From Candidatus Sulfopaludibacter sp. SbA3 (GTDB lineage: Bacteria; Acidobacteriota; Terriglobia; 20CM-2-55-15), in NCBI GenBank assembly GCA_945865815.1, contig CAMBFR010000007.1:3008-67007 (forward strand): DNA of 64,000 bases, in the 5' to 3' direction. Position 1 is the first letter of the stretch. The number at the start of each line of letters is the position of its first letter. This document shows, piece by piece, positions 1-64,000 of the stretch. The translations under genes and the position numbers were made by a program. Below the pieces are notes generated by a model. It worked only from the letters and a program-made list of their open reading frames with translations. It was not told where the DNA came from and searched no databases.

Positions 1-1
1 C

Positions 2-2608
2 GCTCATGAAGCTGTCCTCAAGGCAAAGGCTCAGGTCGAACGGCTGGACCCGCTCGTCAATGACTGCTCCGCCCACACAGACCTCGCCCAACAAATTCAA
101 GGTTTGAGGGCATGCCGCGATGCCCTAAAGCCTTACTTCACGACGCTGAAAGCCGAACTCCTGCGCAGCCGCATTCAGACGCTCGACGAAGAACTGGCAC
201 GCCTGAATGTTCAGGTGGAACGTCTGGACGTCAAGAAAACGGCGTACGAATCCGATGAGCGCAAGTTGCAACTCGATATCAGTGAAAATGGCGGCGATCG
301 AATCGCTAGAATCGCTGAAGAGATCAAGGCGGAAGAGCAGGAATTGGCGCGAACATCAAACAAAGCCACTCGCTACCGGGAACTTGCAGGCAAGCTGGGT
401 TTCCCGATTCCATCGACCGCGGAGGATTTTCGGATCCTCATGGCCGGGATCGGGCCGATGCGCGACAAAGCCAAAACGCGCGAGGCAGATCTTCAGAATG
501 AGCTCACAGACAAAGGCGTGGCTTTCAAGCAAGGTGTTACGGAACACGAGGCGCTAAAAGCCGAGATCTCGGGTTTGCGTAGCCGCCGCACGAATATCGA
601 TCAAGCCCAGATTTCCATGCGCCACGTCATGGCCGGCGCTCTCAGCATCCATGAGTCGGAAATGCCATTCGCCGGCGAATTGATTCAGGTACGGGAATCT
701 GAAAAGGACTGGGAAGGGGCGGCAGAACGTCTGTTGCGCAACTTCGGTCTCTCTCTCCTGGTGCCGGACCATCACTATATGCGGGTCGTGGACTGGGTGG
801 AACGAACGCATCTGAGAGGACGCCTCGTATACTTCCGCGTCCGCAGCATGCTTCCTTCTGAGACTCCCTCCTTGCACCCCAACTCACTGGTCCATAAACT
901 CGCAGTCAAACCGGACACGTCGTTCTACAACTGGCTGGAACGCGAACTCACCCATCGTTTCGACGTGGCGTGCTCCGCCACGCAGGAACAGTTTCGCAGA
1001 GAAACACGAGCCATCACCCGGGCTGGGCAGATCAAGGGCCGCGATGAACGCCATGAAAAGGATGACCGTCATCGAGTGGATGACCGAAGCCGTTACGTGC
1101 TCGGCTGGAGCAATGAAGCCAAAATTGCAGCATTGGAAGCGAAAGCGGCGTTGCTGGAGGGAGAGCTACAACACCTCGGCAGCGAAATTGGAAGCCTTCA
1201 AGGGAGATTGAAAGAAGCACAGAACCGGATCGAGACGCTGAATGCGTTGGAGGCGTATCAGGACTTCCACGACATCGACTGGCAGCCAATCGCCGCCCAT
1301 ATCGAGGACTTGAAACAGGAAAAACAGCTCCTGGAACAAGCCTCCGACATCCTTAAAACGCTCAACGAGCGGCTTCAGGCAGTCATTCATGATCTAACCG
1401 AGACCGTGAAGGAGATCGAGACCAAAAAAGATCAGCGAAGCAAGACCGAACAGAAACGTGAGGATGCATCCAAAGCCTTCGAAGATGCAGAGACCATGCT
1501 CGCTTCCGCTACTTTGGATACACATACTTCGTCGGTCCCCCTCATCGAAGTATTTCGTATTGAAGCCTTAGGCGAACACACGTTGACTGTCGACTCGTGC
1601 GACAACCGCGAACAGCAGGTCCGGGAATGGTTGCAGAAGCGGATCGATGGGGATGACCAGAAACTAAGCCGTATAGGCCAACGGATCATCGATGCAATGA
1701 GGCGCTTCCGTGACGACTATCCGCTCGATACGCAAGACATGGATGTCAGCCTCGAAGCGGCTGACGAGTACGCGGGCCTGCTTTCACGTCTGCAATCGGA
1801 TGATCTGCCGCGCTTCGAATCTCGTTTCAAACAACTTCTGAATGAGAATACGATTCGTGAGGTCGCCAACTTCCAAAGCCAGCTCGCTCGCGAACGGCAT
1901 TTGATTCGGGAACGAATCCAGAAGATCAACGAATCCCTTACCAAAATCGACTACAACTCCGGGCGATACATCGTACTCGAGGCTGAGCCGAGCGCCGATG
2001 CTGAACTTCGGGACTTTCAGACCGCGTTGCGCGCATGTACGGAAGGTACGCTGACCGGATCCGAAGACGAGCAATATTCGGAGGCCAAGTTTCTTCAGGT
2101 GAAGCACATCATCGAGCGCTTCCGCGGACGCGACGGACAAACGGAATCGGACCGGCGCTGGACGAAGAAGGTCACGGACGTGCGAAATGCCTTTGTGTTC
2201 GCTGCCTCAGAACGATGGCGGGAAGACGACACCGAGCACGAACACTACTCCGATTCCGGAGGAAAATCCGGCGGACAGAAAGAGAAGCTCGCGTACACCA
2301 TCCTGGCCGCAAGCCTGGCATATCAGTTTGGCCTCGAGTGGGGATCCGAGCGGTCGCGTACATTCCGCTTCGTGGTCATCGACGAGGCATTTGGCCGAGG
2401 ATCCGACGAATCGGCTGAATATGGATTGCGATTGTTCGACCAACTGAATGTTCAATTGCTTGTTGTCACGCCGCTTCAGAAAATCCACATCATCGAACCG
2501 TTCGTTTCCAACGTCGGTTTCGTTCATAACGACGATGGGCGCTCCTCGATGCTGCGTAACCTGACGATAGAAGAATACCGTGCCGAAAAGGCCGCATATC
2601 GAGGATAG
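2..2608 (+). CDS. jetC: Wadjet/MksB-like SMC-family ATPase JetC, C-terminal part (5' end lies upstream of the window)
   Basis: The frame is open from base 2, with no stop before the TTG at 104. It has long coiled-coil-like E/K/L/Q-rich stretches. Near the C-terminus are the ABC/SMC signature-like SGGQKEKL and Walker B FVVIDEAFGRGSDES. The stop lies 6 nt before a JetD-type gene. Confidence 0.75.
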   Translation, partial: AHEAVLKAKAQVERLDPLVNDCSAHTDLAQQIQGLRACRDALKPYFTTLKAELLRSRIQTLDEELARLNVQVERLDVKKTAYESDERKLQLDISENGGDRIARIAEEIKAEEQELARTSNKATRYRELAGKLGFPIPSTAEDFRILMAGIGPMRDKAKTREADLQNELTDKGVAFKQGVTEHEALKAEISGLRSRRTNIDQAQISMRHVMAGALSIHESEMPFAGELIQVRESEKDWEGAAERLLRNFGLSLLVPDHHYMRVVDWVERTHLRGRLVYFRVRSMLPSETPSLHPNSLVHKLAVKPDTSFYNWLERELTHRFDVACSATQEQFRRETRAITRAGQIKGRDERHEKDDRHRVDDRSRYVLGWSNEAKIAALEAKAALLEGELQHLGSEIGSLQGRLKEAQNRIETLNALEAYQDFHDIDWQPIAAHIEDLKQEKQLLEQASDILKTLNERLQAVIHDLTETVKEIETKKDQRSKTEQKREDASKAFEDAETMLASATLDTHTSSVPLIEVFRIEALGEHTLTVDSCDNREQQVREWLQKRIDGDDQKLSRIGQRIIDAMRRFRDDYPLDTQDMDVSLEAADEYAGLLSRLQSDDLPRFESRFKQLLNENTIREVANFQSQLARERHLIRERIQKINESLTKIDYNSGRYIVLEAEPSADAELRDFQTALRACTEGTLTGSEDEQYSEAKFLQVKHIIERFRGRDGQTESDRRWTKKVTDVRNAFVFAASERWREDDTEHEHYSDSGGKSGGQKEKLAYTILAASLAYQFGLEWGSERSRTFRFVVIDEAFGRGSDESAEYGLRLFDQLNVQLLVVTPLQKIHIIEPFVSNVGFVHNDDGRSSMLRNLTIEEYRAEKAAYRG

Positions 2609-2614
2609 GACGCT

Positions 2615-4003
2615 ATGTACGGACCTGCGGAAATCATTCAACGTGCAGCCCGGTCATACCCTGCATATCTGCGGACGTTGATTACAGGGGAAGCCTTCTT
2701 CCCTCTGGTCATACCCTTTGGCAAAACATCAATCGGTCAGACAGATTTCGAGGTACTCCGCCGGGAAATCGCTGCGCTCAAAGCAACCCGTATGGGATTC
2801 ACCGTTGAATGGGTCGAGAAGACCGATCGCCGCTGGGGCCGCCAGCAATTCCCGGCAAGGATCTATTTTCCGAGCGCGCAGGATTACCTTTCATCTCTCG
2901 GAAAGCTTCGCGAAGCGGACCTCTTTGTTCAGAATGTGCAGTCCACGCAATCAATCTGTCCGGAACTCGAAGGATGGCTCGCCGGCAACGTATTGAAGGT
3001 TGTAGGGAACAGCGCAATCTGGTCGGAAATATTAAAAGTCTGCCGCTATTTTGTCGATAACCCTCGGCCCCGGAGGTTCATTCGCGCGCTTCCCATCGCG
3101 GTCGATACGAAATTTATCCAGCGAAACGAGGCGATCATCACGACTCTGTTGAAGTATCTCATTCCGGACTCCGTCGACGTTCGCGCCCGTGCTTTCGAAA
3201 AAAAATTTGGCTTGCTGTTCGATCCGCCCATTATTCGATTCCGTACATTGGATGAAGCCCTGCGACGGCGGCTCGGTCTGGTTTTCAAGGATATCGCCGC
3301 TCCTGCGACGGAGTTCTCGCAATGGGATCCATCCGGTATCTGCGTGGTTATCACGGAAAACAAAATAAACTTCCTCACTCTGCCCGACCTGCCAAACTCG
3401 CTCGGGATATGGGGCGGCGGCGGAGCCGTGAGCCTGCTTTCAGAATCTCGCTGGCTCGAATCATGTCGAATCATCTATTGGGGGGATATCGATGTCAGCG
3501 GGTTCGAGATCCTGAGCAGACTGCGGAGCAGTTTCCCCGAAACTCAAAGCGTGTTGATGGATGAAGCAACGCTCCAACGGTTCATTCACTTTGCCCAGTC
3601 CGGTAAAGGATCCATTATAGAAACACCGCCCAACCTTACTTCAGACGAACGGGCCGCGTTCAATAGAGTGATGTCGGAGAACCTCATGCTTGAGCAGGAG
3701 AAACTGCCGGACATGATTTCCAGACACGCACTTGAAGCTTTGATTTCGCGTTCGGCGAAAGACACTCATCCCATGGCGAACGCTGTGATCGTTGAAGGCT
3801 ATCGCAAAATGACACCAGTCCAGAAAATCGAACGAGTCCGGTCTCTGACACTAGCGATTCAAGAGCTCGCGCTTGCGGACATCCGCAGGCGACATCCCGA
3901 AGCCGATACTACCGAACAAGCCCTTCGGCTGGCATCCCGGTGGATCTCTCCCGAATTGATGCGCCGAGCATTTGGTTGGGACGCTCAAAAGGCCGGTTAT
4001 TGA
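2615..4003 (+). CDS. jetD: Wadjet JetD/MksG-like Toprim-type nuclease subunit (DUF3322 + DUF2220) with an in-frame 76-aa C-terminal extra module
   Basis: The motif IYWGDIDVSGFEILSRLR and the later MLEQEKLP are typical of the DUF2220/JetD C-terminal domain. The gene sits immediately after jetC. There is no stop between the JetD body and ATG 3773 (see findings). Confidence 0.75.
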   Translation: MYGPAEIIQRAARSYPAYLRTLITGEAFFPLVIPFGKTSIGQTDFEVLRREIAALKATRMGFTVEWVEKTDRRWGRQQFPARIYFPSAQDYLSSLGKLREADLFVQNVQSTQSICPELEGWLAGNVLKVVGNSAIWSEILKVCRYFVDNPRPRRFIRALPIAVDTKFIQRNEAIITTLLKYLIPDSVDVRARAFEKKFGLLFDPPIIRFRTLDEALRRRLGLVFKDIAAPATEFSQWDPSGICVVITENKINFLTLPDLPNSLGIWGGGGAVSLLSESRWLESCRIIYWGDIDVSGFEILSRLRSSFPETQSVLMDEATLQRFIHFAQSGKGSIIETPPNLTSDERAAFNRVMSENLMLEQEKLPDMISRHALEALISRSAKDTHPMANAVIVEGYRKMTPVQKIERVRSLTLAIQELALADIRRRHPEADTTEQALRLASRWISPELMRRAFGWDAQKAGY

Positions 4004-4590
4004 TGGCATCCGATCCATTCATCGTCATCGCGAAACTGGCTCAAGTGTTCAATGAGTTGCAAATCCAGTACGTCATCGGCGGGTCCATCGCCAGTTCAAT
4101 GTACGGGATACCCCGCGCCACGCAAGACGTCGACCTGATGGCCAGCATAAGACTCGAGCACGTCGACCGACTGACAGAGGCGCTTGAACAGGAATTCTAT
4201 GTGGCCGCCGAGTTGATCGTGGACGCAATAAACAGGCAGGAATCCTTTAACGTCATCCACCTGCGGACGATGTTCAAAGCGGACGTTTTCATTGCGGCAG
4301 ACAATGATTGGTCCCGCGACGAAATGAATCGTGCACGAACGGAAGTGTTACTGCCGGAAAGCGGACTCGCGATACGTTTCTCGAGTCCTGAAGATAACAT
4401 CCTTCACAAGCTGCTTTGGTACAGGACCGGGAAGCATGTGTCCGACAAACAATGGCAAGACATCATCGGAGTACTTCGGATTCAAAGCCGATCCCTGGAC
4501 TATACATACCTTGAACACCGAGCTGCGCTCTTAAAGGTGGGCGATCTGTTAGATCGGGCGAGGGCAGAGGCCAATACTGACCTGGTGTAA
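4003..4590 (+). CDS. Nucleotidyltransferase-fold protein (minimal NTase, AbiEii/DUF6036-like), possible toxin-antitoxin/Abi component
   Basis: GGSIASSMYGIPRATQDVDL matches the G-S...R-x-T-x-D-x-D NTase motif. ATG 4003 overlaps the upstream stop (TGATG). The ORF-track start at 3940 would overlap jetD by 64 nt, so the internal ATG is preferred. Confidence 0.6.
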   Translation: MASDPFIVIAKLAQVFNELQIQYVIGGSIASSMYGIPRATQDVDLMASIRLEHVDRLTEALEQEFYVAAELIVDAINRQESFNVIHLRTMFKADVFIAADNDWSRDEMNRARTEVLLPESGLAIRFSSPEDNILHKLLWYRTGKHVSDKQWQDIIGVLRIQSRSLDYTYLEHRAALLKVGDLLDRARAEANTDLV

Positions 4591-4594
4591 GGTG

Positions 4595-4912
4595 TTGCAC
4601 CGGCCGCACCCAGAATTTGTCAATCACGATGCGCTTCAGCATATTGACGTGGTCGAGATCGCCGAACCAGGCGTACCCGGTGTTCTCAGGGGTACCTGAC
4701 CAATAGTAGTCCGCCTCTACGCCGGTAAACGAAGTCGGTCCCTCGCTTATGCGCGCGGTCCCCGCACCGTTCGTCAGAGTCGGCCCGGTGCAGCCCAGTG
4801 TCTTGGCCTTTGCCATCGTCGCCCTCCACTCTGCATCCGTCGGCAGCCGCCAGCGGGAAGCAATTTCAAACGGGGTGGGCCGTGTATGGAAGTCGCATAA
4901 TGCCGCATCATG
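4595..4912 (-). pseudogene. DUF1566 (Lcl C-terminal-like) domain remnant lacking an N-terminus and start codon
   Basis: The minus-frame translation reads ...RWRLPTDAEWRATMAKAK...ADYYWSGTPENTGYAWFGD...FWVRPVQ, resembling the DUF1566 pattern WRLPT...YWSST...aW...VRxV. An in-frame stop lies at 4913..4915, with no start codon before the domain begins. The frame then reads through antisense into the NTase gene. Confidence 0.35.
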
Positions 4913-5115
4913 TCAACTCGACGAACGCCCAATGGGCCGACAGGCCAGGGCGGGCGGCGGAAATAAAGCACGGTACCGTACGGGGCACAAAGGAAATAAA
5001 CACACGAATCCAGCAGCCTCGATTTCTTGAGGTGTTTCGGATCATTCCAGATGAAGGATGGTTTCGTGGACATGAAAAATCCAGAAGCCGAAAGGTAGGT
5101 TATGCTTACAGTCGC

Positions 5116-6183
5116 ATGAAGGCAGGAATCATCGGGCTGGCCTCGGTAGGCAAAACAACCATATTTAATGTACTGACGCAGGGAAAGGCGGCGGCCGGCC
5201 CCGCAGCGGGCCGACGGCTTGAGCCGAACGTGGGAATCGTGAAGGTTCCCGACGCGCGGCTCGATTTTCTCTCGTCCAAGTTCAATCCCGAAAAGACAAC
5301 GTTCGCAACGGTGGAGTTCGTCGACGTGCAGGGCCTCGAGCGCGGCAAGGGCCAGGACATGGCGCTGGCGCCGCTTCGCAGCGTTGACGTGCTGGTGCAC
5401 GTTGTGCGCGCGTTTCAGGACGAGTCCGTCGCGCATTCCGAAGGAACCATCGACCCGGAGCGTGACAGGCGGAACCTGGACTATGAGCTGATGCTCGCGG
5501 ACATCGGGTCCATCGAGAAGAGGATGGAACGCCTTGAAAAAGACCTGAAGAAGCTCAAGAACGCTGCGGGAGAGAAAGAGCTCGCATACCTCGAGCGCGC
5601 GAAGGCGTGGCTGGAATCCGAAAAGCCGCTGCGCGAGATGGAAGTCAGCAACGACGAAAAGAAACTGATCAAGGGGTTCGCCTTCCTCTCTGAAAAACCG
5701 ATGCTCTATATCGTGAATGTGGGCGAAGAAGAAATCGACCGGCTGAAGCACCCCGAGGCGCACGGCACGCTGAGCCCCAACACCGAGCAGACCATTGTCT
5801 GCGGAAAGCTCGAAGCAGAGATGGCGGAACTGCCGGAGGAAGAACTGCGGACGTATCTCGCCGATTACGGCCTGCCGGAGTCGGGAGCGGAAAGACTGAT
5901 CCGAACGACGTATCGGCTGCTTGGCCTGATCTCATTCTTCACGGTCGGCGAAGAAGAATGCCGCGCGTGGACGATTACGCGCGGCACAAACGCGCAGAAC
6001 GCAGCCGGGGTGATTCACACGGATCTTGCGGATCATTTCATCCGCGCCGAGGTCTGCGGCTATGACGATTTCGTGAAGCATGGAAGCATGCACGCGCTGA
6101 AGGAGAAAGGACTGCTGCGCCTGGAAGGAAAAGAGTATCCGGTGAAGGATGGCGATATCATGACGATTCGTCACTCCGGATGA
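5116..6183 (+). CDS. ychF: Redox-regulated ATPase YchF (Obg-like GTPase family)
   Basis: The N-terminus MKAGIIGLASVGKTTIFN carries a P-loop. The C-terminal TGS-like segment reads AWTITRGTNAQNAAGVIHTDLADHFIRAEV...GKEYPVKDGDIM. The length of 355 aa fits the family. Confidence 0.9.
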   Translation: MKAGIIGLASVGKTTIFNVLTQGKAAAGPAAGRRLEPNVGIVKVPDARLDFLSSKFNPEKTTFATVEFVDVQGLERGKGQDMALAPLRSVDVLVHVVRAFQDESVAHSEGTIDPERDRRNLDYELMLADIGSIEKRMERLEKDLKKLKNAAGEKELAYLERAKAWLESEKPLREMEVSNDEKKLIKGFAFLSEKPMLYIVNVGEEEIDRLKHPEAHGTLSPNTEQTIVCGKLEAEMAELPEEELRTYLADYGLPESGAERLIRTTYRLLGLISFFTVGEEECRAWTITRGTNAQNAAGVIHTDLADHFIRAEVCGYDDFVKHGSMHALKEKGLLRLEGKEYPVKDGDIMTIRHSG

Positions 6184-6193
6184 TCGAACTCCG

Positions 6194-6919
6194 ATGACGC
6201 CCCTCATCCAATCCACGCTCTTCGCGATCGTCGCGGCGTTCGCCAACGTCATCGGCGGCCTCATTGTTACGAGGCACAACTGGGCGCGTCAATCGCTTCG
6301 ATACTTCATTGCTCTCGGAGCGGGTTTCATGCTCGGAACGGTTTTCCTCGAGATGGTTCCCGAGAGTTTTCGTTTGTCGAGTTCGGCGCCGGTGCTGATC
6401 CTGCTGGGATACCTCATCGTTCACACGTTCGAGCACGTGTTCGCGTCGCACCTGCACTTTGGCGAGGAAACGCATCACGAGGAACTCACGAATCCTGCCG
6501 TCGGCCTATCGGCGCTTGTCGGAATGCTCGTACACACCTTCTTCGACGGAGTTGCGATCGGCGCGGCATTCATGATTTCGGAAAGCCTGGGCTTTCTGGT
6601 TTTTCTTGCCGTATTCCTGCACAAGATTCCGGATGGCTTCACGATTTCGTCGATCATCGTCAGTTCGGGCTACTCTCCGGCGCGCGCTCTGGCCGCCGCA
6701 ACATCACTCGGTCTTTCAACCCTCGCCGGCGTGATCGCCGTACACATTGTCGGGAACGTCGTTGATTACGCCTTGCCGATCTCGACCGGATCAACGCTGT
6801 ATGTCGCTGCGACCGATCTCATGCCCGAAGCGAATCGGGAAAAGGGCGTCCGAATGGCGTTTCTGGTTTTTGCGGGAATGGGATTGTTCTTCCTGGTGAG
6901 GCTGGTGGCGCAGGGATGA
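6194..6919 (+). CDS. ZIP family metal (zinc) transporter, ZupT-like
   Basis: The protein is polytopic and hydrophobic. It has a His-rich loop HLHFGEETHHEE and the ZIP signature HKIPDGFTISS. Confidence 0.8.
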   Translation: MTPLIQSTLFAIVAAFANVIGGLIVTRHNWARQSLRYFIALGAGFMLGTVFLEMVPESFRLSSSAPVLILLGYLIVHTFEHVFASHLHFGEETHHEELTNPAVGLSALVGMLVHTFFDGVAIGAAFMISESLGFLVFLAVFLHKIPDGFTISSIIVSSGYSPARALAAATSLGLSTLAGVIAVHIVGNVVDYALPISTGSTLYVAATDLMPEANREKGVRMAFLVFAGMGLFFLVRLVAQG

Positions 6920-6961
6920 TTTCGAATTGCGAATCTCCGAATGGAGATTCGCAATTCGAAA
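6920..6961. terminator. Bidirectional hairpin between convergent ZIP and DksA-like genes
   Basis: A perfect 19-bp stem, TTTCGAATTGCGAATCTCC / GGAGATTCGCAATTCGAAA, encloses a 4-nt loop. Confidence 0.7.
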
Positions 6962-6972
6962 TTCGTGATTGC

Positions 6973-7386
6973 TTACAATTCTCCGTCGTCTCCGGAGTCC
7001 TTATTCATCATTCCGGCCATAACGGGCCGGGGCGAGCTTGATTCCCGTTCGGCTTCTTCCTGGCACTGGATGCAGAGCGTGGCCCAGGCTACGGCGAGCA
7101 GGCGCTTCTCGTTAATGTCTTCTCCGCAACGGACGCACTCACCGTATTCCCCACGGTCCATTCTCTTCAGTGCTTCCTGAATCAATTTCAAACGCTGAAA
7201 ATCGCTTTCATGAAGGTTATACAAGAGCTCTTTGCTGTGGCTGATCGTGGCCAGGTCGCCCTCGTCTTCCGTGTTTTCGAGCGTGATTTCTTCTTCAGCA
7301 AGCCGGTTCCGGTTGATCGAGCGGATCAACTTCTGGTGCTCCTCTGAGAGCCGCTGCCGGAATTTCTGAACTTTCTTGTCGTCCAT
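6973..7386 (-). CDS. DksA/TraR family C4-type zinc-finger protein
   Basis: CVRCGEDINEKRLLAVAWATLCIQC forms a CxxC-17-CxxC finger. It is preceded by a coiled-coil region. Confidence 0.8.
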   Translation of the reverse strand: MDDKKVQKFRQRLSEEHQKLIRSINRNRLAEEEITLENTEDEGDLATISHSKELLYNLHESDFQRLKLIQEALKRMDRGEYGECVRCGEDINEKRLLAVAWATLCIQCQEEAERESSSPRPVMAGMMNKDSGDDGEL

Positions 7387-7873
7387 TGTCGTTTCCTCTC
7401 TCTGTTAGCGAAGCTACATGGCTTCTTTGGGCCGTTGAGTATATGCCCGGTGTCCCCAATTTCAACCACGCTCTTTTGACGTTGAATCCTTATAAAGAGC
7501 GCTTGGCATCGCCGGTTTGACGCTGTCGGCTTCCCGACACCGCGAATGCCCTGCCCACATCACTCTCAAACCATAAGATGCACAAATCAAAGGGGAAAAC
7601 ACCGGCTGGCCAGCTCATTTCAGCCAGACCGCTTGCCAAAACAGCAAAGAGAACATAGCAAAAACTGTGCCAAACTTGTAGTAATTGCTGCGAGTCGCTC
7701 AAAAAAATATTCACGCGGCTTCCAAACCCCCACCACCATTGATGTTATCGGTAGTCAATGACGCCGATCCCACCGGATCAGCATCGGGTTCGGTGCGGAC
7801 CAGTTACGATTCCGCGCCATTTTCTGCAAAATTTGGTTCTGGGATTAGAATTAACAGGCATTAAGGAGGAAAG

Positions 7874-8110
7874 ATGGACGAACCGGTAACTGTAGTCTGC
7901 AATCCCAATGGTCCGTTGCGAGTAACGGGCAACATTATTATTAAGGATGGTCAAGGAAAGGAATTCGGCCTGGGAGGCCGCACCACGATTTCTTTATGCC
8001 GGTGTGGGCACGCTCAGAACAAGCCGTTCTGCGATGGATCTCATGGCCGCAATGGATTTCAATCGGTAGTCGAAGCGAGAGAGCTTCCTCCGCCAGCCCC
8101 GAAACCGTGA
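7874..8110 (+). CDS. CDGSH iron-sulfur domain protein
   Basis: It carries the CRCGHAQNKPFCDGSHG motif. An AAGGAGG Shine-Dalgarno sequence precedes the ATG. Confidence 0.85.
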   Translation: MDEPVTVVCNPNGPLRVTGNIIIKDGQGKEFGLGGRTTISLCRCGHAQNKPFCDGSHGRNGFQSVVEARELPPPAPKP

Positions 8111-8170
8111 ATTCCAGGGACGCACCCCGAATTCCGCCGTTCAGGAATTCGGGGTGCGTCCCTGGAATTC
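8109..8170. repeat. GAATTC-rich palindromic element (family B), copy 1; bidirectional terminator-like hairpin
   Basis: A perfect 26-bp stem, GAATTCCAGGGACGCACCCCGAATTC / GAATTCGGGGTGCGTCCCTGGAATTC, encloses a 10-nt loop. The left arm matches the arm at 57469..57495 at 23 of 27 positions. Confidence 0.8.
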
Positions 8171-8172
8171 AC

Positions 8173-9090
8173 TCACTTGCCCTGCTTGATGACGTTCATG
8201 GCAAGCGTCAGCATTGAGCCGACATCGCTGACAGTGGCGGGCAGAACCATCGTATTGCTCTCTTTGGCGAGCTTGCCGAATTCGGTGATGTACTGTTCGG
8301 CAACCCGGAGCTGAACGGCTTCGAAACCGCCCGGCGCCTGGATGGACTCGGCGATTTTTCGAATTCCCTCCGCGGTCGCACTGGCAACCGTCAGAATTGC
8401 CGCCGCCTGTCCTTCGGCTTCATTGATCTGTTGCTGCTTGTTTGCCTCCGACGCCTTGATCACCTGCTGCTTGTCGCCTTCGGCCGTGTTCACCGCAGCG
8501 TCGCGAACGCCTTCGGAAGTGAGGATGACGGCGCGTTTCTCACGTTCGGCGCGCATCTGCTTCTCCATTGCGGCGAGCACGTCTTTGGGCGGAGTGATGT
8601 TCTTGATTTCGTAACGCAGGACTTTGACGCCCCAGGGTTCCGATGCCTTATCCAGTTCGCTGACCACGTTGGTATTGATATTGGTCCGCTCCTCGAACGT
8701 GCGATCGAGTTCGATTTTCCCGATCTCGCTTCGCAGGTTGGTTTGTGCGAGCTGGCTGATGGCAAACAGGTGGTTCGTAATGCCATAGGAAGTACGTTCC
8801 GGATTCAACACCTTGAGATACAGCACGCCGTCGACTCCCACCTGAACGTTGTCACGGGTGATACACACCTGCTCCGGGATATCGATGGCTTCCTCCTTTA
8901 GAGAGTGCCTGTAGCGAATCACATCGAGGAACGGTATCAGGATGTGAAATCCGGCGTTGAGCGTCCCACTGTACTTGCCAAGCCTCTCCACGACATATGC
9001 GTTCTGCTGCGGCACGACCACCGCGGTTTTGCCCAGAACGATAATGACAAGAACGGCCAGAAAAAACGCAACAATCAGGCCACCGGTCAT
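8173..9090 (-). CDS. SPFH/Band 7 (stomatin/QmcA-like) protein
   Basis: An N-terminal TM helix is followed by VVVPQQNAYVVERLGKYSGTLNAGFHILIPFLD and an A/E/Q-rich coiled tail. Start chosen at ATG 9090, which is preceded by GGAGG. The ORF-track start at 9159 would overlap nfeD. Confidence 0.85.
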   Translation of the reverse strand: MTGGLIVAFFLAVLVIIVLGKTAVVVPQQNAYVVERLGKYSGTLNAGFHILIPFLDVIRYRHSLKEEAIDIPEQVCITRDNVQVGVDGVLYLKVLNPERTSYGITNHLFAISQLAQTNLRSEIGKIELDRTFEERTNINTNVVSELDKASEPWGVKVLRYEIKNITPPKDVLAAMEKQMRAEREKRAVILTSEGVRDAAVNTAEGDKQQVIKASEANKQQQINEAEGQAAAILTVASATAEGIRKIAESIQAPGGFEAVQLRVAEQYITEFGKLAKESNTMVLPATVSDVGSMLTLAMNVIKQGK

Positions 9091-9110
9091 ACTCAAAACC
9101 TCCTGTCGGA

Positions 9111-9551
9111 CTAGCTTCGGACCCAGAGCGATAAGCCGTCGACCCGCTGCACCGTGCATCGTTGCCCGCGCGTGACCTTCTGTTCACCGCCGTTTCGCGC
9201 ATTCCAGGCGGCGCCGCGCAGTTCGACTTTGCCGAAACCGTTGACGTCGATGTCGTCCATGGCGATTGCCGTTTCACCTATCATGGAATCGACTTCAATG
9301 TCCGGTGTCTTCGGGCCGAATCGGCGCAACAAAGGCTTGCGCAGGATGAGGGAAGAGCCAACGGAAAGCACGGAGAAAATCATGAGTTGGAACGCCGTGT
9401 CCTCGACGAGACCCGGCCATGCAAGCAGGCCCACGCCAAGCGCTCCGACGCCAAAGAACAGGAAGTAGAATCCACCGGGAGTCGTCAGCTCAAGCAGAGC
9501 AAGCCCAAATCCCAGAACGATCCACGCCCACCAACTGATTGTCCAATCCAT
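9111..9551 (-). CDS. NfeD family membrane protein (partner of SPFH proteins)
   Basis: Three N-terminal hydrophobic helices are followed by a C-terminal OB-like GKVELRGAAWNARN...VDGLSLWV. It lies directly upstream of the SPFH gene. Confidence 0.8.
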   Translation of the reverse strand: MDWTISWWAWIVLGFGLALLELTTPGGFYFLFFGVGALGVGLLAWPGLVEDTAFQLMIFSVLSVGSSLILRKPLLRRFGPKTPDIEVDSMIGETAIAMDDIDVNGFGKVELRGAAWNARNGGEQKVTRGQRCTVQRVDGLSLWVRS

Positions 9552-9561
9552 TCGCTTTCAA

Positions 9562-10851
9562 TCAAGCATGCGCGTGGCTTTTCGTCCCCACCATGCATCG
9601 CTTCTCGGTAACGTGATATTCAAACTCTTCACGATATTTGTTGATCATTGCCTCGACGGGCATCGCACAAGCGTCGCTCAGCACGCAGATCGTAACGCCC
9701 TTCATGTTCGAGCACATGTCCAGGATCATCCGGATATCCGACATTTTGCCCTGGCCGTGCTCGATCCGATGAAGCACCTGCTCCATCCACCACGTGCCTT
9801 CGCGGCACTGAGTGCACTGGCCGCACGTCTCCTCCGCATAAAACCGGGCAGTGCGGAGCGCAAGTCGCACCATACACGCGGTCTCGTCTATAACCATGAT
9901 GCCGGCCGATCCCAGTAGAGTGCCTTTTGCGGCGAGAGAATCAAAATCCATCCTCACATCAATTTCTTCCGGACGCAGAATCGGCACTGACGAGCCGCCG
10001 GGAATCACGCCTTTAAGCTTGTTGCCATTGCGGACTCCGCCGCAGATGTCGTTTATGAGTTCCGGCAGCGGGATTCCGAGTTCCCGCTCGACGACGGCCG
10101 GCTTGTTGACGTGTCCGCTCACGCAATAGAGTTTCGGCCCGGTGTTTTTCGGACCTGATCCGAGGCTCTTGTACCACTCCACGCCGCGAGTGAAGATGTG
10201 TGGCAGGTTTGCGAGCGTCTCCACGTTGTTCACGACAGTCGGGCATCCATAAAGCCCCTGGACGGCAGGAAACGGCGGCTTCTGCCGCGGGTGGCCGCGC
10301 TTCCCTTCCAGTGACTCGATCAGGCCGGTTTCCTCGCCGCAGATGTAGGCGCCTGCGCCGGAATGCAGAACAATCTCGAGATCGAAGCCGGACCCGAAAA
10401 TCTTCCGGCCAACATAGCTTCGCGCGCGCGCTTCATCGAGCGCCTTCTCGAGCATTCTGTATCCGAGGGAAAACTCGCCGCGCAGGTAAATGAATGCCTG
10501 ATGGCAGTCGACCGCATATGACGCGATGATGATTCCCTCGATAAGCTGATGCGGATCGCGCTCTATGATGACGCGGTCCTTGCACGTACCCGGCTCGCTC
10601 TCATCCGCGTTGCAGCACAGATAGATCGGCTTGCCCGTATCCTTGGGCACAAAGCTCCACTTCATTCCGGTAGGAAAGCCCGCGCCGCCCCGCCCCCTGA
10701 GACCCGTCTGTTTGGTCGTTTCGATGACCTCGGCCGGAGTGAGTTCCTTTATGACCTTGCGCGAGGCTGCGTATCCGCCCAGTTCGATATATCTATCGAT
10801 GTCGGCTGCGCGCGGATCATGAATATTTTTGAGGAGGACAAGTTCGTACAT
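9562..10851 (-). CDS. nuoF: NADH-quinone oxidoreductase subunit F (51-kDa FMN/NADH-binding subunit)
   Basis: It has GLRGRGGAGFPTGMKWSF and the C-terminal 4Fe-4S motif CGQCTQCREG...C. No nuoE or nuoG gene is adjacent. Confidence 0.9.
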   Translation of the reverse strand: MYELVLLKNIHDPRAADIDRYIELGGYAASRKVIKELTPAEVIETTKQTGLRGRGGAGFPTGMKWSFVPKDTGKPIYLCCNADESEPGTCKDRVIIERDPHQLIEGIIIASYAVDCHQAFIYLRGEFSLGYRMLEKALDEARARSYVGRKIFGSGFDLEIVLHSGAGAYICGEETGLIESLEGKRGHPRQKPPFPAVQGLYGCPTVVNNVETLANLPHIFTRGVEWYKSLGSGPKNTGPKLYCVSGHVNKPAVVERELGIPLPELINDICGGVRNGNKLKGVIPGGSSVPILRPEEIDVRMDFDSLAAKGTLLGSAGIMVIDETACMVRLALRTARFYAEETCGQCTQCREGTWWMEQVLHRIEHGQGKMSDIRMILDMCSNMKGVTICVLSDACAMPVEAMINKYREEFEYHVTEKRCMVGTKSHAHA

Positions 10852-10875
10852 AGGGAAGTGATTCTAACCTCATGA

Positions 10876-11070
10876 GTGGCTGCGAATGCAAGGACGTGTT
10901 GCCCGAAGCGTTTAACCCTCATCCGGCCCTTCGGGCCACCTATATTGATGGCTGCGCCCTATCGGGCTTGCATTCGCAGCCGCTCATGCTCCCGGAGGGA
11001 GAAGGACACATCCACAAGCTTGTCCCTCTCCCTCCGGGAGAGGGTGCCGCGAAGCGGCGGGTGAGGGCCT
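10876..11070. repeat. Cluster of nested inverted repeats / REP-like hairpins in an intergenic region
   Basis: There is a perfect 15-bp inverted repeat at 10878..10892 / 10967..10981. Imperfect 25-nt inverted units lie at 10916..10940 / 11043..11067. A CCCTCTCC/GGAGAGGG hairpin lies at 11024..11044. Confidence 0.6.
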
Positions 11071-11074
11071 TCAA

Positions 11075-13138
11075 CTAATTCCTAGGCGCGGGTGAAACGC
11101 CGGCGTCGGCGGAAGAAACCTGATCAAGAACGACACGGAAGGACGGAAGCAGTTCCAGGCGGAGCCGTTCGAGTTCGTGGATCCTTTTCTTATGATCCGG
11201 CCGATGCAGCAGGTCCCTGGGAGAAAGCACCTTGTAGGCGTGTTGCCGGCTGGATTGCCTGACGACCTGGAATTCGCCGCGGGAAAGATCGAGATGTATC
11301 CAGTCGCCCGTGCGAATGGACGCCAGACCGCCCCCGTCGAAAGCCTCAGGCACCACGTGGGCGACGGAAATTCCATCGTGCTGGTGCGAAACACGGCCGT
11401 CCGTAACCAGCACGCAAGTCCCGCTCAAACCGTTTGCGGGCGATGAGCCAAGCTGGATCTCGGGCATTCCGGAGGCATGTGGTCCGGCGCCTGCTACTAC
11501 AATCACCGCGCGGAGCAACTTTTCATGGACGAGGTAATTCCAGAGCTTGGGCTTGTTCCAGTGCGCCATTTCCTCGCCGAGGCCTGCTTTTCCCAAACGC
11601 CAGTTGAGCACGAAGGTGTCGTAAAGGTCCTTCTGCGAAACCCGCCGCTTGAGCCGATCGAGGACGCCTTCCAGCGTCATCAGGTCCGACTGCAGGTCCC
11701 TGGTCCCAAGATAGTAAACGGCGAGGTAAATCTTCTTGTCGAAGCTGTCCAGCCCGCTGCGGTTGTGCGCGCCGAGGCGCATGACTCCGCTGTCGCAGAA
11801 GTTCCCCCTCATTCCACTCATGCCGCAGGTGCGCGAGTAGGGCGTCATGGTGGAATAAACGAAGGAACCATTCGCCGAGCGCGCGTCCATGATACGTTGC
11901 ATCCAGGGACCGTCGAGCGTAGGCGCGCGATCCTCGATGAGCCGCTTTTCGGCCAGCGTCCGCATTATCGTATCGATGCCGGAATTGCCGCCGTTCTCGG
12001 TCTCCACGGCCATTGCATAAGCCGAGTTTCCGGTTGCGTCATTGATTGCGAGTATCTGCGGAACCGTTCCCGTCTTTCTTGTGACATCGGCCGTCGACAA
12101 CTTCTTGCTGATCGCGTCGGCCAGGTAGGTGAGATGCAGAAGCCATGACGCGTGTCCGCCGGTCGCACTCCAGACCGAAGCGGCATTGAGCAGGTTATGC
12201 CGCACGAGGCTGGCAACGCTCACGCGGCGCTCGCGCTTTTGAATTGCCTGTATCAACCGGTGTACGACTTCCGAAATCTGCTCTTCCGACGGCGGCTTCA
12301 GGCAGATGTCGAAGTGCCGCGGAACGATTCCGAAAGATGCCAGCATCATCCGATTGACCATGGATGATTCCGACGCCGCGCAGTTTGCGCCCGGCGTCGA
12401 TGCACACTTCGCAATCATGCGTTCGAGGTCATCCTTCTCGCCTTCCTGGATAAGACGCCGGTGAAAACAGCGGTCCAGCAGCCCTTTGATTTGCGCATAC
12501 ACGTGCGGCTTCAGCGGCAACTGGAACAGGGCGTCAAGCTCACGGCGATCCTCATTGGCCAGGCGGTGCCGCAGCGGCTCGAATTTCCGCTTCTCTTCGT
12601 CGGTGACGAAAACCTCGCGGCCAATTACGGAAGGAATGAATGCGCCGAACATCGGCCGGGCCTTCCGCCTCTGGTGCGCAAGGTCCGATTCGACGAGGGC
12701 GCGCAGGCCGCCGACCATCATCTTGTCGCAGACACCAAGGATGAACGCGCCGTCATAACTGTGAGCTTCGATGTGTGCCGCCAGACTTGCGGTGCACAAA
12801 TTTCGCGAGAGAAGCGCGTAATGTACGCCGTCCGTCCCATGGGATAGCTCTTCACAAGGCAGCGACTGCGACACTTCGAACGGCAGCGCGCCATTTGCCC
12901 AGATACCTCGAATGAACCGGCGAACTGTTTCCCGCGATCCGAAGTTTGACGGATGGTCTTCGCCGCCATGAACCACTGCCAGGCGAGGCGATGCATTCAT
13001 GAATCGATCGAGTATCTGCTCGCGCACCGGCTGGACGCCCGCACTGCGAAGCACCTCTTCAATGACAGGAATAATGACGGTGACGGGCTCGGCTCGGCTG
13101 ATCAAAGGATCCCGGAACTTGCTCGAATGCATTTTCAT
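11075..13138 (-). CDS. IlvD/Edd family dehydratase (divergent)
   Basis: It has GVCDKMMVGG (CDK Fe-S ligand region), VTDGRVS and HVVPEAFDGGGLASIRTGDWIHLD, resembling the IlvD C-terminus. Start set at ATG 13138, because the upstream 133 codons overlap the divergent permease gene. Confidence 0.6.
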   Translation of the reverse strand: MKMHSSKFRDPLISRAEPVTVIIPVIEEVLRSAGVQPVREQILDRFMNASPRLAVVHGGEDHPSNFGSRETVRRFIRGIWANGALPFEVSQSLPCEELSHGTDGVHYALLSRNLCTASLAAHIEAHSYDGAFILGVCDKMMVGGLRALVESDLAHQRRKARPMFGAFIPSVIGREVFVTDEEKRKFEPLRHRLANEDRRELDALFQLPLKPHVYAQIKGLLDRCFHRRLIQEGEKDDLERMIAKCASTPGANCAASESSMVNRMMLASFGIVPRHFDICLKPPSEEQISEVVHRLIQAIQKRERRVSVASLVRHNLLNAASVWSATGGHASWLLHLTYLADAISKKLSTADVTRKTGTVPQILAINDATGNSAYAMAVETENGGNSGIDTIMRTLAEKRLIEDRAPTLDGPWMQRIMDARSANGSFVYSTMTPYSRTCGMSGMRGNFCDSGVMRLGAHNRSGLDSFDKKIYLAVYYLGTRDLQSDLMTLEGVLDRLKRRVSQKDLYDTFVLNWRLGKAGLGEEMAHWNKPKLWNYLVHEKLLRAVIVVAGAGPHASGMPEIQLGSSPANGLSGTCVLVTDGRVSHQHDGISVAHVVPEAFDGGGLASIRTGDWIHLDLSRGEFQVVRQSSRQHAYKVLSPRDLLHRPDHKKRIHELERLRLELLPSFRVVLDQVSSADAGVSPAPRN

Positions 13139-13338
13139 GGCAGGTATTTCACCACTGGCATGGCGAATGGGATCGCGGAGATCTCGCTGTCGGAAGGACT
13201 TGAATTGTGGCCATAAAAAGGTGGGCGCAATATACAATAACTGCCCCGGTGGTTCAACCGAAAGGTCGGCAATCCGCTCAGCGACTGCGTTTGCAACGTT
13301 CGGTGACCGGACAGAAATGAGTTCAGGGAGGGTACGCA

Positions 13339-14811
13339 GTGTCCCAACTGCAGGCCGAGGCCAAGCCACGAGACTCCACCAACAAAGCACTCGCGCTGTT
13401 TTTCCGCATTCTGGCCGGACCATTGGCGTTCTTCCTGGTCCAGGCCATTCCGCTGGCAGATCTGAAAACGGAAGCTCATTTCGGCCTGAGTTGTTACGCG
13501 TGGATTCTGGCCTGGTGGGTGACAATGCCGATTCCATGGGCGGTCACAGGATTCCTGCCGCTCGTGCTCTTCCCGATTTTCGGGGTCATGCCGTTTGCGC
13601 AGGTCATTCCCCTCTATGGCCAGCGAGTGTTCCCGTTCCTGCTGGGAATCATGCTGTTCGGACATGCTTTCTATAAACACGGCCTTGCGCGAAGAATGGC
13701 GATGACTGTGCTGAGCATTCCCGGCGTCGCAACATCGGGCAACGGACTGATACTGATGATCACCGTTGTCTCGGCTGTTATTTCAGCGTTTGTCGACGAC
13801 GCTGCGGCAGTGGCGATCATGATTCCGATCGCTCTGTCGATCGCCAAATTCGCGAGCGAGGCTTACGCCGGCGGCAAGACGCCGCGCCTGCTGGAAGCAT
13901 CGTGTCTGGCAACGCTGTATGGCGCTTCCGCGGGAGGAATGGCGACACCGGCAGGTGTGCCGTTCAATCCTCTAACGATTTCTCTCCTCGACCAGCTCAC
14001 GGGTTACAAGGTGAGCTTCGCGCAATGGACGCTCACCGGAGCGATCCTCGCAGCGGCTACAGTGCCGGTCTATTATCTCGCCCTGAGGTTCATGTCGCCG
14101 CCCGAAGTAAAGTCGATCGACGGCGGCGCGGCCTACTTCAGCCGGGAAAGGAAGAACCTGGGCCCATGGAACCAGGGTGAGAAAAACGTCCTGTTCATCC
14201 TGGTCGTCATGATCGTTCTGTGGTTCTCGCCGGCAGTCATCACCATACCCGGCATCGATATCTGGTACGTTCCACCCGTGGCCATGGTGCTGCTGTTCGT
14301 GTTGCCCGTAAATGCTCGAACCGGAGAAATGACGCTCGACTCGAAGGACTTCCAGAATGGCGTTCTCTGGAACGTCCTGTTCCTGGTCGTGAGCGGAACA
14401 GCTATGGCGGGAGCGCTGGCCGCACTGGGCATCACAGACTGGCTGTCGGCAATCGTGGCCGGTGGCGTATCTGTTTCAGTGCTTCCCTGGTTCGCGGCGG
14501 CCATCACTCCGATCTTGAGCCATCTCACCAGCGGAACCGCCACTACTTCGATGGTCTCAACGATTCTGTTCCCTCTCGCAGACAATCTGGGCTATAACCC
14601 GGCAATCCTGGCCCGGATCATCGCCGGCACCGCGCTGGCTGTTTCCTTTCCCTGGGCAGGGGCGGCCGCGGCGACGACGTTCGCGTCCGGCGCCGTCGGC
14701 TTTGGAACGATGTTCCGAATCGGCATCGTGGTCACAATCTTCAACGCACTCATAGTGAGCGCCCTGAGCATCGCACTGGTGCCGGCGCTGGGCGCCTTTA
14801 CTGCTCCTTAG
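13339..14811 (+). CDS. SLC13/DASS family anion:sodium symporter-like permease
   Basis: The protein is polytopic. It has duplicated hairpin-like motifs VDDAAAVAIMIPIA and SGTATTSMVSTILFP. The GTG start follows a GGGAGGG Shine-Dalgarno sequence. Confidence 0.65.
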   Translation: MSQLQAEAKPRDSTNKALALFFRILAGPLAFFLVQAIPLADLKTEAHFGLSCYAWILAWWVTMPIPWAVTGFLPLVLFPIFGVMPFAQVIPLYGQRVFPFLLGIMLFGHAFYKHGLARRMAMTVLSIPGVATSGNGLILMITVVSAVISAFVDDAAAVAIMIPIALSIAKFASEAYAGGKTPRLLEASCLATLYGASAGGMATPAGVPFNPLTISLLDQLTGYKVSFAQWTLTGAILAAATVPVYYLALRFMSPPEVKSIDGGAAYFSRERKNLGPWNQGEKNVLFILVVMIVLWFSPAVITIPGIDIWYVPPVAMVLLFVLPVNARTGEMTLDSKDFQNGVLWNVLFLVVSGTAMAGALAALGITDWLSAIVAGGVSVSVLPWFAAAITPILSHLTSGTATTSMVSTILFPLADNLGYNPAILARIIAGTALAVSFPWAGAAAATTFASGAVGFGTMFRIGIVVTIFNALIVSALSIALVPALGAFTAP

Positions 14812-14827
14812 GGCCATTGGAAAATAA

Positions 14828-15829
14828 ATGAGTTCAACCTCAAATCTTCGGCTGACTCTCGCGTGCTGGGATTACGACCGGACACGCCCGATTATGGAAA
14901 ATCGCGTCAGGTTCGACGGCATCGACCTGACGTATTTGAACCTCGTGATCGAGGAGATTTTTTTCCGCCAGATGCGGCACCACGAGTTTGATGTTTCCGA
15001 GCTGTCGTTTTCATCGTTTCTCGTCTCGATGTTTCAGGACGAGCCGCCGTTCATCGCCCTTCCGGTTTTTCCGTCGCGTTCGTTCCGCCAGTCCGGCATT
15101 TACATCAATACGAACGCCAGCATTCGAGAGCCCAAAGACCTCATCGGAAAACGTATCGGATGCGCGGAGTATCAGTTGACCGCCAATGTATGGATTCGCG
15201 GAATACTGAATGACGAGTACGGCGTGGCCCCTTCCAGCTACACAACGTTCATGGGAGGACAGGAGGAACCCGGCCGTGTAGAGAAGGCGGGTGTTTCACT
15301 GCCGCCGCAAATCAGGATAGAACGCATCGGTCCTACCCAAACGCTCTCTGCCATGCTGGAAGCCGGCGAAATCGACGCTCTTTTTACGCCGCGCGCGCCT
15401 TCGAGCTTCAGCCGGGGCTCCAGCACAGTTCGGCGGCTCTTCGAGGACACGTATGCGGCCGAGAGGGAATACTATGAGCGAACCAGAATTTTTCCCATCA
15501 TGCACGTCATCGCTCTTCGGCGCGATATCTACAAAAAACATCCCTGGGTTGCCCAGTCTCTCTTCAAGGGCTTCGTCGAAGCCCAGCGCATCGCCTATGA
15601 CGATCTGCATCAGACCGCCGCGCTGAAAGTCATGCTGCCGTGGTTGATCAAGCATGTCGCCGACACCGAAAAAATAATGGGGCGCGATTTCTGGGCTTAC
15701 GGTTATGAACCGAACGTCGATGCGATCGACAGATTGCTGCGCTATCACTTCGAGCAGGGCCTCTCGCGGCGGCAACTGACGGCGCGCGAAATCTTCGCGC
15801 CGGAGACACTGGAATCATTCAAGATCTGA
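14828..15829 (+). CDS. PhtD-like (4,5-dihydroxyphthalate decarboxylase family) / NMT1-THI5-type binding-fold protein
   Basis: The N-terminus LRLTLACWDYDRTRPIMENRVRFDGIDLTYLNLVIEEIFFRQMRHHEFDVSELSFSS matches my recollection of this family. No signal peptide is apparent. Confidence 0.5.
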   Translation: MSSTSNLRLTLACWDYDRTRPIMENRVRFDGIDLTYLNLVIEEIFFRQMRHHEFDVSELSFSSFLVSMFQDEPPFIALPVFPSRSFRQSGIYINTNASIREPKDLIGKRIGCAEYQLTANVWIRGILNDEYGVAPSSYTTFMGGQEEPGRVEKAGVSLPPQIRIERIGPTQTLSAMLEAGEIDALFTPRAPSSFSRGSSTVRRLFEDTYAAEREYYERTRIFPIMHVIALRRDIYKKHPWVAQSLFKGFVEAQRIAYDDLHQTAALKVMLPWLIKHVADTEKIMGRDFWAYGYEPNVDAIDRLLRYHFEQGLSRRQLTAREIFAPETLESFKI

Positions 15830-15874
15830 AAGCCAACGGATATACTCACGGTCGTAAATCGGAGGAGAGTCACC

Positions 15875-16606
15875 ATGAGCTCGCGTCCTTTCACTTTCAT
15901 CGTTCCTGCGGTTCTCGCAATCGTCGTGGCAATCGGAATCGCGCCAAGCCGCGTTGAGGGGCAGGCCCGGCCCGCTTCGGCAGGCATCCCGGACCTGACC
16001 GGTCTTTGGGATGGCGCCGGCGGCACCTCGGACATCGTTCAAACAATGAAGGTCCGCGGCCAGGAGGTACCGTTCACTCCACATGGGGCCGAACGATACA
16101 AGAACGTGGATTATTCGAAGAACCCAAATGGTCTTTGCCTGCCGCCGGGTCCGTCAAGAGCCCTTACCGGGCCGTCGCCGTTCTTTATCGTTCAGCACGG
16201 ACAGGCGCTCGGCATTCTGTTTGAGAATCACAATATCTACAGAATCATCTACCTCGACGGCCGCCCTCATCCGGAAGATATCGCCGAGTATTCGACATTC
16301 ATGGGCCATTCGATCGGCAAATGGGAGGGAGATACGCTCGTTGTGGACACGATCGGTTTGAATGATCGAACCTGGCTCGACAGCAACGGCATGGAGCACA
16401 GCGAAAAACTGCGCCTTACCGAACGGTTCCAGAAGGTCAGCCCCGATCTCATCAAGTACACCGTTACTTACGATGATCCCGTTTTCTTCACGAAACCGTG
16501 GACACTGACCATCGATATCAAGAAGGTCACAAATACGCGCCTTATTGAATATGTCTGCCTGGATAACGAAAAGGACCGGGAGAATCTGGTGCCTACGACA
16601 AGATAG
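15875..16606 (+). CDS. Secreted protein of unknown function (paralog of 28329..29078)
   Basis: It has a signal peptide and a GGAGGAG Shine-Dalgarno sequence. The conserved core GKWEGDTLVVDTIGLNDRTWLDSNGMEHSEKLRLTERF is shared with the second copy. Confidence 0.6.
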   Translation: MSSRPFTFIVPAVLAIVVAIGIAPSRVEGQARPASAGIPDLTGLWDGAGGTSDIVQTMKVRGQEVPFTPHGAERYKNVDYSKNPNGLCLPPGPSRALTGPSPFFIVQHGQALGILFENHNIYRIIYLDGRPHPEDIAEYSTFMGHSIGKWEGDTLVVDTIGLNDRTWLDSNGMEHSEKLRLTERFQKVSPDLIKYTVTYDDPVFFTKPWTLTIDIKKVTNTRLIEYVCLDNEKDRENLVPTTR

Positions 16607-16635
16607 AGCCGGTGGTTCACAGGGGGGGAAATCTC

Positions 16636-19600
16636 ATGAAAAAGTTTTTTGCTGCAGGATTGCTTCTTTCCGTGGTTCTGTCGGCTCACGCATTCGGACA
16701 GACCATTAATGCAACGTTGGGCGGTACTGTTTCCGATGCAACCGGCGCCCTGATTCCCGGCGTGATGATCACCGCAACGAACAGCGGAACCGGCATCGCA
16801 ACGACGGTAATAACAAATGAGGCGGGAGCCTACCAATTTGCCAGCCTCCAGAGCGGAACCTACAGAGTCAGCGCCGAGTTGCCCGGGTTTCAAACTCAAA
16901 CCTATAACGACGTCGCGATGGGACTTTCGCAGCAACTGCGGCTGAATTTTGCGCTGCAGGTCGGCAACGTGGCTCAGACCGTAGAAGTAACTGTGGAGTC
17001 CGATACGCTGCTGACAACGACGTCGGCGTCCGTGGGCACGGTGCTTCCCGAATACAAAATCCGTGATCTTCCCCTTGTGGGCCGCAATGCGCTTGATCTG
17101 GTGACGACACAGGTCGGCGTTTTTGGCGGAGGCATGAGCGCCAATTCGATCGGCATCTTTGCCGGTACGCGGCCCAACAATGTGAATACCGCGCGGGACG
17201 GCATCAGCGTGAACGACACGCGGCATAGTGACAGCGGCGCATTCGCGGTCACCTATACCAGTCCCGACCTTGTTGAAGAAGTGCGTGTGATCGTTGCGGC
17301 TGCGGATGCCGAAATGGGACGGGGCGGCGGACAGGTGCAGATGGCCACGCGCGCCGGAACCAACCAGTACCGCGGATCTTTGTTTTACACGAACCGTAAC
17401 TCCGCTCTGGAAGCCAGCAACTGGTTCAATAACTACAACGGCGTCAAAAAGGACTACTTCAACCGGAACCAGTTTGGCGGACGCATCGGCGGACCGATCG
17501 TCCGCAACAAGACGTTCTTTTTCTTTCTGTATGACGGACAGCGTTTCGCCACACGCGATACCGTAGTCGGCAACGTGCTTACGGCGGAGGCGCGGCAAGG
17601 CATCTTCCGGTACTACCCGGGAGTGCAGAGCGGGAATGCGGCTTCCAATGCTCCGACCGTGGACTTCCAGGGGAATCCGGTAAGACCAGGCGGCGCAACA
17701 GGTAATCTTGCCTCCTTCAACGTATTCGGCCGCGATCCGTTCCGGCCCGGTTACGATCCAAGTGGATGGGTCCAGATGGCGATTTCCAGAATGCCGCTGC
17801 CTAACGACTTTACAGTGGGCGATGGATTAAACACCGCGGGCATTCGGTGGACTCGCCGCAGAAAGGACATCGACGACAATCAGGGAACCGCGCCCAATAT
17901 CAACCGCGACAATTTCAACCTTCGCCTCGATCACAATTTCAACGCCAATAACAAAGTGTTCGTTACGGCAACGCGCGAATGGACCATCTCCGACCTGCAA
18001 CTCTCTGCATGGCCGACGGCCTCCGGCGATCCGTTCAGCCGGGGCGTTTTCAAGCGGCGTCCAAGCATAATCACGGCATCGCTGGTATCCACGTTGTCGC
18101 CGACAGTCGTCAATGAACTCCGTTTCGGCCAGAGACGGCAGATGCTGTTGGCGCTATCGGGATTTGAAAGAGCCGATGGAAACGGGCCGGAAGCATTCGC
18201 CACTCTTCCGAGAAGCAACGGCATTCCTTACATTCCGAAGACTATCAATTTCACCGAAAACTTCATCTTCGGTGGTTTCAACGGAACTCGAGGCAATGAC
18301 GCTCCCCGGTGGTCGCTCGCAGACTCCCTGAGCTGGACGCAGGGCAGCCACGCGTTCAAGGCAGGCGGTGAGGTGGGTATCACCACCGCAAGAGGATGGA
18401 CGAACCAGCAGGTGTATCCATACGCGAACCTTGGAGCTGGAGGCGTTGCGGTGACCGGAATCGATGCGACTGCATTTCCCGGGCTTACCGGAGCCGATCA
18501 GACAAACGCGCGAAATCTTCTGACAGACCTGTCGGGATCCGTGGATAACATCATTCAGGCATTCGTTCTTAGCGGTCCGACGAATCCAACGTTCCTGCAC
18601 GTGGGACAGGTCGGCAACAGCAAGATCGTGCCCAGCGCGGAGCAGATGTTTCTTCGCGACTGGCGCCAAAATGATTTTGCCGCGTTCTTTAAGGATGACT
18701 GGAAGTTGCGTCCCAACATGACGCTCAATGCCGGCCTGCGGTGGGAGTGGTACGGCGCCGGGTATGACGCCAATGGACTGACCGCCGCGCCTGTCGGCGG
18801 AAAGGCGGCGCTGTTCGGCATTTCGGGCACCAGCTTCGCCGATCTGTGGCAGCCCGGACGGCTGAACGGATCGTTGACCACGCTTGAATTGGTCGGTCCC
18901 GGTTCGCCAAATCCGGACAAGCAGCTCTGGAAGGATGACTACAATAACTTCGGCCCCGCCATCGGAATAAGTTGGTCGATTCCATACTGGGGGCAGGACA
19001 AAACCCTGCTCCGGGCCGGCTATAGCGTCAACTACAACGGCGTTTACGACATCTCGACGCTCCATAACGGTCAGTTTGCGACTCCTGGAACAGGCCTTAT
19101 CCGCACCGATACGCAGGGGGCTTACAGGTCCCTGGCGACTCTTACCCTTCCAATAGCCATAACCGCCAGGCCTCTCCAGGCGGTTCCGGTAACGGATCGG
19201 TTGCAGAGCTGGTCCGGCTGGGATGAAGACTGGCGGTCGCCTTACATCCAGAATTTCAACCTGTCGATTCAACGCGAACTGGCGCGGAATTGGGGTGTCG
19301 AACTGCGTTACATCGGCAGCAAAGGCACGAAGCTCCAGGCCAATATTCCGCTCAACGACACGAACATTTTTGAAAACGGAATATTGGACGCATTCACCAT
19401 CACGCGAAACGGCGGGAATTCCCCGTTGTTCGATCAGATGTTGCGTGGCTTGAATCTGGGGTCCGGAGTAGTGAACGGCACGACAGTCACAGGCTCGGCA
19501 TCGCTTCGCCAGAGCACATTGACCAGAGCGTTCATTGCCAACGGAAATGTCGGGGCGCTGGCCAATTTTCTCAGCAGCACGCCGACAGGCACCGGCGTGA

Positions 19601-20535
19601 ACGGCGGGCTGCTCCGGAACGGCGGATTGCCGGAAAATTTCGTCAAGGTCAACCCTCAGTTCAACGCCATCAACCTGACATCGAATCCCGGCAATTCCAC
19701 ATATCATTCGATGAATCTCTCGCTGAGCAAGAGGTTATCGCAGGGCTTCACGGTTCAGAGTTCCTACAGCTGGAGCCGGAGCATCGGCGAGGCCGATGGC
19801 GAGGGCACGATCATCTATCGAAATCCCAGAGACCGCTCGATGAACAAGCAGTTGCTCGGCTTCCATCGGACGCACGACTTCCGCAGCAACGGTGTGCTGG
19901 AATTGCCATTCGGACCCGGCAAGCCCATGCTTGCCAACGCTCCCGGATGGGTCTCTCGTCTGGTCGAACGCTGGCAGCTTGGCGGCATCTTCAGCCTGAC
20001 CTCCGGAACACCGATGACCATTACGGCGCCGGTCTCCACGTTCGCTCTCTCGACATCCAATACGCCGTTCAACACGCCGAATATCGTCGGAGATTTCTCG
20101 AAGAGTCTGGGGAAGGTGACGAAGGTAGCGAACGGCGTGATTTATTTCGACGGCCTCCGGCAGGTCGCAGATCCCGGAAGAGCCGGAGTGACAGCGGCAC
20201 AAGGACTTCAGGGCCAGTTCAGCAATCGCGCCATTACGGACGACCAAGGTAATTTTCTTCTCGTGAATCCTCAACCCGGACAGGTCGGCAGCCTTGGCCT
20301 GAAGTGGATCGAGGGCCCGGGAGCTATCGGCCTGGATATGAACCTCGTCAAGAGGGTGAGATTGAGTGAAACCAGGGAGTTCGAATTCCGTGTGGATGCA
20401 GTCAATCTACTGAATCACCCTAATTTCGGGAACCTTGTTGCAAATAGCCTGAACATCAACAACACCAGCTTCGGGCGCATCACATCGGCCACAGGAAGCC
20501 GCTCGTTCGTCATCAATGGCCGCGTGAACTTCTAG
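16636..20535 (+). CDS. TonB-dependent receptor with N-terminal carboxypeptidase-regulatory-like domain (1299 aa)
   Basis: A signal peptide is followed by TLGGTVSDATGALIPGV...EAGAYQF...GTYRV (CarboxypepD_reg). A plug-like region and a long beta-barrel follow, and the protein ends ...INGRVNF. ATG 16636 follows a G-rich Shine-Dalgarno sequence. Confidence 0.85.
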   Translation: MKKFFAAGLLLSVVLSAHAFGQTINATLGGTVSDATGALIPGVMITATNSGTGIATTVITNEAGAYQFASLQSGTYRVSAELPGFQTQTYNDVAMGLSQQLRLNFALQVGNVAQTVEVTVESDTLLTTTSASVGTVLPEYKIRDLPLVGRNALDLVTTQVGVFGGGMSANSIGIFAGTRPNNVNTARDGISVNDTRHSDSGAFAVTYTSPDLVEEVRVIVAAADAEMGRGGGQVQMATRAGTNQYRGSLFYTNRNSALEASNWFNNYNGVKKDYFNRNQFGGRIGGPIVRNKTFFFFLYDGQRFATRDTVVGNVLTAEARQGIFRYYPGVQSGNAASNAPTVDFQGNPVRPGGATGNLASFNVFGRDPFRPGYDPSGWVQMAISRMPLPNDFTVGDGLNTAGIRWTRRRKDIDDNQGTAPNINRDNFNLRLDHNFNANNKVFVTATREWTISDLQLSAWPTASGDPFSRGVFKRRPSIITASLVSTLSPTVVNELRFGQRRQMLLALSGFERADGNGPEAFATLPRSNGIPYIPKTINFTENFIFGGFNGTRGNDAPRWSLADSLSWTQGSHAFKAGGEVGITTARGWTNQQVYPYANLGAGGVAVTGIDATAFPGLTGADQTNARNLLTDLSGSVDNIIQAFVLSGPTNPTFLHVGQVGNSKIVPSAEQMFLRDWRQNDFAAFFKDDWKLRPNMTLNAGLRWEWYGAGYDANGLTAAPVGGKAALFGISGTSFADLWQPGRLNGSLTTLELVGPGSPNPDKQLWKDDYNNFGPAIGISWSIPYWGQDKTLLRAGYSVNYNGVYDISTLHNGQFATPGTGLIRTDTQGAYRSLATLTLPIAITARPLQAVPVTDRLQSWSGWDEDWRSPYIQNFNLSIQRELARNWGVELRYIGSKGTKLQANIPLNDTNIFENGILDAFTITRNGGNSPLFDQMLRGLNLGSGVVNGTTVTGSASLRQSTLTRAFIANGNVGALANFLSSTPTGTGVNGGLLRNGGLPENFVKVNPQFNAINLTSNPGNSTYHSMNLSLSKRLSQGFTVQSSYSWSRSIGEADGEGTIIYRNPRDRSMNKQLLGFHRTHDFRSNGVLELPFGPGKPMLANAPGWVSRLVERWQLGGIFSLTSGTPMTITAPVSTFALSTSNTPFNTPNIVGDFSKSLGKVTKVANGVIYFDGLRQVADPGRAGVTAAQGLQGQFSNRAITDDQGNFLLVNPQPGQVGSLGLKWIEGPGAIGLDMNLVKRVRLSETREFEFRVDAVNLLNHPNFGNLVANSLNINNTSFGRITSATGSRSFVINGRVNF

Positions 20536-20541
20536 CCGGGT

Positions 20542-20592
20542 TTCAGGACGGAGGAATAACTCTCAAACTTGAGAGTTTTCCTCCGTCCTGAA
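20542..20592. terminator. Long hairpin after the receptor gene
   Basis: TTCAGGACGGAGGAATAACTCTCAA / TTGAGAGTTTTCCTCCGTCCTGAA gives about 24 bp of pairing with one bulge. Confidence 0.65.
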
Positions 20593-20677
20593 GGGTCGAA
20601 GAAGCCGGCCACGAACGCTTTTGAGTCTTGAGAGCCCCTCTCTTGCCTTTTATCCCGATTCCACTAGACTGACGAAT

Positions 20678-20941
20678 ATGGAGGAGCGAGTGAAATCAAG
20701 AAAAGAATACGACTATACCGTCCTCTTTGAACCTGCGGCGGAAGGCGGCTACGTCGTAACCTGCCCGGCCTTACCCGGCTTGGTTACTGAAGGCGACACC
20801 CTGTAAGAAGCCCGTGCAATGGCCAAGGATGCCATTGAGGGTTACCTGGAAAGTGTCCGTAAAGACGGCCAGCCGATTCCGAGAGACATCTCGATTACGC
20901 TGGAGCCAGTTAAAGAGCACATTCGGGTCGGTCTCCGCTAA
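20678..20941 (+). pseudogene. hicB: HicB-family antitoxin gene with an in-frame TAA at codon 43
   Basis: The sequence YDYTVLFEPAAEGGYVVTCPALPGLVTEGDTL-TAA-EEARAMAKDAIEGYLESVRKDGQPIP continues in the same frame across the stop at 20804..20806. The alignment to the HicB core (GDTLEEA...) is unbroken. Confidence 0.65.
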
Positions 20942-21225
20942 AGTGGCCCGCCTCCCTGCTTGCAAGCCCAAAAAAGTCCGCAGGCCTGACCCGGGAACGG
21001 TATTTTTCTTTGCTGGGAAAAGGCTTGATTGGGACAGGCTGCCCAAGTCCGGTCTGCGGCCGGTTGCCCGAGCGTTCACCGGTCTGCCTGCTGCGGCTTT
21101 AGCTAAAGCCTGGAGGCCACAGCATCGGCGTCAGCGGTTTATGGGCGAGTTGCCGCACCCGTGCGTGGAGAAAACGGATGTCCTCACCGGCGGGCAGCGC
21201 CGATGAGGACATCCCCAGACCCATC

Positions 21226-24200
21226 TTAGAAATTGATCCGGGCTCCGACCGTAACCTGGCGTCCGTCCCCGGCCGTGCTGATGCGGCCGAACGAGGCGCT
21301 GTTGATATCCACGTTAGGGGGGCCGAACACCGGGTGGTTGAGCACGTTCAAGACGTCAAAGCGAACTTCAAACTCCTTGTTCTCATCCAGGGACACCCTT
21401 TTCATGAGGTTCATATCCAGTGTGAGACTGCTGGGCCCCATTAGAGTACGGATGCCGAGCGTGCCGACTTCGCCGGGTCCCGGATTGACGAGGATCGGGT
21501 TGCCGGCCTGGTCAAGGATCGCGCGGTTCGTGAAGAAGTTGGCCAGGGAGTTTGTCGTCGTTACCGAAGCTCTGGCAGGATCGGAACCCGCATTCCCGAG
21601 CCTAAGCGTTGAGAAGTAATTCGGCAGGCTGCGGTCTGTCATGCGGGTCACTTTGCCTTGCGGCAGTTCACCGAGCAGGTGCGGCGTGTTGGTAGCCTGC
21701 TGATAGATGTTGGTCAGTCCACTCGCGGAGATCGTCAGCGGCGCGCCGGAACTCCACGCCATCACGGCGCCAAGCTGCCAACGCTCGACAATTCGAGACA
21801 GCCATCCCGGCGCCGAACCCAGGAAGTTCCTGTTCGGACCAAACGGCAGTTCCCAGGTGCCACTGCCCGTCAGTACGTGCGCGCGATGGAAGCCGAGGAC
21901 GCTCTTGTCGAGGTTCCGGTTCAGCGGATCACGGGTCGCGACGTTGTTATCGTCATTCGACAGGCCGATCGTCTTACTCCACGTATATCCGGTACGGCCG
22001 GTGATGCCGTAGGACAGGCGCTTCGTCAACTGGAGCTGGAGCGAATGGTAGGTCGAGTTGCTCATGTTTCCATTGACTCCCGCCGAACCAAACTGCGGGT
22101 TGAACACCAGATAATTTTCCGGGAGTTGACCGCTGTTGCGAATGAATCCGCCGGCCTGCCCCGTGATGTTCGTGCTGGTGTTCAGGAAGTTGGCGAGCCC
22201 GCCCGCGTTCCCGTCGGCGAGGAACGTGCGCGTGTTGGAATACTGGCGCAGAGCCTGCGAACCGGTAACGGTGGTCCCGTTCACGGTTCCGGCGCCGGGG
22301 ATGTTCATTCCCCTCAGCATCTGAGTGAACAGAGGCGCGTCGCCGCCCGCCCGCGTCACGTTGAAAGCATCCATGAACGCGCCGGCGGTCTTCGTATAGT
22401 TGTAGTCGAAGCGGCCGAACAGCTTCGTTCCCTTCGTGCCGACATAAGCCACATCGAGAATCAAGTCGCGGGACAATTCGCGCTGAACGGACAGGTTGAA
22501 GTTCTGCACGTACGGCGACACGCGGTCCGGCTCATACATGTTCATGATGAGTGTCCGCGGCTCGGTCAACGGCACGGCGCGCAGCGGCGCGAAAGGAGCA
22601 GTGAAAGGGAGCGTCGTATTCGAAAGGTTCCAATACGCTGTCCGCGTAAACGTCAGCCCATTGCCGCCCGAGTGTGCGGACAGGCCCGGCAGCCTGCCGG
22701 CGCCCTGGTCCAGACCGCCGGCGCCCATGGCGCCCTTGATCATCGCGCCCGTGTAACTGACGCCGTAACCGCCGCGCAATACCGTCTGGCGGCCAAGTCC
22801 CGGAATCGAGTAGCTGAATCCGATCGCCGGGGCGAAGTTGTTCCAGTCATCGTTGAAGACCTTCTTGTCCGGGCTCGGAGAGTTCTTGCCGACAAGTTCG
22901 ACCGTGCTCAGAGCGCCGCAGCCGATGCCGCAGAGCCCCTGGAATCCGTTCACGACGCGGCCGGCAATGCCGCGCGCCTCGTACGGCACCCCGAACCATT
23001 CGTAATGAATTCCCAGGTTCAGCGTCAGATTCGATGTTACTTTCCAGTCGTCCTTGAAGAACGCGCTGAATTCGTTGGCGCGCCAGTCCCTCCTGACAAG
23101 CGTAACTCCGTCCTGATAGCCCTTGAACTGCAATGGCGGCTCGGTGCTGGTGAGATCGAACCCCTGACGAATGTTGTCGATTGAACCTGCCAGGTTGTAC
23201 AGAACGTTCCGCGCAACCGTGGCGTTGTTGTTGGTTAAGCCGGGAACATTCGTCGGCTGGATCGGCGCCGTGAAGTTGCCGGCTCCGACAGTCGCATAGG
23301 GAGTATGGTTGGTGTCGTTCCACCCCTGCGTGCGGTCCCGCCGGAACTCCAGGCCTGCCTTGAACGCGTGGCTTCCCGAGACCCAGCTGACGTTATCGCC
23401 GTAACTCCACAGCGGGCTCCACGAGCCGCGAGTCGATCCCTGGCCCGAACTCCACTGCATGTAGCCCTGATTGTAGATCTGCGGAACGACCTGAAGGGGA
23501 ATCCCGTTGACCTTGGGGAGAAGCGCCAAAGCCTCCTTCGCCGATTCATCGAGTTGGCCGCCGGTATAATCTTCACGTCCCACATACCACGGCGCCCAGC
23601 TCTGAATCTTGTGCGCGCGCACACCCATCCGGAACTCGTTCACCACGTTAGACACCGTAGATACGAGCGAGAAATTGTAAATCCGCGGATGCTTGCGGTT
23701 CGCGCCGTCATAACCGCCCGGCCAGTTCATGATTCCGGCCTGTGTCGTGTGATTCATGCCGCGCTCGTATGTGTAGACAAAACTGGCTTTGTGGGCGGAA
23801 TTGAAGTTGTGATCGATGCGAACATTAATCTGGTCGCGATTGTTTTCCTCGTACGTCTGACCGTCGCTTGCGTCACGGCCGGAGATGCGCCTGGTGAACC
23901 GGATGCCGGCGGTATTCAGGCCGTCGCCAACCGTATAGTCATTCGGCATCGGCATACGGGCGATCACCGACTGCATGTAGCCGCTCGGATCGAACCCGGA
24001 CCGATTCGCATCGTAGGAAAAGAGGTTGATCGACTGAAGCGGACCGGTTGCCGAAGCCGGACGCACGGGGTTGCCTAACCGATCCACGCTCGGCCCGTTT
24101 TGCAGCACGTTGGCGTTGTCCGCGCCCGGGAAAAACCGATAAATGCCCCGGCGCGCTTCGGGAGTCAGAACCGTTCCGACGAAGTTTTCCTTCGCAACGA

Positions 24201-25098
24201 ACCGCTGTTCGTCAACAAGGACGAAGAAAAACGTCTTGTTTTGAATGATCGGACCGCCAACACGGCCGCCGAACTGATTGCGGTTCTGCCATTCGGATTG
24301 CGTGTTGTTGAAATTGGCAAACCAGTTTTGAGCGTCCAGAGCGGAGTTCCGGTTATTCCAGAAGACAGAGCCGCGGAACTGGTTGGTTCCCGACCGCGTC
24401 ACCAACTGCACCTGCCCCGATCCGCGGCTGGCTTCGGCATCGACCGTACTGGTCGTGACCTTAACTTCTTCAACCAGGTCCGAACTCGTATACGTCGTCG
24501 TAAAGGTCCCGTGGTTATAACGGCCCGCCGATACGTTGAATCCGTCGCGGCTCACTGCCACCTGGCTGATGCGGCCGCCGGCGAAGAATCCATCGACGTC
24601 GGCTTCCGTCGGTCCGGCGCCGCCAATGCCTCTGAGCAATTCGAGGACGTTGCGGTCGCCGGTCGGCAGTTCGCGAACCTGCGTTTCGGGAAGTACCGTG
24701 CCGATCGATGACGACGTCGTAATCAAAGCGCCGGAAACTTCTGCCGTGACATCCACGGTGGTGGCGATGTTGCCCACCTGCAACGTAAAGTTCAGGCGGA
24801 CCTGATCGCCTCCGCCGAGAACCACGCTGTTATTCGTGGCCGTCTGGAAACCGGCTAACGAAGCCGTGACCTGATATGTACCCGTTTGGAGCGCGGCAAA
24901 CTGGTACGCTCCCGCTTCGTTGGTAATCGAGTTGTTGACGATTCCCGTTCCGACGTTGCGCGCGGTAACTTCGACGCCGGGAATCAAAGCCCCCGTCGAA
25001 TCCGACACGGTGCCGCCCAGAGTCGCATTGGTTGTCTGTGCGAATGCTGCCGCAGACAGGGCAAATAGCAAAAACGCCGCCGTAACTGAAGTCTTCAT
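21226..25098 (-). CDS. TonB-dependent receptor with carboxypeptidase-regulatory-like domain (paralog of 16636..20535)
   Basis: The architecture matches the first receptor and the N-terminal domain is very similar (TLGGTVSDSTGALIPGV...EAGAYQF...GTYQV). The protein ends ...VGARINF. The start is ATG 25098 (preferred, 6 nt after GGGGGG) or 25104. Confidence 0.85.
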   Translation of the reverse strand: MKTSVTAAFLLFALSAAAFAQTTNATLGGTVSDSTGALIPGVEVTARNVGTGIVNNSITNEAGAYQFAALQTGTYQVTASLAGFQTATNNSVVLGGGDQVRLNFTLQVGNIATTVDVTAEVSGALITTSSSIGTVLPETQVRELPTGDRNVLELLRGIGGAGPTEADVDGFFAGGRISQVAVSRDGFNVSAGRYNHGTFTTTYTSSDLVEEVKVTTSTVDAEASRGSGQVQLVTRSGTNQFRGSVFWNNRNSALDAQNWFANFNNTQSEWQNRNQFGGRVGGPIIQNKTFFFVLVDEQRFVAKENFVGTVLTPEARRGIYRFFPGADNANVLQNGPSVDRLGNPVRPASATGPLQSINLFSYDANRSGFDPSGYMQSVIARMPMPNDYTVGDGLNTAGIRFTRRISGRDASDGQTYEENNRDQINVRIDHNFNSAHKASFVYTYERGMNHTTQAGIMNWPGGYDGANRKHPRIYNFSLVSTVSNVVNEFRMGVRAHKIQSWAPWYVGREDYTGGQLDESAKEALALLPKVNGIPLQVVPQIYNQGYMQWSSGQGSTRGSWSPLWSYGDNVSWVSGSHAFKAGLEFRRDRTQGWNDTNHTPYATVGAGNFTAPIQPTNVPGLTNNNATVARNVLYNLAGSIDNIRQGFDLTSTEPPLQFKGYQDGVTLVRRDWRANEFSAFFKDDWKVTSNLTLNLGIHYEWFGVPYEARGIAGRVVNGFQGLCGIGCGALSTVELVGKNSPSPDKKVFNDDWNNFAPAIGFSYSIPGLGRQTVLRGGYGVSYTGAMIKGAMGAGGLDQGAGRLPGLSAHSGGNGLTFTRTAYWNLSNTTLPFTAPFAPLRAVPLTEPRTLIMNMYEPDRVSPYVQNFNLSVQRELSRDLILDVAYVGTKGTKLFGRFDYNYTKTAGAFMDAFNVTRAGGDAPLFTQMLRGMNIPGAGTVNGTTVTGSQALRQYSNTRTFLADGNAGGLANFLNTSTNITGQAGGFIRNSGQLPENYLVFNPQFGSAGVNGNMSNSTYHSLQLQLTKRLSYGITGRTGYTWSKTIGLSNDDNNVATRDPLNRNLDKSVLGFHRAHVLTGSGTWELPFGPNRNFLGSAPGWLSRIVERWQLGAVMAWSSGAPLTISASGLTNIYQQATNTPHLLGELPQGKVTRMTDRSLPNYFSTLRLGNAGSDPARASVTTTNSLANFFTNRAILDQAGNPILVNPGPGEVGTLGIRTLMGPSSLTLDMNLMKRVSLDENKEFEVRFDVLNVLNHPVFGPPNVDINSASFGRISTAGDGRQVTVGARINF

Positions 25099-25342
25099 AT
25101 TCATCCCCCCAGTCAAAAGGTTCCTGCCTCGAACGAAGGAAGTGGCACAACTGTCTAAGTTCCACGTCCGTTCGCAATATCCCGATTTGTCAGTTATTGG
25201 TGGCCGTATTCTAAACGTCTTACCGCAGGTCGAAACAAGAAATTCGATAGTGGTCTAATTCGGGGACAGACCACTACCGCGATCAATAAGGGGTGCTGAA
25301 TATCGCGAAACGCCGGATCTGCGGGCCCTTCTATCCTTTTGT

Positions 25343-25372
25343 CTGGTGTGGTGTTGAGAGACACCACACCAG
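25343..25372 (-). terminator. Hairpin downstream of the CxxCH-protein gene
   Basis: CTGGTGTGGTGT / ACACCACACCAG forms a perfect 12-bp stem with a 6-nt loop. There is no clear U-tract on the minus strand. Confidence 0.45.
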
Positions 25373-25386
25373 TCGTTCCCGCAACT

Positions 25387-27375
25387 CTATCGTGTGGTCA
25401 GTGTGAGGGGCTGGCCGGCAGGCGAATAGAAGCGCAGGTTTCCGGTGCCGCGCTGTCCTGCCGAGCCGCTGAACACGACGATCTGGGTCGTGAATCCCCC
25501 GGAATCGACGACCTGCGGAAATACAAGATCCGACGGCGAAGGCGCGCTGCTTTCGTTGAAAGCGGGCATTCCGCTCATCAGCAGGACCGGCGAGGATCCT
25601 TCGGTGTAATGGCCGCGGAGGCCCGCGGCGGCGATGCCGGATTCCGAATTGGTCGAAACGCGCAACACCCCCTGAAACGACAACGGAAGTGAAGCGAATC
25701 GGGGAATCTGATTCAAGAACACCGCCGTCTGGCCCCGGGCGGGAACGAGCAGCGACGCCGTGAGTCCCGTGGAGATGCCGTTCATCGTCGTCAGATCGAG
25801 CGTGACGGTTGCGGCATCCGTCCCCGGATTCGCGATCGCCACGCCGGATTGAATCGAGTCCGGACGGCCGCGAGCGAAGTCGCCCGAATTTTCAACATAG
25901 AGACGGAACGCCGAACCGGGCGCACTGCCTTCTATAGTGGATTCCGATACGGTGACGTCACCTACTCGCGCGGAGACGAGCGCGGCTGCCGCCGGTGCAA
26001 CGGCGCCTGAGACCGGGACGATCCGGATCGATCCGCCAACGGTCGTCTCAAATGTGTTTCCGGTTGGAAAACGGCGCGAAGTGCGGGGCGGGATCGAATA
26101 ATTCAGCCGGTTCCTGGGCGCTCCCGCCACGGTCAGAATAAGAGGCTGTCCTTCCGCCGAGAGAAACTCGACGCTGCCGTTCAGTGTGGCGTCGGTCGGG
26201 TTGACGAGCAGAACCTCGGTGGTCGAACCGCCGCCATCGGCGAACATCGGTATGGAAATCGAGCCGCCGGAAGCCGCCGACAGGTCCGTGACCGGCAGCG
26301 GCGCCATGATCAGTTCGGATCGCTCATTGGCCGATCCTCTCATCGCCACGAGCGAGATCGGCGCGCTGGAATTAACCGTGAACGAACGGCTTCGCGAAAT
26401 CGGCATTCCTTTCAGCGTCTGCCGGTAAAAAGGCGCCTGGTCCAGAAATCCCGCCACCTGCGAATTGGGCTCGATCACCGTGCTGCCATGTCCGAAGTTC
26501 GTTCCGCCCTGGTCCGTGAAGTAATACCAGAGCGTTGCAGCCTGGGAATTGGGATTGACGATGGCCACGCTCGTGTTCATGCCATCATCGATCTCGGTGT
26601 AAATACGCGCGGAACGAAGGGACCGGGCAGCGGAAAAGGCGGCCTCACTGACGGTGACATTGTTCTGGCGATAACCCACGATGGCAACCCCGGCTGGAGC
26701 CGGGCTGCCGGGCCCCGGCTGAACGCGGGCGTGACCCATAACGGGCGCGGCGCTGCGATTCGCGGTACCTACGGATACGCCACCGCGGTCCGCGAACGTA
26801 AAGCTTCTGCTGTTCGCCATGATTGCGATGGGAACCGCGGTTTCGGTCGCGTAAATGAAATCGTCCGTATTCGCGTTATTGCCGTTTGCCGCGTTTCCCG
26901 CAAGGTGGAGCCGGATTGTTCCAAGGGCGGCATTCGCGGGAGCGCGATAACTGAACTCATAGCTGTTGGTGCCTCCCGGGCCCGTCCCCACGCTGGTTTG
27001 CCGGATGAATTGAACCTGAGAGCCACCCACAGCCGCAGTCACGATGGCGGTGCGCCCGTCCGCGCCGGGCAGGAACTCGCCGGCCTGCTGTCCGTTGGCG
27101 CCGGTGGCGGAAAGCTGAAAACCCCAGCGTCGAGAGCCCTCGTGCGTGATCGTGACGCGTAACGAATAGGTCTCGCCCGGAAGCCACGCCAGAGGCATGC
27201 CCTCGATCCGCACATTACCCCTGCCGCTGTTCAGCGCATTCGTGCGATGACACGCGGTGCAGTACAGTCCGTCCAGGCCATTCCGGTTGGCAGGCGGCCC
27301 TCCGGCGTTTGCCCACACGAAATTATTCCAGCCGAATGCCAGTACGAAGAATAACGAAAGACCTATCCTCATCAT
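25387..27375 (-). CDS. Secreted protein: N-terminal single-CxxCH domain plus a ~460-aa repeated beta-rich C-terminal module
   Basis: A signal peptide is followed by CTACH at residues 39-43 and WGFQLSA...LHLAGNAANGN. The C-terminal half aligns with the C-terminus of the 35279..39454 product. Confidence 0.7.
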   Translation of the reverse strand: MMRIGLSLFFVLAFGWNNFVWANAGGPPANRNGLDGLYCTACHRTNALNSGRGNVRIEGMPLAWLPGETYSLRVTITHEGSRRWGFQLSATGANGQQAGEFLPGADGRTAIVTAAVGGSQVQFIRQTSVGTGPGGTNSYEFSYRAPANAALGTIRLHLAGNAANGNNANTDDFIYATETAVPIAIMANSRSFTFADRGGVSVGTANRSAAPVMGHARVQPGPGSPAPAGVAIVGYRQNNVTVSEAAFSAARSLRSARIYTEIDDGMNTSVAIVNPNSQAATLWYYFTDQGGTNFGHGSTVIEPNSQVAGFLDQAPFYRQTLKGMPISRSRSFTVNSSAPISLVAMRGSANERSELIMAPLPVTDLSAASGGSISIPMFADGGGSTTEVLLVNPTDATLNGSVEFLSAEGQPLILTVAGAPRNRLNYSIPPRTSRRFPTGNTFETTVGGSIRIVPVSGAVAPAAAALVSARVGDVTVSESTIEGSAPGSAFRLYVENSGDFARGRPDSIQSGVAIANPGTDAATVTLDLTTMNGISTGLTASLLVPARGQTAVFLNQIPRFASLPLSFQGVLRVSTNSESGIAAAGLRGHYTEGSSPVLLMSGMPAFNESSAPSPSDLVFPQVVDSGGFTTQIVVFSGSAGQRGTGNLRFYSPAGQPLTLTTR

Positions 27376-27551
27376 CCCACCCTCCCTTTAGAATCGCGCC
27401 TCGATTGCAGTTCCTATTCCAATGCCAAGTCTTTGATTACAAGTATCTCGAGTTGGTACAGCCGTGCCTGTATCCGGGAAACCAAATAATTTTTATGGAA
27501 TATGAAAGAGTTTCGCAGCTCTCCTTGCCAGCTCGCAACCTCAATTGAGGA

Positions 27552-28223
27552 TTGTTACGGATTTCCCTCATTATGAAGCGGTTCAATGTGACTGAATTGC
27601 GGCGAACAAATGACGATTGTGTTTTTTGGTGTGTGTGTGGGCTAGAATCTCTTGTAGTGAATTTTCTTCGAGAGCTTATTACCAGACCGGCGACGACCGG
27701 CGCTATTGCGCCAAGTTCCCGCTATCTTGCTGAAATAATCGTGGAAGACCTTGATCTTCACACGGCTGACGTTGTCCTCGAATACGGTCCGGGAACCGGT
27801 GTTTTCACGGAGTTCGTTCTGCGCGAATTGAGGCCCGGAGCGAAGTTCGCCGCCATTGAACTGAATCCCCGCTTTGCCAAACTGTTCAAGTCGCGCTATC
27901 CGCTTGTACCGGTGTTTCAGGACAGCGTCACCAACGTGCAAGGCATCTGCGAATCCGCGGGAATGCAATCGGTGGACTGCATCGTGTCCGGATTGCCGTG
28001 GGCCATATTTCCCGAGTCGCTGCAGGTACAGTGTCTCGATCAGATGATGCGCGTGCTGAAGCCGGGCGGACGGTTTGTCACATTCACTTACGTTCCCAGC
28101 CTGGCTCTGGCCGGAGCCAGGCGGTTTGCAAGTATGCTGCCCGATTACTTCAGCGTTGTTTCGAAAAGCCCCGTAGTCTGGTTGAACGTGCCGCCCGCTT
28201 TCGTCTACCGTTGCCAGCGGTAG
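27552..28223 (+). CDS. Class I SAM-dependent methyltransferase (COG3963 phospholipid N-methyltransferase-like)
   Basis: It has RPATTGAIAPSSRYLA and VLEYGPGTGVFT (motif I). The true start may be GTG 27657, since homologous N-termini begin near ...FLRELI. Confidence 0.7.
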   Translation: MLRISLIMKRFNVTELRRTNDDCVFWCVCGLESLVVNFLRELITRPATTGAIAPSSRYLAEIIVEDLDLHTADVVLEYGPGTGVFTEFVLRELRPGAKFAAIELNPRFAKLFKSRYPLVPVFQDSVTNVQGICESAGMQSVDCIVSGLPWAIFPESLQVQCLDQMMRVLKPGGRFVTFTYVPSLALAGARRFASMLPDYFSVVSKSPVVWLNVPPAFVYRCQR

Positions 28224-28234
28224 ACTTCGCTCTT

Positions 28235-28324
28235 CCTGTGGGCGCGGGGCTTCAGCCCCGTGCAAAGTTCAAACGGAAAATTCTTGTTGGAGTCTGGCAC
28301 GGGGTTGAAGCCTCGCGCCCACAG
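28235..28324. repeat. REP-like element family A, paired inverted copy
   Basis: The arms CCTGTGGGCGCGGGGCTTCAGCCCCGTGC (28235..28263) and GCACGGGGTTGAAGCCTCGCGCCCACAG (28297..28324) are inverted repeats around a 33-nt spacer. The element lies between convergent genes. Confidence 0.8.
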
Positions 28325-28328
28325 AACG

Positions 28329-29078
28329 CTAGCGGATGATGCCGGCCGCGGGATCCCGGATTCTCCGGTTAAAGTCCTCTTCCTCCGACGGGACGCACTG
28401 GCTTTCGATGATTTCCGCATTCCGCTGCAGCTTGAAGATCTTGGGTCCGCTCAACAAGGGTTTCGTATACGTCTTCGGATCGGTGATCGTCATCTGAAGC
28501 TCGATCGTCTGGGCATCCACGCGCCGCCACCGCTCCACCAGGCGCATCTGGTCGCTGTGCGGATTGCCGTATTGATCCAGCCAGCTCCTCTCATCGAAGC
28601 CCACCGACTCAATGACGAACGTGTCTCCTTCCCACTTTCCGACTGCATACCCGTGATAGCTGAGATCCGGATTGCCGGGAAGAGCGCGGCCGTCCGTGTA
28701 GATGGTGCGCCATTTGTGGCTCCTCTCGAAGAACTGCACCATCCTGCCGGAAAGCTGGACGAATTCGGTCGGAGTGTCGTACAGCAGGATGCGCGGCACA
28801 CCCATCGGATCGCACTTCCCGATTGGATCGTTGCCCAGCGCCGGAATGATCGCCCGGGGCCCTCGAGATGTCTTATAGGAGTGAAACTTCGCTTCCCCCC
28901 AGGGCGTGAGCGCGGACGGCAGGGCCAAGCTCAGTTCTTCGTTGTAGAAGCGGTACCCTGAAGTCATCCAGACTCCGGACAGGGCATGCGATTCCGCGGC
29001 CGTCTGGGCACTGGCGATGGATGAAAAGAGCAGCGTCGCCGCGACAATAACGAGAACGCCTGTGATGCGGTTCCGCAC
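28329..29078 (-). CDS. Secreted protein of unknown function (paralog of 15875..16606)
   Basis: GTG 29078 lies 7 nt after AAGGAG and yields the signal peptide RNRITGVLVIVAATLLFSSIASAQ. The core is GKWEGDTFVIESVGFDERSWLDQYGNPHSDQMRLVERW. An alternative ATG at 29117 is possible. Confidence 0.6.
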   Translation of the reverse strand: MRNRITGVLVIVAATLLFSSIASAQTAAESHALSGVWMTSGYRFYNEELSLALPSALTPWGEAKFHSYKTSRGPRAIIPALGNDPIGKCDPMGVPRILLYDTPTEFVQLSGRMVQFFERSHKWRTIYTDGRALPGNPDLSYHGYAVGKWEGDTFVIESVGFDERSWLDQYGNPHSDQMRLVERWRRVDAQTIELQMTITDPKTYTKPLLSGPKIFKLQRNAEIIESQCVPSEEEDFNRRIRDPAAGIIR

Positions 29079-29211
29079 GTTCAATCTCCTTATCCTTTGA
29101 GAGTCTCCCGAATTCATAACGAGCTCAGACGGGCATTTTACTTGCGAAGACGGCCCCTGAAACGAATAATTACTCCGTTCAAAGCTGCAGGGCGACAGGA
29201 GAGACAACAAG

Positions 29212-31029
29212 ATGAGTCGACGAATGATTCTGGGCGTGACAGCGCTGATGCTCTCAACAGCCATGTTGATGGCGGCTCCCAGCGACGTGGCAGACGCGGC
29301 GGCGAAGGCGGACGCGGCGGCGGTAAGGACACTCATCGAGCGGAAGGCCGACGTCAACGCCCCTCAGATCGATGGCGCCACAGCGCTCCACTGGGCCGTC
29401 TACCGCGAAAGCCTCGAACTTGTCGACATGCTCATTCGCGCGGGCGCACGGGCGGATGTGGCAAATCGTAACGGAATCACTCCTCTCTACATGGCTTCCC
29501 TGTACGGACAGCCCGCAATTATTGACAGACTTGTAAAGGCGGGCGCCGATGCAAAGAAGCTCGGACCCAACGGCGAAACAATGCTCATGCTTGCCGCCCG
29601 TAACGGCAACCCGGAAGCCATAAAACTCCTGCTTGCAGCGGGCGTGCCTGTCAATGAGAAGGAACCTGTTCGGGCAACAACGGCCTTGATGTGGGCCGCT
29701 GAACAAAGACATCCCGCCGCCGTAAAGGCGTTGATTGACGGGGGAGCGGACCTGAAGGCCCGATCCGGCGCCGCCGGATTGCCGCGAAACTACATGGCAG
29801 CGCGCGTCGACACGGCGGGCGTGGAAGGCAATGCCCAACGCCATGCCGCGGCGGCGGCGGCGGGCAGAACGTACCAGCAACAACTCGAATTCGAAACCGC
29901 CCAGGGAATATTCAATTCAGGCCGCCGCTTTGAGGGGCCTCCGGCCGCTCCAACTGCTCCGGCCGCCGCGGCAGCGCCTGCGCCACCGGTTACTGCAGCG
30001 CCACCCGCTAATGCCGATAACGACAACTCCCCGGAGGTTGTCGTGGCAGGTCTCGTTGGCGGCGGCAGCGGCGGGCTCACGGCCTTGATTCTCGCGGCCC
30101 GCGAAGGTGACATCGAGTCGGCAAGGTTCCTGCTTGACGCGGGGGCCGATGTCAACGAAGTCACCAACTACGGCTGGACGCCATTGTTGACGGCGACCAA
30201 CAACCGGCACTACAGGCTGGGGGTGTTCCTGCTGGAACGCGGAGCGAACCCGAACATCGCCAACAAAGGCGCATGGACTCCGCTTTACCTGGCCACCGAT
30301 AACGCCAACATTGAAGGCGGCGACTATCCAGTGTCAAAAGCGGACATGGATCATCTGGAATACATCAAGGCGCTCCTGGACCACAAAGCCGATCCGAACG
30401 CCCGCATCAAGGACAATACCTTGAGCCGGACGATCTTCACGATGCAGTGGTTCTTCGAATCCGGCGCGACAGCCTTTGTGCGCGCCTCGCAGTCGGGCGA
30501 TACGGCCCTGATGAAACTTCTCCTTTCGTACGGCGCCGACCCGAAGAGCACTACCGATCATGGCGATAACGCGCTGACGGCGGCCGCCGGAGTCGGCTGG
30601 GTTGAGGGAGTCACGTACGAACACTCCTTAAAGGAGAATGTCCAAGCCGTGAAGCTCCTGCTCGACCTGGGTCTCGACCCGAATGTGACAAACCGGGACG
30701 GGCGCACGCCGCTGATGGGAGCGGCAATGAAGGGCAGGAACGAGGTCGTTCAGTTGCTGGCCGACTATGGCGGGAAGCTCGATACCCGCGATAAAGGCAG
30801 CCGCGATACCGAAGACGTGGGTTCAATACTGGCCGGTCATACCTGGCAGGCGCTCGACTATGCCGATGGCCTTGTCCGGGTTGGAGTGCAGTCCGCGATT
30901 CACCGCCCTGAGACCGCGTCACTCATTCGGAAACTGATGGGCGAACGCGGAATGCCCGTGCCGCCAACCAATCGCGTCGTCGAATCCATCTGCATTGTCG
31001 AAATCTGCAAAGAGAGGGTCTGGGATTAA
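29212..31029 (+). CDS. Secreted ankyrin-repeat protein
   Basis: A signal peptide is followed by many ANK units (DGATALHWA..., NGITPLYMA..., GWTPLLTA..., GRTPLMGAA...). These are split by an Ala/Pro-rich low-complexity linker. Confidence 0.85.
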   Translation: MSRRMILGVTALMLSTAMLMAAPSDVADAAAKADAAAVRTLIERKADVNAPQIDGATALHWAVYRESLELVDMLIRAGARADVANRNGITPLYMASLYGQPAIIDRLVKAGADAKKLGPNGETMLMLAARNGNPEAIKLLLAAGVPVNEKEPVRATTALMWAAEQRHPAAVKALIDGGADLKARSGAAGLPRNYMAARVDTAGVEGNAQRHAAAAAAGRTYQQQLEFETAQGIFNSGRRFEGPPAAPTAPAAAAAPAPPVTAAPPANADNDNSPEVVVAGLVGGGSGGLTALILAAREGDIESARFLLDAGADVNEVTNYGWTPLLTATNNRHYRLGVFLLERGANPNIANKGAWTPLYLATDNANIEGGDYPVSKADMDHLEYIKALLDHKADPNARIKDNTLSRTIFTMQWFFESGATAFVRASQSGDTALMKLLLSYGADPKSTTDHGDNALTAAAGVGWVEGVTYEHSLKENVQAVKLLLDLGLDPNVTNRDGRTPLMGAAMKGRNEVVQLLADYGGKLDTRDKGSRDTEDVGSILAGHTWQALDYADGLVRVGVQSAIHRPETASLIRKLMGERGMPVPPTNRVVESICIVEICKERVWD

Positions 31030-31076
31030 CCTCCTCTCATAGATCCCGCGAGCGCAGCCATCAAGTTCATCAATTA

Positions 31077-32015
31077 ATGTTCAACTCCACCCACACGCTC
31101 GCAGGCCTTGTGGTTGCGCGGACGGGATTTGACCGGTGGGTTCCCCACGCGGCGTGGACCGCGGTAATAGCGGCGAACCTGCCCGATATCGACGGCTTCA
31201 CCACGTTCTGGGGCAATCCCACATACATTGAATACCACCGCGGAATCACCCACACGCTGATCGGAGTTCCTGTGCTGGCGCTCGTGCTGGCCACGATCAT
31301 GCACCTGCTGTCGGGCAATTTTAGAAAGCATTTTCTTCTCGCGCTGATCGTGACCGCGACACATCCGCTGCTCGACTTCGCAAACACTTACGGCGTTCGT
31401 CCATTCCTGCCATTTACCGGCCGGTGGTATTACGGCGACACGTTGTTTGTGATCGATCCGTTCCTGGATTTGCTTTTGATCGCAGGACTCCTGGCCAGCG
31501 CATCCGCCATGCCGGTCCGGCGCGAATTAGCCGCATGCATCGCCCTGGTCCTGGTGGCCGGTTATCTTGCCGTTCGAATCGAACTGCGCGACGCGGCTCG
31601 CGTACGCCTGGCCGAGTTCGTGCAACAGGTCCCGGACTATGAGCGATCGGCCGTTCTACCGCGCATGCTGACTCCGCACATTTTTACGGGCCTTGTCGAG
31701 ACGTCGGACGAGATCTTCACTGTGGATCTTGATATTTTCCACGGAGTGGGGACGGAGCTGGTTCGCAAGCAAAAAGTCCCGATGTCCGACATTCTTTCGA
31801 AAGCAGGACTATCACGCACCGGAACCGTCTTCAATGGCTTTGCGCGGTTTCCCCTGGCTCGCATCGACGAAACCGGAGAAGGGTATCGAGTGACATTCAT
31901 TGACCTTCGCTACTACGCCCCGGAGACAGGCACAGGTTTTGGAGGAACCGTCGTCATGGATGAGTCTCTCGAGGTTGTCGATGAAACGATGGGATTCGAC
32001 CAGCCGGTAGACTGA
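31077..32015 (+). CDS. YdjM-type membrane-bound metal-dependent hydrolase (DUF457)
   Basis: It has the N-terminus MFNSTHTLAG, NLPDIDGF and HRGITHTLIG, plus several TM helices. Confidence 0.65.
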   Translation: MFNSTHTLAGLVVARTGFDRWVPHAAWTAVIAANLPDIDGFTTFWGNPTYIEYHRGITHTLIGVPVLALVLATIMHLLSGNFRKHFLLALIVTATHPLLDFANTYGVRPFLPFTGRWYYGDTLFVIDPFLDLLLIAGLLASASAMPVRRELAACIALVLVAGYLAVRIELRDAARVRLAEFVQQVPDYERSAVLPRMLTPHIFTGLVETSDEIFTVDLDIFHGVGTELVRKQKVPMSDILSKAGLSRTGTVFNGFARFPLARIDETGEGYRVTFIDLRYYAPETGTGFGGTVVMDESLEVVDETMGFDQPVD

Positions 32016-32016
32016 C

Positions 32017-32036
32017 CCTGTGGGCGCGCTTCAACC
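32017..32036. repeat. Degenerate half-copy of REP-like family A
   Basis: CCTGTGGGCGCGCTTCAACC shares the CCTGTGGGCGCG...CTTCA core but lacks the GGGG stem segment. Confidence 0.3.
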
Positions 32037-32153
32037 AGCAAGTAGATTGGCCTTCCGTACGGTACAACCTGCACGATCCTTTCTATTCCCTTCCCTGCAA
32101 GTGAGACGCGCCCAAATTTGACATTGGCGCGCCAATTGCTCAGACTACCACTT

Positions 32154-33944
32154 ATGCGAAGAGCGCAACTGGGAGCAATACTCATCCTGTGCAGCGGTTT
32201 CCTGCTGCAGGGCGGCGATCATGATTGTCCGGAATACCCGAATTCGCGTTGGTCTTTCAACCCCGACACGCTGGCACGGAAGGCAGACTACCAGCAGTTG
32301 ATGACACTCCGCCTTACTGAATCCGTTTCCCGCGCGGATCTCATCGGCGCCCCGCCGCGCCAGAATTTCATCGACGACCATATATTCGGGAGGCTTGCGG
32401 CCGAAGGAGTTCAACCGGCAAACCTGGCGAGCGATGAAGCCTTCATGCGCCGCGTCACGATCGACCTGACCGGCCGCCCGCCCGATTACGAGCGGCTTCG
32501 CGGCTTTCTGGCCGATCAAAGCACGACGAAAAAGGACCGCCTGATTGACGAGCTCCTCAGCAGCGAAGCCTTTGTCGACAGGTGGACGTTCTGGCTGGGC
32601 GAAGTCATTCGCAACACCACGGCCTATCCCACAATCACCATGGAGGGGCGAAACGCCCTGCACTTCTACCTGCGCGATGCGATTCAAAATCGCAAACCGT
32701 ACAACAGGATTGTTTCCGAACTCATTCAGGGCAGCGGCAGCAGCAGGACCAATGGACCCGCCAACTTCGTGCTTCGCAATTATTCGACGGCCGATCCCAT
32801 CCACGACACATGGGACGATTACACGGCAAACGTGATGAGCACGTTCCTCGGCATACCGACGTTGTGTGTCTCATGTCACGATGGAGCGCGCCACCTTGAA
32901 CCGATTAATACTTACTTGTCGCAACGAAAGCGCCGCGAGTTCTGGCAGCAGTCGGCATTCGTTTCCAAGGTCGCCATCACCCGAATTCCCCTGGATCCCG
33001 TGGGCCGGAACTTTCAGTACGAAGTTATCGACAGGCCGGCAGGCGCGTACTTCGTGAACACCCGCGGCAATGCCGGTCAACGGCCGTTGCGCAGCGGCGG
33101 TCCATACACGCCGGTGTACATGCTTACGGGCGAGCGGCCGGCAAATGGAAACTACCGTGCCGAACTCGGGCGCATCCTCACATCCGACATTCAGTTTGCC
33201 CGCGCTACGGCGAATCGCGTCTGGGCCCACCTGATGTCGGTTGGAATAGTCGATCCGGTCGATGGATTCGATCCGAACGAGTACGCCACGCAGGCTTCAC
33301 ATCCGGAACTCCTCAACGCGCTCGCGCGCGATTTCACGGAAAACGGGTACGACCTGCGCCAACTCATCCGCCGGATTGCGACCTCGAGCGCCTATCAGCT
33401 CTCGGTGCAATACTCCGGAACATGGAACGAGAACTATCGGCGGTTGTTTGCGCGCAAGCTTGTCCGTCCACTGGAAGCTGAAGAGATTCACGATTCGATC
33501 GTGCAGGCGACCGGTATGCGGAGCCTGCACTTCATCGACGGGTTCAACAATCCCGTGACGTGGGCATCGCAACTGCCCGACACAAACGAGCCGCGGCGCA
33601 ATGGTGAGGCCGTGAATTTCCTCAATGTGTTTGGGCGCGGAAACCGTGTGGAAGGCATTCGCAATCCGGAAAGCTCGATTCTGGGAACCCTCTCGCTGAT
33701 GAACGGCACCTTTGTTACCGCGAAGATCACGGCCCAAGGGAGTTCGAATGTCTCACGGCTCCTGCAGACGCAGACAGCGGACGACCTGTTTATCGACGCT
33801 CTTTTCATGCAGACGCTTTCGCGCCTGCCGTCAGCGGATGAAAAGAGGATCGCCCTTTCGCAGCGCGGCCGCAACCGCACGGAGTGGGCCGAAGACCTGC
33901 AGTGGGCGCTTCTGAACAAGCTGGACTTCCTTTTCAACTACTGA
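32154..33944 (+). CDS. DUF1549 (PSCyt2) + DUF1553 (PSD1) domain protein
   Basis: It has FIDDHIFGRLAAEGVQPANLASDEAFMRRVTIDLTGRPP, a central CVSCHD and the C-terminal WALLNKLDFLFNY. ATG 32154 gives a signal peptide. Confidence 0.8.
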   Translation: MRRAQLGAILILCSGFLLQGGDHDCPEYPNSRWSFNPDTLARKADYQQLMTLRLTESVSRADLIGAPPRQNFIDDHIFGRLAAEGVQPANLASDEAFMRRVTIDLTGRPPDYERLRGFLADQSTTKKDRLIDELLSSEAFVDRWTFWLGEVIRNTTAYPTITMEGRNALHFYLRDAIQNRKPYNRIVSELIQGSGSSRTNGPANFVLRNYSTADPIHDTWDDYTANVMSTFLGIPTLCVSCHDGARHLEPINTYLSQRKRREFWQQSAFVSKVAITRIPLDPVGRNFQYEVIDRPAGAYFVNTRGNAGQRPLRSGGPYTPVYMLTGERPANGNYRAELGRILTSDIQFARATANRVWAHLMSVGIVDPVDGFDPNEYATQASHPELLNALARDFTENGYDLRQLIRRIATSSAYQLSVQYSGTWNENYRRLFARKLVRPLEAEEIHDSIVQATGMRSLHFIDGFNNPVTWASQLPDTNEPRRNGEAVNFLNVFGRGNRVEGIRNPESSILGTLSLMNGTFVTAKITAQGSSNVSRLLQTQTADDLFIDALFMQTLSRLPSADEKRIALSQRGRNRTEWAEDLQWALLNKLDFLFNY

Positions 33945-33951
33945 CGTAAAT

Positions 33952-35292
33952 ATGATTACGCGCAGGCAATTCATAGAGTTCGGATCGAAGACGGTGTCCG
34001 CATGGGCGCTGGCGGATTTCTTCGGGAAGCCCGACGTTTACGCCCAGCTTCCCGTCACGCCGAAGAACACCGCAAAGACCGTCATATTCATTCAAATGCT
34101 TGGCGGCCCGACACACATGGAAACATGGGACATGAAACCCGGCCCATGGAATCCCGCTGACATCGATATCCGGAGCTACGGCGGCGGTGTCACCATGTCG
34201 AATCGCCTGTTCCCCGTGCTCTCGCGCCAGGCGAACGACCTTGTTCTGCTGCGGTCGTGCGAGGCCTGGGATGCGGCGCACGATCGCGCGCAGTATTACC
34301 TCCAGACTTCGTATTCGAAAAACCCCGCGTTTTCGCGCGAACGCCCCAACATCGGCGCGGTGGTTGCGTATGAACTCGAATCGGCGCGGCGGTCTTCCGA
34401 CATTCTGCCGTCCTTCATCGGCATCAACGCCACGCCAATCGGTCCCGGATTCCTTTCGGCGCAGTTCGCCCCGTTCAACGTCCAGTCCGGCGGAAACGGG
34501 ATTCCCACGCTCACGCATCCGCAGGGACGGGATCGCTTTATCCGCCGGTACGGGCTTATGGAAGAGTTGGATCGCAGCCTTCGCACTCGTCCGTACGACA
34601 AGGAAATGGACGACCTCGCCGCGTTCAACAGGTCGGCGAGAGCGCTGATGTATGACCCGGTCGTGGACGGCATGTTCCGTATCAGCACCTCTGAACGCGA
34701 TCGCTACGGCGCCAGCGGTTTTGGAAACGCCTGCATCGTCGCCAGGAACATCGTCAAGGCCGATATGGGAACGCGCTTTCTCACAATCATGCACGGCGGG
34801 TGGGACCAGCACGCCGGTCTTTTCGATACCAATAACGGCGGCAGTCTCTACAACCTTGGCCGCACGTTCGATATGGGCCTTGGCACGCTGATGGAAGACC
34901 TGAAGTCGTCTCCAGCGCCGGCGGGCCGGACGGGCAGCCTCTTCGACAACACCTTGATCATCGCGATGGGCGATTTCGGCAGAACGCCGGGCAATCTCAA
35001 CGTCCGCGGCGGCCGCGATCACTACCGTAATGTCCAGGCGGCGCTCATGGCCGGCGGCGGGGCGCGTGGACCGAAGGCGATAGGGCAGACGGATGCAAAC
35101 GGCGCCCGAATCGTGGACTACGGGTGGTCGCCGCAACGTTCGATCCGTATGGAGGACATCACGGCGACCATGTATTCGGCTCTCGGCATCAACTGGACGA
35201 AGTCGGTTTCCGACACGCCTTCCGGCCGCGACTACGAATACGTGCAGTATGCCCAGTACGGAATCTATCAACCTGTTAATGAAGTTTTCTAA
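33952..35292 (+). CDS. DUF1501 (sulfatase-like) protein with Tat signal
   Basis: The N-terminus is MITRRQFIEFG. It also has GGPTHMETWDMKP, MGDFGRTP and GRDHY. It is the usual partner of DUF1549/DUF1553 genes. Confidence 0.8.
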   Translation: MITRRQFIEFGSKTVSAWALADFFGKPDVYAQLPVTPKNTAKTVIFIQMLGGPTHMETWDMKPGPWNPADIDIRSYGGGVTMSNRLFPVLSRQANDLVLLRSCEAWDAAHDRAQYYLQTSYSKNPAFSRERPNIGAVVAYELESARRSSDILPSFIGINATPIGPGFLSAQFAPFNVQSGGNGIPTLTHPQGRDRFIRRYGLMEELDRSLRTRPYDKEMDDLAAFNRSARALMYDPVVDGMFRISTSERDRYGASGFGNACIVARNIVKADMGTRFLTIMHGGWDQHAGLFDTNNGGSLYNLGRTFDMGLGTLMEDLKSSPAPAGRTGSLFDNTLIIAMGDFGRTPGNLNVRGGRDHYRNVQAALMAGGGARGPKAIGQTDANGARIVDYGWSPQRSIRMEDITATMYSALGINWTKSVSDTPSGRDYEYVQYAQYGIYQPVNEVF

Positions 35293-38200
35293 CGTAGCGG
35301 GCGCCCTCTCCCGGTGGGAGAGGGGACTCGCGAAAGCACTCCTCCTGATTCTCATTTTCTCGCCGGCGACGGCGTTCGCCCAGACGACTTCCCGCGTCGA
35401 CATTACCGCGGATTCGACCATCATCATCGTTGGCGAGCAAATCACCGCCACAGCGCGGGCAAAGGATGCCGATGGCGTGATCATTCCGAATGTTGCGCTG
35501 ACCTGGGCAACCCGTACGCCTGCGGTCGCCACCGTCGATTTATCCGGCATCGTCACGGGATTGTTTCCAGGCACCGTACAGATAACCGCGCGCACCGCCG
35601 GCAACGTCACCGGAACATTGACGTTCACCGTGGTCCCGGCAAGAGTCGAGGTGAGCGGTTCTTCAACGGTAGTTTTGAACCGTTCGATGAGCGTTACCGC
35701 CCGGGCCCTGGATATTCGCAGCAACTCCATTCCCAGCGTCACCATTGCATGGGCTTCTGACAACACTTCTGTCGCGACGGTAACGGCTACCGGTCTGGTC
35801 CAGGCGGTGGGACTGGGCGAAGCCGTCATATCCGCGACCGTTTCGGGATATGCCGGGCGGCTTGCTGTAACCGTTCAACGACCGATGGATTACTCGGTGC
35901 AGGCCGTCGTGGCGTCGGATTCGACCAACGGTCCTCAGAGTCGAATTCAGACCATTACTTCGATATCGAACCTGAATTCGAGAGGCGATATCGCCTTTGT
36001 CGGAAACCTGTCCGGCTCGACTGCCGCCGTCATCCTCGACGCTCAGGGTCAGCTCACAGCCCTGGCCCGCACCGGCGAGCCGGCCCCGTTGGGTGGAGTC
36101 TTCAGCGGCTTCGGCCAACCGGTGGTGAACAACCGCGGCGAGGTGGCATTCACAGCGACGGTGGCGAGCGGAATCGGCCCGCTGTTGATGCTGGCGCGAG
36201 GAAGGAATTTGTTTGTCCTGCTCGCCGTCGGCGACACCCTGGAATTCAGCGGCAACATTTCCACCATCACGCTTGCTTCCGATGGCCTCGACGACAGCGG
36301 GTACGCAACCGTGACGCTTGCGCTGACCAATCCGTCCTACTTCGGCGTATTCCGTGTATCCCCGGAGCAGGCCCTGGAGCCGCTCCTGCGAAGTTACGAC
36401 GAACTGTCCATCGGTTTGCCCACCGCTATCAACTCGGTTTCGGTAGCGCCCAACGGGAAGACGGCCGTGTTCGCGTCGTCCGGGACTCGCCGCGGAATTT
36501 ACCTGGTGTCACCGGCGGGAGCCGAAGCGGTTGCCGTCGACGGCGCCGCTGCGCCGGGCGGCGGCGTCTTTACATCTTTCCAGACGATTCGCGCAACCGA
36601 CACCGGCCTGTTTTTCACGGCAACACCGCAGGGCGGAACGCTATCGCTGTATCGTTCTTCCGGCCCAACGCTCGAGCAGGTTGTCCGTGGAGGCAGAGAT
36701 ACAACGTCAAATCGCACAACAACAATCGCCGCGCTGTTCGGCGCCAACGGCAATTCGGTCGTGCTTTCGGCAACGCTCAGCGACATCGGCACGGGGATTT
36801 TCCTGTGGACCGGCGGAAGCCTGCAGCCGGCTGCATTGCGGACGGCGGCCATGCCCGGCGGCGAAATTCTGTCGCGTCTGGATAACGCCTGGGTTAACGC
36901 CACACAGGATGTAGCCCTGCTGGCCTTGACGGACCGGCACCTGTCTGCGCTGTATCGCATTCGGGGCGCGGAAAAATCATTGGCATGGGCGTCCGGCAGC
37001 GCCACGCCGATTCCCGCAAATTTTTACCTCGTAACGACAACGACGCTTCGCCCCGGCCCGAACATTAACTATTTCATGGCCGGTTCTCCGGCAGGACTTT
37101 TCAGGACCTCGAATGGGATCGTGACGCCGGTCGCGATTCCGGGCCAGATAAGTCCGCGGGGAGATGCTTTCACGGTCGTGAACGTGGCGTCTTCAAACGC
37201 CAACGGGGATCTGGTGTTTGCCGCCACCAGCATCAATCTCCGGACAGCCGTGACGACCATCATCATGTATCGCTACATGGACGGCGCGCTCGTCGAATGG
37301 TTTCCATTCAATGTAGCCACCGATTTCCCGGGGCTCGGCAGGCAGACGATTTCTTCCGCAGGTCTCAATGGCATAGGCATCAATGCCTACCGCCAGGTGG
37401 CATTCGTCGGCGCGATATCCGGGCGGACAAGCCTCTTCTTCAGCACCGGCGACTTCAGGATTCTCCTCCAGAATGGGTCGCCAAGTCCTTCGGGCGGCAC
37501 GTTTACAAACTTCAGCAGCGTGCAGGTCACACCTTCCGGCACTGTTGTGTTTATCGCCACCATGACGGGCGGACCTGCCGGTCTGTTCGCTCATTCGGGC
37601 AGCGCAGTCCCGATAGCGCTCGCGACGGAATACACTGGAATCGGAGCGCCATCTCCGGGAGGCGAGTCGATCTATTTCTCCGCACGACGTGGAGATGTAA
37701 CCGCACTCTGGGTTTATTCCAACGGCGCTACGAGACCTTTTGTTGCCGTTGGCGCGGCCTTACCCACGAACGCCACGGTCACCGGCATCGGCGCGTATTC
37801 GGCACAGGAGGACGGGTCGGTCGTATTCCAGGCAACATCGGCATACACAGGCGTGTTCATGCGGGCCGCGGACGACACGATTTCCACGGTCGCGCTGCTG
37901 ACCGAAACGACGCCCATTGCAGGCCGCTACTCGACATTTCTTTCGCTGACCGTTGGAAACTCCGTCGTTCAAATGAACACGCTGGTCACAACGGACCGCG
38001 CGGCCCTGTTCGTGGGGTACCCGGATACAGTCCAGCGCACTCCGATCACGTCGACGGACTTCACGATCCTGAACCGCGGAACCGTTTCGGCGCGGACGGG
38101 AGGCCGAGCGGCAACTCAAACGATCGGCTACGCCAGTGTCCTGCCGGGCCCCGGCAGCACTACGCCATCCGCCCTGGCGATCCTGGCGTATCGGCAGAAC

Positions 38201-39454
38201 AACGCGCTGGTTTCGGAAACAACAGTTCCCGCAGTGTCACTGATTCAGAACGGCAGGATCTACGCGGAGGTCGGCGGCTCAGTAAACACCGGAATTGCCA
38301 TCGCAAATCCGGGCGCGCAGACCGCTTCGGTGTCTTTCTACTTCACCGACTTGAACGGAGAGGATTTCAGATCCGGAACTATTCCAGTCGAAGCCGGAAG
38401 GCAGATTGTGGGCTTTCTGAATGACAGCCCGTTCAACGGTGGCTCGCCGATCATTGGAACGTTTACCTTCAGTTCGTCGGTGCCTCTCGCCGTAATCGCA
38501 ATCCGCGGATATACCAACGAGCGGTCGGAATTCCTGATGACGACCCTGCCCGTAATACCGCTGCCCCAGACGGATTCGAGCGCCGTCATTCTTCCGCACT
38601 TCGCCGAGGGCGGCGGATGGACAACGCGCATCCTGCTCGTCAACCCGACCGACGGTCCGGTCAGCGGCGCCGTCAATTTCACAGGACAGGGTACGCCGGC
38701 TGCCCCGGCACAACCGCTGTTTGTCACAATCGGTGGGCAGACAAATTCGACCTTCCCCTACTCCCTTCCAAAGCGCAGCTCCCGTGTCCTGGAAACAAGC
38801 GGAGCCGGTGCGCTCCGTAGCGGTTGGGTGCGCATCACAGGATCGGCCGGCGGCGCAACTGCATCGGGAATGGTGATCTTTTCGTACAAACAGAATGGAA
38901 TAACCGTCAGCGAGGCCGGAGTACCTTCGTCGCCGAGCGCGACCGCGTTCCGGCTCTACCTGGAAGCTTCGGGAAGCATCAGCACGGGCCAGATCGGAAC
39001 GATTCAAACAGGCATCGCGATTGCGAATCCCTCGAATGCCCCTGCGACGGTGACTTTCGACCTATCGAATCTTTCCGGAGCTTCTGCGGGAATCACAGGA
39101 TCGGCGGTGGTTCCCGCCCAGGGACAGATTGCCGTGTTCGCAAACGACATCACGAATTTCCAGGGTGTGACGGCGAACCAGGGCGTGCTCCGAATCTCTT
39201 CGCCGGCCGCAATCGCCGTAATAGGCATCCGGGCACGCGTCAACGAGCGTGGCGAATTCCTGACAACGACAGTTCATCCGGTGGCGGAATCGAGCATCCC
39301 ATCGACGACCGGACTGTTCATGCCGCATTTTGTCGAGTCGGGCGGCTTCACGACTCAATTCATACTGTTCAGCGGCTCCGCCAACCAATCCTCATCCGGC
39401 AGCCTGCGATTCTTCAACCAGTCCGGCCAGTCGCAGGGCCTTACACTGCGTTGA
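35279..39454 (+). CDS. 1391-aa secreted multidomain protein: Big_2 Ig-like domains, NxxGxxAF-repeat region, shared C-terminal repeat module
   Basis: ATG 35279 gives the signal peptide ...LLLILIFSPATAFAQ. Big_2-like units follow (ATVDLSGIVTGLFPGTVQITA, ATVTATGLVQAVGLGEAVISA). Repeats NSRGDIAF / NNRGEVAF / NANGDLVF follow these. The last ~465 aa align with 25387..27375. The start overlaps the DUF1501 gene by 14 nt. Confidence 0.75.
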   Translation: MKFSNVAGALSRWERGLAKALLLILIFSPATAFAQTTSRVDITADSTIIIVGEQITATARAKDADGVIIPNVALTWATRTPAVATVDLSGIVTGLFPGTVQITARTAGNVTGTLTFTVVPARVEVSGSSTVVLNRSMSVTARALDIRSNSIPSVTIAWASDNTSVATVTATGLVQAVGLGEAVISATVSGYAGRLAVTVQRPMDYSVQAVVASDSTNGPQSRIQTITSISNLNSRGDIAFVGNLSGSTAAVILDAQGQLTALARTGEPAPLGGVFSGFGQPVVNNRGEVAFTATVASGIGPLLMLARGRNLFVLLAVGDTLEFSGNISTITLASDGLDDSGYATVTLALTNPSYFGVFRVSPEQALEPLLRSYDELSIGLPTAINSVSVAPNGKTAVFASSGTRRGIYLVSPAGAEAVAVDGAAAPGGGVFTSFQTIRATDTGLFFTATPQGGTLSLYRSSGPTLEQVVRGGRDTTSNRTTTIAALFGANGNSVVLSATLSDIGTGIFLWTGGSLQPAALRTAAMPGGEILSRLDNAWVNATQDVALLALTDRHLSALYRIRGAEKSLAWASGSATPIPANFYLVTTTTLRPGPNINYFMAGSPAGLFRTSNGIVTPVAIPGQISPRGDAFTVVNVASSNANGDLVFAATSINLRTAVTTIIMYRYMDGALVEWFPFNVATDFPGLGRQTISSAGLNGIGINAYRQVAFVGAISGRTSLFFSTGDFRILLQNGSPSPSGGTFTNFSSVQVTPSGTVVFIATMTGGPAGLFAHSGSAVPIALATEYTGIGAPSPGGESIYFSARRGDVTALWVYSNGATRPFVAVGAALPTNATVTGIGAYSAQEDGSVVFQATSAYTGVFMRAADDTISTVALLTETTPIAGRYSTFLSLTVGNSVVQMNTLVTTDRAALFVGYPDTVQRTPITSTDFTILNRGTVSARTGGRAATQTIGYASVLPGPGSTTPSALAILAYRQNNALVSETTVPAVSLIQNGRIYAEVGGSVNTGIAIANPGAQTASVSFYFTDLNGEDFRSGTIPVEAGRQIVGFLNDSPFNGGSPIIGTFTFSSSVPLAVIAIRGYTNERSEFLMTTLPVIPLPQTDSSAVILPHFAEGGGWTTRILLVNPTDGPVSGAVNFTGQGTPAAPAQPLFVTIGGQTNSTFPYSLPKRSSRVLETSGAGALRSGWVRITGSAGGATASGMVIFSYKQNGITVSEAGVPSSPSATAFRLYLEASGSISTGQIGTIQTGIAIANPSNAPATVTFDLSNLSGASAGITGSAVVPAQGQIAVFANDITNFQGVTANQGVLRISSPAAIAVIGIRARVNERGEFLTTTVHPVAESSIPSTTGLFMPHFVESGGFTTQFILFSGSANQSSSGSLRFFNQSGQSQGLTLR

Positions 39455-39455
39455 G

Positions 39456-39489
39456 CTGTGGGCGCGGGGCTTCAGCCCCGTGCCCACAG
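39456..39489. repeat. REP-like element family A, single hairpin copy
   Basis: CTGTGGGCGCGGGGC-TTCA-GCCCCGTGCCCACAG forms a 15-bp stem including one G-U pair. It lies between convergent genes. Confidence 0.75.
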
Positions 39490-39503
39490 GTAGAACGAAC
39501 ACA

Positions 39504-40448
39504 CTATTTGATTCTCTTCCAGAGCCGGCTCGCCATCAGATGGAGTTTCTTGTTCTCCATCATGGAAAGGCTGCGCGAGGCGGACTTCATCGTTGTTTCC
39601 CAGAATGACAATTCGGCGCGCGACGTGATTCCCGCGCCTTGTTTCTTGAGGCTGTAAAACAGATCGGAATACTGGCCGCACAGTTCGCGGATGTAATCGA
39701 ACGAGCGGCGGTGGATGAGACAAGGTCCAAGATCGCGAATCGCCTGCTGATGTTCCGGCGTGGCGTATCCCTTATGGCTGGCAAAACCATAGCCCGGATA
39801 GGCCGAGTCCAGATCGCACATGAGCCGGTCCCGATAGACCTTTGCAACGATCGAAGCCGCCGCGATCGAAAAATTGATTCCGTCGCCCTTGTCAAAGCTG
39901 TTCTGAGGCTGCGTGAGATTCGGTATGGTCCGGCTATCCACAAGCACGTGCTGCGGAACCACGCTGAGTCCGGACAGCGCCGCATACATGGCGCGAATTC
40001 CAGCGTGATAAATATTCACACGATCGATTTCGTCCACTTCGATAACGCCGATCGATACGGCGGCTGCCCTTCCACGAATTGCAGCATCGAGCCGGATTCG
40101 GCTGTCTTCGTCGAGCGCCTTGGAATCGTCCACGCCGGCGATCTCCGTACCCGGAGGGAAAACGACCGCGGCCGCGACAACCGGACCGGCCAGCGGGCCC
40201 ACGCCGACTTCATCAACACCGGCAATGTGAACGACTCCCGCCTTCCACAATAACCGCTCGAAATGGAGCATCGCGTCGAGCCGATTGCGCTCCTTCTTCT
40301 GATCCTGTAAACGCTTCGCAAGTGTCTTGTACAGCTTGCGCGCTCCGGTGCGCGGGTCGCGCTGGAGCTTGCGTAAAACGTGGGGGGATACGCTGGCCTG
40401 AGGTGACGAGTATCTTTCCTGGATTTCTTTCAGGGATAATTGCGCCAT
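39504..40448 (-). CDS. rnhB: Ribonuclease HII, long form
   Basis: It has IAGVDEVGVGPLAGPVV, DDSKAL, KGDG...SIAAASIVAKV and YGFASHKGY. The N-terminal region resembles the B. subtilis-type long form and starts at MAQLSLKEIQ (ATG 40448). About 55 aa follow the usual HRRSF end. Confidence 0.85.
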   Translation of the reverse strand: MAQLSLKEIQERYSSPQASVSPHVLRKLQRDPRTGARKLYKTLAKRLQDQKKERNRLDAMLHFERLLWKAGVVHIAGVDEVGVGPLAGPVVAAAVVFPPGTEIAGVDDSKALDEDSRIRLDAAIRGRAAAVSIGVIEVDEIDRVNIYHAGIRAMYAALSGLSVVPQHVLVDSRTIPNLTQPQNSFDKGDGINFSIAAASIVAKVYRDRLMCDLDSAYPGYGFASHKGYATPEHQQAIRDLGPCLIHRRSFDYIRELCGQYSDLFYSLKKQGAGITSRAELSFWETTMKSASRSLSMMENKKLHLMASRLWKRIK

Positions 40449-41004
40449 GGGTTCGATCCGCTCCCTTGTTCCCGTCAAGCTGTTTACCGGCGTCCTGGTC
40501 TCAAACGCCGGCCTGTTGCCCGAAGTCGAGGCGCGCCTCGCCGCCCGCTACGGACCGATCGACCACCGGTCACCGGTCATTCCGTTCGATTTCACCGACT
40601 ACTATTCCGGCGAGATGGGCGGCATCATTGACCGGGTCCTGTTCTCGTTCGAACGGCTTATTGAAGCGGACCGGCTGGCGGAAATCAAGCGGCAAACCAA
40701 CGGAATCGAAGACCAGATGAAGCCGCTTTTCGAAGGCGTCAAGAGACCGGTGAATCTGGACCCCGGATACGTGGAGCAAGCCAAAGTCATCCTTGCCTCG
40801 ACCAAGAATTTTTATCACAGGATTCATATCGGTGGCGGGATCTTCGGGGAAGTCACCATGCATTTCAGGAACAACACGTTCCAGTTTTTTCCATGGACCT
40901 ATCCGGACTATCAGTCGAAGGGCTATCAGGAATTCTTTCTTAAGATCCGTCAACTGTACCGCGCACAATTGCGCGGAATGTGCATTGTCAACACGGAGGA
41001 GTAA
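40447..41004 (+). CDS. DUF4416 family protein
   Basis: It has VKLFTGVL, FDFTDYYSGEMG, NLDPGYV, LASTKNFYHRI and WTYPDY. Confidence 0.75.
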   Translation: MGSIRSLVPVKLFTGVLVSNAGLLPEVEARLAARYGPIDHRSPVIPFDFTDYYSGEMGGIIDRVLFSFERLIEADRLAEIKRQTNGIEDQMKPLFEGVKRPVNLDPGYVEQAKVILASTKNFYHRIHIGGGIFGEVTMHFRNNTFQFFPWTYPDYQSKGYQEFFLKIRQLYRAQLRGMCIVNTEE

Positions 41005-41006
41005 CG

Positions 41007-41762
41007 ATGAGTGACCCGTTCTGGAGAACCGCCTTATCGTCCGTCGAGAAAAACAAGATCATGATTCGCGGCTACAGGGTTGAAGAGCTGATGGAGAACT
41101 GCACGTTCGGCGACATGGTCTATCTCACGTTTCGCGGTGAGTTGCCATCCGGCCATGAAGGACGGCTGATCGAAATGATGTTGGTTTCCAGCACAGACCA
41201 TTCCGTGCTTGCTCCCTCGATTGACGCCACCCGTTTCGTCGCCTCCGGCGGGGTCCCGCTCCAGGCCGCTGTTGCCGCAGGCGTGCTTGCGCTTGGCGAA
41301 CACCATGGAGGCGCGATCGAACAATGCGCAAAGACCCTGCAGGAATCGGTGGCCTCAAAAGTATCCGCGGCGGACATCGTGAGGAATTTCAGGGAACGGA
41401 AGCAGCGGTTTCCCGGTGTCGGCCATCCGCTTCACTCGCGTGATCCGCGGCCGGTCGTGATTGCGTCGGCGGCTCGCAGGTGGAACCTGGCCGGAGCGCA
41501 CCTGGAGTTGATCGAAGCCATTGCGGAAGAGATAAAGCTGCCGATGAACATCGACGGCGGCATCGCCGGAATCATGTCCGATATCGGTATTGATTGGAGA
41601 TACGGAAAGACGTTTTTCATTCTCTCACGAACCCTTGGCCTGGCAGCTCACGCTGTTGAAGAGACGAGGCGGGAGCGCCCGTTTCGGTCGATTGATTTGA
41701 AGGATGTGGCTTACGACGGTCCGGCAGAGAGAGACATTCCGGAAGAGTTTAAGAAGGCTTGA
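41007..41762 (+). CDS. Citrate synthase-like / citryl-CoA lyase family protein
   Basis: It has IRGYRVEELM, MLVSSTDHS, LGEHHGGA and GVGHPLHSRDPR. ATG 41007 follows a GGAGGA Shine-Dalgarno sequence. Confidence 0.6.
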   Translation: MSDPFWRTALSSVEKNKIMIRGYRVEELMENCTFGDMVYLTFRGELPSGHEGRLIEMMLVSSTDHSVLAPSIDATRFVASGGVPLQAAVAAGVLALGEHHGGAIEQCAKTLQESVASKVSAADIVRNFRERKQRFPGVGHPLHSRDPRPVVIASAARRWNLAGAHLELIEAIAEEIKLPMNIDGGIAGIMSDIGIDWRYGKTFFILSRTLGLAAHAVEETRRERPFRSIDLKDVAYDGPAERDIPEEFKKA

Positions 41763-41763
41763 T

Positions 41764-42120
41764 TTGAAACTGTTGTACAACATCGGCGGCTGCATCTGTG
41801 TGGGCCTTGGCTTCCTGGGCTTATTTCTTCCATTGCTGCCTACAACGCCATTTCTTCTTCTCGCCGCCTTTTGCTTTTCGAGAGGGTCGGCAACAATGCA
41901 TCGATGGCTGCTGGAACATCCGAGAATGGGCGCCATCATCCGGGATTGGAACGAGAATCGAGTCATCCGGCCCCGGGTAAAGGCCGCTGCGGCAGTCGCG
42001 GTTGTCCTGATAATGACTCCGGCGCTTGTTTTTAGCGGCGCTTCCCCCGCACTCAAAGCGGTTTCGATATGTATCGGGCTGGGCGTAATCACAATGATCT
42101 GCCGGCAGGCTTCACGGTAG
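41764..42120 (+). CDS. ybaN: YbaN family (DUF454) inner-membrane protein
   Basis: It has LGFLGLFLPLLPTTPFLLLAAFCFSRGS and RWLLEHP. The TTG start lies 1 nt after the preceding stop. Confidence 0.7.
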   Translation: MKLLYNIGGCICVGLGFLGLFLPLLPTTPFLLLAAFCFSRGSATMHRWLLEHPRMGAIIRDWNENRVIRPRVKAAAAVAVVLIMTPALVFSGASPALKAVSICIGLGVITMICRQASR

Positions 42121-42129
42121 GAGCTTGAA

Positions 42130-42567
42130 CTATTGCGAGATCGCGGGACTCTGGGCGTTGGCGTCTTTGCCTTGTTCGGCCCGAATCGTACCGGTTTGAT
42201 CGCTGAAGAAATGCCGTACCTCGGGCGAAGGCGTTGAGGGGACGGCCAGGATGACATAACTGGCGGCGTCGGCGGCGGGTCTCAATCGGATGTCATATCC
42301 CGTCTTCTCAATCGCCGGCTCTTCCTTTAAGAAAAGCATTTCGATCATCTCATCGTAGGTCAGTGCATATCGCCGATTGCGGTCAAAGTAATCCATCTGC
42401 CCGGAATTCACTTCGGCTATCGCAGCCAGTGCGGCAGGCTCGTCCGGCGCTTTCTGCGGAGCGGTGGGAGATGGACTGGCCGTCTGTTGCGGGGCCTGCG
42501 GCTCTCCCCCGCATCCTGCCAGGATGATGACGACGAGAAAAGCCACTCCTGATCTCATAGCGCGCAT
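42130..42567 (-). CDS. Putative lipoprotein, pilin-like C-terminal region
   Basis: MRAMRSGVAFLVVIILAGC contains a lipobox. A Pro/Ala-rich linker follows, then ...YDIRLRP...YVILAVP...RHFFSDQTGTIR. Confidence 0.5.
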   Translation of the reverse strand: MRAMRSGVAFLVVIILAGCGGEPQAPQQTASPSPTAPQKAPDEPAALAAIAEVNSGQMDYFDRNRRYALTYDEMIEMLFLKEEPAIEKTGYDIRLRPAADAASYVILAVPSTPSPEVRHFFSDQTGTIRAEQGKDANAQSPAISQ

Positions 42568-43109
42568 TATACACAAGGCCGCAGCGCCTCTCCCCCGGGG
42601 CCGGGCACCAAAGGACATCTTGGGGACAGACTCCGAATCAAGTGGCAGTGGCAGATCGGTATCCTGAATTTGGAGTCTCCCAATATTCCCAATAGGCCGG
42701 TTTCTCGCAACTCGACCCGCGTTTTCTGCGATTCCTGAACACCTGGCGACTTTTGTGGAGGAATGTTGCCTGCACGCCGACCTAATTCAACTTCCCAGAA
42801 GGGGACTTGTGGGTCCTTAAGCCCACTTCTACGTATAGCCGACGTCCAAGTGACAATTGCTGATCATTGCTTGAGCTTGGTTTGTGGTTGTACGCGCGCC
42901 ACGAGCTCGTCCGTTGCTTTCAGGAAATGACGGTGCAACCAATCGATAACGTGCCGCCGGCGGAGTTCGAAACGGCGTATTATCGCCAACACGAAGAGTC
43001 AGCCATCGAGGCCTGACTCCACTTAAACAGTCTCCGGTAACCCCCGGGGGCTTCAAATGGAATGTGGTGCAATGTTCGATGTAGTTTACCCACGCACGTT
43101 CTGAAGTTC

Positions 43110-44828
43110 ATGGCAACACTGGAAAACCAGGTCGACGCGGTGCTGGACTACCATTCCCGCACGAAACATCATCTGCACCGTTTCGCGGCATCATTGGGAT
43201 ACCTCGACTGGGCAACACAACCGGATCCATTTCGAACCTTTGATGGCGCGCAGACTATCGCCCTGCCTCTTTCTGCCGAACGGCTTGCACAGGCGCGTTA
43301 TGACGAGCTTTACTCTTTGGGGATTGCTGCCCTGCCTGTTAATCGGGACAGTGTCGCGGCGCTGTTTGAACTGGCTCTCGGACTATCTGCTTGGAAGCAA
43401 TACGAGAAAACACGCTGGGCCCTGCGCTGCAACCCGTCGAGCGGCAACCTGCACCCCACCGAAGGCTATGCGGTTCTTCCCGATATCCAGGACCTGAATA
43501 GCGGCGTCTATCACTATCTGTCCCGCGACCATTGTCTGGAGCGGCGATGCACACCTCGGCGTGAAGGGACTGACCGTCTCGCAAGTATCTTGGGGGGCTC
43601 GATCCTGGTGGGTTTGTCCTCGATTCATTGGCGCGAAGCGTGGAAATACGGCGAACGCGCCTTCCGTTACTGCCAGCACGATATCGGACATGCCATTGCA
43701 ACTGTTCGGTATGCGGCTGCTGCGCTGGGTTGGAAAGCCGAGTTACTCGACGTATCCGACTCTATGATCGCGGGCGTTCTGGGTCTGTCTCGGAAAGAGG
43801 ACTTCGCCGGCATCGACGAAGCCGATCGAGAGCATCCCGGCGCGCTGCTTTGCGTTGGGCCTAGCGGCCCTGTTGAGCCTGGTGCACTCGGCGGTCTCTC
43901 GCCCAAACATAAGGGTGCTGCGGCCATCGACATCGCAGGTCTGCACGAGGTGATGAAGCACGAAAGGTGGGAGGGACGGCCCAACCTCTTGAGCCCGGAC
44001 CACACACGATGGCCTGTCATCGACTTTGCGGCTCAAGCGGCGTGGCGAAGCGAGGACGCTCTCGATTCCGATTCCGCCGCCGCCTCGCGAACCTATACAC
44101 CTCCCGCGCCTTCCTGGAGCGATTCAAGCGCGAGTGCGCCGCGCCGCGCCGTCGATCTCATCAAGCAACGCCGAAGTGCTGTTGCTCTCGACGACTCGAC
44201 GTCGATTGGACTTCAAACCTTTTACGGAATGCTCGACCGGTTATTACCGCGGGCCGGCGCGGCGCCCTGGGACGTCCTGCCATGGCCGCCCCATCTGCAT
44301 TGCGGAATCTTTGTGCACCGCGTTGACGGCCTGACTCCGGGGCTGTACCTGTTCTTACGAAATCCCGATTCAGAGAAGAAAGTGAAGTCAGCACTCAGCC
44401 CCAGTTTCCTTTTTGAACGTCCGAGCGGCTGCCCGGAACATTTGTTGTTGTTCAGACTCATAGACGGAAACTTCCGGCAACAGGCGCAGGTCGTCAGTTG
44501 CCAGCAGAAGATCGCCGGGGCCGGCGCGTTCAGTCTGGGCATGATCGCGGAGTTCCGAGACAGTGTTCGTTCGAAAGGAGCCTGGTGGTATCGCAGGCTT
44601 TTCTGGGAGTCAGGCGTGCTGGGACAAGTGCTGTATCTCGAGGCCGAGGCTGCCGGAATTCGGGGCACGGGAATCGGTTGTTATTTCGACGACGCCTTCC
44701 ATAGCATCCTGGGCCTGCAAGACAACCAACTGCAGAGCCTTTACCATTTCACAGTCGGCGGACCTGTTGAAGATACCCGCCTGACGACGCTGCCCGCCTA
44801 TGCACATCTCAGTCCCGACAGGCGGTAA
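43110..44828 (+). CDS. SagB/ThcOx-type nitroreductase-family protein, two-domain form
   Basis: It has YHSRTKHH, WATQPDPFR and RCNPSSGNLHPTEGY. A second nitroreductase-like half ends GIGCYFDD...YHFTVGG. Confidence 0.7.
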   Translation: MATLENQVDAVLDYHSRTKHHLHRFAASLGYLDWATQPDPFRTFDGAQTIALPLSAERLAQARYDELYSLGIAALPVNRDSVAALFELALGLSAWKQYEKTRWALRCNPSSGNLHPTEGYAVLPDIQDLNSGVYHYLSRDHCLERRCTPRREGTDRLASILGGSILVGLSSIHWREAWKYGERAFRYCQHDIGHAIATVRYAAAALGWKAELLDVSDSMIAGVLGLSRKEDFAGIDEADREHPGALLCVGPSGPVEPGALGGLSPKHKGAAAIDIAGLHEVMKHERWEGRPNLLSPDHTRWPVIDFAAQAAWRSEDALDSDSAAASRTYTPPAPSWSDSSASAPRRAVDLIKQRRSAVALDDSTSIGLQTFYGMLDRLLPRAGAAPWDVLPWPPHLHCGIFVHRVDGLTPGLYLFLRNPDSEKKVKSALSPSFLFERPSGCPEHLLLFRLIDGNFRQQAQVVSCQQKIAGAGAFSLGMIAEFRDSVRSKGAWWYRRLFWESGVLGQVLYLEAEAAGIRGTGIGCYFDDAFHSILGLQDNQLQSLYHFTVGGPVEDTRLTTLPAYAHLSPDRR

Positions 44829-45031
44829 CGCAGCACGGTTACGGACGGAAGTTGGGCTTATTGACGAACCTCGCCTTTTCTTCTCCAACCCGCCGACTCT
44901 GCCTTTGCAGCCGCCACGCGTTCCGCAATACCGCGGAAAATGCGGTCGCGCACCGCGCGCGCCCGTTGACGAGTCGAGGGTCTGTCATGGTCGTGCTCCC
45001 TCGAAAGATCAAATACACTATGATCCACATC

Positions 45032-46537
45032 ATGACGCAAGTCACTGACAACACTGGCTCCACTCGATTCGCTTTCGACAATACGTATGCGCGCGATCTC
45101 GAAGGTTTTTACTCTGCGTGGAAGGCCGCGCAGGTGGCGCAGCCTTCGCTGGTAAAGCTCAACCGTCAACTGGCTGAGGAATTGGGATTGAATGCGGATG
45201 CACTCGATTCCGTCGAAGGCGCGAAGATCTTTACGGGCAATGAAGTACCCGAGGGAGCGTCACCGCTGGCTCAGGCGTACGCCGGCCACCAGTTCGGCAA
45301 CTTTGTGCCTCAACTTGGCGATGGGCGGGCCTTGCTTCTCGGCGAAGTGATCGACCGCTACGGCAAGCGTCGCGACATTCAACTGAAGGGCTCCGGGCGC
45401 ACTCCTTTTTCACGCGGCGGCGACGGCAAGGCCGCACTCGGTCCAGTGCTGCGAGAGTATCTGATGGGTGAGGCGATGCACGCGCTCGGCATCCCGACGA
45501 CCCGCGCCCTGGCCGCAGCCAAGACAGGCGAGCCCGTTTATCGTGAGGGCACGCTGCCGGGAGCCGTCTTGACGCGCGTTGCGGCGAGCCACATCCGTGT
45601 CGGCACCTTCCAGTTTTTCGCCGCGCGCCAGGAGTTCGACAACGTGCGCCGTCTGGCCGATTACGTCATCGAGCGCCATTATGCGGAACTAAAAGGCCAT
45701 GCGACTCCTTATCTTGCCCTGCTTGCGAACGTTGCCGAGAGACAAGCGGCGCTCATCGCCAAGTGGATGCACGTGGGCTTCATCCATGGCGTGATGAATA
45801 CCGACAACATGGCGATCTCCGGTGAAACGATCGATTACGGGCCGTGCGCGTTCATGGATCACTACGACCCTGCCACGGTGTTCAGCTCCATCGACCACCA
45901 CGGCCGCTATTGCTACGCCAACCAGCCGAAGATTGCGCAATGGAACCTGGCGCGGCTGGCCGAGACGCTGCTCCCGCTGATCGATACGGATAATGACCGC
46001 GCGATCGCGAGTGCCACGGACGTCATCAATGACTTTCCCGATCAATATGAACGGTACTGGATCGCGGGCATGCGTGCGAAGCTCGGATTGACTCAGCCAG
46101 AGGAGGATGACGTCGAGATCGCTCTGGGGTTCCTCAAAGCAATGCAGGGCAACCACATCGACTGGACGCTGGCGTTTCGCTATCTTGCCGATGCCGCGGC
46201 AGGACCCTCAAGTGACGCAGGGCGGATCCGCGCGCTGTTTGCTAATGCGCCCGACTTCGATCTGTGGTTTCAACAGTGGCAAACTCGGCTTTCGCGCGAA
46301 TCGGTCTCACTGTCGGACCGTGCGCAGGCGATGCGGCGGGTTAATCCTGCGTTCATTCCGCGCAACCACCGCGTCGAGGAAGCCTTGAGCGCCGCAGTTG
46401 AGCGTACCGACTACGCTCCCTTCGAGACGCTGTTGAGACTATTGCTGCGGCCTTTCGACGATCAGCCGGAATTCGCAGCGTTTGCTGAACCGGAGCCAGG
46501 AGGGCATGCGGGCTACCGTACGTTCTGCGGCACTTGA
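45032..46537 (+). CDS. selO: Protein adenylyltransferase (AMPylase) SelO/YdiU
   Basis: It has YAGHQFG, QLGDGRA, GSGRTPFSRGGDG, GVMNTDNM, IDYGPCAF and the C-terminal ...TFCGT, where Cys takes the place of eukaryotic Sec. Confidence 0.9.
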   Translation: MTQVTDNTGSTRFAFDNTYARDLEGFYSAWKAAQVAQPSLVKLNRQLAEELGLNADALDSVEGAKIFTGNEVPEGASPLAQAYAGHQFGNFVPQLGDGRALLLGEVIDRYGKRRDIQLKGSGRTPFSRGGDGKAALGPVLREYLMGEAMHALGIPTTRALAAAKTGEPVYREGTLPGAVLTRVAASHIRVGTFQFFAARQEFDNVRRLADYVIERHYAELKGHATPYLALLANVAERQAALIAKWMHVGFIHGVMNTDNMAISGETIDYGPCAFMDHYDPATVFSSIDHHGRYCYANQPKIAQWNLARLAETLLPLIDTDNDRAIASATDVINDFPDQYERYWIAGMRAKLGLTQPEEDDVEIALGFLKAMQGNHIDWTLAFRYLADAAAGPSSDAGRIRALFANAPDFDLWFQQWQTRLSRESVSLSDRAQAMRRVNPAFIPRNHRVEEALSAAVERTDYAPFETLLRLLLRPFDDQPEFAAFAEPEPGGHAGYRTFCGT

Positions 46538-46855
46538 GCCAGGGCGACACTCGAAAAGCCGGGGCGAGTCATCATCGCTGTCGTCGCGCTGGTATTGGCG
46601 GCTCTGGCCTACATGGGTCACCAAGCGGCCGTAGCCAATGTCGTCGAAACACTCTATGGATTTATCCTCTCCTCACCTCCGGCTTCCGAGAAGTCCGGTT
46701 CTGGGAAGGTGAAGGCCGACTCCTAACGATTAACGCCGTAGCGTTTACCGATTCTTTTCGCTACTGACTAGCGTATTTGCCTGGCCGGACAGGTTCAGAA
46801 GGATAAGGTTCCTTCTGCGACACGCGAGGCCTGACTCTCCAGGACTCGGAGAGGG

Positions 46856-47683
46856 GTGGCGTCCGTCGCCCGCGTTGCGTTACCCTGCCGCGTGCCCTAT
46901 CGGATCGACATCTCTTCTCCGCCGAACGACGCGCTTGACCGGCTCGTGCAGTTGGGCGCGCTCGATATCGAGCCAGTCCGTGATGGGCTTGCGGCCATCA
47001 TACCTGATGGTGTGACGCCGGACGCCGTGGCTGGCGCCTTGGGCGTGGCCCGCGTGACCGTATCCCCCGCCCTCGCGCGGGATAGCGGGTCGGTCTGGTT
47101 GGTGAGTCCTCGTGCCGTTTGTATCGGGAGTGTTCTGATTGCGCCGCCGGAAGTCGCCGCTGCACCCGGCACCCTCAGATTGACCGATTCCACTGCGTTT
47201 GGAACCGGACATCATCCGACCACGGCACTCTGCATCGAGGCTATCGAAGAGGCCTTGACCATCGAAGTTCCCGACAGTGTCCTCGACGTTGGCACGGGAT
47301 CGGGCGTGCTGGCGTTGACGGCACTAATGATGGGCGTGCCGCAGGCAGTTGGCCTGGATATCGATGTCGATGCGCTGAGAATTGCCGCGGAGCATGCGCG
47401 CCTGAACAACCTGGCGGACCGGCTGCAGCTCGTGCTCGGCGGACCCGATGTTGTGGGTGGCGCGTGGCCGCTCGTCGTCGCGAACGTTCTCGCCGCTCCC
47501 CTGAGCGAGATGGCGCCGGTCCTCGTTCGACGTGTGCGGAGCCGTGGCCGACTCATTCTCTCCGGCATCCCGTGGTCTCTCGAATCCGAAGTCCGGCAGA
47601 CCTACCAGCGGCTCGGAATGCGGCATATCCGCTCGGAGACACGCGCCCGGTGGACGGTCCTGGTGACTCAAGCTTCCTGGTAA
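46856..47683 (+). CDS. prmA: Ribosomal protein L11 methyltransferase
   Basis: It has AFGTGHHPTTALCIE and VLDVGTGSGVLAL, followed by ...VVANVLA. The start codon is GTG. Confidence 0.8.
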   Translation: MASVARVALPCRVPYRIDISSPPNDALDRLVQLGALDIEPVRDGLAAIIPDGVTPDAVAGALGVARVTVSPALARDSGSVWLVSPRAVCIGSVLIAPPEVAAAPGTLRLTDSTAFGTGHHPTTALCIEAIEEALTIEVPDSVLDVGTGSGVLALTALMMGVPQAVGLDIDVDALRIAAEHARLNNLADRLQLVLGGPDVVGGAWPLVVANVLAAPLSEMAPVLVRRVRSRGRLILSGIPWSLESEVRQTYQRLGMRHIRSETRARWTVLVTQASW

Positions 47684-47786
47684 GGATGTCCGTATCGCCG
47701 CGACACCGCGAGGCCTGAATCTCCGGGTTGCACAGCGTATTTGTCCCGCTTATGCTTGACCGGCTAACCAATCGGGAGGTGATGCC

Positions 47787-48791
47787 TTGACTATCGATCG
47801 CAGACAGTTCATGGCCGCGGCAGCGGCGGGGTTGGGGTCCCAACTCGTTTCGACGTCCCCCGCTGTCCTCGCGCAAACCGCGGCGCGCCCATTGCCGCCC
47901 GATAGCGGCCTGTTCCCGGGCTTTGAAGCCAGGTGGGTTCGCACCAATGGCGCGGATATTTTCCTGCGGCATGGCGGCACGGGACAGCCGCTCCTGCTGC
48001 TCCATGGCAACCCGCAGTCGCACGCTTGTTGGCACAAGGTTGCCGGCGCGCTCGCCAATCGATACCACGTCGTAGTGGCAGACCTTAGGGGCTATGGCGA
48101 CAGTGTGGGCCCCACCGGGGGCGGCGCGGAACACGTCAACTACTCGTTCCGCACCATGGCTCAGGACCAGGTGAACGTGATGGCCGCGCTCGGCTTCGAA
48201 CGCTTCTTCCTGGCCGGTCACGACCGTGGCGGGCGCACCGCCCATCGATTGGCGCTCGACCATCCGGGACGCGTTCAGAAGGTCGCGCTGCTGGACATCC
48301 TGCCCACGCGCTACGTATGGGCCAACCCCTCCCGGGAATGGGCGCTCAATTCCTGGCACTGGTCGTTCATGGCGCAGCCGGACGAGATGTTCGAGCGCAT
48401 GATCGCCGCGATTCCGGCTCGTGAGTTCGTGTTGCGCCACCTTGGCCGATCCGGCAAGCCCGCATTTTTTGACGATCGGGCGATCGCCGAATACATCCGC
48501 TGCTTCACGCCGAAGACGATTCACGGTTCCTGCGAGGACTATCGCGCGGCCGCGGGAATCGATCTCACGCATGACGAGGCAGATCACCAGGCCGGTCACA
48601 AGATCGCCGCGCCGGCGCTGGTCATGTGGGGAAGCCGAAGCCACACGGGAATGTTTTACGCGGGAAACCAACTGTCAATCTGGCGCGAAAGCGCGAGCGA
48701 CGTAACGGGCGGCCCCCTCGATACCGGCCACTATCTGGCCGAGGAAGCGCCGCAGGCCGTCATCGAGGCCTTCGAACGCTTCTTCGTTTAA
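47787..48791 (+). CDS. Alpha/beta hydrolase (haloacetate dehalogenase/epoxide hydrolase-like) with Tat signal
   Basis: It has RRQFMAAAAAG, LLLLHGNPQS, DLRGYGDS and AGHDRGGR. The start codon is TTG. Confidence 0.8.
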   Translation: MTIDRRQFMAAAAAGLGSQLVSTSPAVLAQTAARPLPPDSGLFPGFEARWVRTNGADIFLRHGGTGQPLLLLHGNPQSHACWHKVAGALANRYHVVVADLRGYGDSVGPTGGGAEHVNYSFRTMAQDQVNVMAALGFERFFLAGHDRGGRTAHRLALDHPGRVQKVALLDILPTRYVWANPSREWALNSWHWSFMAQPDEMFERMIAAIPAREFVLRHLGRSGKPAFFDDRAIAEYIRCFTPKTIHGSCEDYRAAAGIDLTHDEADHQAGHKIAAPALVMWGSRSHTGMFYAGNQLSIWRESASDVTGGPLDTGHYLAEEAPQAVIEAFERFFV

Positions 48792-48821
48792 CCGCCCATG
48801 TGGGTCACGGGAGAATAGACC

Positions 48822-49568
48822 ATGAAGTCCAGGATCATCTTCGCGGCAGCAACCACGCTACTGTTCGCAGTACAAGTCACTGCGTCTGAAATCAAGGTTC
48901 TTTCCACCCAGGCCATTGAGGGCGCTTACCGGGAACTGGTCCCGCAGTTCGAACGCGTGACCGGGCACAAAGTGACGACCGTCTTCACGGGCACACTCGA
49001 CGTTCAGAAGCGGATCGCGGCAGGCGAGGCCTACGATCTGATTATCATGTCCGGATCGGACCTCGATAAATTCATAGCAACCGGCAAGGTGGTATCCGGG
49101 AGCCGGGTCGATCTGGCGAAGTCCGGTGTGGGCGCCGCCGTGCGCCCGGGTGCGATCAAACCGGACATCCGCACAACCGACGGGTTGAAGAGGGCCCTGC
49201 TCTCCGCCAGATCAATTGGCTATTCGACAGGACCCAGTGGCCAGATTGTCACCAGCATGTTTCAGCAGATGGGGATTGCGGACCAGATCAAGGATAAGCT
49301 CAAGCAGACCCCGACGGGTGTGTTCGTCGGAACCCTCCTGGCGACCGGCGAAGCCGACATCGGATTCCAGCAGGTGAGCGAATTGATGACTTTTGCCGGC
49401 ATTGACTATCTCGGGCCGCTACCGGCAGACGTCCAGCAATACACAACGTTCTCGGGCGGTATCCAGTCCGGAGCGAAAGAGCCGGACGCTGCCAGAGCAT
49501 GGATCCGGTTCATTGCGGCCCCGGCCGCCGCGCCGGCTTTCAGGAAACGCGGCATGGAACCGTTCTAA
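48822..49568 (+). CDS. Periplasmic substrate-binding protein, ModA-like (SBP_bac_11-type)
   Basis: A signal peptide is followed by IKVLSTQAIEGAYRELVPQFE...KVTTVFTGT...DLIIMS. Confidence 0.5.
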   Translation: MKSRIIFAAATTLLFAVQVTASEIKVLSTQAIEGAYRELVPQFERVTGHKVTTVFTGTLDVQKRIAAGEAYDLIIMSGSDLDKFIATGKVVSGSRVDLAKSGVGAAVRPGAIKPDIRTTDGLKRALLSARSIGYSTGPSGQIVTSMFQQMGIADQIKDKLKQTPTGVFVGTLLATGEADIGFQQVSELMTFAGIDYLGPLPADVQQYTTFSGGIQSGAKEPDAARAWIRFIAAPAAAPAFRKRGMEPF

Positions 49569-49618
49569 CCATATTTCACCTTCAATGTTCGATCCAACAG
49601 ACAATATAGGAGCTATTC

Positions 49619-50434
49619 ATGAATCCAAACAAAGCGTTGTGGGAGAAAGGCGACTTCACTGCGATTGCCGCCTTAATGCGCCAATCCGGCGAAGCACTCG
49701 CGAAGTCTCTTGAGATAACGCCGCTAATGCAGGTTTTGGACCTCGGTTGCGGAGATGGTACTACGGCAGTTCCTCTGGCCCGCCTCGGGGCCGCAGTAGT
49801 TGGAATCGACATTGCCAGGAACCTCGTTGATGCGGGGAACAAGCGAGCGGCTGAGGCCGGTCTCAGCCGACTGAAATTTCAAGAGGGAGATGCGTGCAGT
49901 TTGCAGGGGGTCGAGGACCACTCGTTTGATCTGGCTCTCTCCATATTCGGCGCCATGTTTGCTCCCAAGCCCTTCGACGTCGCCAGGGAGATGGTCCGGG
50001 TAACGAAGCCAGGTGGCCGCATTGTGATGGGAAACTGGATTCCGAACGATCCAACTTCATTCGTGTCACAGTTGCTGAAGATAAGCTCGTCGTTTATGCC
50101 GCCCCCTCCGGAAGGCTTCGTCAGTCCAATGACCTGGGGTGTGGATTCTCATGTCATCGAGCGTTTTGGCCAGGCCGGAGTGCCCAAAGAAAAAATATCC
50201 ATGGTCAAGGACACGTACCACTTCATCTCGCCTGACAAAAGTCCTGCACAAGTCATCGACTCGTTCAAACGATTCTATGGCCCGACCATGAATGCTTTCG
50301 AAGCGGCTCAACAGAGCGGAAAAACGGAGGATCTCCACAAGCAACTTCTGGAACTGGCGCAATCACAGAACACGAGCACCGGCGCCGGCACTTCAATACC
50401 TGCTACTTTCTTGCGAGTGACTGTCAGCCTTTGA
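49619..50434 (+). CDS. Class I SAM-dependent methyltransferase
   Basis: It has VLDLGCGDGT (motif I) and KPGGRIVMGNW. Confidence 0.8.
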   Translation: MNPNKALWEKGDFTAIAALMRQSGEALAKSLEITPLMQVLDLGCGDGTTAVPLARLGAAVVGIDIARNLVDAGNKRAAEAGLSRLKFQEGDACSLQGVEDHSFDLALSIFGAMFAPKPFDVAREMVRVTKPGGRIVMGNWIPNDPTSFVSQLLKISSSFMPPPPEGFVSPMTWGVDSHVIERFGQAGVPKEKISMVKDTYHFISPDKSPAQVIDSFKRFYGPTMNAFEAAQQSGKTEDLHKQLLELAQSQNTSTGAGTSIPATFLRVTVSL

Positions 50435-50446
50435 GATTGCGGCAAA

Positions 50447-50478
50447 GCAAAAGGGCCGGACGGCTCCGGCCCTTTTGC
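50447..50478. terminator. Bidirectional rho-independent terminator
   Basis: GCAAAAGGGCCGGA-CGGC-TCCGGCCCTTTTGC is flanked by A-rich and T-rich runs. It lies between convergent genes. Confidence 0.8.
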
Positions 50479-50503
50479 TTCTTGTCTTCCGAACTCGAAG
50501 TGA

Positions 50504-51730
50504 CTACTTGGGTGTCACGTGAATCAGGCCGCCGTTATCGCCGTCTTCAAGCATCCACAGTGAGCCATTGGGACCTTCGGCCACATCGCGGATGATTTTG
50601 CCCACCGACCAGCGCTCGGCCATTTTGGCGCCCCCCTTGCCATCAAAGATGACGCGGGCGAGTAACAGCGTATCCATGCCGGCGATGAAGGCGCTGCCGT
50701 TCCATTGCGGAAAGGTCTGGCCGCCGCGGTAGAACATCAGGTTACCGGGCGCGATCACCGGTACCCAATAGAGCACCGGTTTGGTCAGGTCGGGCCGTGT
50801 GTCGGGATGAGGGATCTTCACGCCGTTATAGTTCTCTCCATAAGAGACGAGCGGCCAGCCGTAGTTCTTGCCCGGCTCGATTAAATTCAGTTCGTCGCCG
50901 CCTTGCGGACCATGCTCGAGCTCCCACAATTCGCCCGTTGGCGAAAACGCCATGCCATAGGGCGTGCGGTGGCCCATGGTCCAGGTTTCAGCCGGCGTAT
51001 TGTTGGGCCCGGGGAAAGTGTATGTGCTCACCACTGGCGCGGTCTTGGCGACTTCGGTGTCTCTGGGCGGTTCGATCAGAGTAACAGTTGCAGCGCCCGT
51101 TTTGCCGAAGTTGGGATTGCCAGGGGCCGGTTTGCCGTCCAGTGTCAGACGCAGGATCTTGCCTACGGGCTGGTTGGGATCCTGGGCGGGCGTGAAGCGT
51201 TGGCGGTCACCCACCGTAAGGAACAGGTGCTGGCCGTCCGGCGAGAAAGCGACCGCCCCGCCCTCCTGGCCACCTCTGCCTCTGGGCATCTGGCGCCACA
51301 GCACTTCGAAATTTCGCAAGGCAGGCGGAGTTTCGGTGAGGTCCAATCTGGCGCGCGCCAGCGCCAGGCCTCCGCCATAGTCCCCCGGCTCGGCATAGGT
51401 GAGATAGATACGCTGGTCGGTGGAATAGGTCGGCGAGAGGTATACGCCCAGCATGCCGTTTTGGTTTTGCCAATAGACCGGGGGAGTATTCATGACCATC
51501 GTCTTCTCGCCCTGCTGGGTCACCAGCCAAAGTGGTCCAACCTTTTCGGTGATCAGCATCCGGCCATCGGGCAGAAATGCGATCCTCCAGGGGAGAGTGA
51601 ATGTGGCCACCTTGGTCATGTTGAAGGGAACCGTGGCTTCGGGCTTCTGGTCGCCCGCATTTACCTGAGCCCAAGCCGCCGATGACGCAAGGGCGATGAG
51701 CAACGCCGCTGCTGCGAATTTCGTTTTCAT
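50504..51730 (-). CDS. PQQ-dependent sugar (glucose/sorbosone) dehydrogenase, soluble beta-propeller type
   Basis: A signal peptide is followed by NGMLGVYLSP, HRTPYGMAFSPTGELWELEHGPQGGDELNLIEPGKNYGWP. Confidence 0.75.
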   Translation of the reverse strand: MKTKFAAAALLIALASSAAWAQVNAGDQKPEATVPFNMTKVATFTLPWRIAFLPDGRMLITEKVGPLWLVTQQGEKTMVMNTPPVYWQNQNGMLGVYLSPTYSTDQRIYLTYAEPGDYGGGLALARARLDLTETPPALRNFEVLWRQMPRGRGGQEGGAVAFSPDGQHLFLTVGDRQRFTPAQDPNQPVGKILRLTLDGKPAPGNPNFGKTGAATVTLIEPPRDTEVAKTAPVVSTYTFPGPNNTPAETWTMGHRTPYGMAFSPTGELWELEHGPQGGDELNLIEPGKNYGWPLVSYGENYNGVKIPHPDTRPDLTKPVLYWVPVIAPGNLMFYRGGQTFPQWNGSAFIAGMDTLLLARVIFDGKGGAKMAERWSVGKIIRDVAEGPNGSLWMLEDGDNGGLIHVTPK

Positions 51731-51843
51731 GGTTGTTTGTCCTTAGCTTGTGAAGCGCCCCATATCATCCGATCCGGGGAACGTTGGTATGCTATTGAAT
51801 CGCCCTCGCCAATTGCAAACATTCTACTTCGGGGACAGGCCAC

Positions 51844-53268
51844 TCAATTCGCGGCCTTGCCGGCGGCCAGCATTCTCGTCCTCAGGCCTGCTCGATCGAC
51901 TTTCATTCCTCTCAGGTAGACACTCGAGATACCGCGGTAGGAGTTCATGATGTTGTCGAGAGGATTGGCGTCGAGCACGTTGAAGCTGGCTTCCTTGCCA
52001 ACAGCGACGGCGCCCATTTGGGTCAATCCGAGGATCCTGGCGTTAATCGACGTCGCCGCAATAATCGCCTCAGCGGGCGTCATTCCGCATTTTGTGTAGG
52101 AATACATCTGCTCGTGGACTCCGAAGCCGTCGCCGGTCCCGTCCGTCCCCAAACCGATGATCATCCCGGCGTCGTGGATCTTTTTCAGATTGCGGCAGTG
52201 GAGCTGGTAGAGCGCGTCGGGCGGAACGTTGGACGCCGTCCGGCGTTCGAGGTCCCGGCGCATAGCGGCGATCTGGCCGGCCGGCAATGTCGCAGCCAGG
52301 GCCTCGATGTGTTCTCTGGTCGCTCCGGCGCCCGGCATGTTCGGGCCGGACCACACCCTGGGGTGGGCTTTCACGATGGCCAGGTACTCTTCGTCGACGT
52401 CCCTGTCGCGAACCAGGTGGACGAATCCGTCGATGCCTGCTTTCATCAGGTCCTTCGCATCTTCCAATGCCGACGTCCGGCCCAGATGCGCAAGCGCTTC
52501 CATGCCGTTCTTGTGCGCTTCATCGATGATCGCCCGATACGTCTCCGGCGTAATCTTCGGCACGGTACCGTCACGATCGTCGACCCATATCTTGACGAAG
52601 TGGACTTTCCTCTCGTGCAGCTCTCGAACATGCCTGCGTCCCTCTTCAGGGTTCGCCGCGCCCCAGGGAATGCCCAGGCGAGCCTCGCCCGTCGGCCCAG
52701 CCATCGACGTCGCCGCGATCCCTTTGCCCACCGTCAGGAAGCGCGCCGCGTTCGGGATGACTTCGTCGCGGAGCTTATAGGCCAGCTCCTGGTCCTGCTC
52801 CAGGCCCATGCTCAAGGTCGCTCCCGTGCCGTAGTAAGCGTACCGCTGGAGCTGGTCGATCAGGTTCTCCCGCGTGTAGTTCGCCTTGGCGTTGCTGCCG
52901 TCCCGCACGTTGACCAGCCCGGTGTGGTTGTGACCGTCGATTAAACTGGGTATTACGGTCTTGCCCGTCAGATCCACGCGCGTGGCGCCCGCCGGCGGCT
53001 GGCGTTCGCCCTTCCTGCCAACCCAGGTGAAGGTGTCGCCCTCAACCAGGAACGCGGAATTCTCGATGGCCGCGCTCCTGTCGCCAATGATTAGCCGCGC
53101 GCCTTCAAAAAAGATCGCGGGGCGTCCGGCCTGTGAAGAAACCACCTTCGGAATTAACGCAACGGCCAGCATCAGACAATACGGCAGCATTTTTCGAAGT
53201 GACATGAGATCTCTCCCGGAGCGCTGTAGCGCTCGCAAGACACGTAGCATACTAACGGTGCCGGCCAT
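51844..53268 (-). CDS. Amidohydrolase family protein
   Basis: It has VIPSLIDGHNHTG, a HLVRD region and GLGTDGTGDG. Internal starts at 53205 or 53190 would give a cleaner signal peptide. Confidence 0.8.
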   Translation of the reverse strand: MAGTVSMLRVLRALQRSGRDLMSLRKMLPYCLMLAVALIPKVVSSQAGRPAIFFEGARLIIGDRSAAIENSAFLVEGDTFTWVGRKGERQPPAGATRVDLTGKTVIPSLIDGHNHTGLVNVRDGSNAKANYTRENLIDQLQRYAYYGTGATLSMGLEQDQELAYKLRDEVIPNAARFLTVGKGIAATSMAGPTGEARLGIPWGAANPEEGRRHVRELHERKVHFVKIWVDDRDGTVPKITPETYRAIIDEAHKNGMEALAHLGRTSALEDAKDLMKAGIDGFVHLVRDRDVDEEYLAIVKAHPRVWSGPNMPGAGATREHIEALAATLPAGQIAAMRRDLERRTASNVPPDALYQLHCRNLKKIHDAGMIIGLGTDGTGDGFGVHEQMYSYTKCGMTPAEAIIAATSINARILGLTQMGAVAVGKEASFNVLDANPLDNIMNSYRGISSVYLRGMKVDRAGLRTRMLAAGKAAN

Positions 53269-53272
53269 CGCG

Positions 53273-53749
53273 CTACTTTGGCTTCTCTTTCGACACTGTT
53301 TTGCGCTTCCCGGCTGTTGCTTTCTTCGGAGAGGAGCGTAGTGTCTCGGAAACGTCGTAGGCCTCTTTAAGCCAGTCGGTGAGTGGGGATTCCACCTCGT
53401 CCCGGTGTTTGATGCGGAGCTGATGCGCGACTTTCACTCTCGATGTCTCCACGACGCTGCGCACGCGCGAGTCCTTCAGTCTCCTGCCAAGAAAGAACCA
53501 GATCTCGAGAAATGATTTTTGCGGACGGACGAAGAAGTAACAGGACTTGCGCGAAAACATGATCGATTTATGCGACGCGTAAATTCTTTGATCGCCGAAC
53601 TCCGCCGCCGTCTCGCGCAACCGCTCCCACGCGTCCATCAAATCCTCCGAGAGACCGCGCGTCAGGTTTTCCTCGGTGGTGGTCCAGCAATCGTGGGGCG
53701 TCCCCTCCTCGATCTCTTCTTTGCAGTGATAACAGGTGTAGGTAGCCAT
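53273..53749 (-). CDS. DUF5655-like protein
   Basis: It has YASHKSIMFSRKSCYFFVRPQKSFLEIWFFL and a VAHQLRIKHRDEVESPLTDWLKEAY pattern. A basic tail follows. Confidence 0.5.
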   Translation of the reverse strand: MATYTCYHCKEEIEEGTPHDCWTTTEENLTRGLSEDLMDAWERLRETAAEFGDQRIYASHKSIMFSRKSCYFFVRPQKSFLEIWFFLGRRLKDSRVRSVVETSRVKVAHQLRIKHRDEVESPLTDWLKEAYDVSETLRSSPKKATAGKRKTVSKEKPK

Positions 53750-53756
53750 CCGCTTG

Positions 53757-54413
53757 TCAGCCGATATCTTTGGTCAATTCCTGGATGACTTTTTCGAGCC
53801 GCCGCAGACGCGCCCGGGGATCCCGATAGTGAAATATTCCGAACAAATGTCTTCGCCGATGAGACGGCGTCAGCCGGTTCCAGCCTGCAGCTGCTTCAGG
53901 GTCGCGGACAAGCGCCTGCCGAAGCAAAGGCGGAAGTTCGCGCTCGGCTTCCATCGTCTCCATCAGTCGCTCGGCGATCTGTTCCGCACGGCGGACCCGC
54001 GTTGCCGGCTGTTTTGCTGCAGCGACGAATCGCGCTATATCGGTTCGCATCGAAGGACTCAGCGATTCCCAAAACCTAAGCAATCGCCTTGAGCTCCCGA
54101 GCGCCTTTTCCAGTTCAGGGGCGGCAGGCGCAGTACGCTTCTCGGTGTCGGCTTCCATCCGGAAGCGCGCTTCCATTCCAGGACGAACCTTCGCCCCTTT
54201 TTGCATCTGCCTGTTGACGATCATGAAGTGGCCGCCATTGCGAGTAGGTAACACCGAGGTGCGAAAAGGAAATCCGCTGATGTCACCTTTGATTCGAACA
54301 TGACCTCGGGATCCCCAGACCTTTTCGACATCGAACGGAATCCAAATGATCGTCCAGTTCATGCTGTGGCTCGTCCGCCGCTCCAATGTCGCCGAAAATG
54401 TCTTGACCGGCAT
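53757..54413 (-). CDS. DUF1905 + YdeI/OmpD-associated domain protein
   Basis: The N-terminus has WTIIWIPFDVEKVWGSRGHVRIKGDISGFPFRTSVLP. The C-terminus has ...ARFVAAAKQPATRVRRAEQIAERL. Confidence 0.6.
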   Translation of the reverse strand: MPVKTFSATLERRTSHSMNWTIIWIPFDVEKVWGSRGHVRIKGDISGFPFRTSVLPTRNGGHFMIVNRQMQKGAKVRPGMEARFRMEADTEKRTAPAAPELEKALGSSRRLLRFWESLSPSMRTDIARFVAAAKQPATRVRRAEQIAERLMETMEAERELPPLLRQALVRDPEAAAGWNRLTPSHRRRHLFGIFHYRDPRARLRRLEKVIQELTKDIG

Positions 54414-54478
54414 CGGGAGATTTTACCCGATGCCGGGATTCTGGGGACAGGCTCCGGATCAGAGCGTCCGCCAATCTA

Positions 54479-54568
54479 CCTGTGGGCGCGTGGCTTCAGC
54501 CTCGTGCCAGGATCAAACAGAATATTTCTGGAACACTTTGCACGGCTCTAAAGCCCCGCGCCCACAGG
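54479..54568. repeat. REP-like element family A, paired inverted copy
   Basis: The arms CCTGTGGGCGCGTGGCTTCAGCCTCGTGC (54479..54507) and GCACGGCTCTAAAGCCCCGCGCCCACAGG (54540..54568) flank a spacer related to that of the copy at 28264..28296. Confidence 0.75.
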
Positions 54569-54646
54569 TCAGGGTTCCCCGAAGATTCAAACTGACCCAA
54601 CTTGGCATTCTCTGCGATGATCTGTGTACTAGAATCGTTCTACAAG

Positions 54647-55828
54647 ATGCCACGAATTGAAGACTTGACCGAGGTTCAGCGCCAGACGGTGCTGAACTTT
54701 CCCTGCTTCGAATACGATGACACGCCTTTTGTTCCTCCTGGCAAGCCAGTCCACCAGATCAGGCTGGCATTGGTGACCACAGCGGGCGTGCACCTCCGGG
54801 GAGACAAAACGTTTACTGCCGGAGATCAGACCTATCGCGTGATTCCGTCCAACATTGCCGCGAGGGACATTATTCAAAGCCACAGCAGCATTGGTTTCGA
54901 CCGGACGGCGGCATACCGGGACCTGAATGTCACTTTTCCGATTGACCGGTTAAACGAAATGGCGGAGCGGGGCATCATCGGTTCGACAACCGCCCGCTAC
55001 TATTCCTTCATGGGCGCGCAAACGAACCCCAGACGAATCCTCGAGGAAACCGGCCCGGAAGTCGCGCGGCTCCTGTTAAAGGAAGGCGCCGACGCCGCAA
55101 TCCTGACTCCCACCTGACCGAATTGCACGCACACGGTCAGTGTGCTTGCGAGGGCGCTTGAGGCTGCCGGACTGCCGACAACGAGTCTCGTTCTGCTCAA
55201 GGAACACGCCGAACGCACCAAGCCGCCGAGGGCGCTTTTCGTGCCCTTTCCTTATGGCTATGCCCTCGGCAAACCGGACGATCCGGAATTCCAGCACAAA
55301 GTGCTGAACGCTGCGTTGGAGCTGTTCAGCGCTGCGGCCGGGCCGGTGTTGGCCGAATTTCCGGAGAAAGGGAATGCGCCGCCGCGCCTCATCCAGGCCA
55401 GCGCTATTCAGGCCGTCAATAAAGAAGGTGACGCGGCCATGGAATTAACCGCGATGCGGCGTTACTACGAGCAGTGGGTTGAGCAGCACGGTGGACGAAC
55501 GGCGGTCGGAAATTCCGGCGTTCCCCAGCGGCGCTTCCGCGGTCTGGTCCGCTACCTTCAAGCGTACGTGGCCGGCGCTCCGCACGACTATGAGAGGCCC
55601 GCGGGGGTCAGCGCGGAAGTCAGCCAGGTCCAGTTCATGCGGCAGGCGGCAGATGATCTGAAGGCTTTCATGCTGGAAGCGCGAATGCAGCAGCGTCCCA
55701 ATGACCAGGATAATGCCCTGCACGAATGGTTCTGGGGAGAGACGGCCGTGGGTTCGCTGTTAGCGCGCCTGGCGCACAAACTGAAAGATGAGGGAGAAGA
55801 ACGGACGGCATTCGGCATCGCCCGCTAA
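54647..55828 (+). CDS. GrdB/PrdB-family (glycine/sarcosine/betaine reductase protein B-like) selenoprotein; TGA 55115..55117 read as selenocysteine
   Basis: Track ORFs 54602..55117 and 55142..55828 share one frame, separated only by this TGA. The junction AILTPT-U-PNC-THTVSVLARALEAAGLPT fits the family U/C-x-x-C motif. The N-terminal part (VTTAGVH, YRVIP, SHSSIGFDR, YYSFMG) also fits the GRDB family. Confidence 0.7.
55125..55149 (+). promoter_or_regulatory. Candidate SECIS hairpin
   Basis: GCACGCACAC-GGUCA-GUGUGCUUGC pairs at 9 of 10 positions. It starts 7 nt after the UGA and has a G-rich apical loop. Confidence 0.5.
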
Positions 55829-55841
55829 GGGGCCATCGAGT

Positions 55842-56204
55842 TCAGCCTTTGCCGCTGATTCGCATCCACTCGACTTCCATGCGGATCAGCTTTTCGCCGA
55901 GCATGTGAAGCGTTTCATCGCCCGGATCGACAAACTCGAAGCCCAGCAAACGCCCCGCGACCCTGCAGATTTTCGATGGAACATCAAACACCTTGTTCCG
56001 GTAGCTGAGGGTGAGTGTGCACATGCCATGTTCTTCGAAGACGACCTCGTGGTCGACGAGGAACAGGTATACCAGGGTGCCGCCTTCGCTGAGGTCCAGC
56101 ATCTTGCCCAGCGCCTGCTGCTGCCCAACCCGAATGACGACGGCTTCGTCGTCGTTCACCACGGGTATGACGCGGTCGGAGCGGCGCTTGTTTTCACCAG
56201 CCAT
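55842..56204 (-). CDS. PilZ domain protein (c-di-GMP receptor-like)
   Basis: It has RRSDR ... DLSEGG motifs. Start chosen at MAGENKRRSDR. Confidence 0.7.
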   Translation of the reverse strand: MAGENKRRSDRVIPVVNDDEAVVIRVGQQQALGKMLDLSEGGTLVYLFLVDHEVVFEEHGMCTLTLSYRNKVFDVPSKICRVAGRLLGFEFVDPGDETLHMLGEKLIRMEVEWMRISGKG

Positions 56205-56261
56205 TTGGACTCGTGCGAGCATTCAGTAGATTCATCGTCAACCTGCGCCGGAAACTATTGC

Positions 56262-56606
56262 CTATCCCGGCGGCCAACTGAACAGCCGCCCGCCAAGGAC
56301 ATGCAGATGGATATGGTATACCGACTGTCCCGCCCCGGCATTCACATTAAACACAGCCCTGTATCCTCTTTCATGTATCCCGAATTCCTGCGCCAGGGTC
56401 CTGGCAACCTGGAAGATGTGACCAACCAGGAAGGCATCGTCCGATGTGACGTCATTCAGCGTCGGGATATGCTTCTTCGGCACAATCAGGAAATGCGTCG
56501 GGGCTTGGGGCCGAATATCCCTGAATGCCACGACGTGTTCGTCGCCGTGTACCAGCTCAGCCGGCTGCTCGCCACGGATAATCCTGCAAAAAAGGCATGA
56601 CTGCAT
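56262..56606 (-). CDS. HIT family (HinT-like) nucleotide hydrolase
   Basis: It has CLFCRII, APTHFLIVPKKH and the histidine triad HIHLHVLGG. Confidence 0.85.
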   Translation of the reverse strand: MQSCLFCRIIRGEQPAELVHGDEHVVAFRDIRPQAPTHFLIVPKKHIPTLNDVTSDDAFLVGHIFQVARTLAQEFGIHERGYRAVFNVNAGAGQSVYHIHLHVLGGRLFSWPPG

Positions 56607-56643
56607 GTCTGTAATCCAACTCATTTTATGATAGAAGACTCCC

Positions 56644-57498
56644 ATGCCGATCGACCAGCAGCTTCTTTCCGAGATCGACCTTTTTGACTACAACGATGAC
56701 GAAGACAAGAAGGCGCTTGCCAGCGTCGTCGAACGGGTGCAGTTAAGGGCCGGCGAAATACTGTTTGAAAAAGGAGATCCGGGGGATTCGCTCTACATTG
56801 TCCGTTCAGGAAAGGTCGAACTGTTCATCCGCGCCACGGCCGGCGAAAAAATAGTCCTTACGGTGGCCGAAGAAAACGACTTGTTCGGAGAGCTGGCCGT
56901 GCTCGACAAGGGCGCTCGGACGGCGACGGCGATAGCGATCGAAGACAGCGAACTCATCGGCCTTGACCGGGACAAACTCCTGCTGCTCTTCCAGAGAAAA
57001 CCCGATGCCGCGCTGGACATGATCGGCGCCATGGGAGGCATGATCCGGAAAGCCGACGACATACTGCGCACCATGACCTCGAAAAACGTCAACGAAGAGG
57101 TCGAAGAGCGGCTGACCACAATAGAACGAATCGCGGATTGGATCGCGTGGTTCAGCGGAAGCATGCACTTCCTCGCTCTGAACACGGCATGGTTCGTCGT
57201 GTGGATATCAATCAACACATTGGACCTGGGATTTCAACGCTTCGATCCCTACCCGTTTGGCCTGCTCACGATGATTGTTTCGCTCGAAGCCATCTTCCTC
57301 TCGATCTTTGTCCTCATCAGCCAGAACCGGCAGGCGGAAAAAGATCGCATCCGTTCGAACATCGAGTATGCAGTGAACGTCAAAGCCGAACTCGAGATCG
57401 CCCATCTTCACGACAAGACGGACCGCCTCCAGGAAAAGATGCTCGAACAGTTCGCCCGCCTGAAGGGAGAATTCCGGGGACAGACCCCGATTTCCTGA
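56644..57498 (+). CDS. Cyclic-nucleotide-binding domain fused to DUF1003 membrane domain
   Basis: The cNMP-binding domain shows GDPGDSLYIVRSGKVEL...FGELAVLDKGARTATA. The DUF1003 domain shows FDPYPFGLLTMIVSLEAIFLSIFVLISQNRQ. Confidence 0.75.
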   Translation: MPIDQQLLSEIDLFDYNDDEDKKALASVVERVQLRAGEILFEKGDPGDSLYIVRSGKVELFIRATAGEKIVLTVAEENDLFGELAVLDKGARTATAIAIEDSELIGLDRDKLLLLFQRKPDAALDMIGAMGGMIRKADDILRTMTSKNVNEEVEERLTTIERIADWIAWFSGSMHFLALNTAWFVVWISINTLDLGFQRFDPYPFGLLTMIVSLEAIFLSIFVLISQNRQAEKDRIRSNIEYAVNVKAELEIAHLHDKTDRLQEKMLEQFARLKGEFRGQTPIS

Positions 57499-57534
57499 GC
57501 GGCGGAATTCGGGGTGCGTCCCCGGAATTCTCCC
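57465..57534. repeat. GAATTC-rich palindromic element (family B), copy 2
   Basis: The outer perfect 16-bp inverted repeat is GGGAGAATTCCGGGGA / TCCCCGGAATTCTCCC. An inner ACCCCGATTTCC / GGAATTCGGGGT pair follows. The stop codon of the upstream CDS sits in the apical loop. Confidence 0.75.
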
Positions 57535-57554
57535 TGGTGTGTTAGCATCCTCCC

Positions 57555-58574
57555 ATGCGCGCATGGGCTGTTTTCCTGCTACTCCTTGCCGGTTGCACGG
57601 GCTCGCCGGACAAGGCGACTCTCATCGTTTATTCCCCTCACGGCAAAGAGTTGCTGACCGAATTCGAAAAGGGCTTCGAGACCGCGAATCCGAACGTGGA
57701 CGTTCGATGGCTCGATATGGGATCGCAGGACGCACTGGACCGCGTCCGCTCGGAAAAGGCCAATCCGCAGGCGGATATCTGGTGGGGCGCGCCTTCCACC
57801 ATGTTCTCGCAGGCCGAAAAGGAAGGGCTGCTCGACGCGTACAAGCCGACATGGTCGGACAAGATCGAAAGCGACGCCAGGAGCCCAAATGATTTCTGGT
57901 ATGGAACCTTCCAGACTCCCGAGGTTATTGCCTACAACACCGCGGCGATTCGCCGCGAGGATGCGCCACAGGACTGGGACGACCTTCTGGATCCGAAGTG
58001 GCGGAACAAGATCATCATTCGCGACCCGCTGCCGTCAGGCGGAATGCGGGCGATCTACAGCGCGATGATTCTCCGCGTCATGCCTGCCGATGGCAGCTTC
58101 GAACCGGGCTACATGTGGTTGCGCCGGCTCGACGCGAATACGAAAGAGTACGTGATCAACCTGACGATCCTGATCCAGAAACTCGCCCGCCAGGAAGCGC
58201 TGATCACGTTGTGGAACATGCCCGATATTGAACTGCAGAAGACCCAGTACGGGTTTCCCGTTGATTTCATCATTCCGCGAAGCGGCACGCCGGTCCTGAC
58301 CGATGCCATTGCAATCGTGAAAGGCACCCGGCACCGCGGCGAGGCCGAAGCGTTTTACGAATACGTCAACAGCGAAGACAGTCTTGTTTCCTCCGCCCAT
58401 AAGTTTTACCGGATCCCCAGCCGCAACGACATTCCGAAAGACCGGCTTCCCGAGTGGATGCGCAATCTCAACATCCCCAAAATGGACATGAAGTGGGACC
58501 TCGTCGAAGCGAAATCGCAGGAGTGGATGGAACACTGGGACAGCTACATCCGGGGGGCCGGTGCCACACCTTGA
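57555..58574 (+). CDS. ABC transporter substrate-binding lipoprotein (family 1, Fe3+/polyamine-type)
   Basis: It has the lipobox LLLLAGC, LIVYSPHGKEL and ADIWWGAPSTMF. Confidence 0.7.
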   Translation: MRAWAVFLLLLAGCTGSPDKATLIVYSPHGKELLTEFEKGFETANPNVDVRWLDMGSQDALDRVRSEKANPQADIWWGAPSTMFSQAEKEGLLDAYKPTWSDKIESDARSPNDFWYGTFQTPEVIAYNTAAIRREDAPQDWDDLLDPKWRNKIIIRDPLPSGGMRAIYSAMILRVMPADGSFEPGYMWLRRLDANTKEYVINLTILIQKLARQEALITLWNMPDIELQKTQYGFPVDFIIPRSGTPVLTDAIAIVKGTRHRGEAEAFYEYVNSEDSLVSSAHKFYRIPSRNDIPKDRLPEWMRNLNIPKMDMKWDLVEAKSQEWMEHWDSYIRGAGATP

Positions 58575-59553
58575 ACTCTCGCACATTACAAAGGATTTCG
58601 GAACGGTTCGGGCGGTCCAGGACCTGAATCTCGAAGTCGACCGCGGTGAGGTCCTCTCGATCCTGGGCCCGAGCGGTTGCGGCAAGACGACGACCCTGCG
58701 GATGATTGCCGGCCTCGAGATCCCGACATCCGGGTCCATCCTCGCCAATCAGCGCGACATTACACGTGTTCCGGCACGCCAGCGGAATATCGGCATGGTC
58801 TTCCAGAACTACGCGCTGTTCCCTCATCTGGACGTTTTCGAGAACATCGCGTTCGGGCTGAGAACCCGCCGGCTGGCTCAACCCATCGTCGAAGCGCGGG
58901 TCGTCAAGGCGTTGAAGAGCGTTCGCCTGGACGGATTCGAGCGGCGTTCCGTGCATCAGCTCAGCGGCGGACAGCAGCAGCGCGTGGCATTGGCGCGCGC
59001 GCTGGCGATCGAGCCCGAAGTGCTGTTGCTCGACGAACCCCTCAGCAATCTCGATCCATCGCTGCGCGAGGAGTTGCGCGATCAGATCCGCGAAGTTGTG
59101 CGCGAGTTTCATGTGACGACGGTGTTTGTCACGCACGACCAGCAGGAAGCCCTTTCGCTGGCCGATCGCATCGCCGTCATGCAGGCCGGCGTGTGCCGCC
59201 AGGTCGGCAAACCCGGCGAGGTTTATGACAAACCGGCAGATGCTTTTGTGGCGCGCTTCCTGGGGAAAGCGAACCTGCTGCCTGCGGAGAACGGCCTGCT
59301 ATTCGTCCGCCCGGAGAATGTCATCATTCATGGCGTTTCCGGCGGGACCTCCGGCAGTGGGTTTTCGGCGGTCGTCACGAAGGCGGTCTTCGAAGGGCCC
59401 ATGGTTACTTACACGCTGAACGGCAACGGCGTCACCCTCACCGCGCGCCAGTTTCATAACGGCAGACGGATTTTTCAACCCGGTGAGACGGTGCACGTGC
59501 AGATTCCGCCGGATCAGTCTCATGTCATCCCAGGCTCGGATGAGACGGAATGA
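58561..59553 (+). CDS. ABC transporter ATP-binding protein (PotA/FbpC-like)
   Basis: It has GPSGCGKTT, LSGGQQQRVALARA, LLLDEP and a C-terminal TOBE-like region. The GTG start overlaps the upstream gene by 14 nt. Confidence 0.9.
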   Translation: MPHLELSHITKDFGTVRAVQDLNLEVDRGEVLSILGPSGCGKTTTLRMIAGLEIPTSGSILANQRDITRVPARQRNIGMVFQNYALFPHLDVFENIAFGLRTRRLAQPIVEARVVKALKSVRLDGFERRSVHQLSGGQQQRVALARALAIEPEVLLLDEPLSNLDPSLREELRDQIREVVREFHVTTVFVTHDQQEALSLADRIAVMQAGVCRQVGKPGEVYDKPADAFVARFLGKANLLPAENGLLFVRPENVIIHGVSGGTSGSGFSAVVTKAVFEGPMVTYTLNGNGVTLTARQFHNGRRIFQPGETVHVQIPPDQSHVIPGSDETE

Positions 59554-61178
59554 TCGCGATAATCATCTTCTTTGTTCTGCTCGTCGGCGTTCTCTACCCG
59601 AACGCCTACACATTCATTGGCAGCTTCTTCCCTGACGGTGGATTTTCGGCAGACACCTACGTTCGGTTCTTCTCCAGTCCATCCGGCCGCGAAGCCCTCG
59701 CGAACAGCCTCACCATATCGGTCGCGACCGTCCTGTTTTCCGCTGCAATAGGAATCCCGCTCGCATTCGTGTTTCACCGATTCGACTTCCCCGGACGGCG
59801 CGTTCTGCGCGCAATTGCGTCGGCGCCGGTTCTGCTTCCGCCGCTGGTCGGCGTGATTTCGTTTCTCTTCCTTTATGGGGAGAGCGGCATTGTCAGCCGC
59901 AGCATTCAAAATGCGCTTGGCCTGGCGGAACCCTGGCCGAGTCTCAGGGGTATATGGGCGATTCTCATCGTTCACGCCTACACCATGTACGTGTATTTCT
60001 TCATGTTCACGTCGGCCGGCCTCGAGCGGCTGGATGGCGCAATGGAAGAAGCGGCCGAAACGCTGGGCGCCTCGTGGATCGCGAAGCTCACGCGAGTCAC
60101 ACTGCCAATGCTGGTTCCTTCGCTGGTCGGCGCGGCCCTGGTGACCTTCATGGCCTCGATGGCGAGCTTCAGCGCGCCCTATATATTCGGTGGAGGAGTC
60201 CGGGTGCTGTCGGTCGAGATCTTCAACTCGAAGCTCAACGGGAACACGCCCATGGCGCTCGTCGAAACGGTTCTGCTGGCGTCGTCGTCTCTGGCCGTGC
60301 TTTTTCTGCTCCGGTGGTACGAAGGCCGGCACAGATACAGCGCGGTGGGAAAAGGAGTCGCCACACAGCGGGTGCCGATCACTTCAGGACTGGCCAAGCT
60401 TGTGGCCGGCGTCATCGGCACGGTAGTCGTACTGTTGCTGATTCTTCCGCACCTGATGGTCCTGCTGATGAGCTTCGTAAAGGACGGGACATGGACGGTT
60501 GAACTGCTGCCGCCGGTTTACACATCCGAAAACTATCTGAAACTTTTCACGGATCCGACGTTTCTGGAACCCATTCAAAACAGCTTGTGGATGGCCGGCG
60601 TGGCCACCGGATTGAATCTGGCCTGGGGGCTGCTGGCAACGTTCTGGCTTCGTCGAACGCGGGGAAACTTGCGCCGATTTGCGGACATTCTAATCATCAT
60701 TCCGTGGGCGCTGCCGGGAACGGTTGTGGCGCTCGCGATGCTGGAATCGTTTTCGCGCGTCCTCGCCGGCACGGTCGCGCTGCTTCCGATTGTCTATTTT
60801 GTCCGGAATATCCCCCTCGTCGTGCGCGCCATCGATGCGAGTTTCGCGCAGATGGATCCGGCCGTCGAGGAAGCCGCAGCGACGCTCGGCGCCGGAACGA
60901 TCTACACAATCCGGCGCGTCGTGCTGCCGCTGGTACTGCCCGGAGCCCTCGCCGGAAGCCTGTTGGCGTTCATCACGGCCCTTGGAGATTTTGTTTCCTC
61001 GATCATCGTGTACGTGTATTCGAACCGGCCGATCTCCATCGAGATTCTGTCCCAGTTGCGCATTTCGAATCTCGGAACGGCATCGGCATACGCAGTCCTG
61101 CTGATCCTGTTGATCGCGGTTACGCTGCTTGCCGGTGAACGGATCCGCGCGCCGGGTCGGGATCCGCTCGTGCAGTAG
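59550..61178 (+). CDS. ABC transporter permease, duplicated (two-module) type
   Basis: Twelve or so hydrophobic helices are arranged as two halves. Each half has an EAA-like loop (EEAAETLGAS..., EEAAATLGAG...). A 4-nt overlap joins it to the ATPase gene. Confidence 0.85.
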   Translation: MIAIIIFFVLLVGVLYPNAYTFIGSFFPDGGFSADTYVRFFSSPSGREALANSLTISVATVLFSAAIGIPLAFVFHRFDFPGRRVLRAIASAPVLLPPLVGVISFLFLYGESGIVSRSIQNALGLAEPWPSLRGIWAILIVHAYTMYVYFFMFTSAGLERLDGAMEEAAETLGASWIAKLTRVTLPMLVPSLVGAALVTFMASMASFSAPYIFGGGVRVLSVEIFNSKLNGNTPMALVETVLLASSSLAVLFLLRWYEGRHRYSAVGKGVATQRVPITSGLAKLVAGVIGTVVVLLLILPHLMVLLMSFVKDGTWTVELLPPVYTSENYLKLFTDPTFLEPIQNSLWMAGVATGLNLAWGLLATFWLRRTRGNLRRFADILIIIPWALPGTVVALAMLESFSRVLAGTVALLPIVYFVRNIPLVVRAIDASFAQMDPAVEEAAATLGAGTIYTIRRVVLPLVLPGALAGSLLAFITALGDFVSSIIVYVYSNRPISIEILSQLRISNLGTASAYAVLLILLIAVTLLAGERIRAPGRDPLVQ

Positions 61179-61197
61179 GTAGAGGAAGAATTGTGAG

Positions 61198-61316
61198 ATT
61201 GGACGAATCCTGCATCTCAAATCCCGAAATCCGAAATCTTGAATTGGACGGGCAATCCTCCCCGGTCCAATCTGATATTTCGGATTTCGGGATTTGAGAT
61301 GCAGGATTCGTCCAAT
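61198..61316. repeat. 119-nt hairpin element with perfect 40-bp arms
   Basis: ATTGGACGAATCCTGCATCTCAAATCCCGAAATCCGAAAT (61198..61237) is the exact reverse complement of 61277..61316. The 39-nt spacer is itself partly self-complementary. Confidence 0.85.
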
Positions 61317-61330
61317 TTCAAAATTTAGTC

Positions 61331-62332
61331 TTACTGCGGTGCTCTTATCGCGTAGGTGTACACCTTTTCCGGTGGGGTAATTCGGCTGGCGGCAGCGAGG
61401 CCGGTCACAACGTTGTTTGCGATGGCGTTGTAATACCAGGCAAAAAACTCGGCGAATGCCGTATAACTCCCCGACCGCGTCTGCGTGCCCAACCGTAGAA
61501 ATTCGCTGCGGCGGGCCTTGAAGAACGGCAGGAGTTTGTCGCGGGCAAGCAGGCTCATGAAGACGCGGAACTTCCGGGCGTCGTCGTCGTCATAGACGGT
61601 CGCCCTCCCCCGGAGATCTCCCAGGTTCAACCTTTCTTCAGCCAGCGACGTCCCGACCGTTACGATTCGGTAGCCGTCCGACTCGCGAAATTCGCGCCGC
61701 ACCGGCCCCGCCGCCGCGGGATTGCTCTCCACGAGCCAGGCATAGAAACGATCGTTTCTCAATCGGGCCGGGGGGGGCGGCATCAGCGTCTTGTCTTCAT
61801 AGAGCGCATCCATCATTGCGCCAAAGAGAAGGCCGGAAACCACAGCCTCATACATGACCTGTCCCCTGGGCATGGTCTTTGACCCATTGAGAGCCATGAC
61901 GGCGTTCTCGATCTCGGTCCATTGACTTGCGATCAATCTTCCGAATTCTTCCGAATCGCGCTGCAGGCTGTCTTTAACGCGATCGAAGTCCTGCTCTCGA
62001 ATGACGACCATGAACGGACGCTGATCAAATTCGTTCCGGGATCGGGTGAGGCGCTGCTCATCGAGTTCATCGGCGACTTTGGAAAAGTCGGGAACAGAAA
62101 CCTTGAAGGTCCTCGACAACTTGTCGAGATCCCATCCTTCGTGGAAAGCAACCGCGATCCAGCGCGCCTGCTCCTTGTTCATGAGATCCGCGGCGGCACG
62201 CGACCATGGATACATGCCGAACTGGAAATCGGCGTGGACCTGGGGCTTCTCGACCCTTTTCTGCGCGTCCACGCCCGGGGTCAGGACGGCCAGAGACAGG
62301 ACAAGGGGCCCAAAGATGGTTGTCTTGTTCAC
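61331..62332 (-). CDS. Secreted hypothetical protein
   Basis: GTG 62332 overlaps the stop of the upstream receptor gene (GTGA). The signal peptide is NKTTIFGPLVLSLAVLTPGVDAQ. I recognise no family. Confidence 0.5.
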   Translation of the reverse strand: MNKTTIFGPLVLSLAVLTPGVDAQKRVEKPQVHADFQFGMYPWSRAAADLMNKEQARWIAVAFHEGWDLDKLSRTFKVSVPDFSKVADELDEQRLTRSRNEFDQRPFMVVIREQDFDRVKDSLQRDSEEFGRLIASQWTEIENAVMALNGSKTMPRGQVMYEAVVSGLLFGAMMDALYEDKTLMPPPPARLRNDRFYAWLVESNPAAAGPVRREFRESDGYRIVTVGTSLAEERLNLGDLRGRATVYDDDDARKFRVFMSLLARDKLLPFFKARRSEFLRLGTQTRSGSYTAFAEFFAWYYNAIANNVVTGLAAASRITPPEKVYTYAIRAPQ

Positions 62333-64000
62333 CACAGGAATTTTAACCCAAACTGGGCGATTCGCGGAGACCGGGCAACAAAGAGAGCGCCGAAGTCGGA
62401 GGAGTCCACGAAGTTCTGCATTGATGGCGGGGCAACAAAGTTCGGGTGGTTCAGGACATTGTAGGCATCCGCGCGAAACTGCAGGCGGGTTGCATCGGAA
62501 AGCCTGACACTTCGGGTCAAAGCGGCATCCAGGCTCCAAATGCCGGGCCCGATAATGACGTTCCGCCCGCTGGAGCCGAAGCGCGGACCATCGGGAATTC
62601 GGAAGGCCGCCGGATCGAAGAACCGGTCCGGCGTGGGTTTGGAGACATTGGGATTTCCAACAAGGTCGGGGCGGTTGACAATCGGACTTCCCGTCCCCGA
62701 AACGTCGGTGCCGGTGACAGCCGACAGCGGCGTCCCGGATTGCTTCGTTCCGATGGCCTGGATCTGCCATCCCCGCAATACGGTAATGGCCGGCAGGTTG
62801 TATGTCGCCGAAAACCCGAATCGATGTTTCGTGTGAAAATCGCTGAGACCCCGCTCGGCACGAAGATCGCGGGAGTTTTGCGGGAGCATGCTGATCAGCG
62901 TCGCGTCATCTATCGATCTCGAAAAACGGTATGACGCGGCGAAGCCCAGCCCGGCGCGAAACCGCCTCGCAATCCGCGCTTCGCCGGCGTGCGCTATCGA
63001 TGACGCGCTCGTCTCGAACTGAAAGATGTTGCGAAACTCCGGAAAGGGCCGGCGCTCGCTAAGGGCGTCGAAAGGCCCCGGCGACGGCTGGTTCAGATCC
63101 AGTTGGCGCCTCAGTCTCACGCCTTTTTGCCCCAGATATGAAACATCGGCCTGGAGACCTCCCGGCAGAGGTTGCTGTACCGACAGGCTCCACTGCTGCA
63201 CGTATGGATTCGGTAGTTGCCGCGATGAAGAAAACAGACTCGGCCGCGGAGTCGCGCCCGCCCGCTCAAATGCATCGCCAAGATAGAAACTCGGAAGAAC
63301 AGGGCCGTTGTCCTTCACATCGAAACGCACGAAAGGCGGATTCAGTCCCACCAAGAAAAGACTGTCGCCCACCGTCAACGTGTCATAGAACAGCCCGACA
63401 CCTGCACGCACGAGCATATCTCCGAAAGGCCGCCAGGACAGGCCGGCGCGAGGTCCCCAGTTGTTGCGATCGCGATTATAAAGCCTGTCCGGCGACGCCA
63501 CGAGTTGCCCGGTCGAGGAATCAAAGTTCGACACCATGCCGTCCGTCTCTGTAAAGGGAGACTGGTAGTCGTAGCGTATTCCGGCATTTATCGAAAACCT
63601 CGGCAGCAGCGCCTGGTCGTGCTGGATATAGAAGCTCCCTGTCCAGGTCCGAAAATTTCGCGCAGTATCGCCTTCAATGCGCAACGCGTTGCTTGGAACT
63701 CCCAGCAGCAGGTTTGCAAAGGGATGTCCGGAAAAAATGCCCCCGGTGAACTGGAACTGACCGCGGCTATATAAATCCAGGGATGCGTGAAACGGAAAGT
63801 AACGAACGGTGCCGCCGAATTTCGTGACCGATGCGGCGCCTTGCCGGGAAAAATCATTAAGGAGTTCGAAGCTGCGATTTCGCCGCACCTGCGGCAGATT
63901 CTGCGCGTGGCCGAGGTTCGAAAGACCGGTAACCAGAACTGCCGGAAACGCCGTGCTTCCCATGATGGTGCGTGGCTGCTCCAGAAAGTTCATCGAGAAG
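62329..64000 (-). CDS. TonB-dependent receptor, C-terminal barrel portion (5' end beyond the window)
   Basis: The frame is open to base 64000. The beta-barrel-like alternating pattern ends ...YNVLNHPNF...AQFGLKFLW. This matches the C-termini of the two complete receptors. Confidence 0.7.
   Translation of the reverse strand, partial: FSMNFLEQPRTIMGSTAFPAVLVTGLSNLGHAQNLPQVRRNRSFELLNDFSRQGAASVTKFGGTVRYFPFHASLDLYSRGQFQFTGGIFSGHPFANLLLGVPSNALRIEGDTARNFRTWTGSFYIQHDQALLPRFSINAGIRYDYQSPFTETDGMVSNFDSSTGQLVASPDRLYNRDRNNWGPRAGLSWRPFGDMLVRAGVGLFYDTLTVGDSLFLVGLNPPFVRFDVKDNGPVLPSFYLGDAFERAGATPRPSLFSSSRQLPNPYVQQWSLSVQQPLPGGLQADVSYLGQKGVRLRRQLDLNQPSPGPFDALSERRPFPEFRNIFQFETSASSIAHAGEARIARRFRAGLGFAASYRFSRSIDDATLISMLPQNSRDLRAERGLSDFHTKHRFGFSATYNLPAITVLRGWQIQAIGTKQSGTPLSAVTGTDVSGTGSPIVNRPDLVGNPNVSKPTPDRFFDPAAFRIPDGPRFGSSGRNVIIGPGIWSLDAALTRSVRLSDATRLQFRADAYNVLNHPNFVAPPSMQNFVDSSDFGALFVARSPRIAQFGLKFLW

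Follow-up and report, generated by a model that had tools for sequence, protein, structure and literature searches.

Does an in-frame UGA lying between two adjacent open reading frames end one gene ahead of the next, or is it read as selenocysteine (Sec) within a single longer gene? The question is raised by a 64,000-nt stretch of DNA (the window), in which ORFs 54602..55117 and 55142..55828 share a frame, begin 540 nt apart in the window ORF list, and are parted only by TGA 55115-55117 and eight sense codons (55118-55141), an arrangement proposed in a preliminary description of this DNA and borne out by a frame check and translation. From 54647 to 55828 on the forward strand the frame is broken solely by this TGA, which falls inside LTPT-U-PNC-THT; the read-through translation is ...GADAAILTPT*PNCTHTVSVLARALEAAGLPTTSL... 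and the Sec-spanning junction peptide would be LTPT-U-PNCTHTVSVLAR. Other in-frame TGA candidates of the window were also examined, and none was credible besides that at 55115. Taking together the evidence set out below, we consider it very probable that a single, monocistronic gene spans 54647..55828 and encodes, through a recoded UGA, a 393-residue selenoprotein belonging to the GrdB/PrdB superfamily (Pfam GRDB; Table 1).

Table 1. Features of the predicted selenoprotein gene, in window coordinates.
Feature	Position	Strand	Description and basis
PrdB-like selenoprotein CDS (predicted)	54647..55828	+	393 codons including Sec157; stop TAA 55826-55828; translation, homologue starts
PrdB/GrdB-like catalytic domain, residues ~19-227	54701..55327	+	Pfam GRDB, TIGR04483, BLASTP to the GrdB of locus L049
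In-frame TGA, predicted Sec (U157)	55115..55117	+	Opens the U-P-N-C redox motif; conservation, Cys homologues, GrdB alignment
TGC, Cys160	55124..55126	+	Presumed resolving Cys of U-x-x-C; invariant in 81/81 Sec-forms and all aligned Cys-forms
SECIS-like hairpin	55125..55149	+	Lower stem 55125-55127/55147-55149; upper stem 55129-55134/55140-55145; loop GGUCA 55135-55139
C-terminal extension, 166 residues	55328..55825	+	Mostly helical (predicted); absent from PrdB and GrdB

Existing annotation divides the gene, as had been anticipated of standard gene callers. The public call on a near-identical contig (L086) consists of two pieces of 166 and 228 aa, the first starting at the in-frame ATG 54617, 30 nt upstream of our preferred start, and ending at the TGA, and most close relatives in the protein databases are C-terminal halves of 219–231 aa. 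We judge ATG 54647 the likely start because homologues begin MPR(L/I) at the same position. A promoter and terminator scan returned no match. These annotations agree with a reading in which the locus is a split gene or two separate genes and no recoding takes place: a 156-residue GRDB-domain protein would end at 55117, and a 228-residue protein would start from GTG 55142, a codon that is invariant in all 81 sequences compared and is formally usable for initiation.

The comparison set comprised 80 fetched genome loci (Dehalococcoidia/SAR202, Chloroflexota, and Acidobacteriota) plus the window, hereafter the Sec-forms. At the Sec157 codon every one of the 81 sequences carried TGA, against a background in which the remaining ORFs of these loci, where 200 aa or longer, stop at TGA in 35% of cases, TAG in 43%, and TAA in 22%; the terminal stops of the PrdB-like genes themselves were TAG in 50, TAA in 21, and TGA in 9. 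Across the eight codons from the TGA to the GTG, which encode the best-conserved peptide of the family, amino acids were kept while third positions varied by 1.2–1.4 bits, a pattern of synonymous variation from which we conclude that these codons are translated. The alignment of homologues also showed many invariant columns among the 236 codons downstream of the TGA.

The same column holds cysteine in all 13 aligned full-length homologues (~395 aa, 45–49% identical), which read ITPT-C-PxC-THT and run as single polypeptides through the junction (the Cys-forms); these homologues neither end at this position nor occur as two genes. In a BLASTP alignment with a genuine GrdB from locus L049 (E = 3e-13, spanning residues 83–225), the TGA also lies opposite the Sec-TGA. 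The expectation that this column would prove to be Sec or Cys in homologues was therefore confirmed, as was the U-x-x-C motif, present here as U-P-N-C. A split at 55117 would cut that motif in two and, judging from a structural model, would separate a helix from the beta-strand preceding it. The invariance of GTG 55142 is accounted for by its position within a hairpin stem, and we regard the two-gene reading as extremely improbable.

The preferred reading of a single recoded gene calls attention to the RNA immediately past the UGA. A SECIS-like hairpin 7 nt downstream had been proposed, and the sequence GCACGCACAC-GGUCA-GUGUGCUUGC is indeed the minimum free energy structure there, with 9 bp and one C/U mismatch. 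Conservation, covariation, and the GGUC loop upheld the proposal, with one small correction: what the family keeps is an upper stem of 5–6 bp with its 5-nt loop, and not the full 10-nt arms. Pairing of the 5-bp core is possible in 81/81 Sec-forms and 0/5 Cys-forms; in all five of the latter, V-S-V is replaced by A-S-A. Among 67 distinct sequences, pair 19:27 is AU in 39, GC in 27, GU in one, and broken in none, and its A-U/G-C state switches at least six times on a neighbor-joining tree. Each switch couples position 1 of a Thr/Ala codon to the synonymous third position of a Ser/Cys codon (AGU/UGU vs. AGC/UGC). The covariation score of 0.148 (0.082 in shuffles) was reached by 0 of 500 shuffles, and 86% of cells in the stem were paired as opposed to at most 51% when partners were slid. 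Clean covariation is limited to this one stem pair, since the other core pairs, which the conserved C-T-H-x-V-S-V peptide also constrains, are invariant and hence uninformative; in the Sec-form alignment the His (CAC) and Val (GUG) codons of the stem do not vary.

Folding energies of the single sequence were no lower than expected by chance to a significant degree (z = +0.09 for 71 nt and −1.69 for 46 nt, with 13/200 shuffles as stable), and for that reason we did not use them as evidence. Rfam gave zero matches at the gathering threshold across the whole window and none of relevance in a permissive scan of 55000-55300. To our knowledge Rfam holds no general bacterial SECIS model, which makes this null result uninformative. 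A more direct comparison is offered by the SECIS of Escherichia coli fdhF, whose reference sequence we verified in 5,419 genomes. Both elements are stem-loops in the coding sequence just past the UGA, with GGUC in the apical loop and an upper stem starting ~11–12 nt past the UGA; the window loop GGUCA occupies nt 21–25 from the UGA and the fdhF GGUC loop nt 22–25. The window stem differs in sequence and is shorter (5–6 conserved bp), and its binding by SelB is predicted. Being conserved, covarying, absent from Cys-forms, and fdhF-like in spacing and loop, the hairpin behaves as a SECIS by these comparative measures. By analogy with fdhF, UGA 55115-55117 would be decoded as Sec when the stem-loop that begins 11 nt downstream presents its GGUCA loop to SelB-GTP-Sec-tRNA(Sec), which would deliver Sec to the ribosome.

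The UGA might instead be read through without Sec (a suppressor, or a near-cognate tRNA for Trp or Cys, could do this), with the hairpin merely stimulatory and the organism lacking Sec machinery. Consistent with this, the ~71 kb of this genome that could be searched, comprising the window and ~7 kb past it, yielded no Sec machinery: SelA, SelB, and SelD were absent from a Pfam scan of 48 window ORFs and from L086, and ARAGORN detected no tRNA in the window. An ARAGORN search of ~1.1 Mb of loci likewise revealed no tRNA-Sec. Sec decoding by the source genome is accordingly a candidate capacity; Sec-decoding organisms do occur in both Acidobacteria and Chloroflexi (PMC1794560). Against non-Sec read-through stands the presence of Cys in the homologues without TGA, the classical Sec/Cys signature, together with the homology of position 157 to the Sec of GrdB and the match of hairpin geometry and GGUC loop to the SelB-binding fdhF element. 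TGA also serves as an ordinary stop for 35% of the other ORFs in these loci. Moreover, in loci L049 and L054 a GrdA gene (CFV-TGA) and a GrdB gene (TGA) lie beside the PrdB-like gene, and those Dehalococcoidia genomes therefore carry several TGA-interrupted selenoprotein genes. We consider read-through by anything other than Sec very unlikely.

The proposed membership of one undivided gene in the GRDB superfamily was supported by Pfam GRDB (PF07355), which scored 44.6 bits (cut-off 22) over residues 19–156 (model positions 207–347), the match stopping exactly at the Sec codon. This assignment needs one qualification, in that HMM scores place the protein nearer PrdB than GrdB and the equivalog cut-offs of both were failed. 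The best NCBIfam match was TIGR04483 PrdB (E = 2.3e-43, residues 28–227 against 20–218 of 238 model positions), with 148.4 bits against a cut-off of 300, and GrdB, GrdF, and GrdH models gave 41–55 bits against cut-offs of 602–800. The C-terminal extension had no Pfam or NCBIfam match. It nevertheless contains invariant columns and motifs kept across the family (RYYEQW, RFRG, DDLKA, WFWGETA, and GIAR), and in an AlphaFold2 model of the Cys homologue P0017 (48–49% identical) helices occupy residues 266–394 at a pLDDT of 91.7.

The same model places a strand at 150–154, the Cys pair at 157/160, and a helix at 158–173. Sec157 and Cys160 would accordingly sit at an N-terminal helix cap right after a buried beta-strand, a predicted placement that fits a redox-active selenol/thiol pair. 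A thioredoxin-fold CxxC oxidoreductase of the thioredoxin or glutaredoxin type was considered and rejected: Thioredoxin_3 scored 14.5 bits against a cut-off of 24.8, there was no significant fold match, and the likeness is restricted to the local strand-CPxC-helix motif. Sequence and profile searches of the PDB yielded nothing beyond a weak match to a glutaredoxin active site (E = 0.35), and Foldseek found no significant PDB match for the P0017 model; this fold, that of PrdB/GrdB included, has no solved representative in the library searched. In a plausible catalytic cycle, Sec157 would attack the substrate or an oxidized partner, Cys160 would resolve the adduct to a selenenyl-sulfide, and thioredoxin or a lipoyl protein, acting as dithiol donor, would then re-reduce it.

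Given that TIGR04483 is the top NCBIfam match, that JGI names the Cys-forms “D-proline reductase (dithiol) PrdB,” and that the gene adjoins a grd cluster in L049 and L054, it could be asked whether this is a genuine PrdB, or the B subunit of glycine or betaine reductase, with the genes for its pyruvoyl (PrdA/GrdE) and electron-transfer partners located at other sites in the genome. The subthreshold scores above speak against this, as does comparison with the known enzymes. The catalytic domain is homologous to that of PrdB from Clostridioides difficile and Clostridium sticklandii, with U151 there corresponding to U157 here. PrdB of C. difficile is a 25.7-kDa protein (PMC11229817), whereas the window protein has 393 residues, 166 of them in the helical extension. 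Cys-forms are natural and common in the window family, yet the U151C variant of PrdB is inactive (PMC11229817), and the hosts, Acidobacteriota and SAR202, are not Stickland fermenters. In GrdB, GrdF, and GrdH the region around the Sec is homologous, U opposite U, and the L049 GrdB gene has a hairpin at the same distance after its UGA. The window protein, however, has no counterpart to the first ~200 residues of GrdB, and its motif is U-P-x-C-T-H where L049 GrdB has U-G-T-S.

Partner genes point the same way. The preliminary description had reported no grdA, grdC, grdD, grdE, or thioredoxin partner, and our scan of the window ORFs agreed, finding no thioredoxin gene and none for PrdA, PrdH, PrdC, GrdA, GrdE, GrdC, or GrdD; no Gly_reductase (PF09338) gene was present in the window either. 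Only two of 86 loci (L001-L086) contained grd-type genes, namely L049 and L054, each with a complete grd cluster that has its own GrdB and whose PF09338 gene is its GrdE. In a sample of 150 ORFs flanking the gene at 38 loci, PF09338 occurred once. We therefore see very little chance that the window gene encodes a true PrdB or GrdB, and conclude that its product is a subunit of neither D-proline reductase nor glycine reductase. Proline reductase activity in particular finds no support, because there is no PrdA, an extra domain is present, and Cys-forms occur naturally.

The family itself is not new, having been catalogued in metagenome surveys. Those of the Sargasso Sea in 2005 (PMC1088965) and of the Global Ocean Sampling (GOS) data in 2008 (PMC2398784) list “proline reductase PrdB, UxxC, pfam07355,” giving no domain architecture, partners, or function for it. 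Like the window protein, the survey “PrdB” belongs to pfam07355, carries U-x-x-C, and has both Sec-forms and Cys-forms, and it was identified by the same logic as used here, a TGA/Cys pair with a downstream hairpin bearing G in its loop. The two sets also share an abundance in marine, non-clostridial bacteria; the genome that supplied the window copy is Acidobacteriota-like and of soil or sediment origin. We infer that the survey set and the window protein are the same family.

Most of the loci we found belong to SAR202/Dehalococcoidia. Neighbor clustering and Pfam assignment of the 150 ORFs flanking Sec-forms recovered clade-specific synteny only (MFS, Zn-ADH, luciferase-like, MscS, and ArfB genes), and no conserved partner gene was found among them. 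One clade of Dehalococcoidia has a gene for ArfB-type ribosome rescue 4–7 nt upstream of the selenoprotein gene. The Cys-forms are located in aromatic ring-cleavage clusters, frequently adjoining a GcvH-like gene. A literature search returned no paper connecting PrdB-like proteins to maleylacetate/hydroxyquinol clusters or to SAR202.

A speculative reading, to which we give a low but appreciable probability, joins these contexts: the ~395-residue PrdB-like proteins would be no proline reductase subunits but a distinct family of self-contained selenol/thiol reductases, equipped with a C-terminal helical domain of their own. As parts of this tentative picture, the Cys-forms may act with a lipoylated GcvH-like carrier in clusters for the catabolism of aromatics (catechol/hydroxyquinol and perhaps methoxy-aromatics); the Sec-forms, common among the SAR202/Dehalococcoidia and Acidobacteriota genomes that were sampled, may carry out the same reductive step on recalcitrant organic matter; and the upstream ArfB-type gene could be tied functionally to inefficient UGA recoding.

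For a selenoprotein specialist the gene finding is correct yet unsurprising. Under the name “PrdB,” this family has ranked with the most abundant selenoproteins of the sea since 2005. Once joined, what public annotation shows as two hypothetical proteins becomes a complete selenoenzyme of Acidobacteriota and SAR202, both of which are important for carbon turnover, in soil and ocean. The context of the Cys-forms, in which aromatic ring-cleavage genes are accompanied by a GcvH-like gene, provides a concrete, testable route to the function of this family.

Two adjacent ORFs, 54602..55117 and 55142..55828, share a common frame and are separated only by TGA 55115-55117 and eight sense codons, as the preliminary description had read them. 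Translation of 54647..55828 gives 393 codons with a single internal stop, preceded by ...GADAAILTPT and followed by PNCTHTVSVLARALEAAGLPTTSL... We consider it highly probable that this interval is a single Sec-containing gene, and its proposed identity as one GRDB-family selenoprotein gene is supported by three lines of comparative evidence: the TGA in related loci, Cys at the same column in full-length homologues, and covariation in the hairpin. A protein database search recovered 1,370 relatives. The closest (58–84% identity) are all C-terminal halves of ~219–231 residues whose first residue is the Val codon past the hairpin loop, and they were therefore split in the same way as the window gene, in line with the expectation that gene callers would divide it. 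The suggested inspection of the UGA column was made against full-length homologues of ~395 residues (45–49% identity to the window protein), and all 13 of those aligned read ITPT-C-PxC-THT there.

Scanning one genome per GTDB species yielded 193 related loci, the best 80 of which were kept; two derive from a single Acidobacteriota MAG and the others from Dehalococcoidia/SAR202/Chloroflexota. Every one of these best 80 has TGA at the equivalent codon, while the stop codons of other ORFs of ≥200 aa at these loci are TGA (35%), TAG (43%) or TAA (22%); even assuming only 10 independent lineages, the chance of an all-TGA column is ~3e-5. Across the eight codons from TGA to GTG the amino acids are kept (P, x, C, T/S, H, T/A, V, S/C) and third positions vary by 1.2–1.4 bits, the signature of translated sequence. 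The two loci from the Acidobacteriota MAG (MFD04967.bin.2.116) are TGA-containing paralogues on different contigs, with 80 and 69% identity to the window protein. The terminal stops of the PrdB-like genes themselves, readable in 80 of 81 (the window gene plus the 80 loci), are TAG in 50, TAA in 21 and TGA in only 9, vs. the 35% TGA of other ORFs. Possibly a second UGA is avoided close to a message that carries a SECIS; chance or phylogenetic inertia would be alternative explanations of this scarcity.

The candidate SECIS at 55125-55149 folds as GCACGCACAC/GGUCA/GUGUGCUUGC, with 9 bp, one C/U mismatch and the G-rich apical loop that had been described. Single-sequence folding is not statistically remarkable (z of +0.09 for 71 nt and −1.69 for 46 nt, with 13 of 200 shuffles equally stable); the support for the element is comparative. 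When 81 sequences were aligned in register, every one of them could form the upper stem (columns 16–20 with 26–30), and 86% of cells are paired vs. at most 51% with the partners slid. The covariation score of 0.148 was reached by none of 500 shuffles (0.082 in shuffles). Among 67 distinct sequences, pair 19:27 is A-U in 39, G-C in 27, G-U in one and never broken, with at least six state changes on a neighbor-joining tree. The switch couples base 1 of a Thr/Ala codon to the synonymous base 3 of a Ser/Cys codon (Thr with AGU/UGU, Ala with AGC/UGC), for which there is no protein-level reason. The stem codons for His (CAC) and Val (GUG) never vary, so that their third-position variation is zero. 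Family loops are GGUCA (38) or CGUGA (33), with G-U invariant at loop positions 2–3. The hairpin does not form in any of five loci tested that carry Cys instead of TGA, where A-S-A or G-G-A in place of V-S-V removes the 3′ arm.

The window hairpin has the same geometry as the Escherichia coli fdhF element as generally described, the sequence of which we checked against 5,419 E. coli genomes. Counted from the U of the UGA, the fdhF loop GGUC occupies nt 22–25 and the window loop GGUCA nt 21–25. The minimal fdhF SECIS comprises 17 nt placed 11 nt past the UGA, and its loop bases G23 and U24 contact SelB.

With Cys substituted at the TGA, the window protein passed Pfam GRDB (PF07355) at 44.6 bits vs. 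a cut-off of 22, confirming the family assignment; the match covers residues 19–156 and ends exactly at the TGA. The top NCBIfam model was PrdB (TIGR04483; 148 bits, residues 28–227), under its equivalog cut-off of 300, and the GrdB, GrdF and GrdH models gave 41–55 bits vs. cut-offs of 602–800. Genuine PrdB is a 25.7-kDa protein with Sec151 that acts only with pyruvoyl-PrdA, for whose maturation PrdH is responsible, and its U151C variant lacks activity (PMC11229817). The window protein has the catalytic domain and Sec position in common with it but fails the equivalog score, partner and size tests, and we rejected it as PrdB and, from the model scores, as GrdB. "Proline reductase PrdB" (UxxC, pfam07355) is among the most abundant selenoprotein families in the Sargasso Sea (42 Sec, 1 Cys; PMC1088965) and GOS (235 Sec, 110 Cys; PMC2398784) data, and "proline reductase" selenoproteins are also recorded in non-Stickland bacteria, e.g., Anaeromyxobacter and Geobacter (PMC1794560). 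The window protein is best described as a GRDB superfamily member within this catalogued PrdB-like group.

Two sister Dehalococcoidia MAGs (L049 and L054) provide a positive control within the data: after the PrdB-like gene comes a complete, genuine glycine-reductase-type cluster (L049:7243-12205). Its GrdB continues in frame for ~75 codons past the TGA, and reads U-G-T-S from Sec, without Cys at +3. BLASTP of the window protein against this GrdB (E=3e-13) aligned one TGA codon with the other, showing the Sec position to be homologous; the 166-residue tail of the window protein overshoots the GrdB end. Given the TGA-bearing GrdA and GrdB, relatives of these genomes evidently have several selenoprotein genes interrupted by TGA.

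An AF2 model of a Cys homologue (P0017) was confident (pLDDT 91.7, pTM 0.91), with an alpha/beta domain, in which strand 150–154 leads to Cys157/Cys160 at the start of helix 158–173, followed by a mostly helical region (266–394). Such a strand-CPxC-helix is the arrangement used by redox-active dithiol proteins. No solved structure resembled it by sequence or by fold (best Foldseek E=8.7e-3, TM ≤0.3), and the sole PDB profile match, a glutaredoxin active site, was non-significant (E=0.35).

Other window features are listed in the table. The TGA ending the SelO homologue is probably no more than a normal stop codon, the genome being GC-rich, and the same-frame ORF pair, with no Cys/redox motif at its junction, probably represents two genes. 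The three outer-membrane proteins, taken with the fact that the nearest homologues of the window protein come from an Acidobacteriota MAG, point to Acidobacteriota as the source of the window. A contig near-identical to the window is ENA ERZ27280224 k141_1315899.

Features of the window and of the glycine-reductase-type cluster
Feature	Location	Strand	Remarks
SbcC/JetC-like ORF	104-2608	+	Wadjet-type defence; probably cut by window edge
JetD	2615-4003	+	Wadjet-type defence; JetD_C + DUF3322
ORF pair	14828-15829; 15875-16606	+	same frame; TGA (15827) + 15 codons between; no Pfam match
Three very large outer-membrane proteins (TonB-dependent-receptor-like)	16612-20535 (+); 21226-25116 (-); 62329-63993 (-)		CarboxypepD_reg + OMP_b-brl_4
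ORF upstream of SelO homologue	43062-44828		weak nitroreductase match
SelO (protein adenylyltransferase) homologue	44852-46537	+	E=2e-122; ends ...TFCGT-TGA; frame open 62 codons further
DUF1905/OmdA gene	53757-54413	-	upstream, divergent
PilZ gene	55842-56222	-	downstream, convergent
GrdC/D-like ORF	L049/L054 cluster		DUF5940 + ACP_syn_III
GrdA	L049/L054 cluster		C-F-V-TGA
GrdE	L049/L054 cluster		PF09338, E=2.7e-77
GrdB	L049/L054 cluster		PF07355, E=5e-127; ORF stops at TGA, LTSA-U-GTSTRSG

The window gene stands alone between its divergent and convergent neighbors, and, as initially reported for grd and thioredoxin partners, a scan of 48 window ORFs turned up no Grd/Prd partner, thioredoxin or Sec-machinery gene. 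Comparison of the Sec-form loci revealed no neighbor common to all. An ArfB-type ribosome-rescue/peptidyl-tRNA hydrolase gene (RF-1 domain, GGQ motif, ~140 aa; e.g., L015:5566-5994), absent in the window, lies upstream of the selenoprotein gene on the same strand in 25 of the 80 loci (L005-L031), at 4–7 nt in 15, ~50–330 nt in eight and 530–920 nt in L007 and L031. This linkage, which persists among ArfB proteins as little as 49% identical, may have to do with UGA recoding or be no more than synteny.

All eight Cys-form loci (L081-L085 and L088-L090) lie amid aromatic ring-cleavage genes, including intradiol dioxygenase (PF00775), muconate cycloisomerase (MR_MLE), muconolactone isomerase (MIase) and dienelactone hydrolase (DLH), along with maleylacetate-reductase-type Fe-ADH, CoA-transferase (CoA_trans) and LysR or MarR regulators. 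In four loci the gene that comes next, on the downstream side, is GcvH-like; such a gene lies one gene off in L085 and ~3.6 kb off in L084; DUF1330, GcvT, MTHFR or YCII genes are often close. One database member (P0050) carries a fused muconolactone-isomerase domain, and our literature search found no paper on an association of PrdB-like proteins with aromatic ring cleavage. That the protein is a self-contained reductase tied to aromatic catabolism and lipoyl carriers is a speculative and rather improbable reading. The window gene itself is a mis-annotated, correctly recognised selenoprotein gene of an already known kind.
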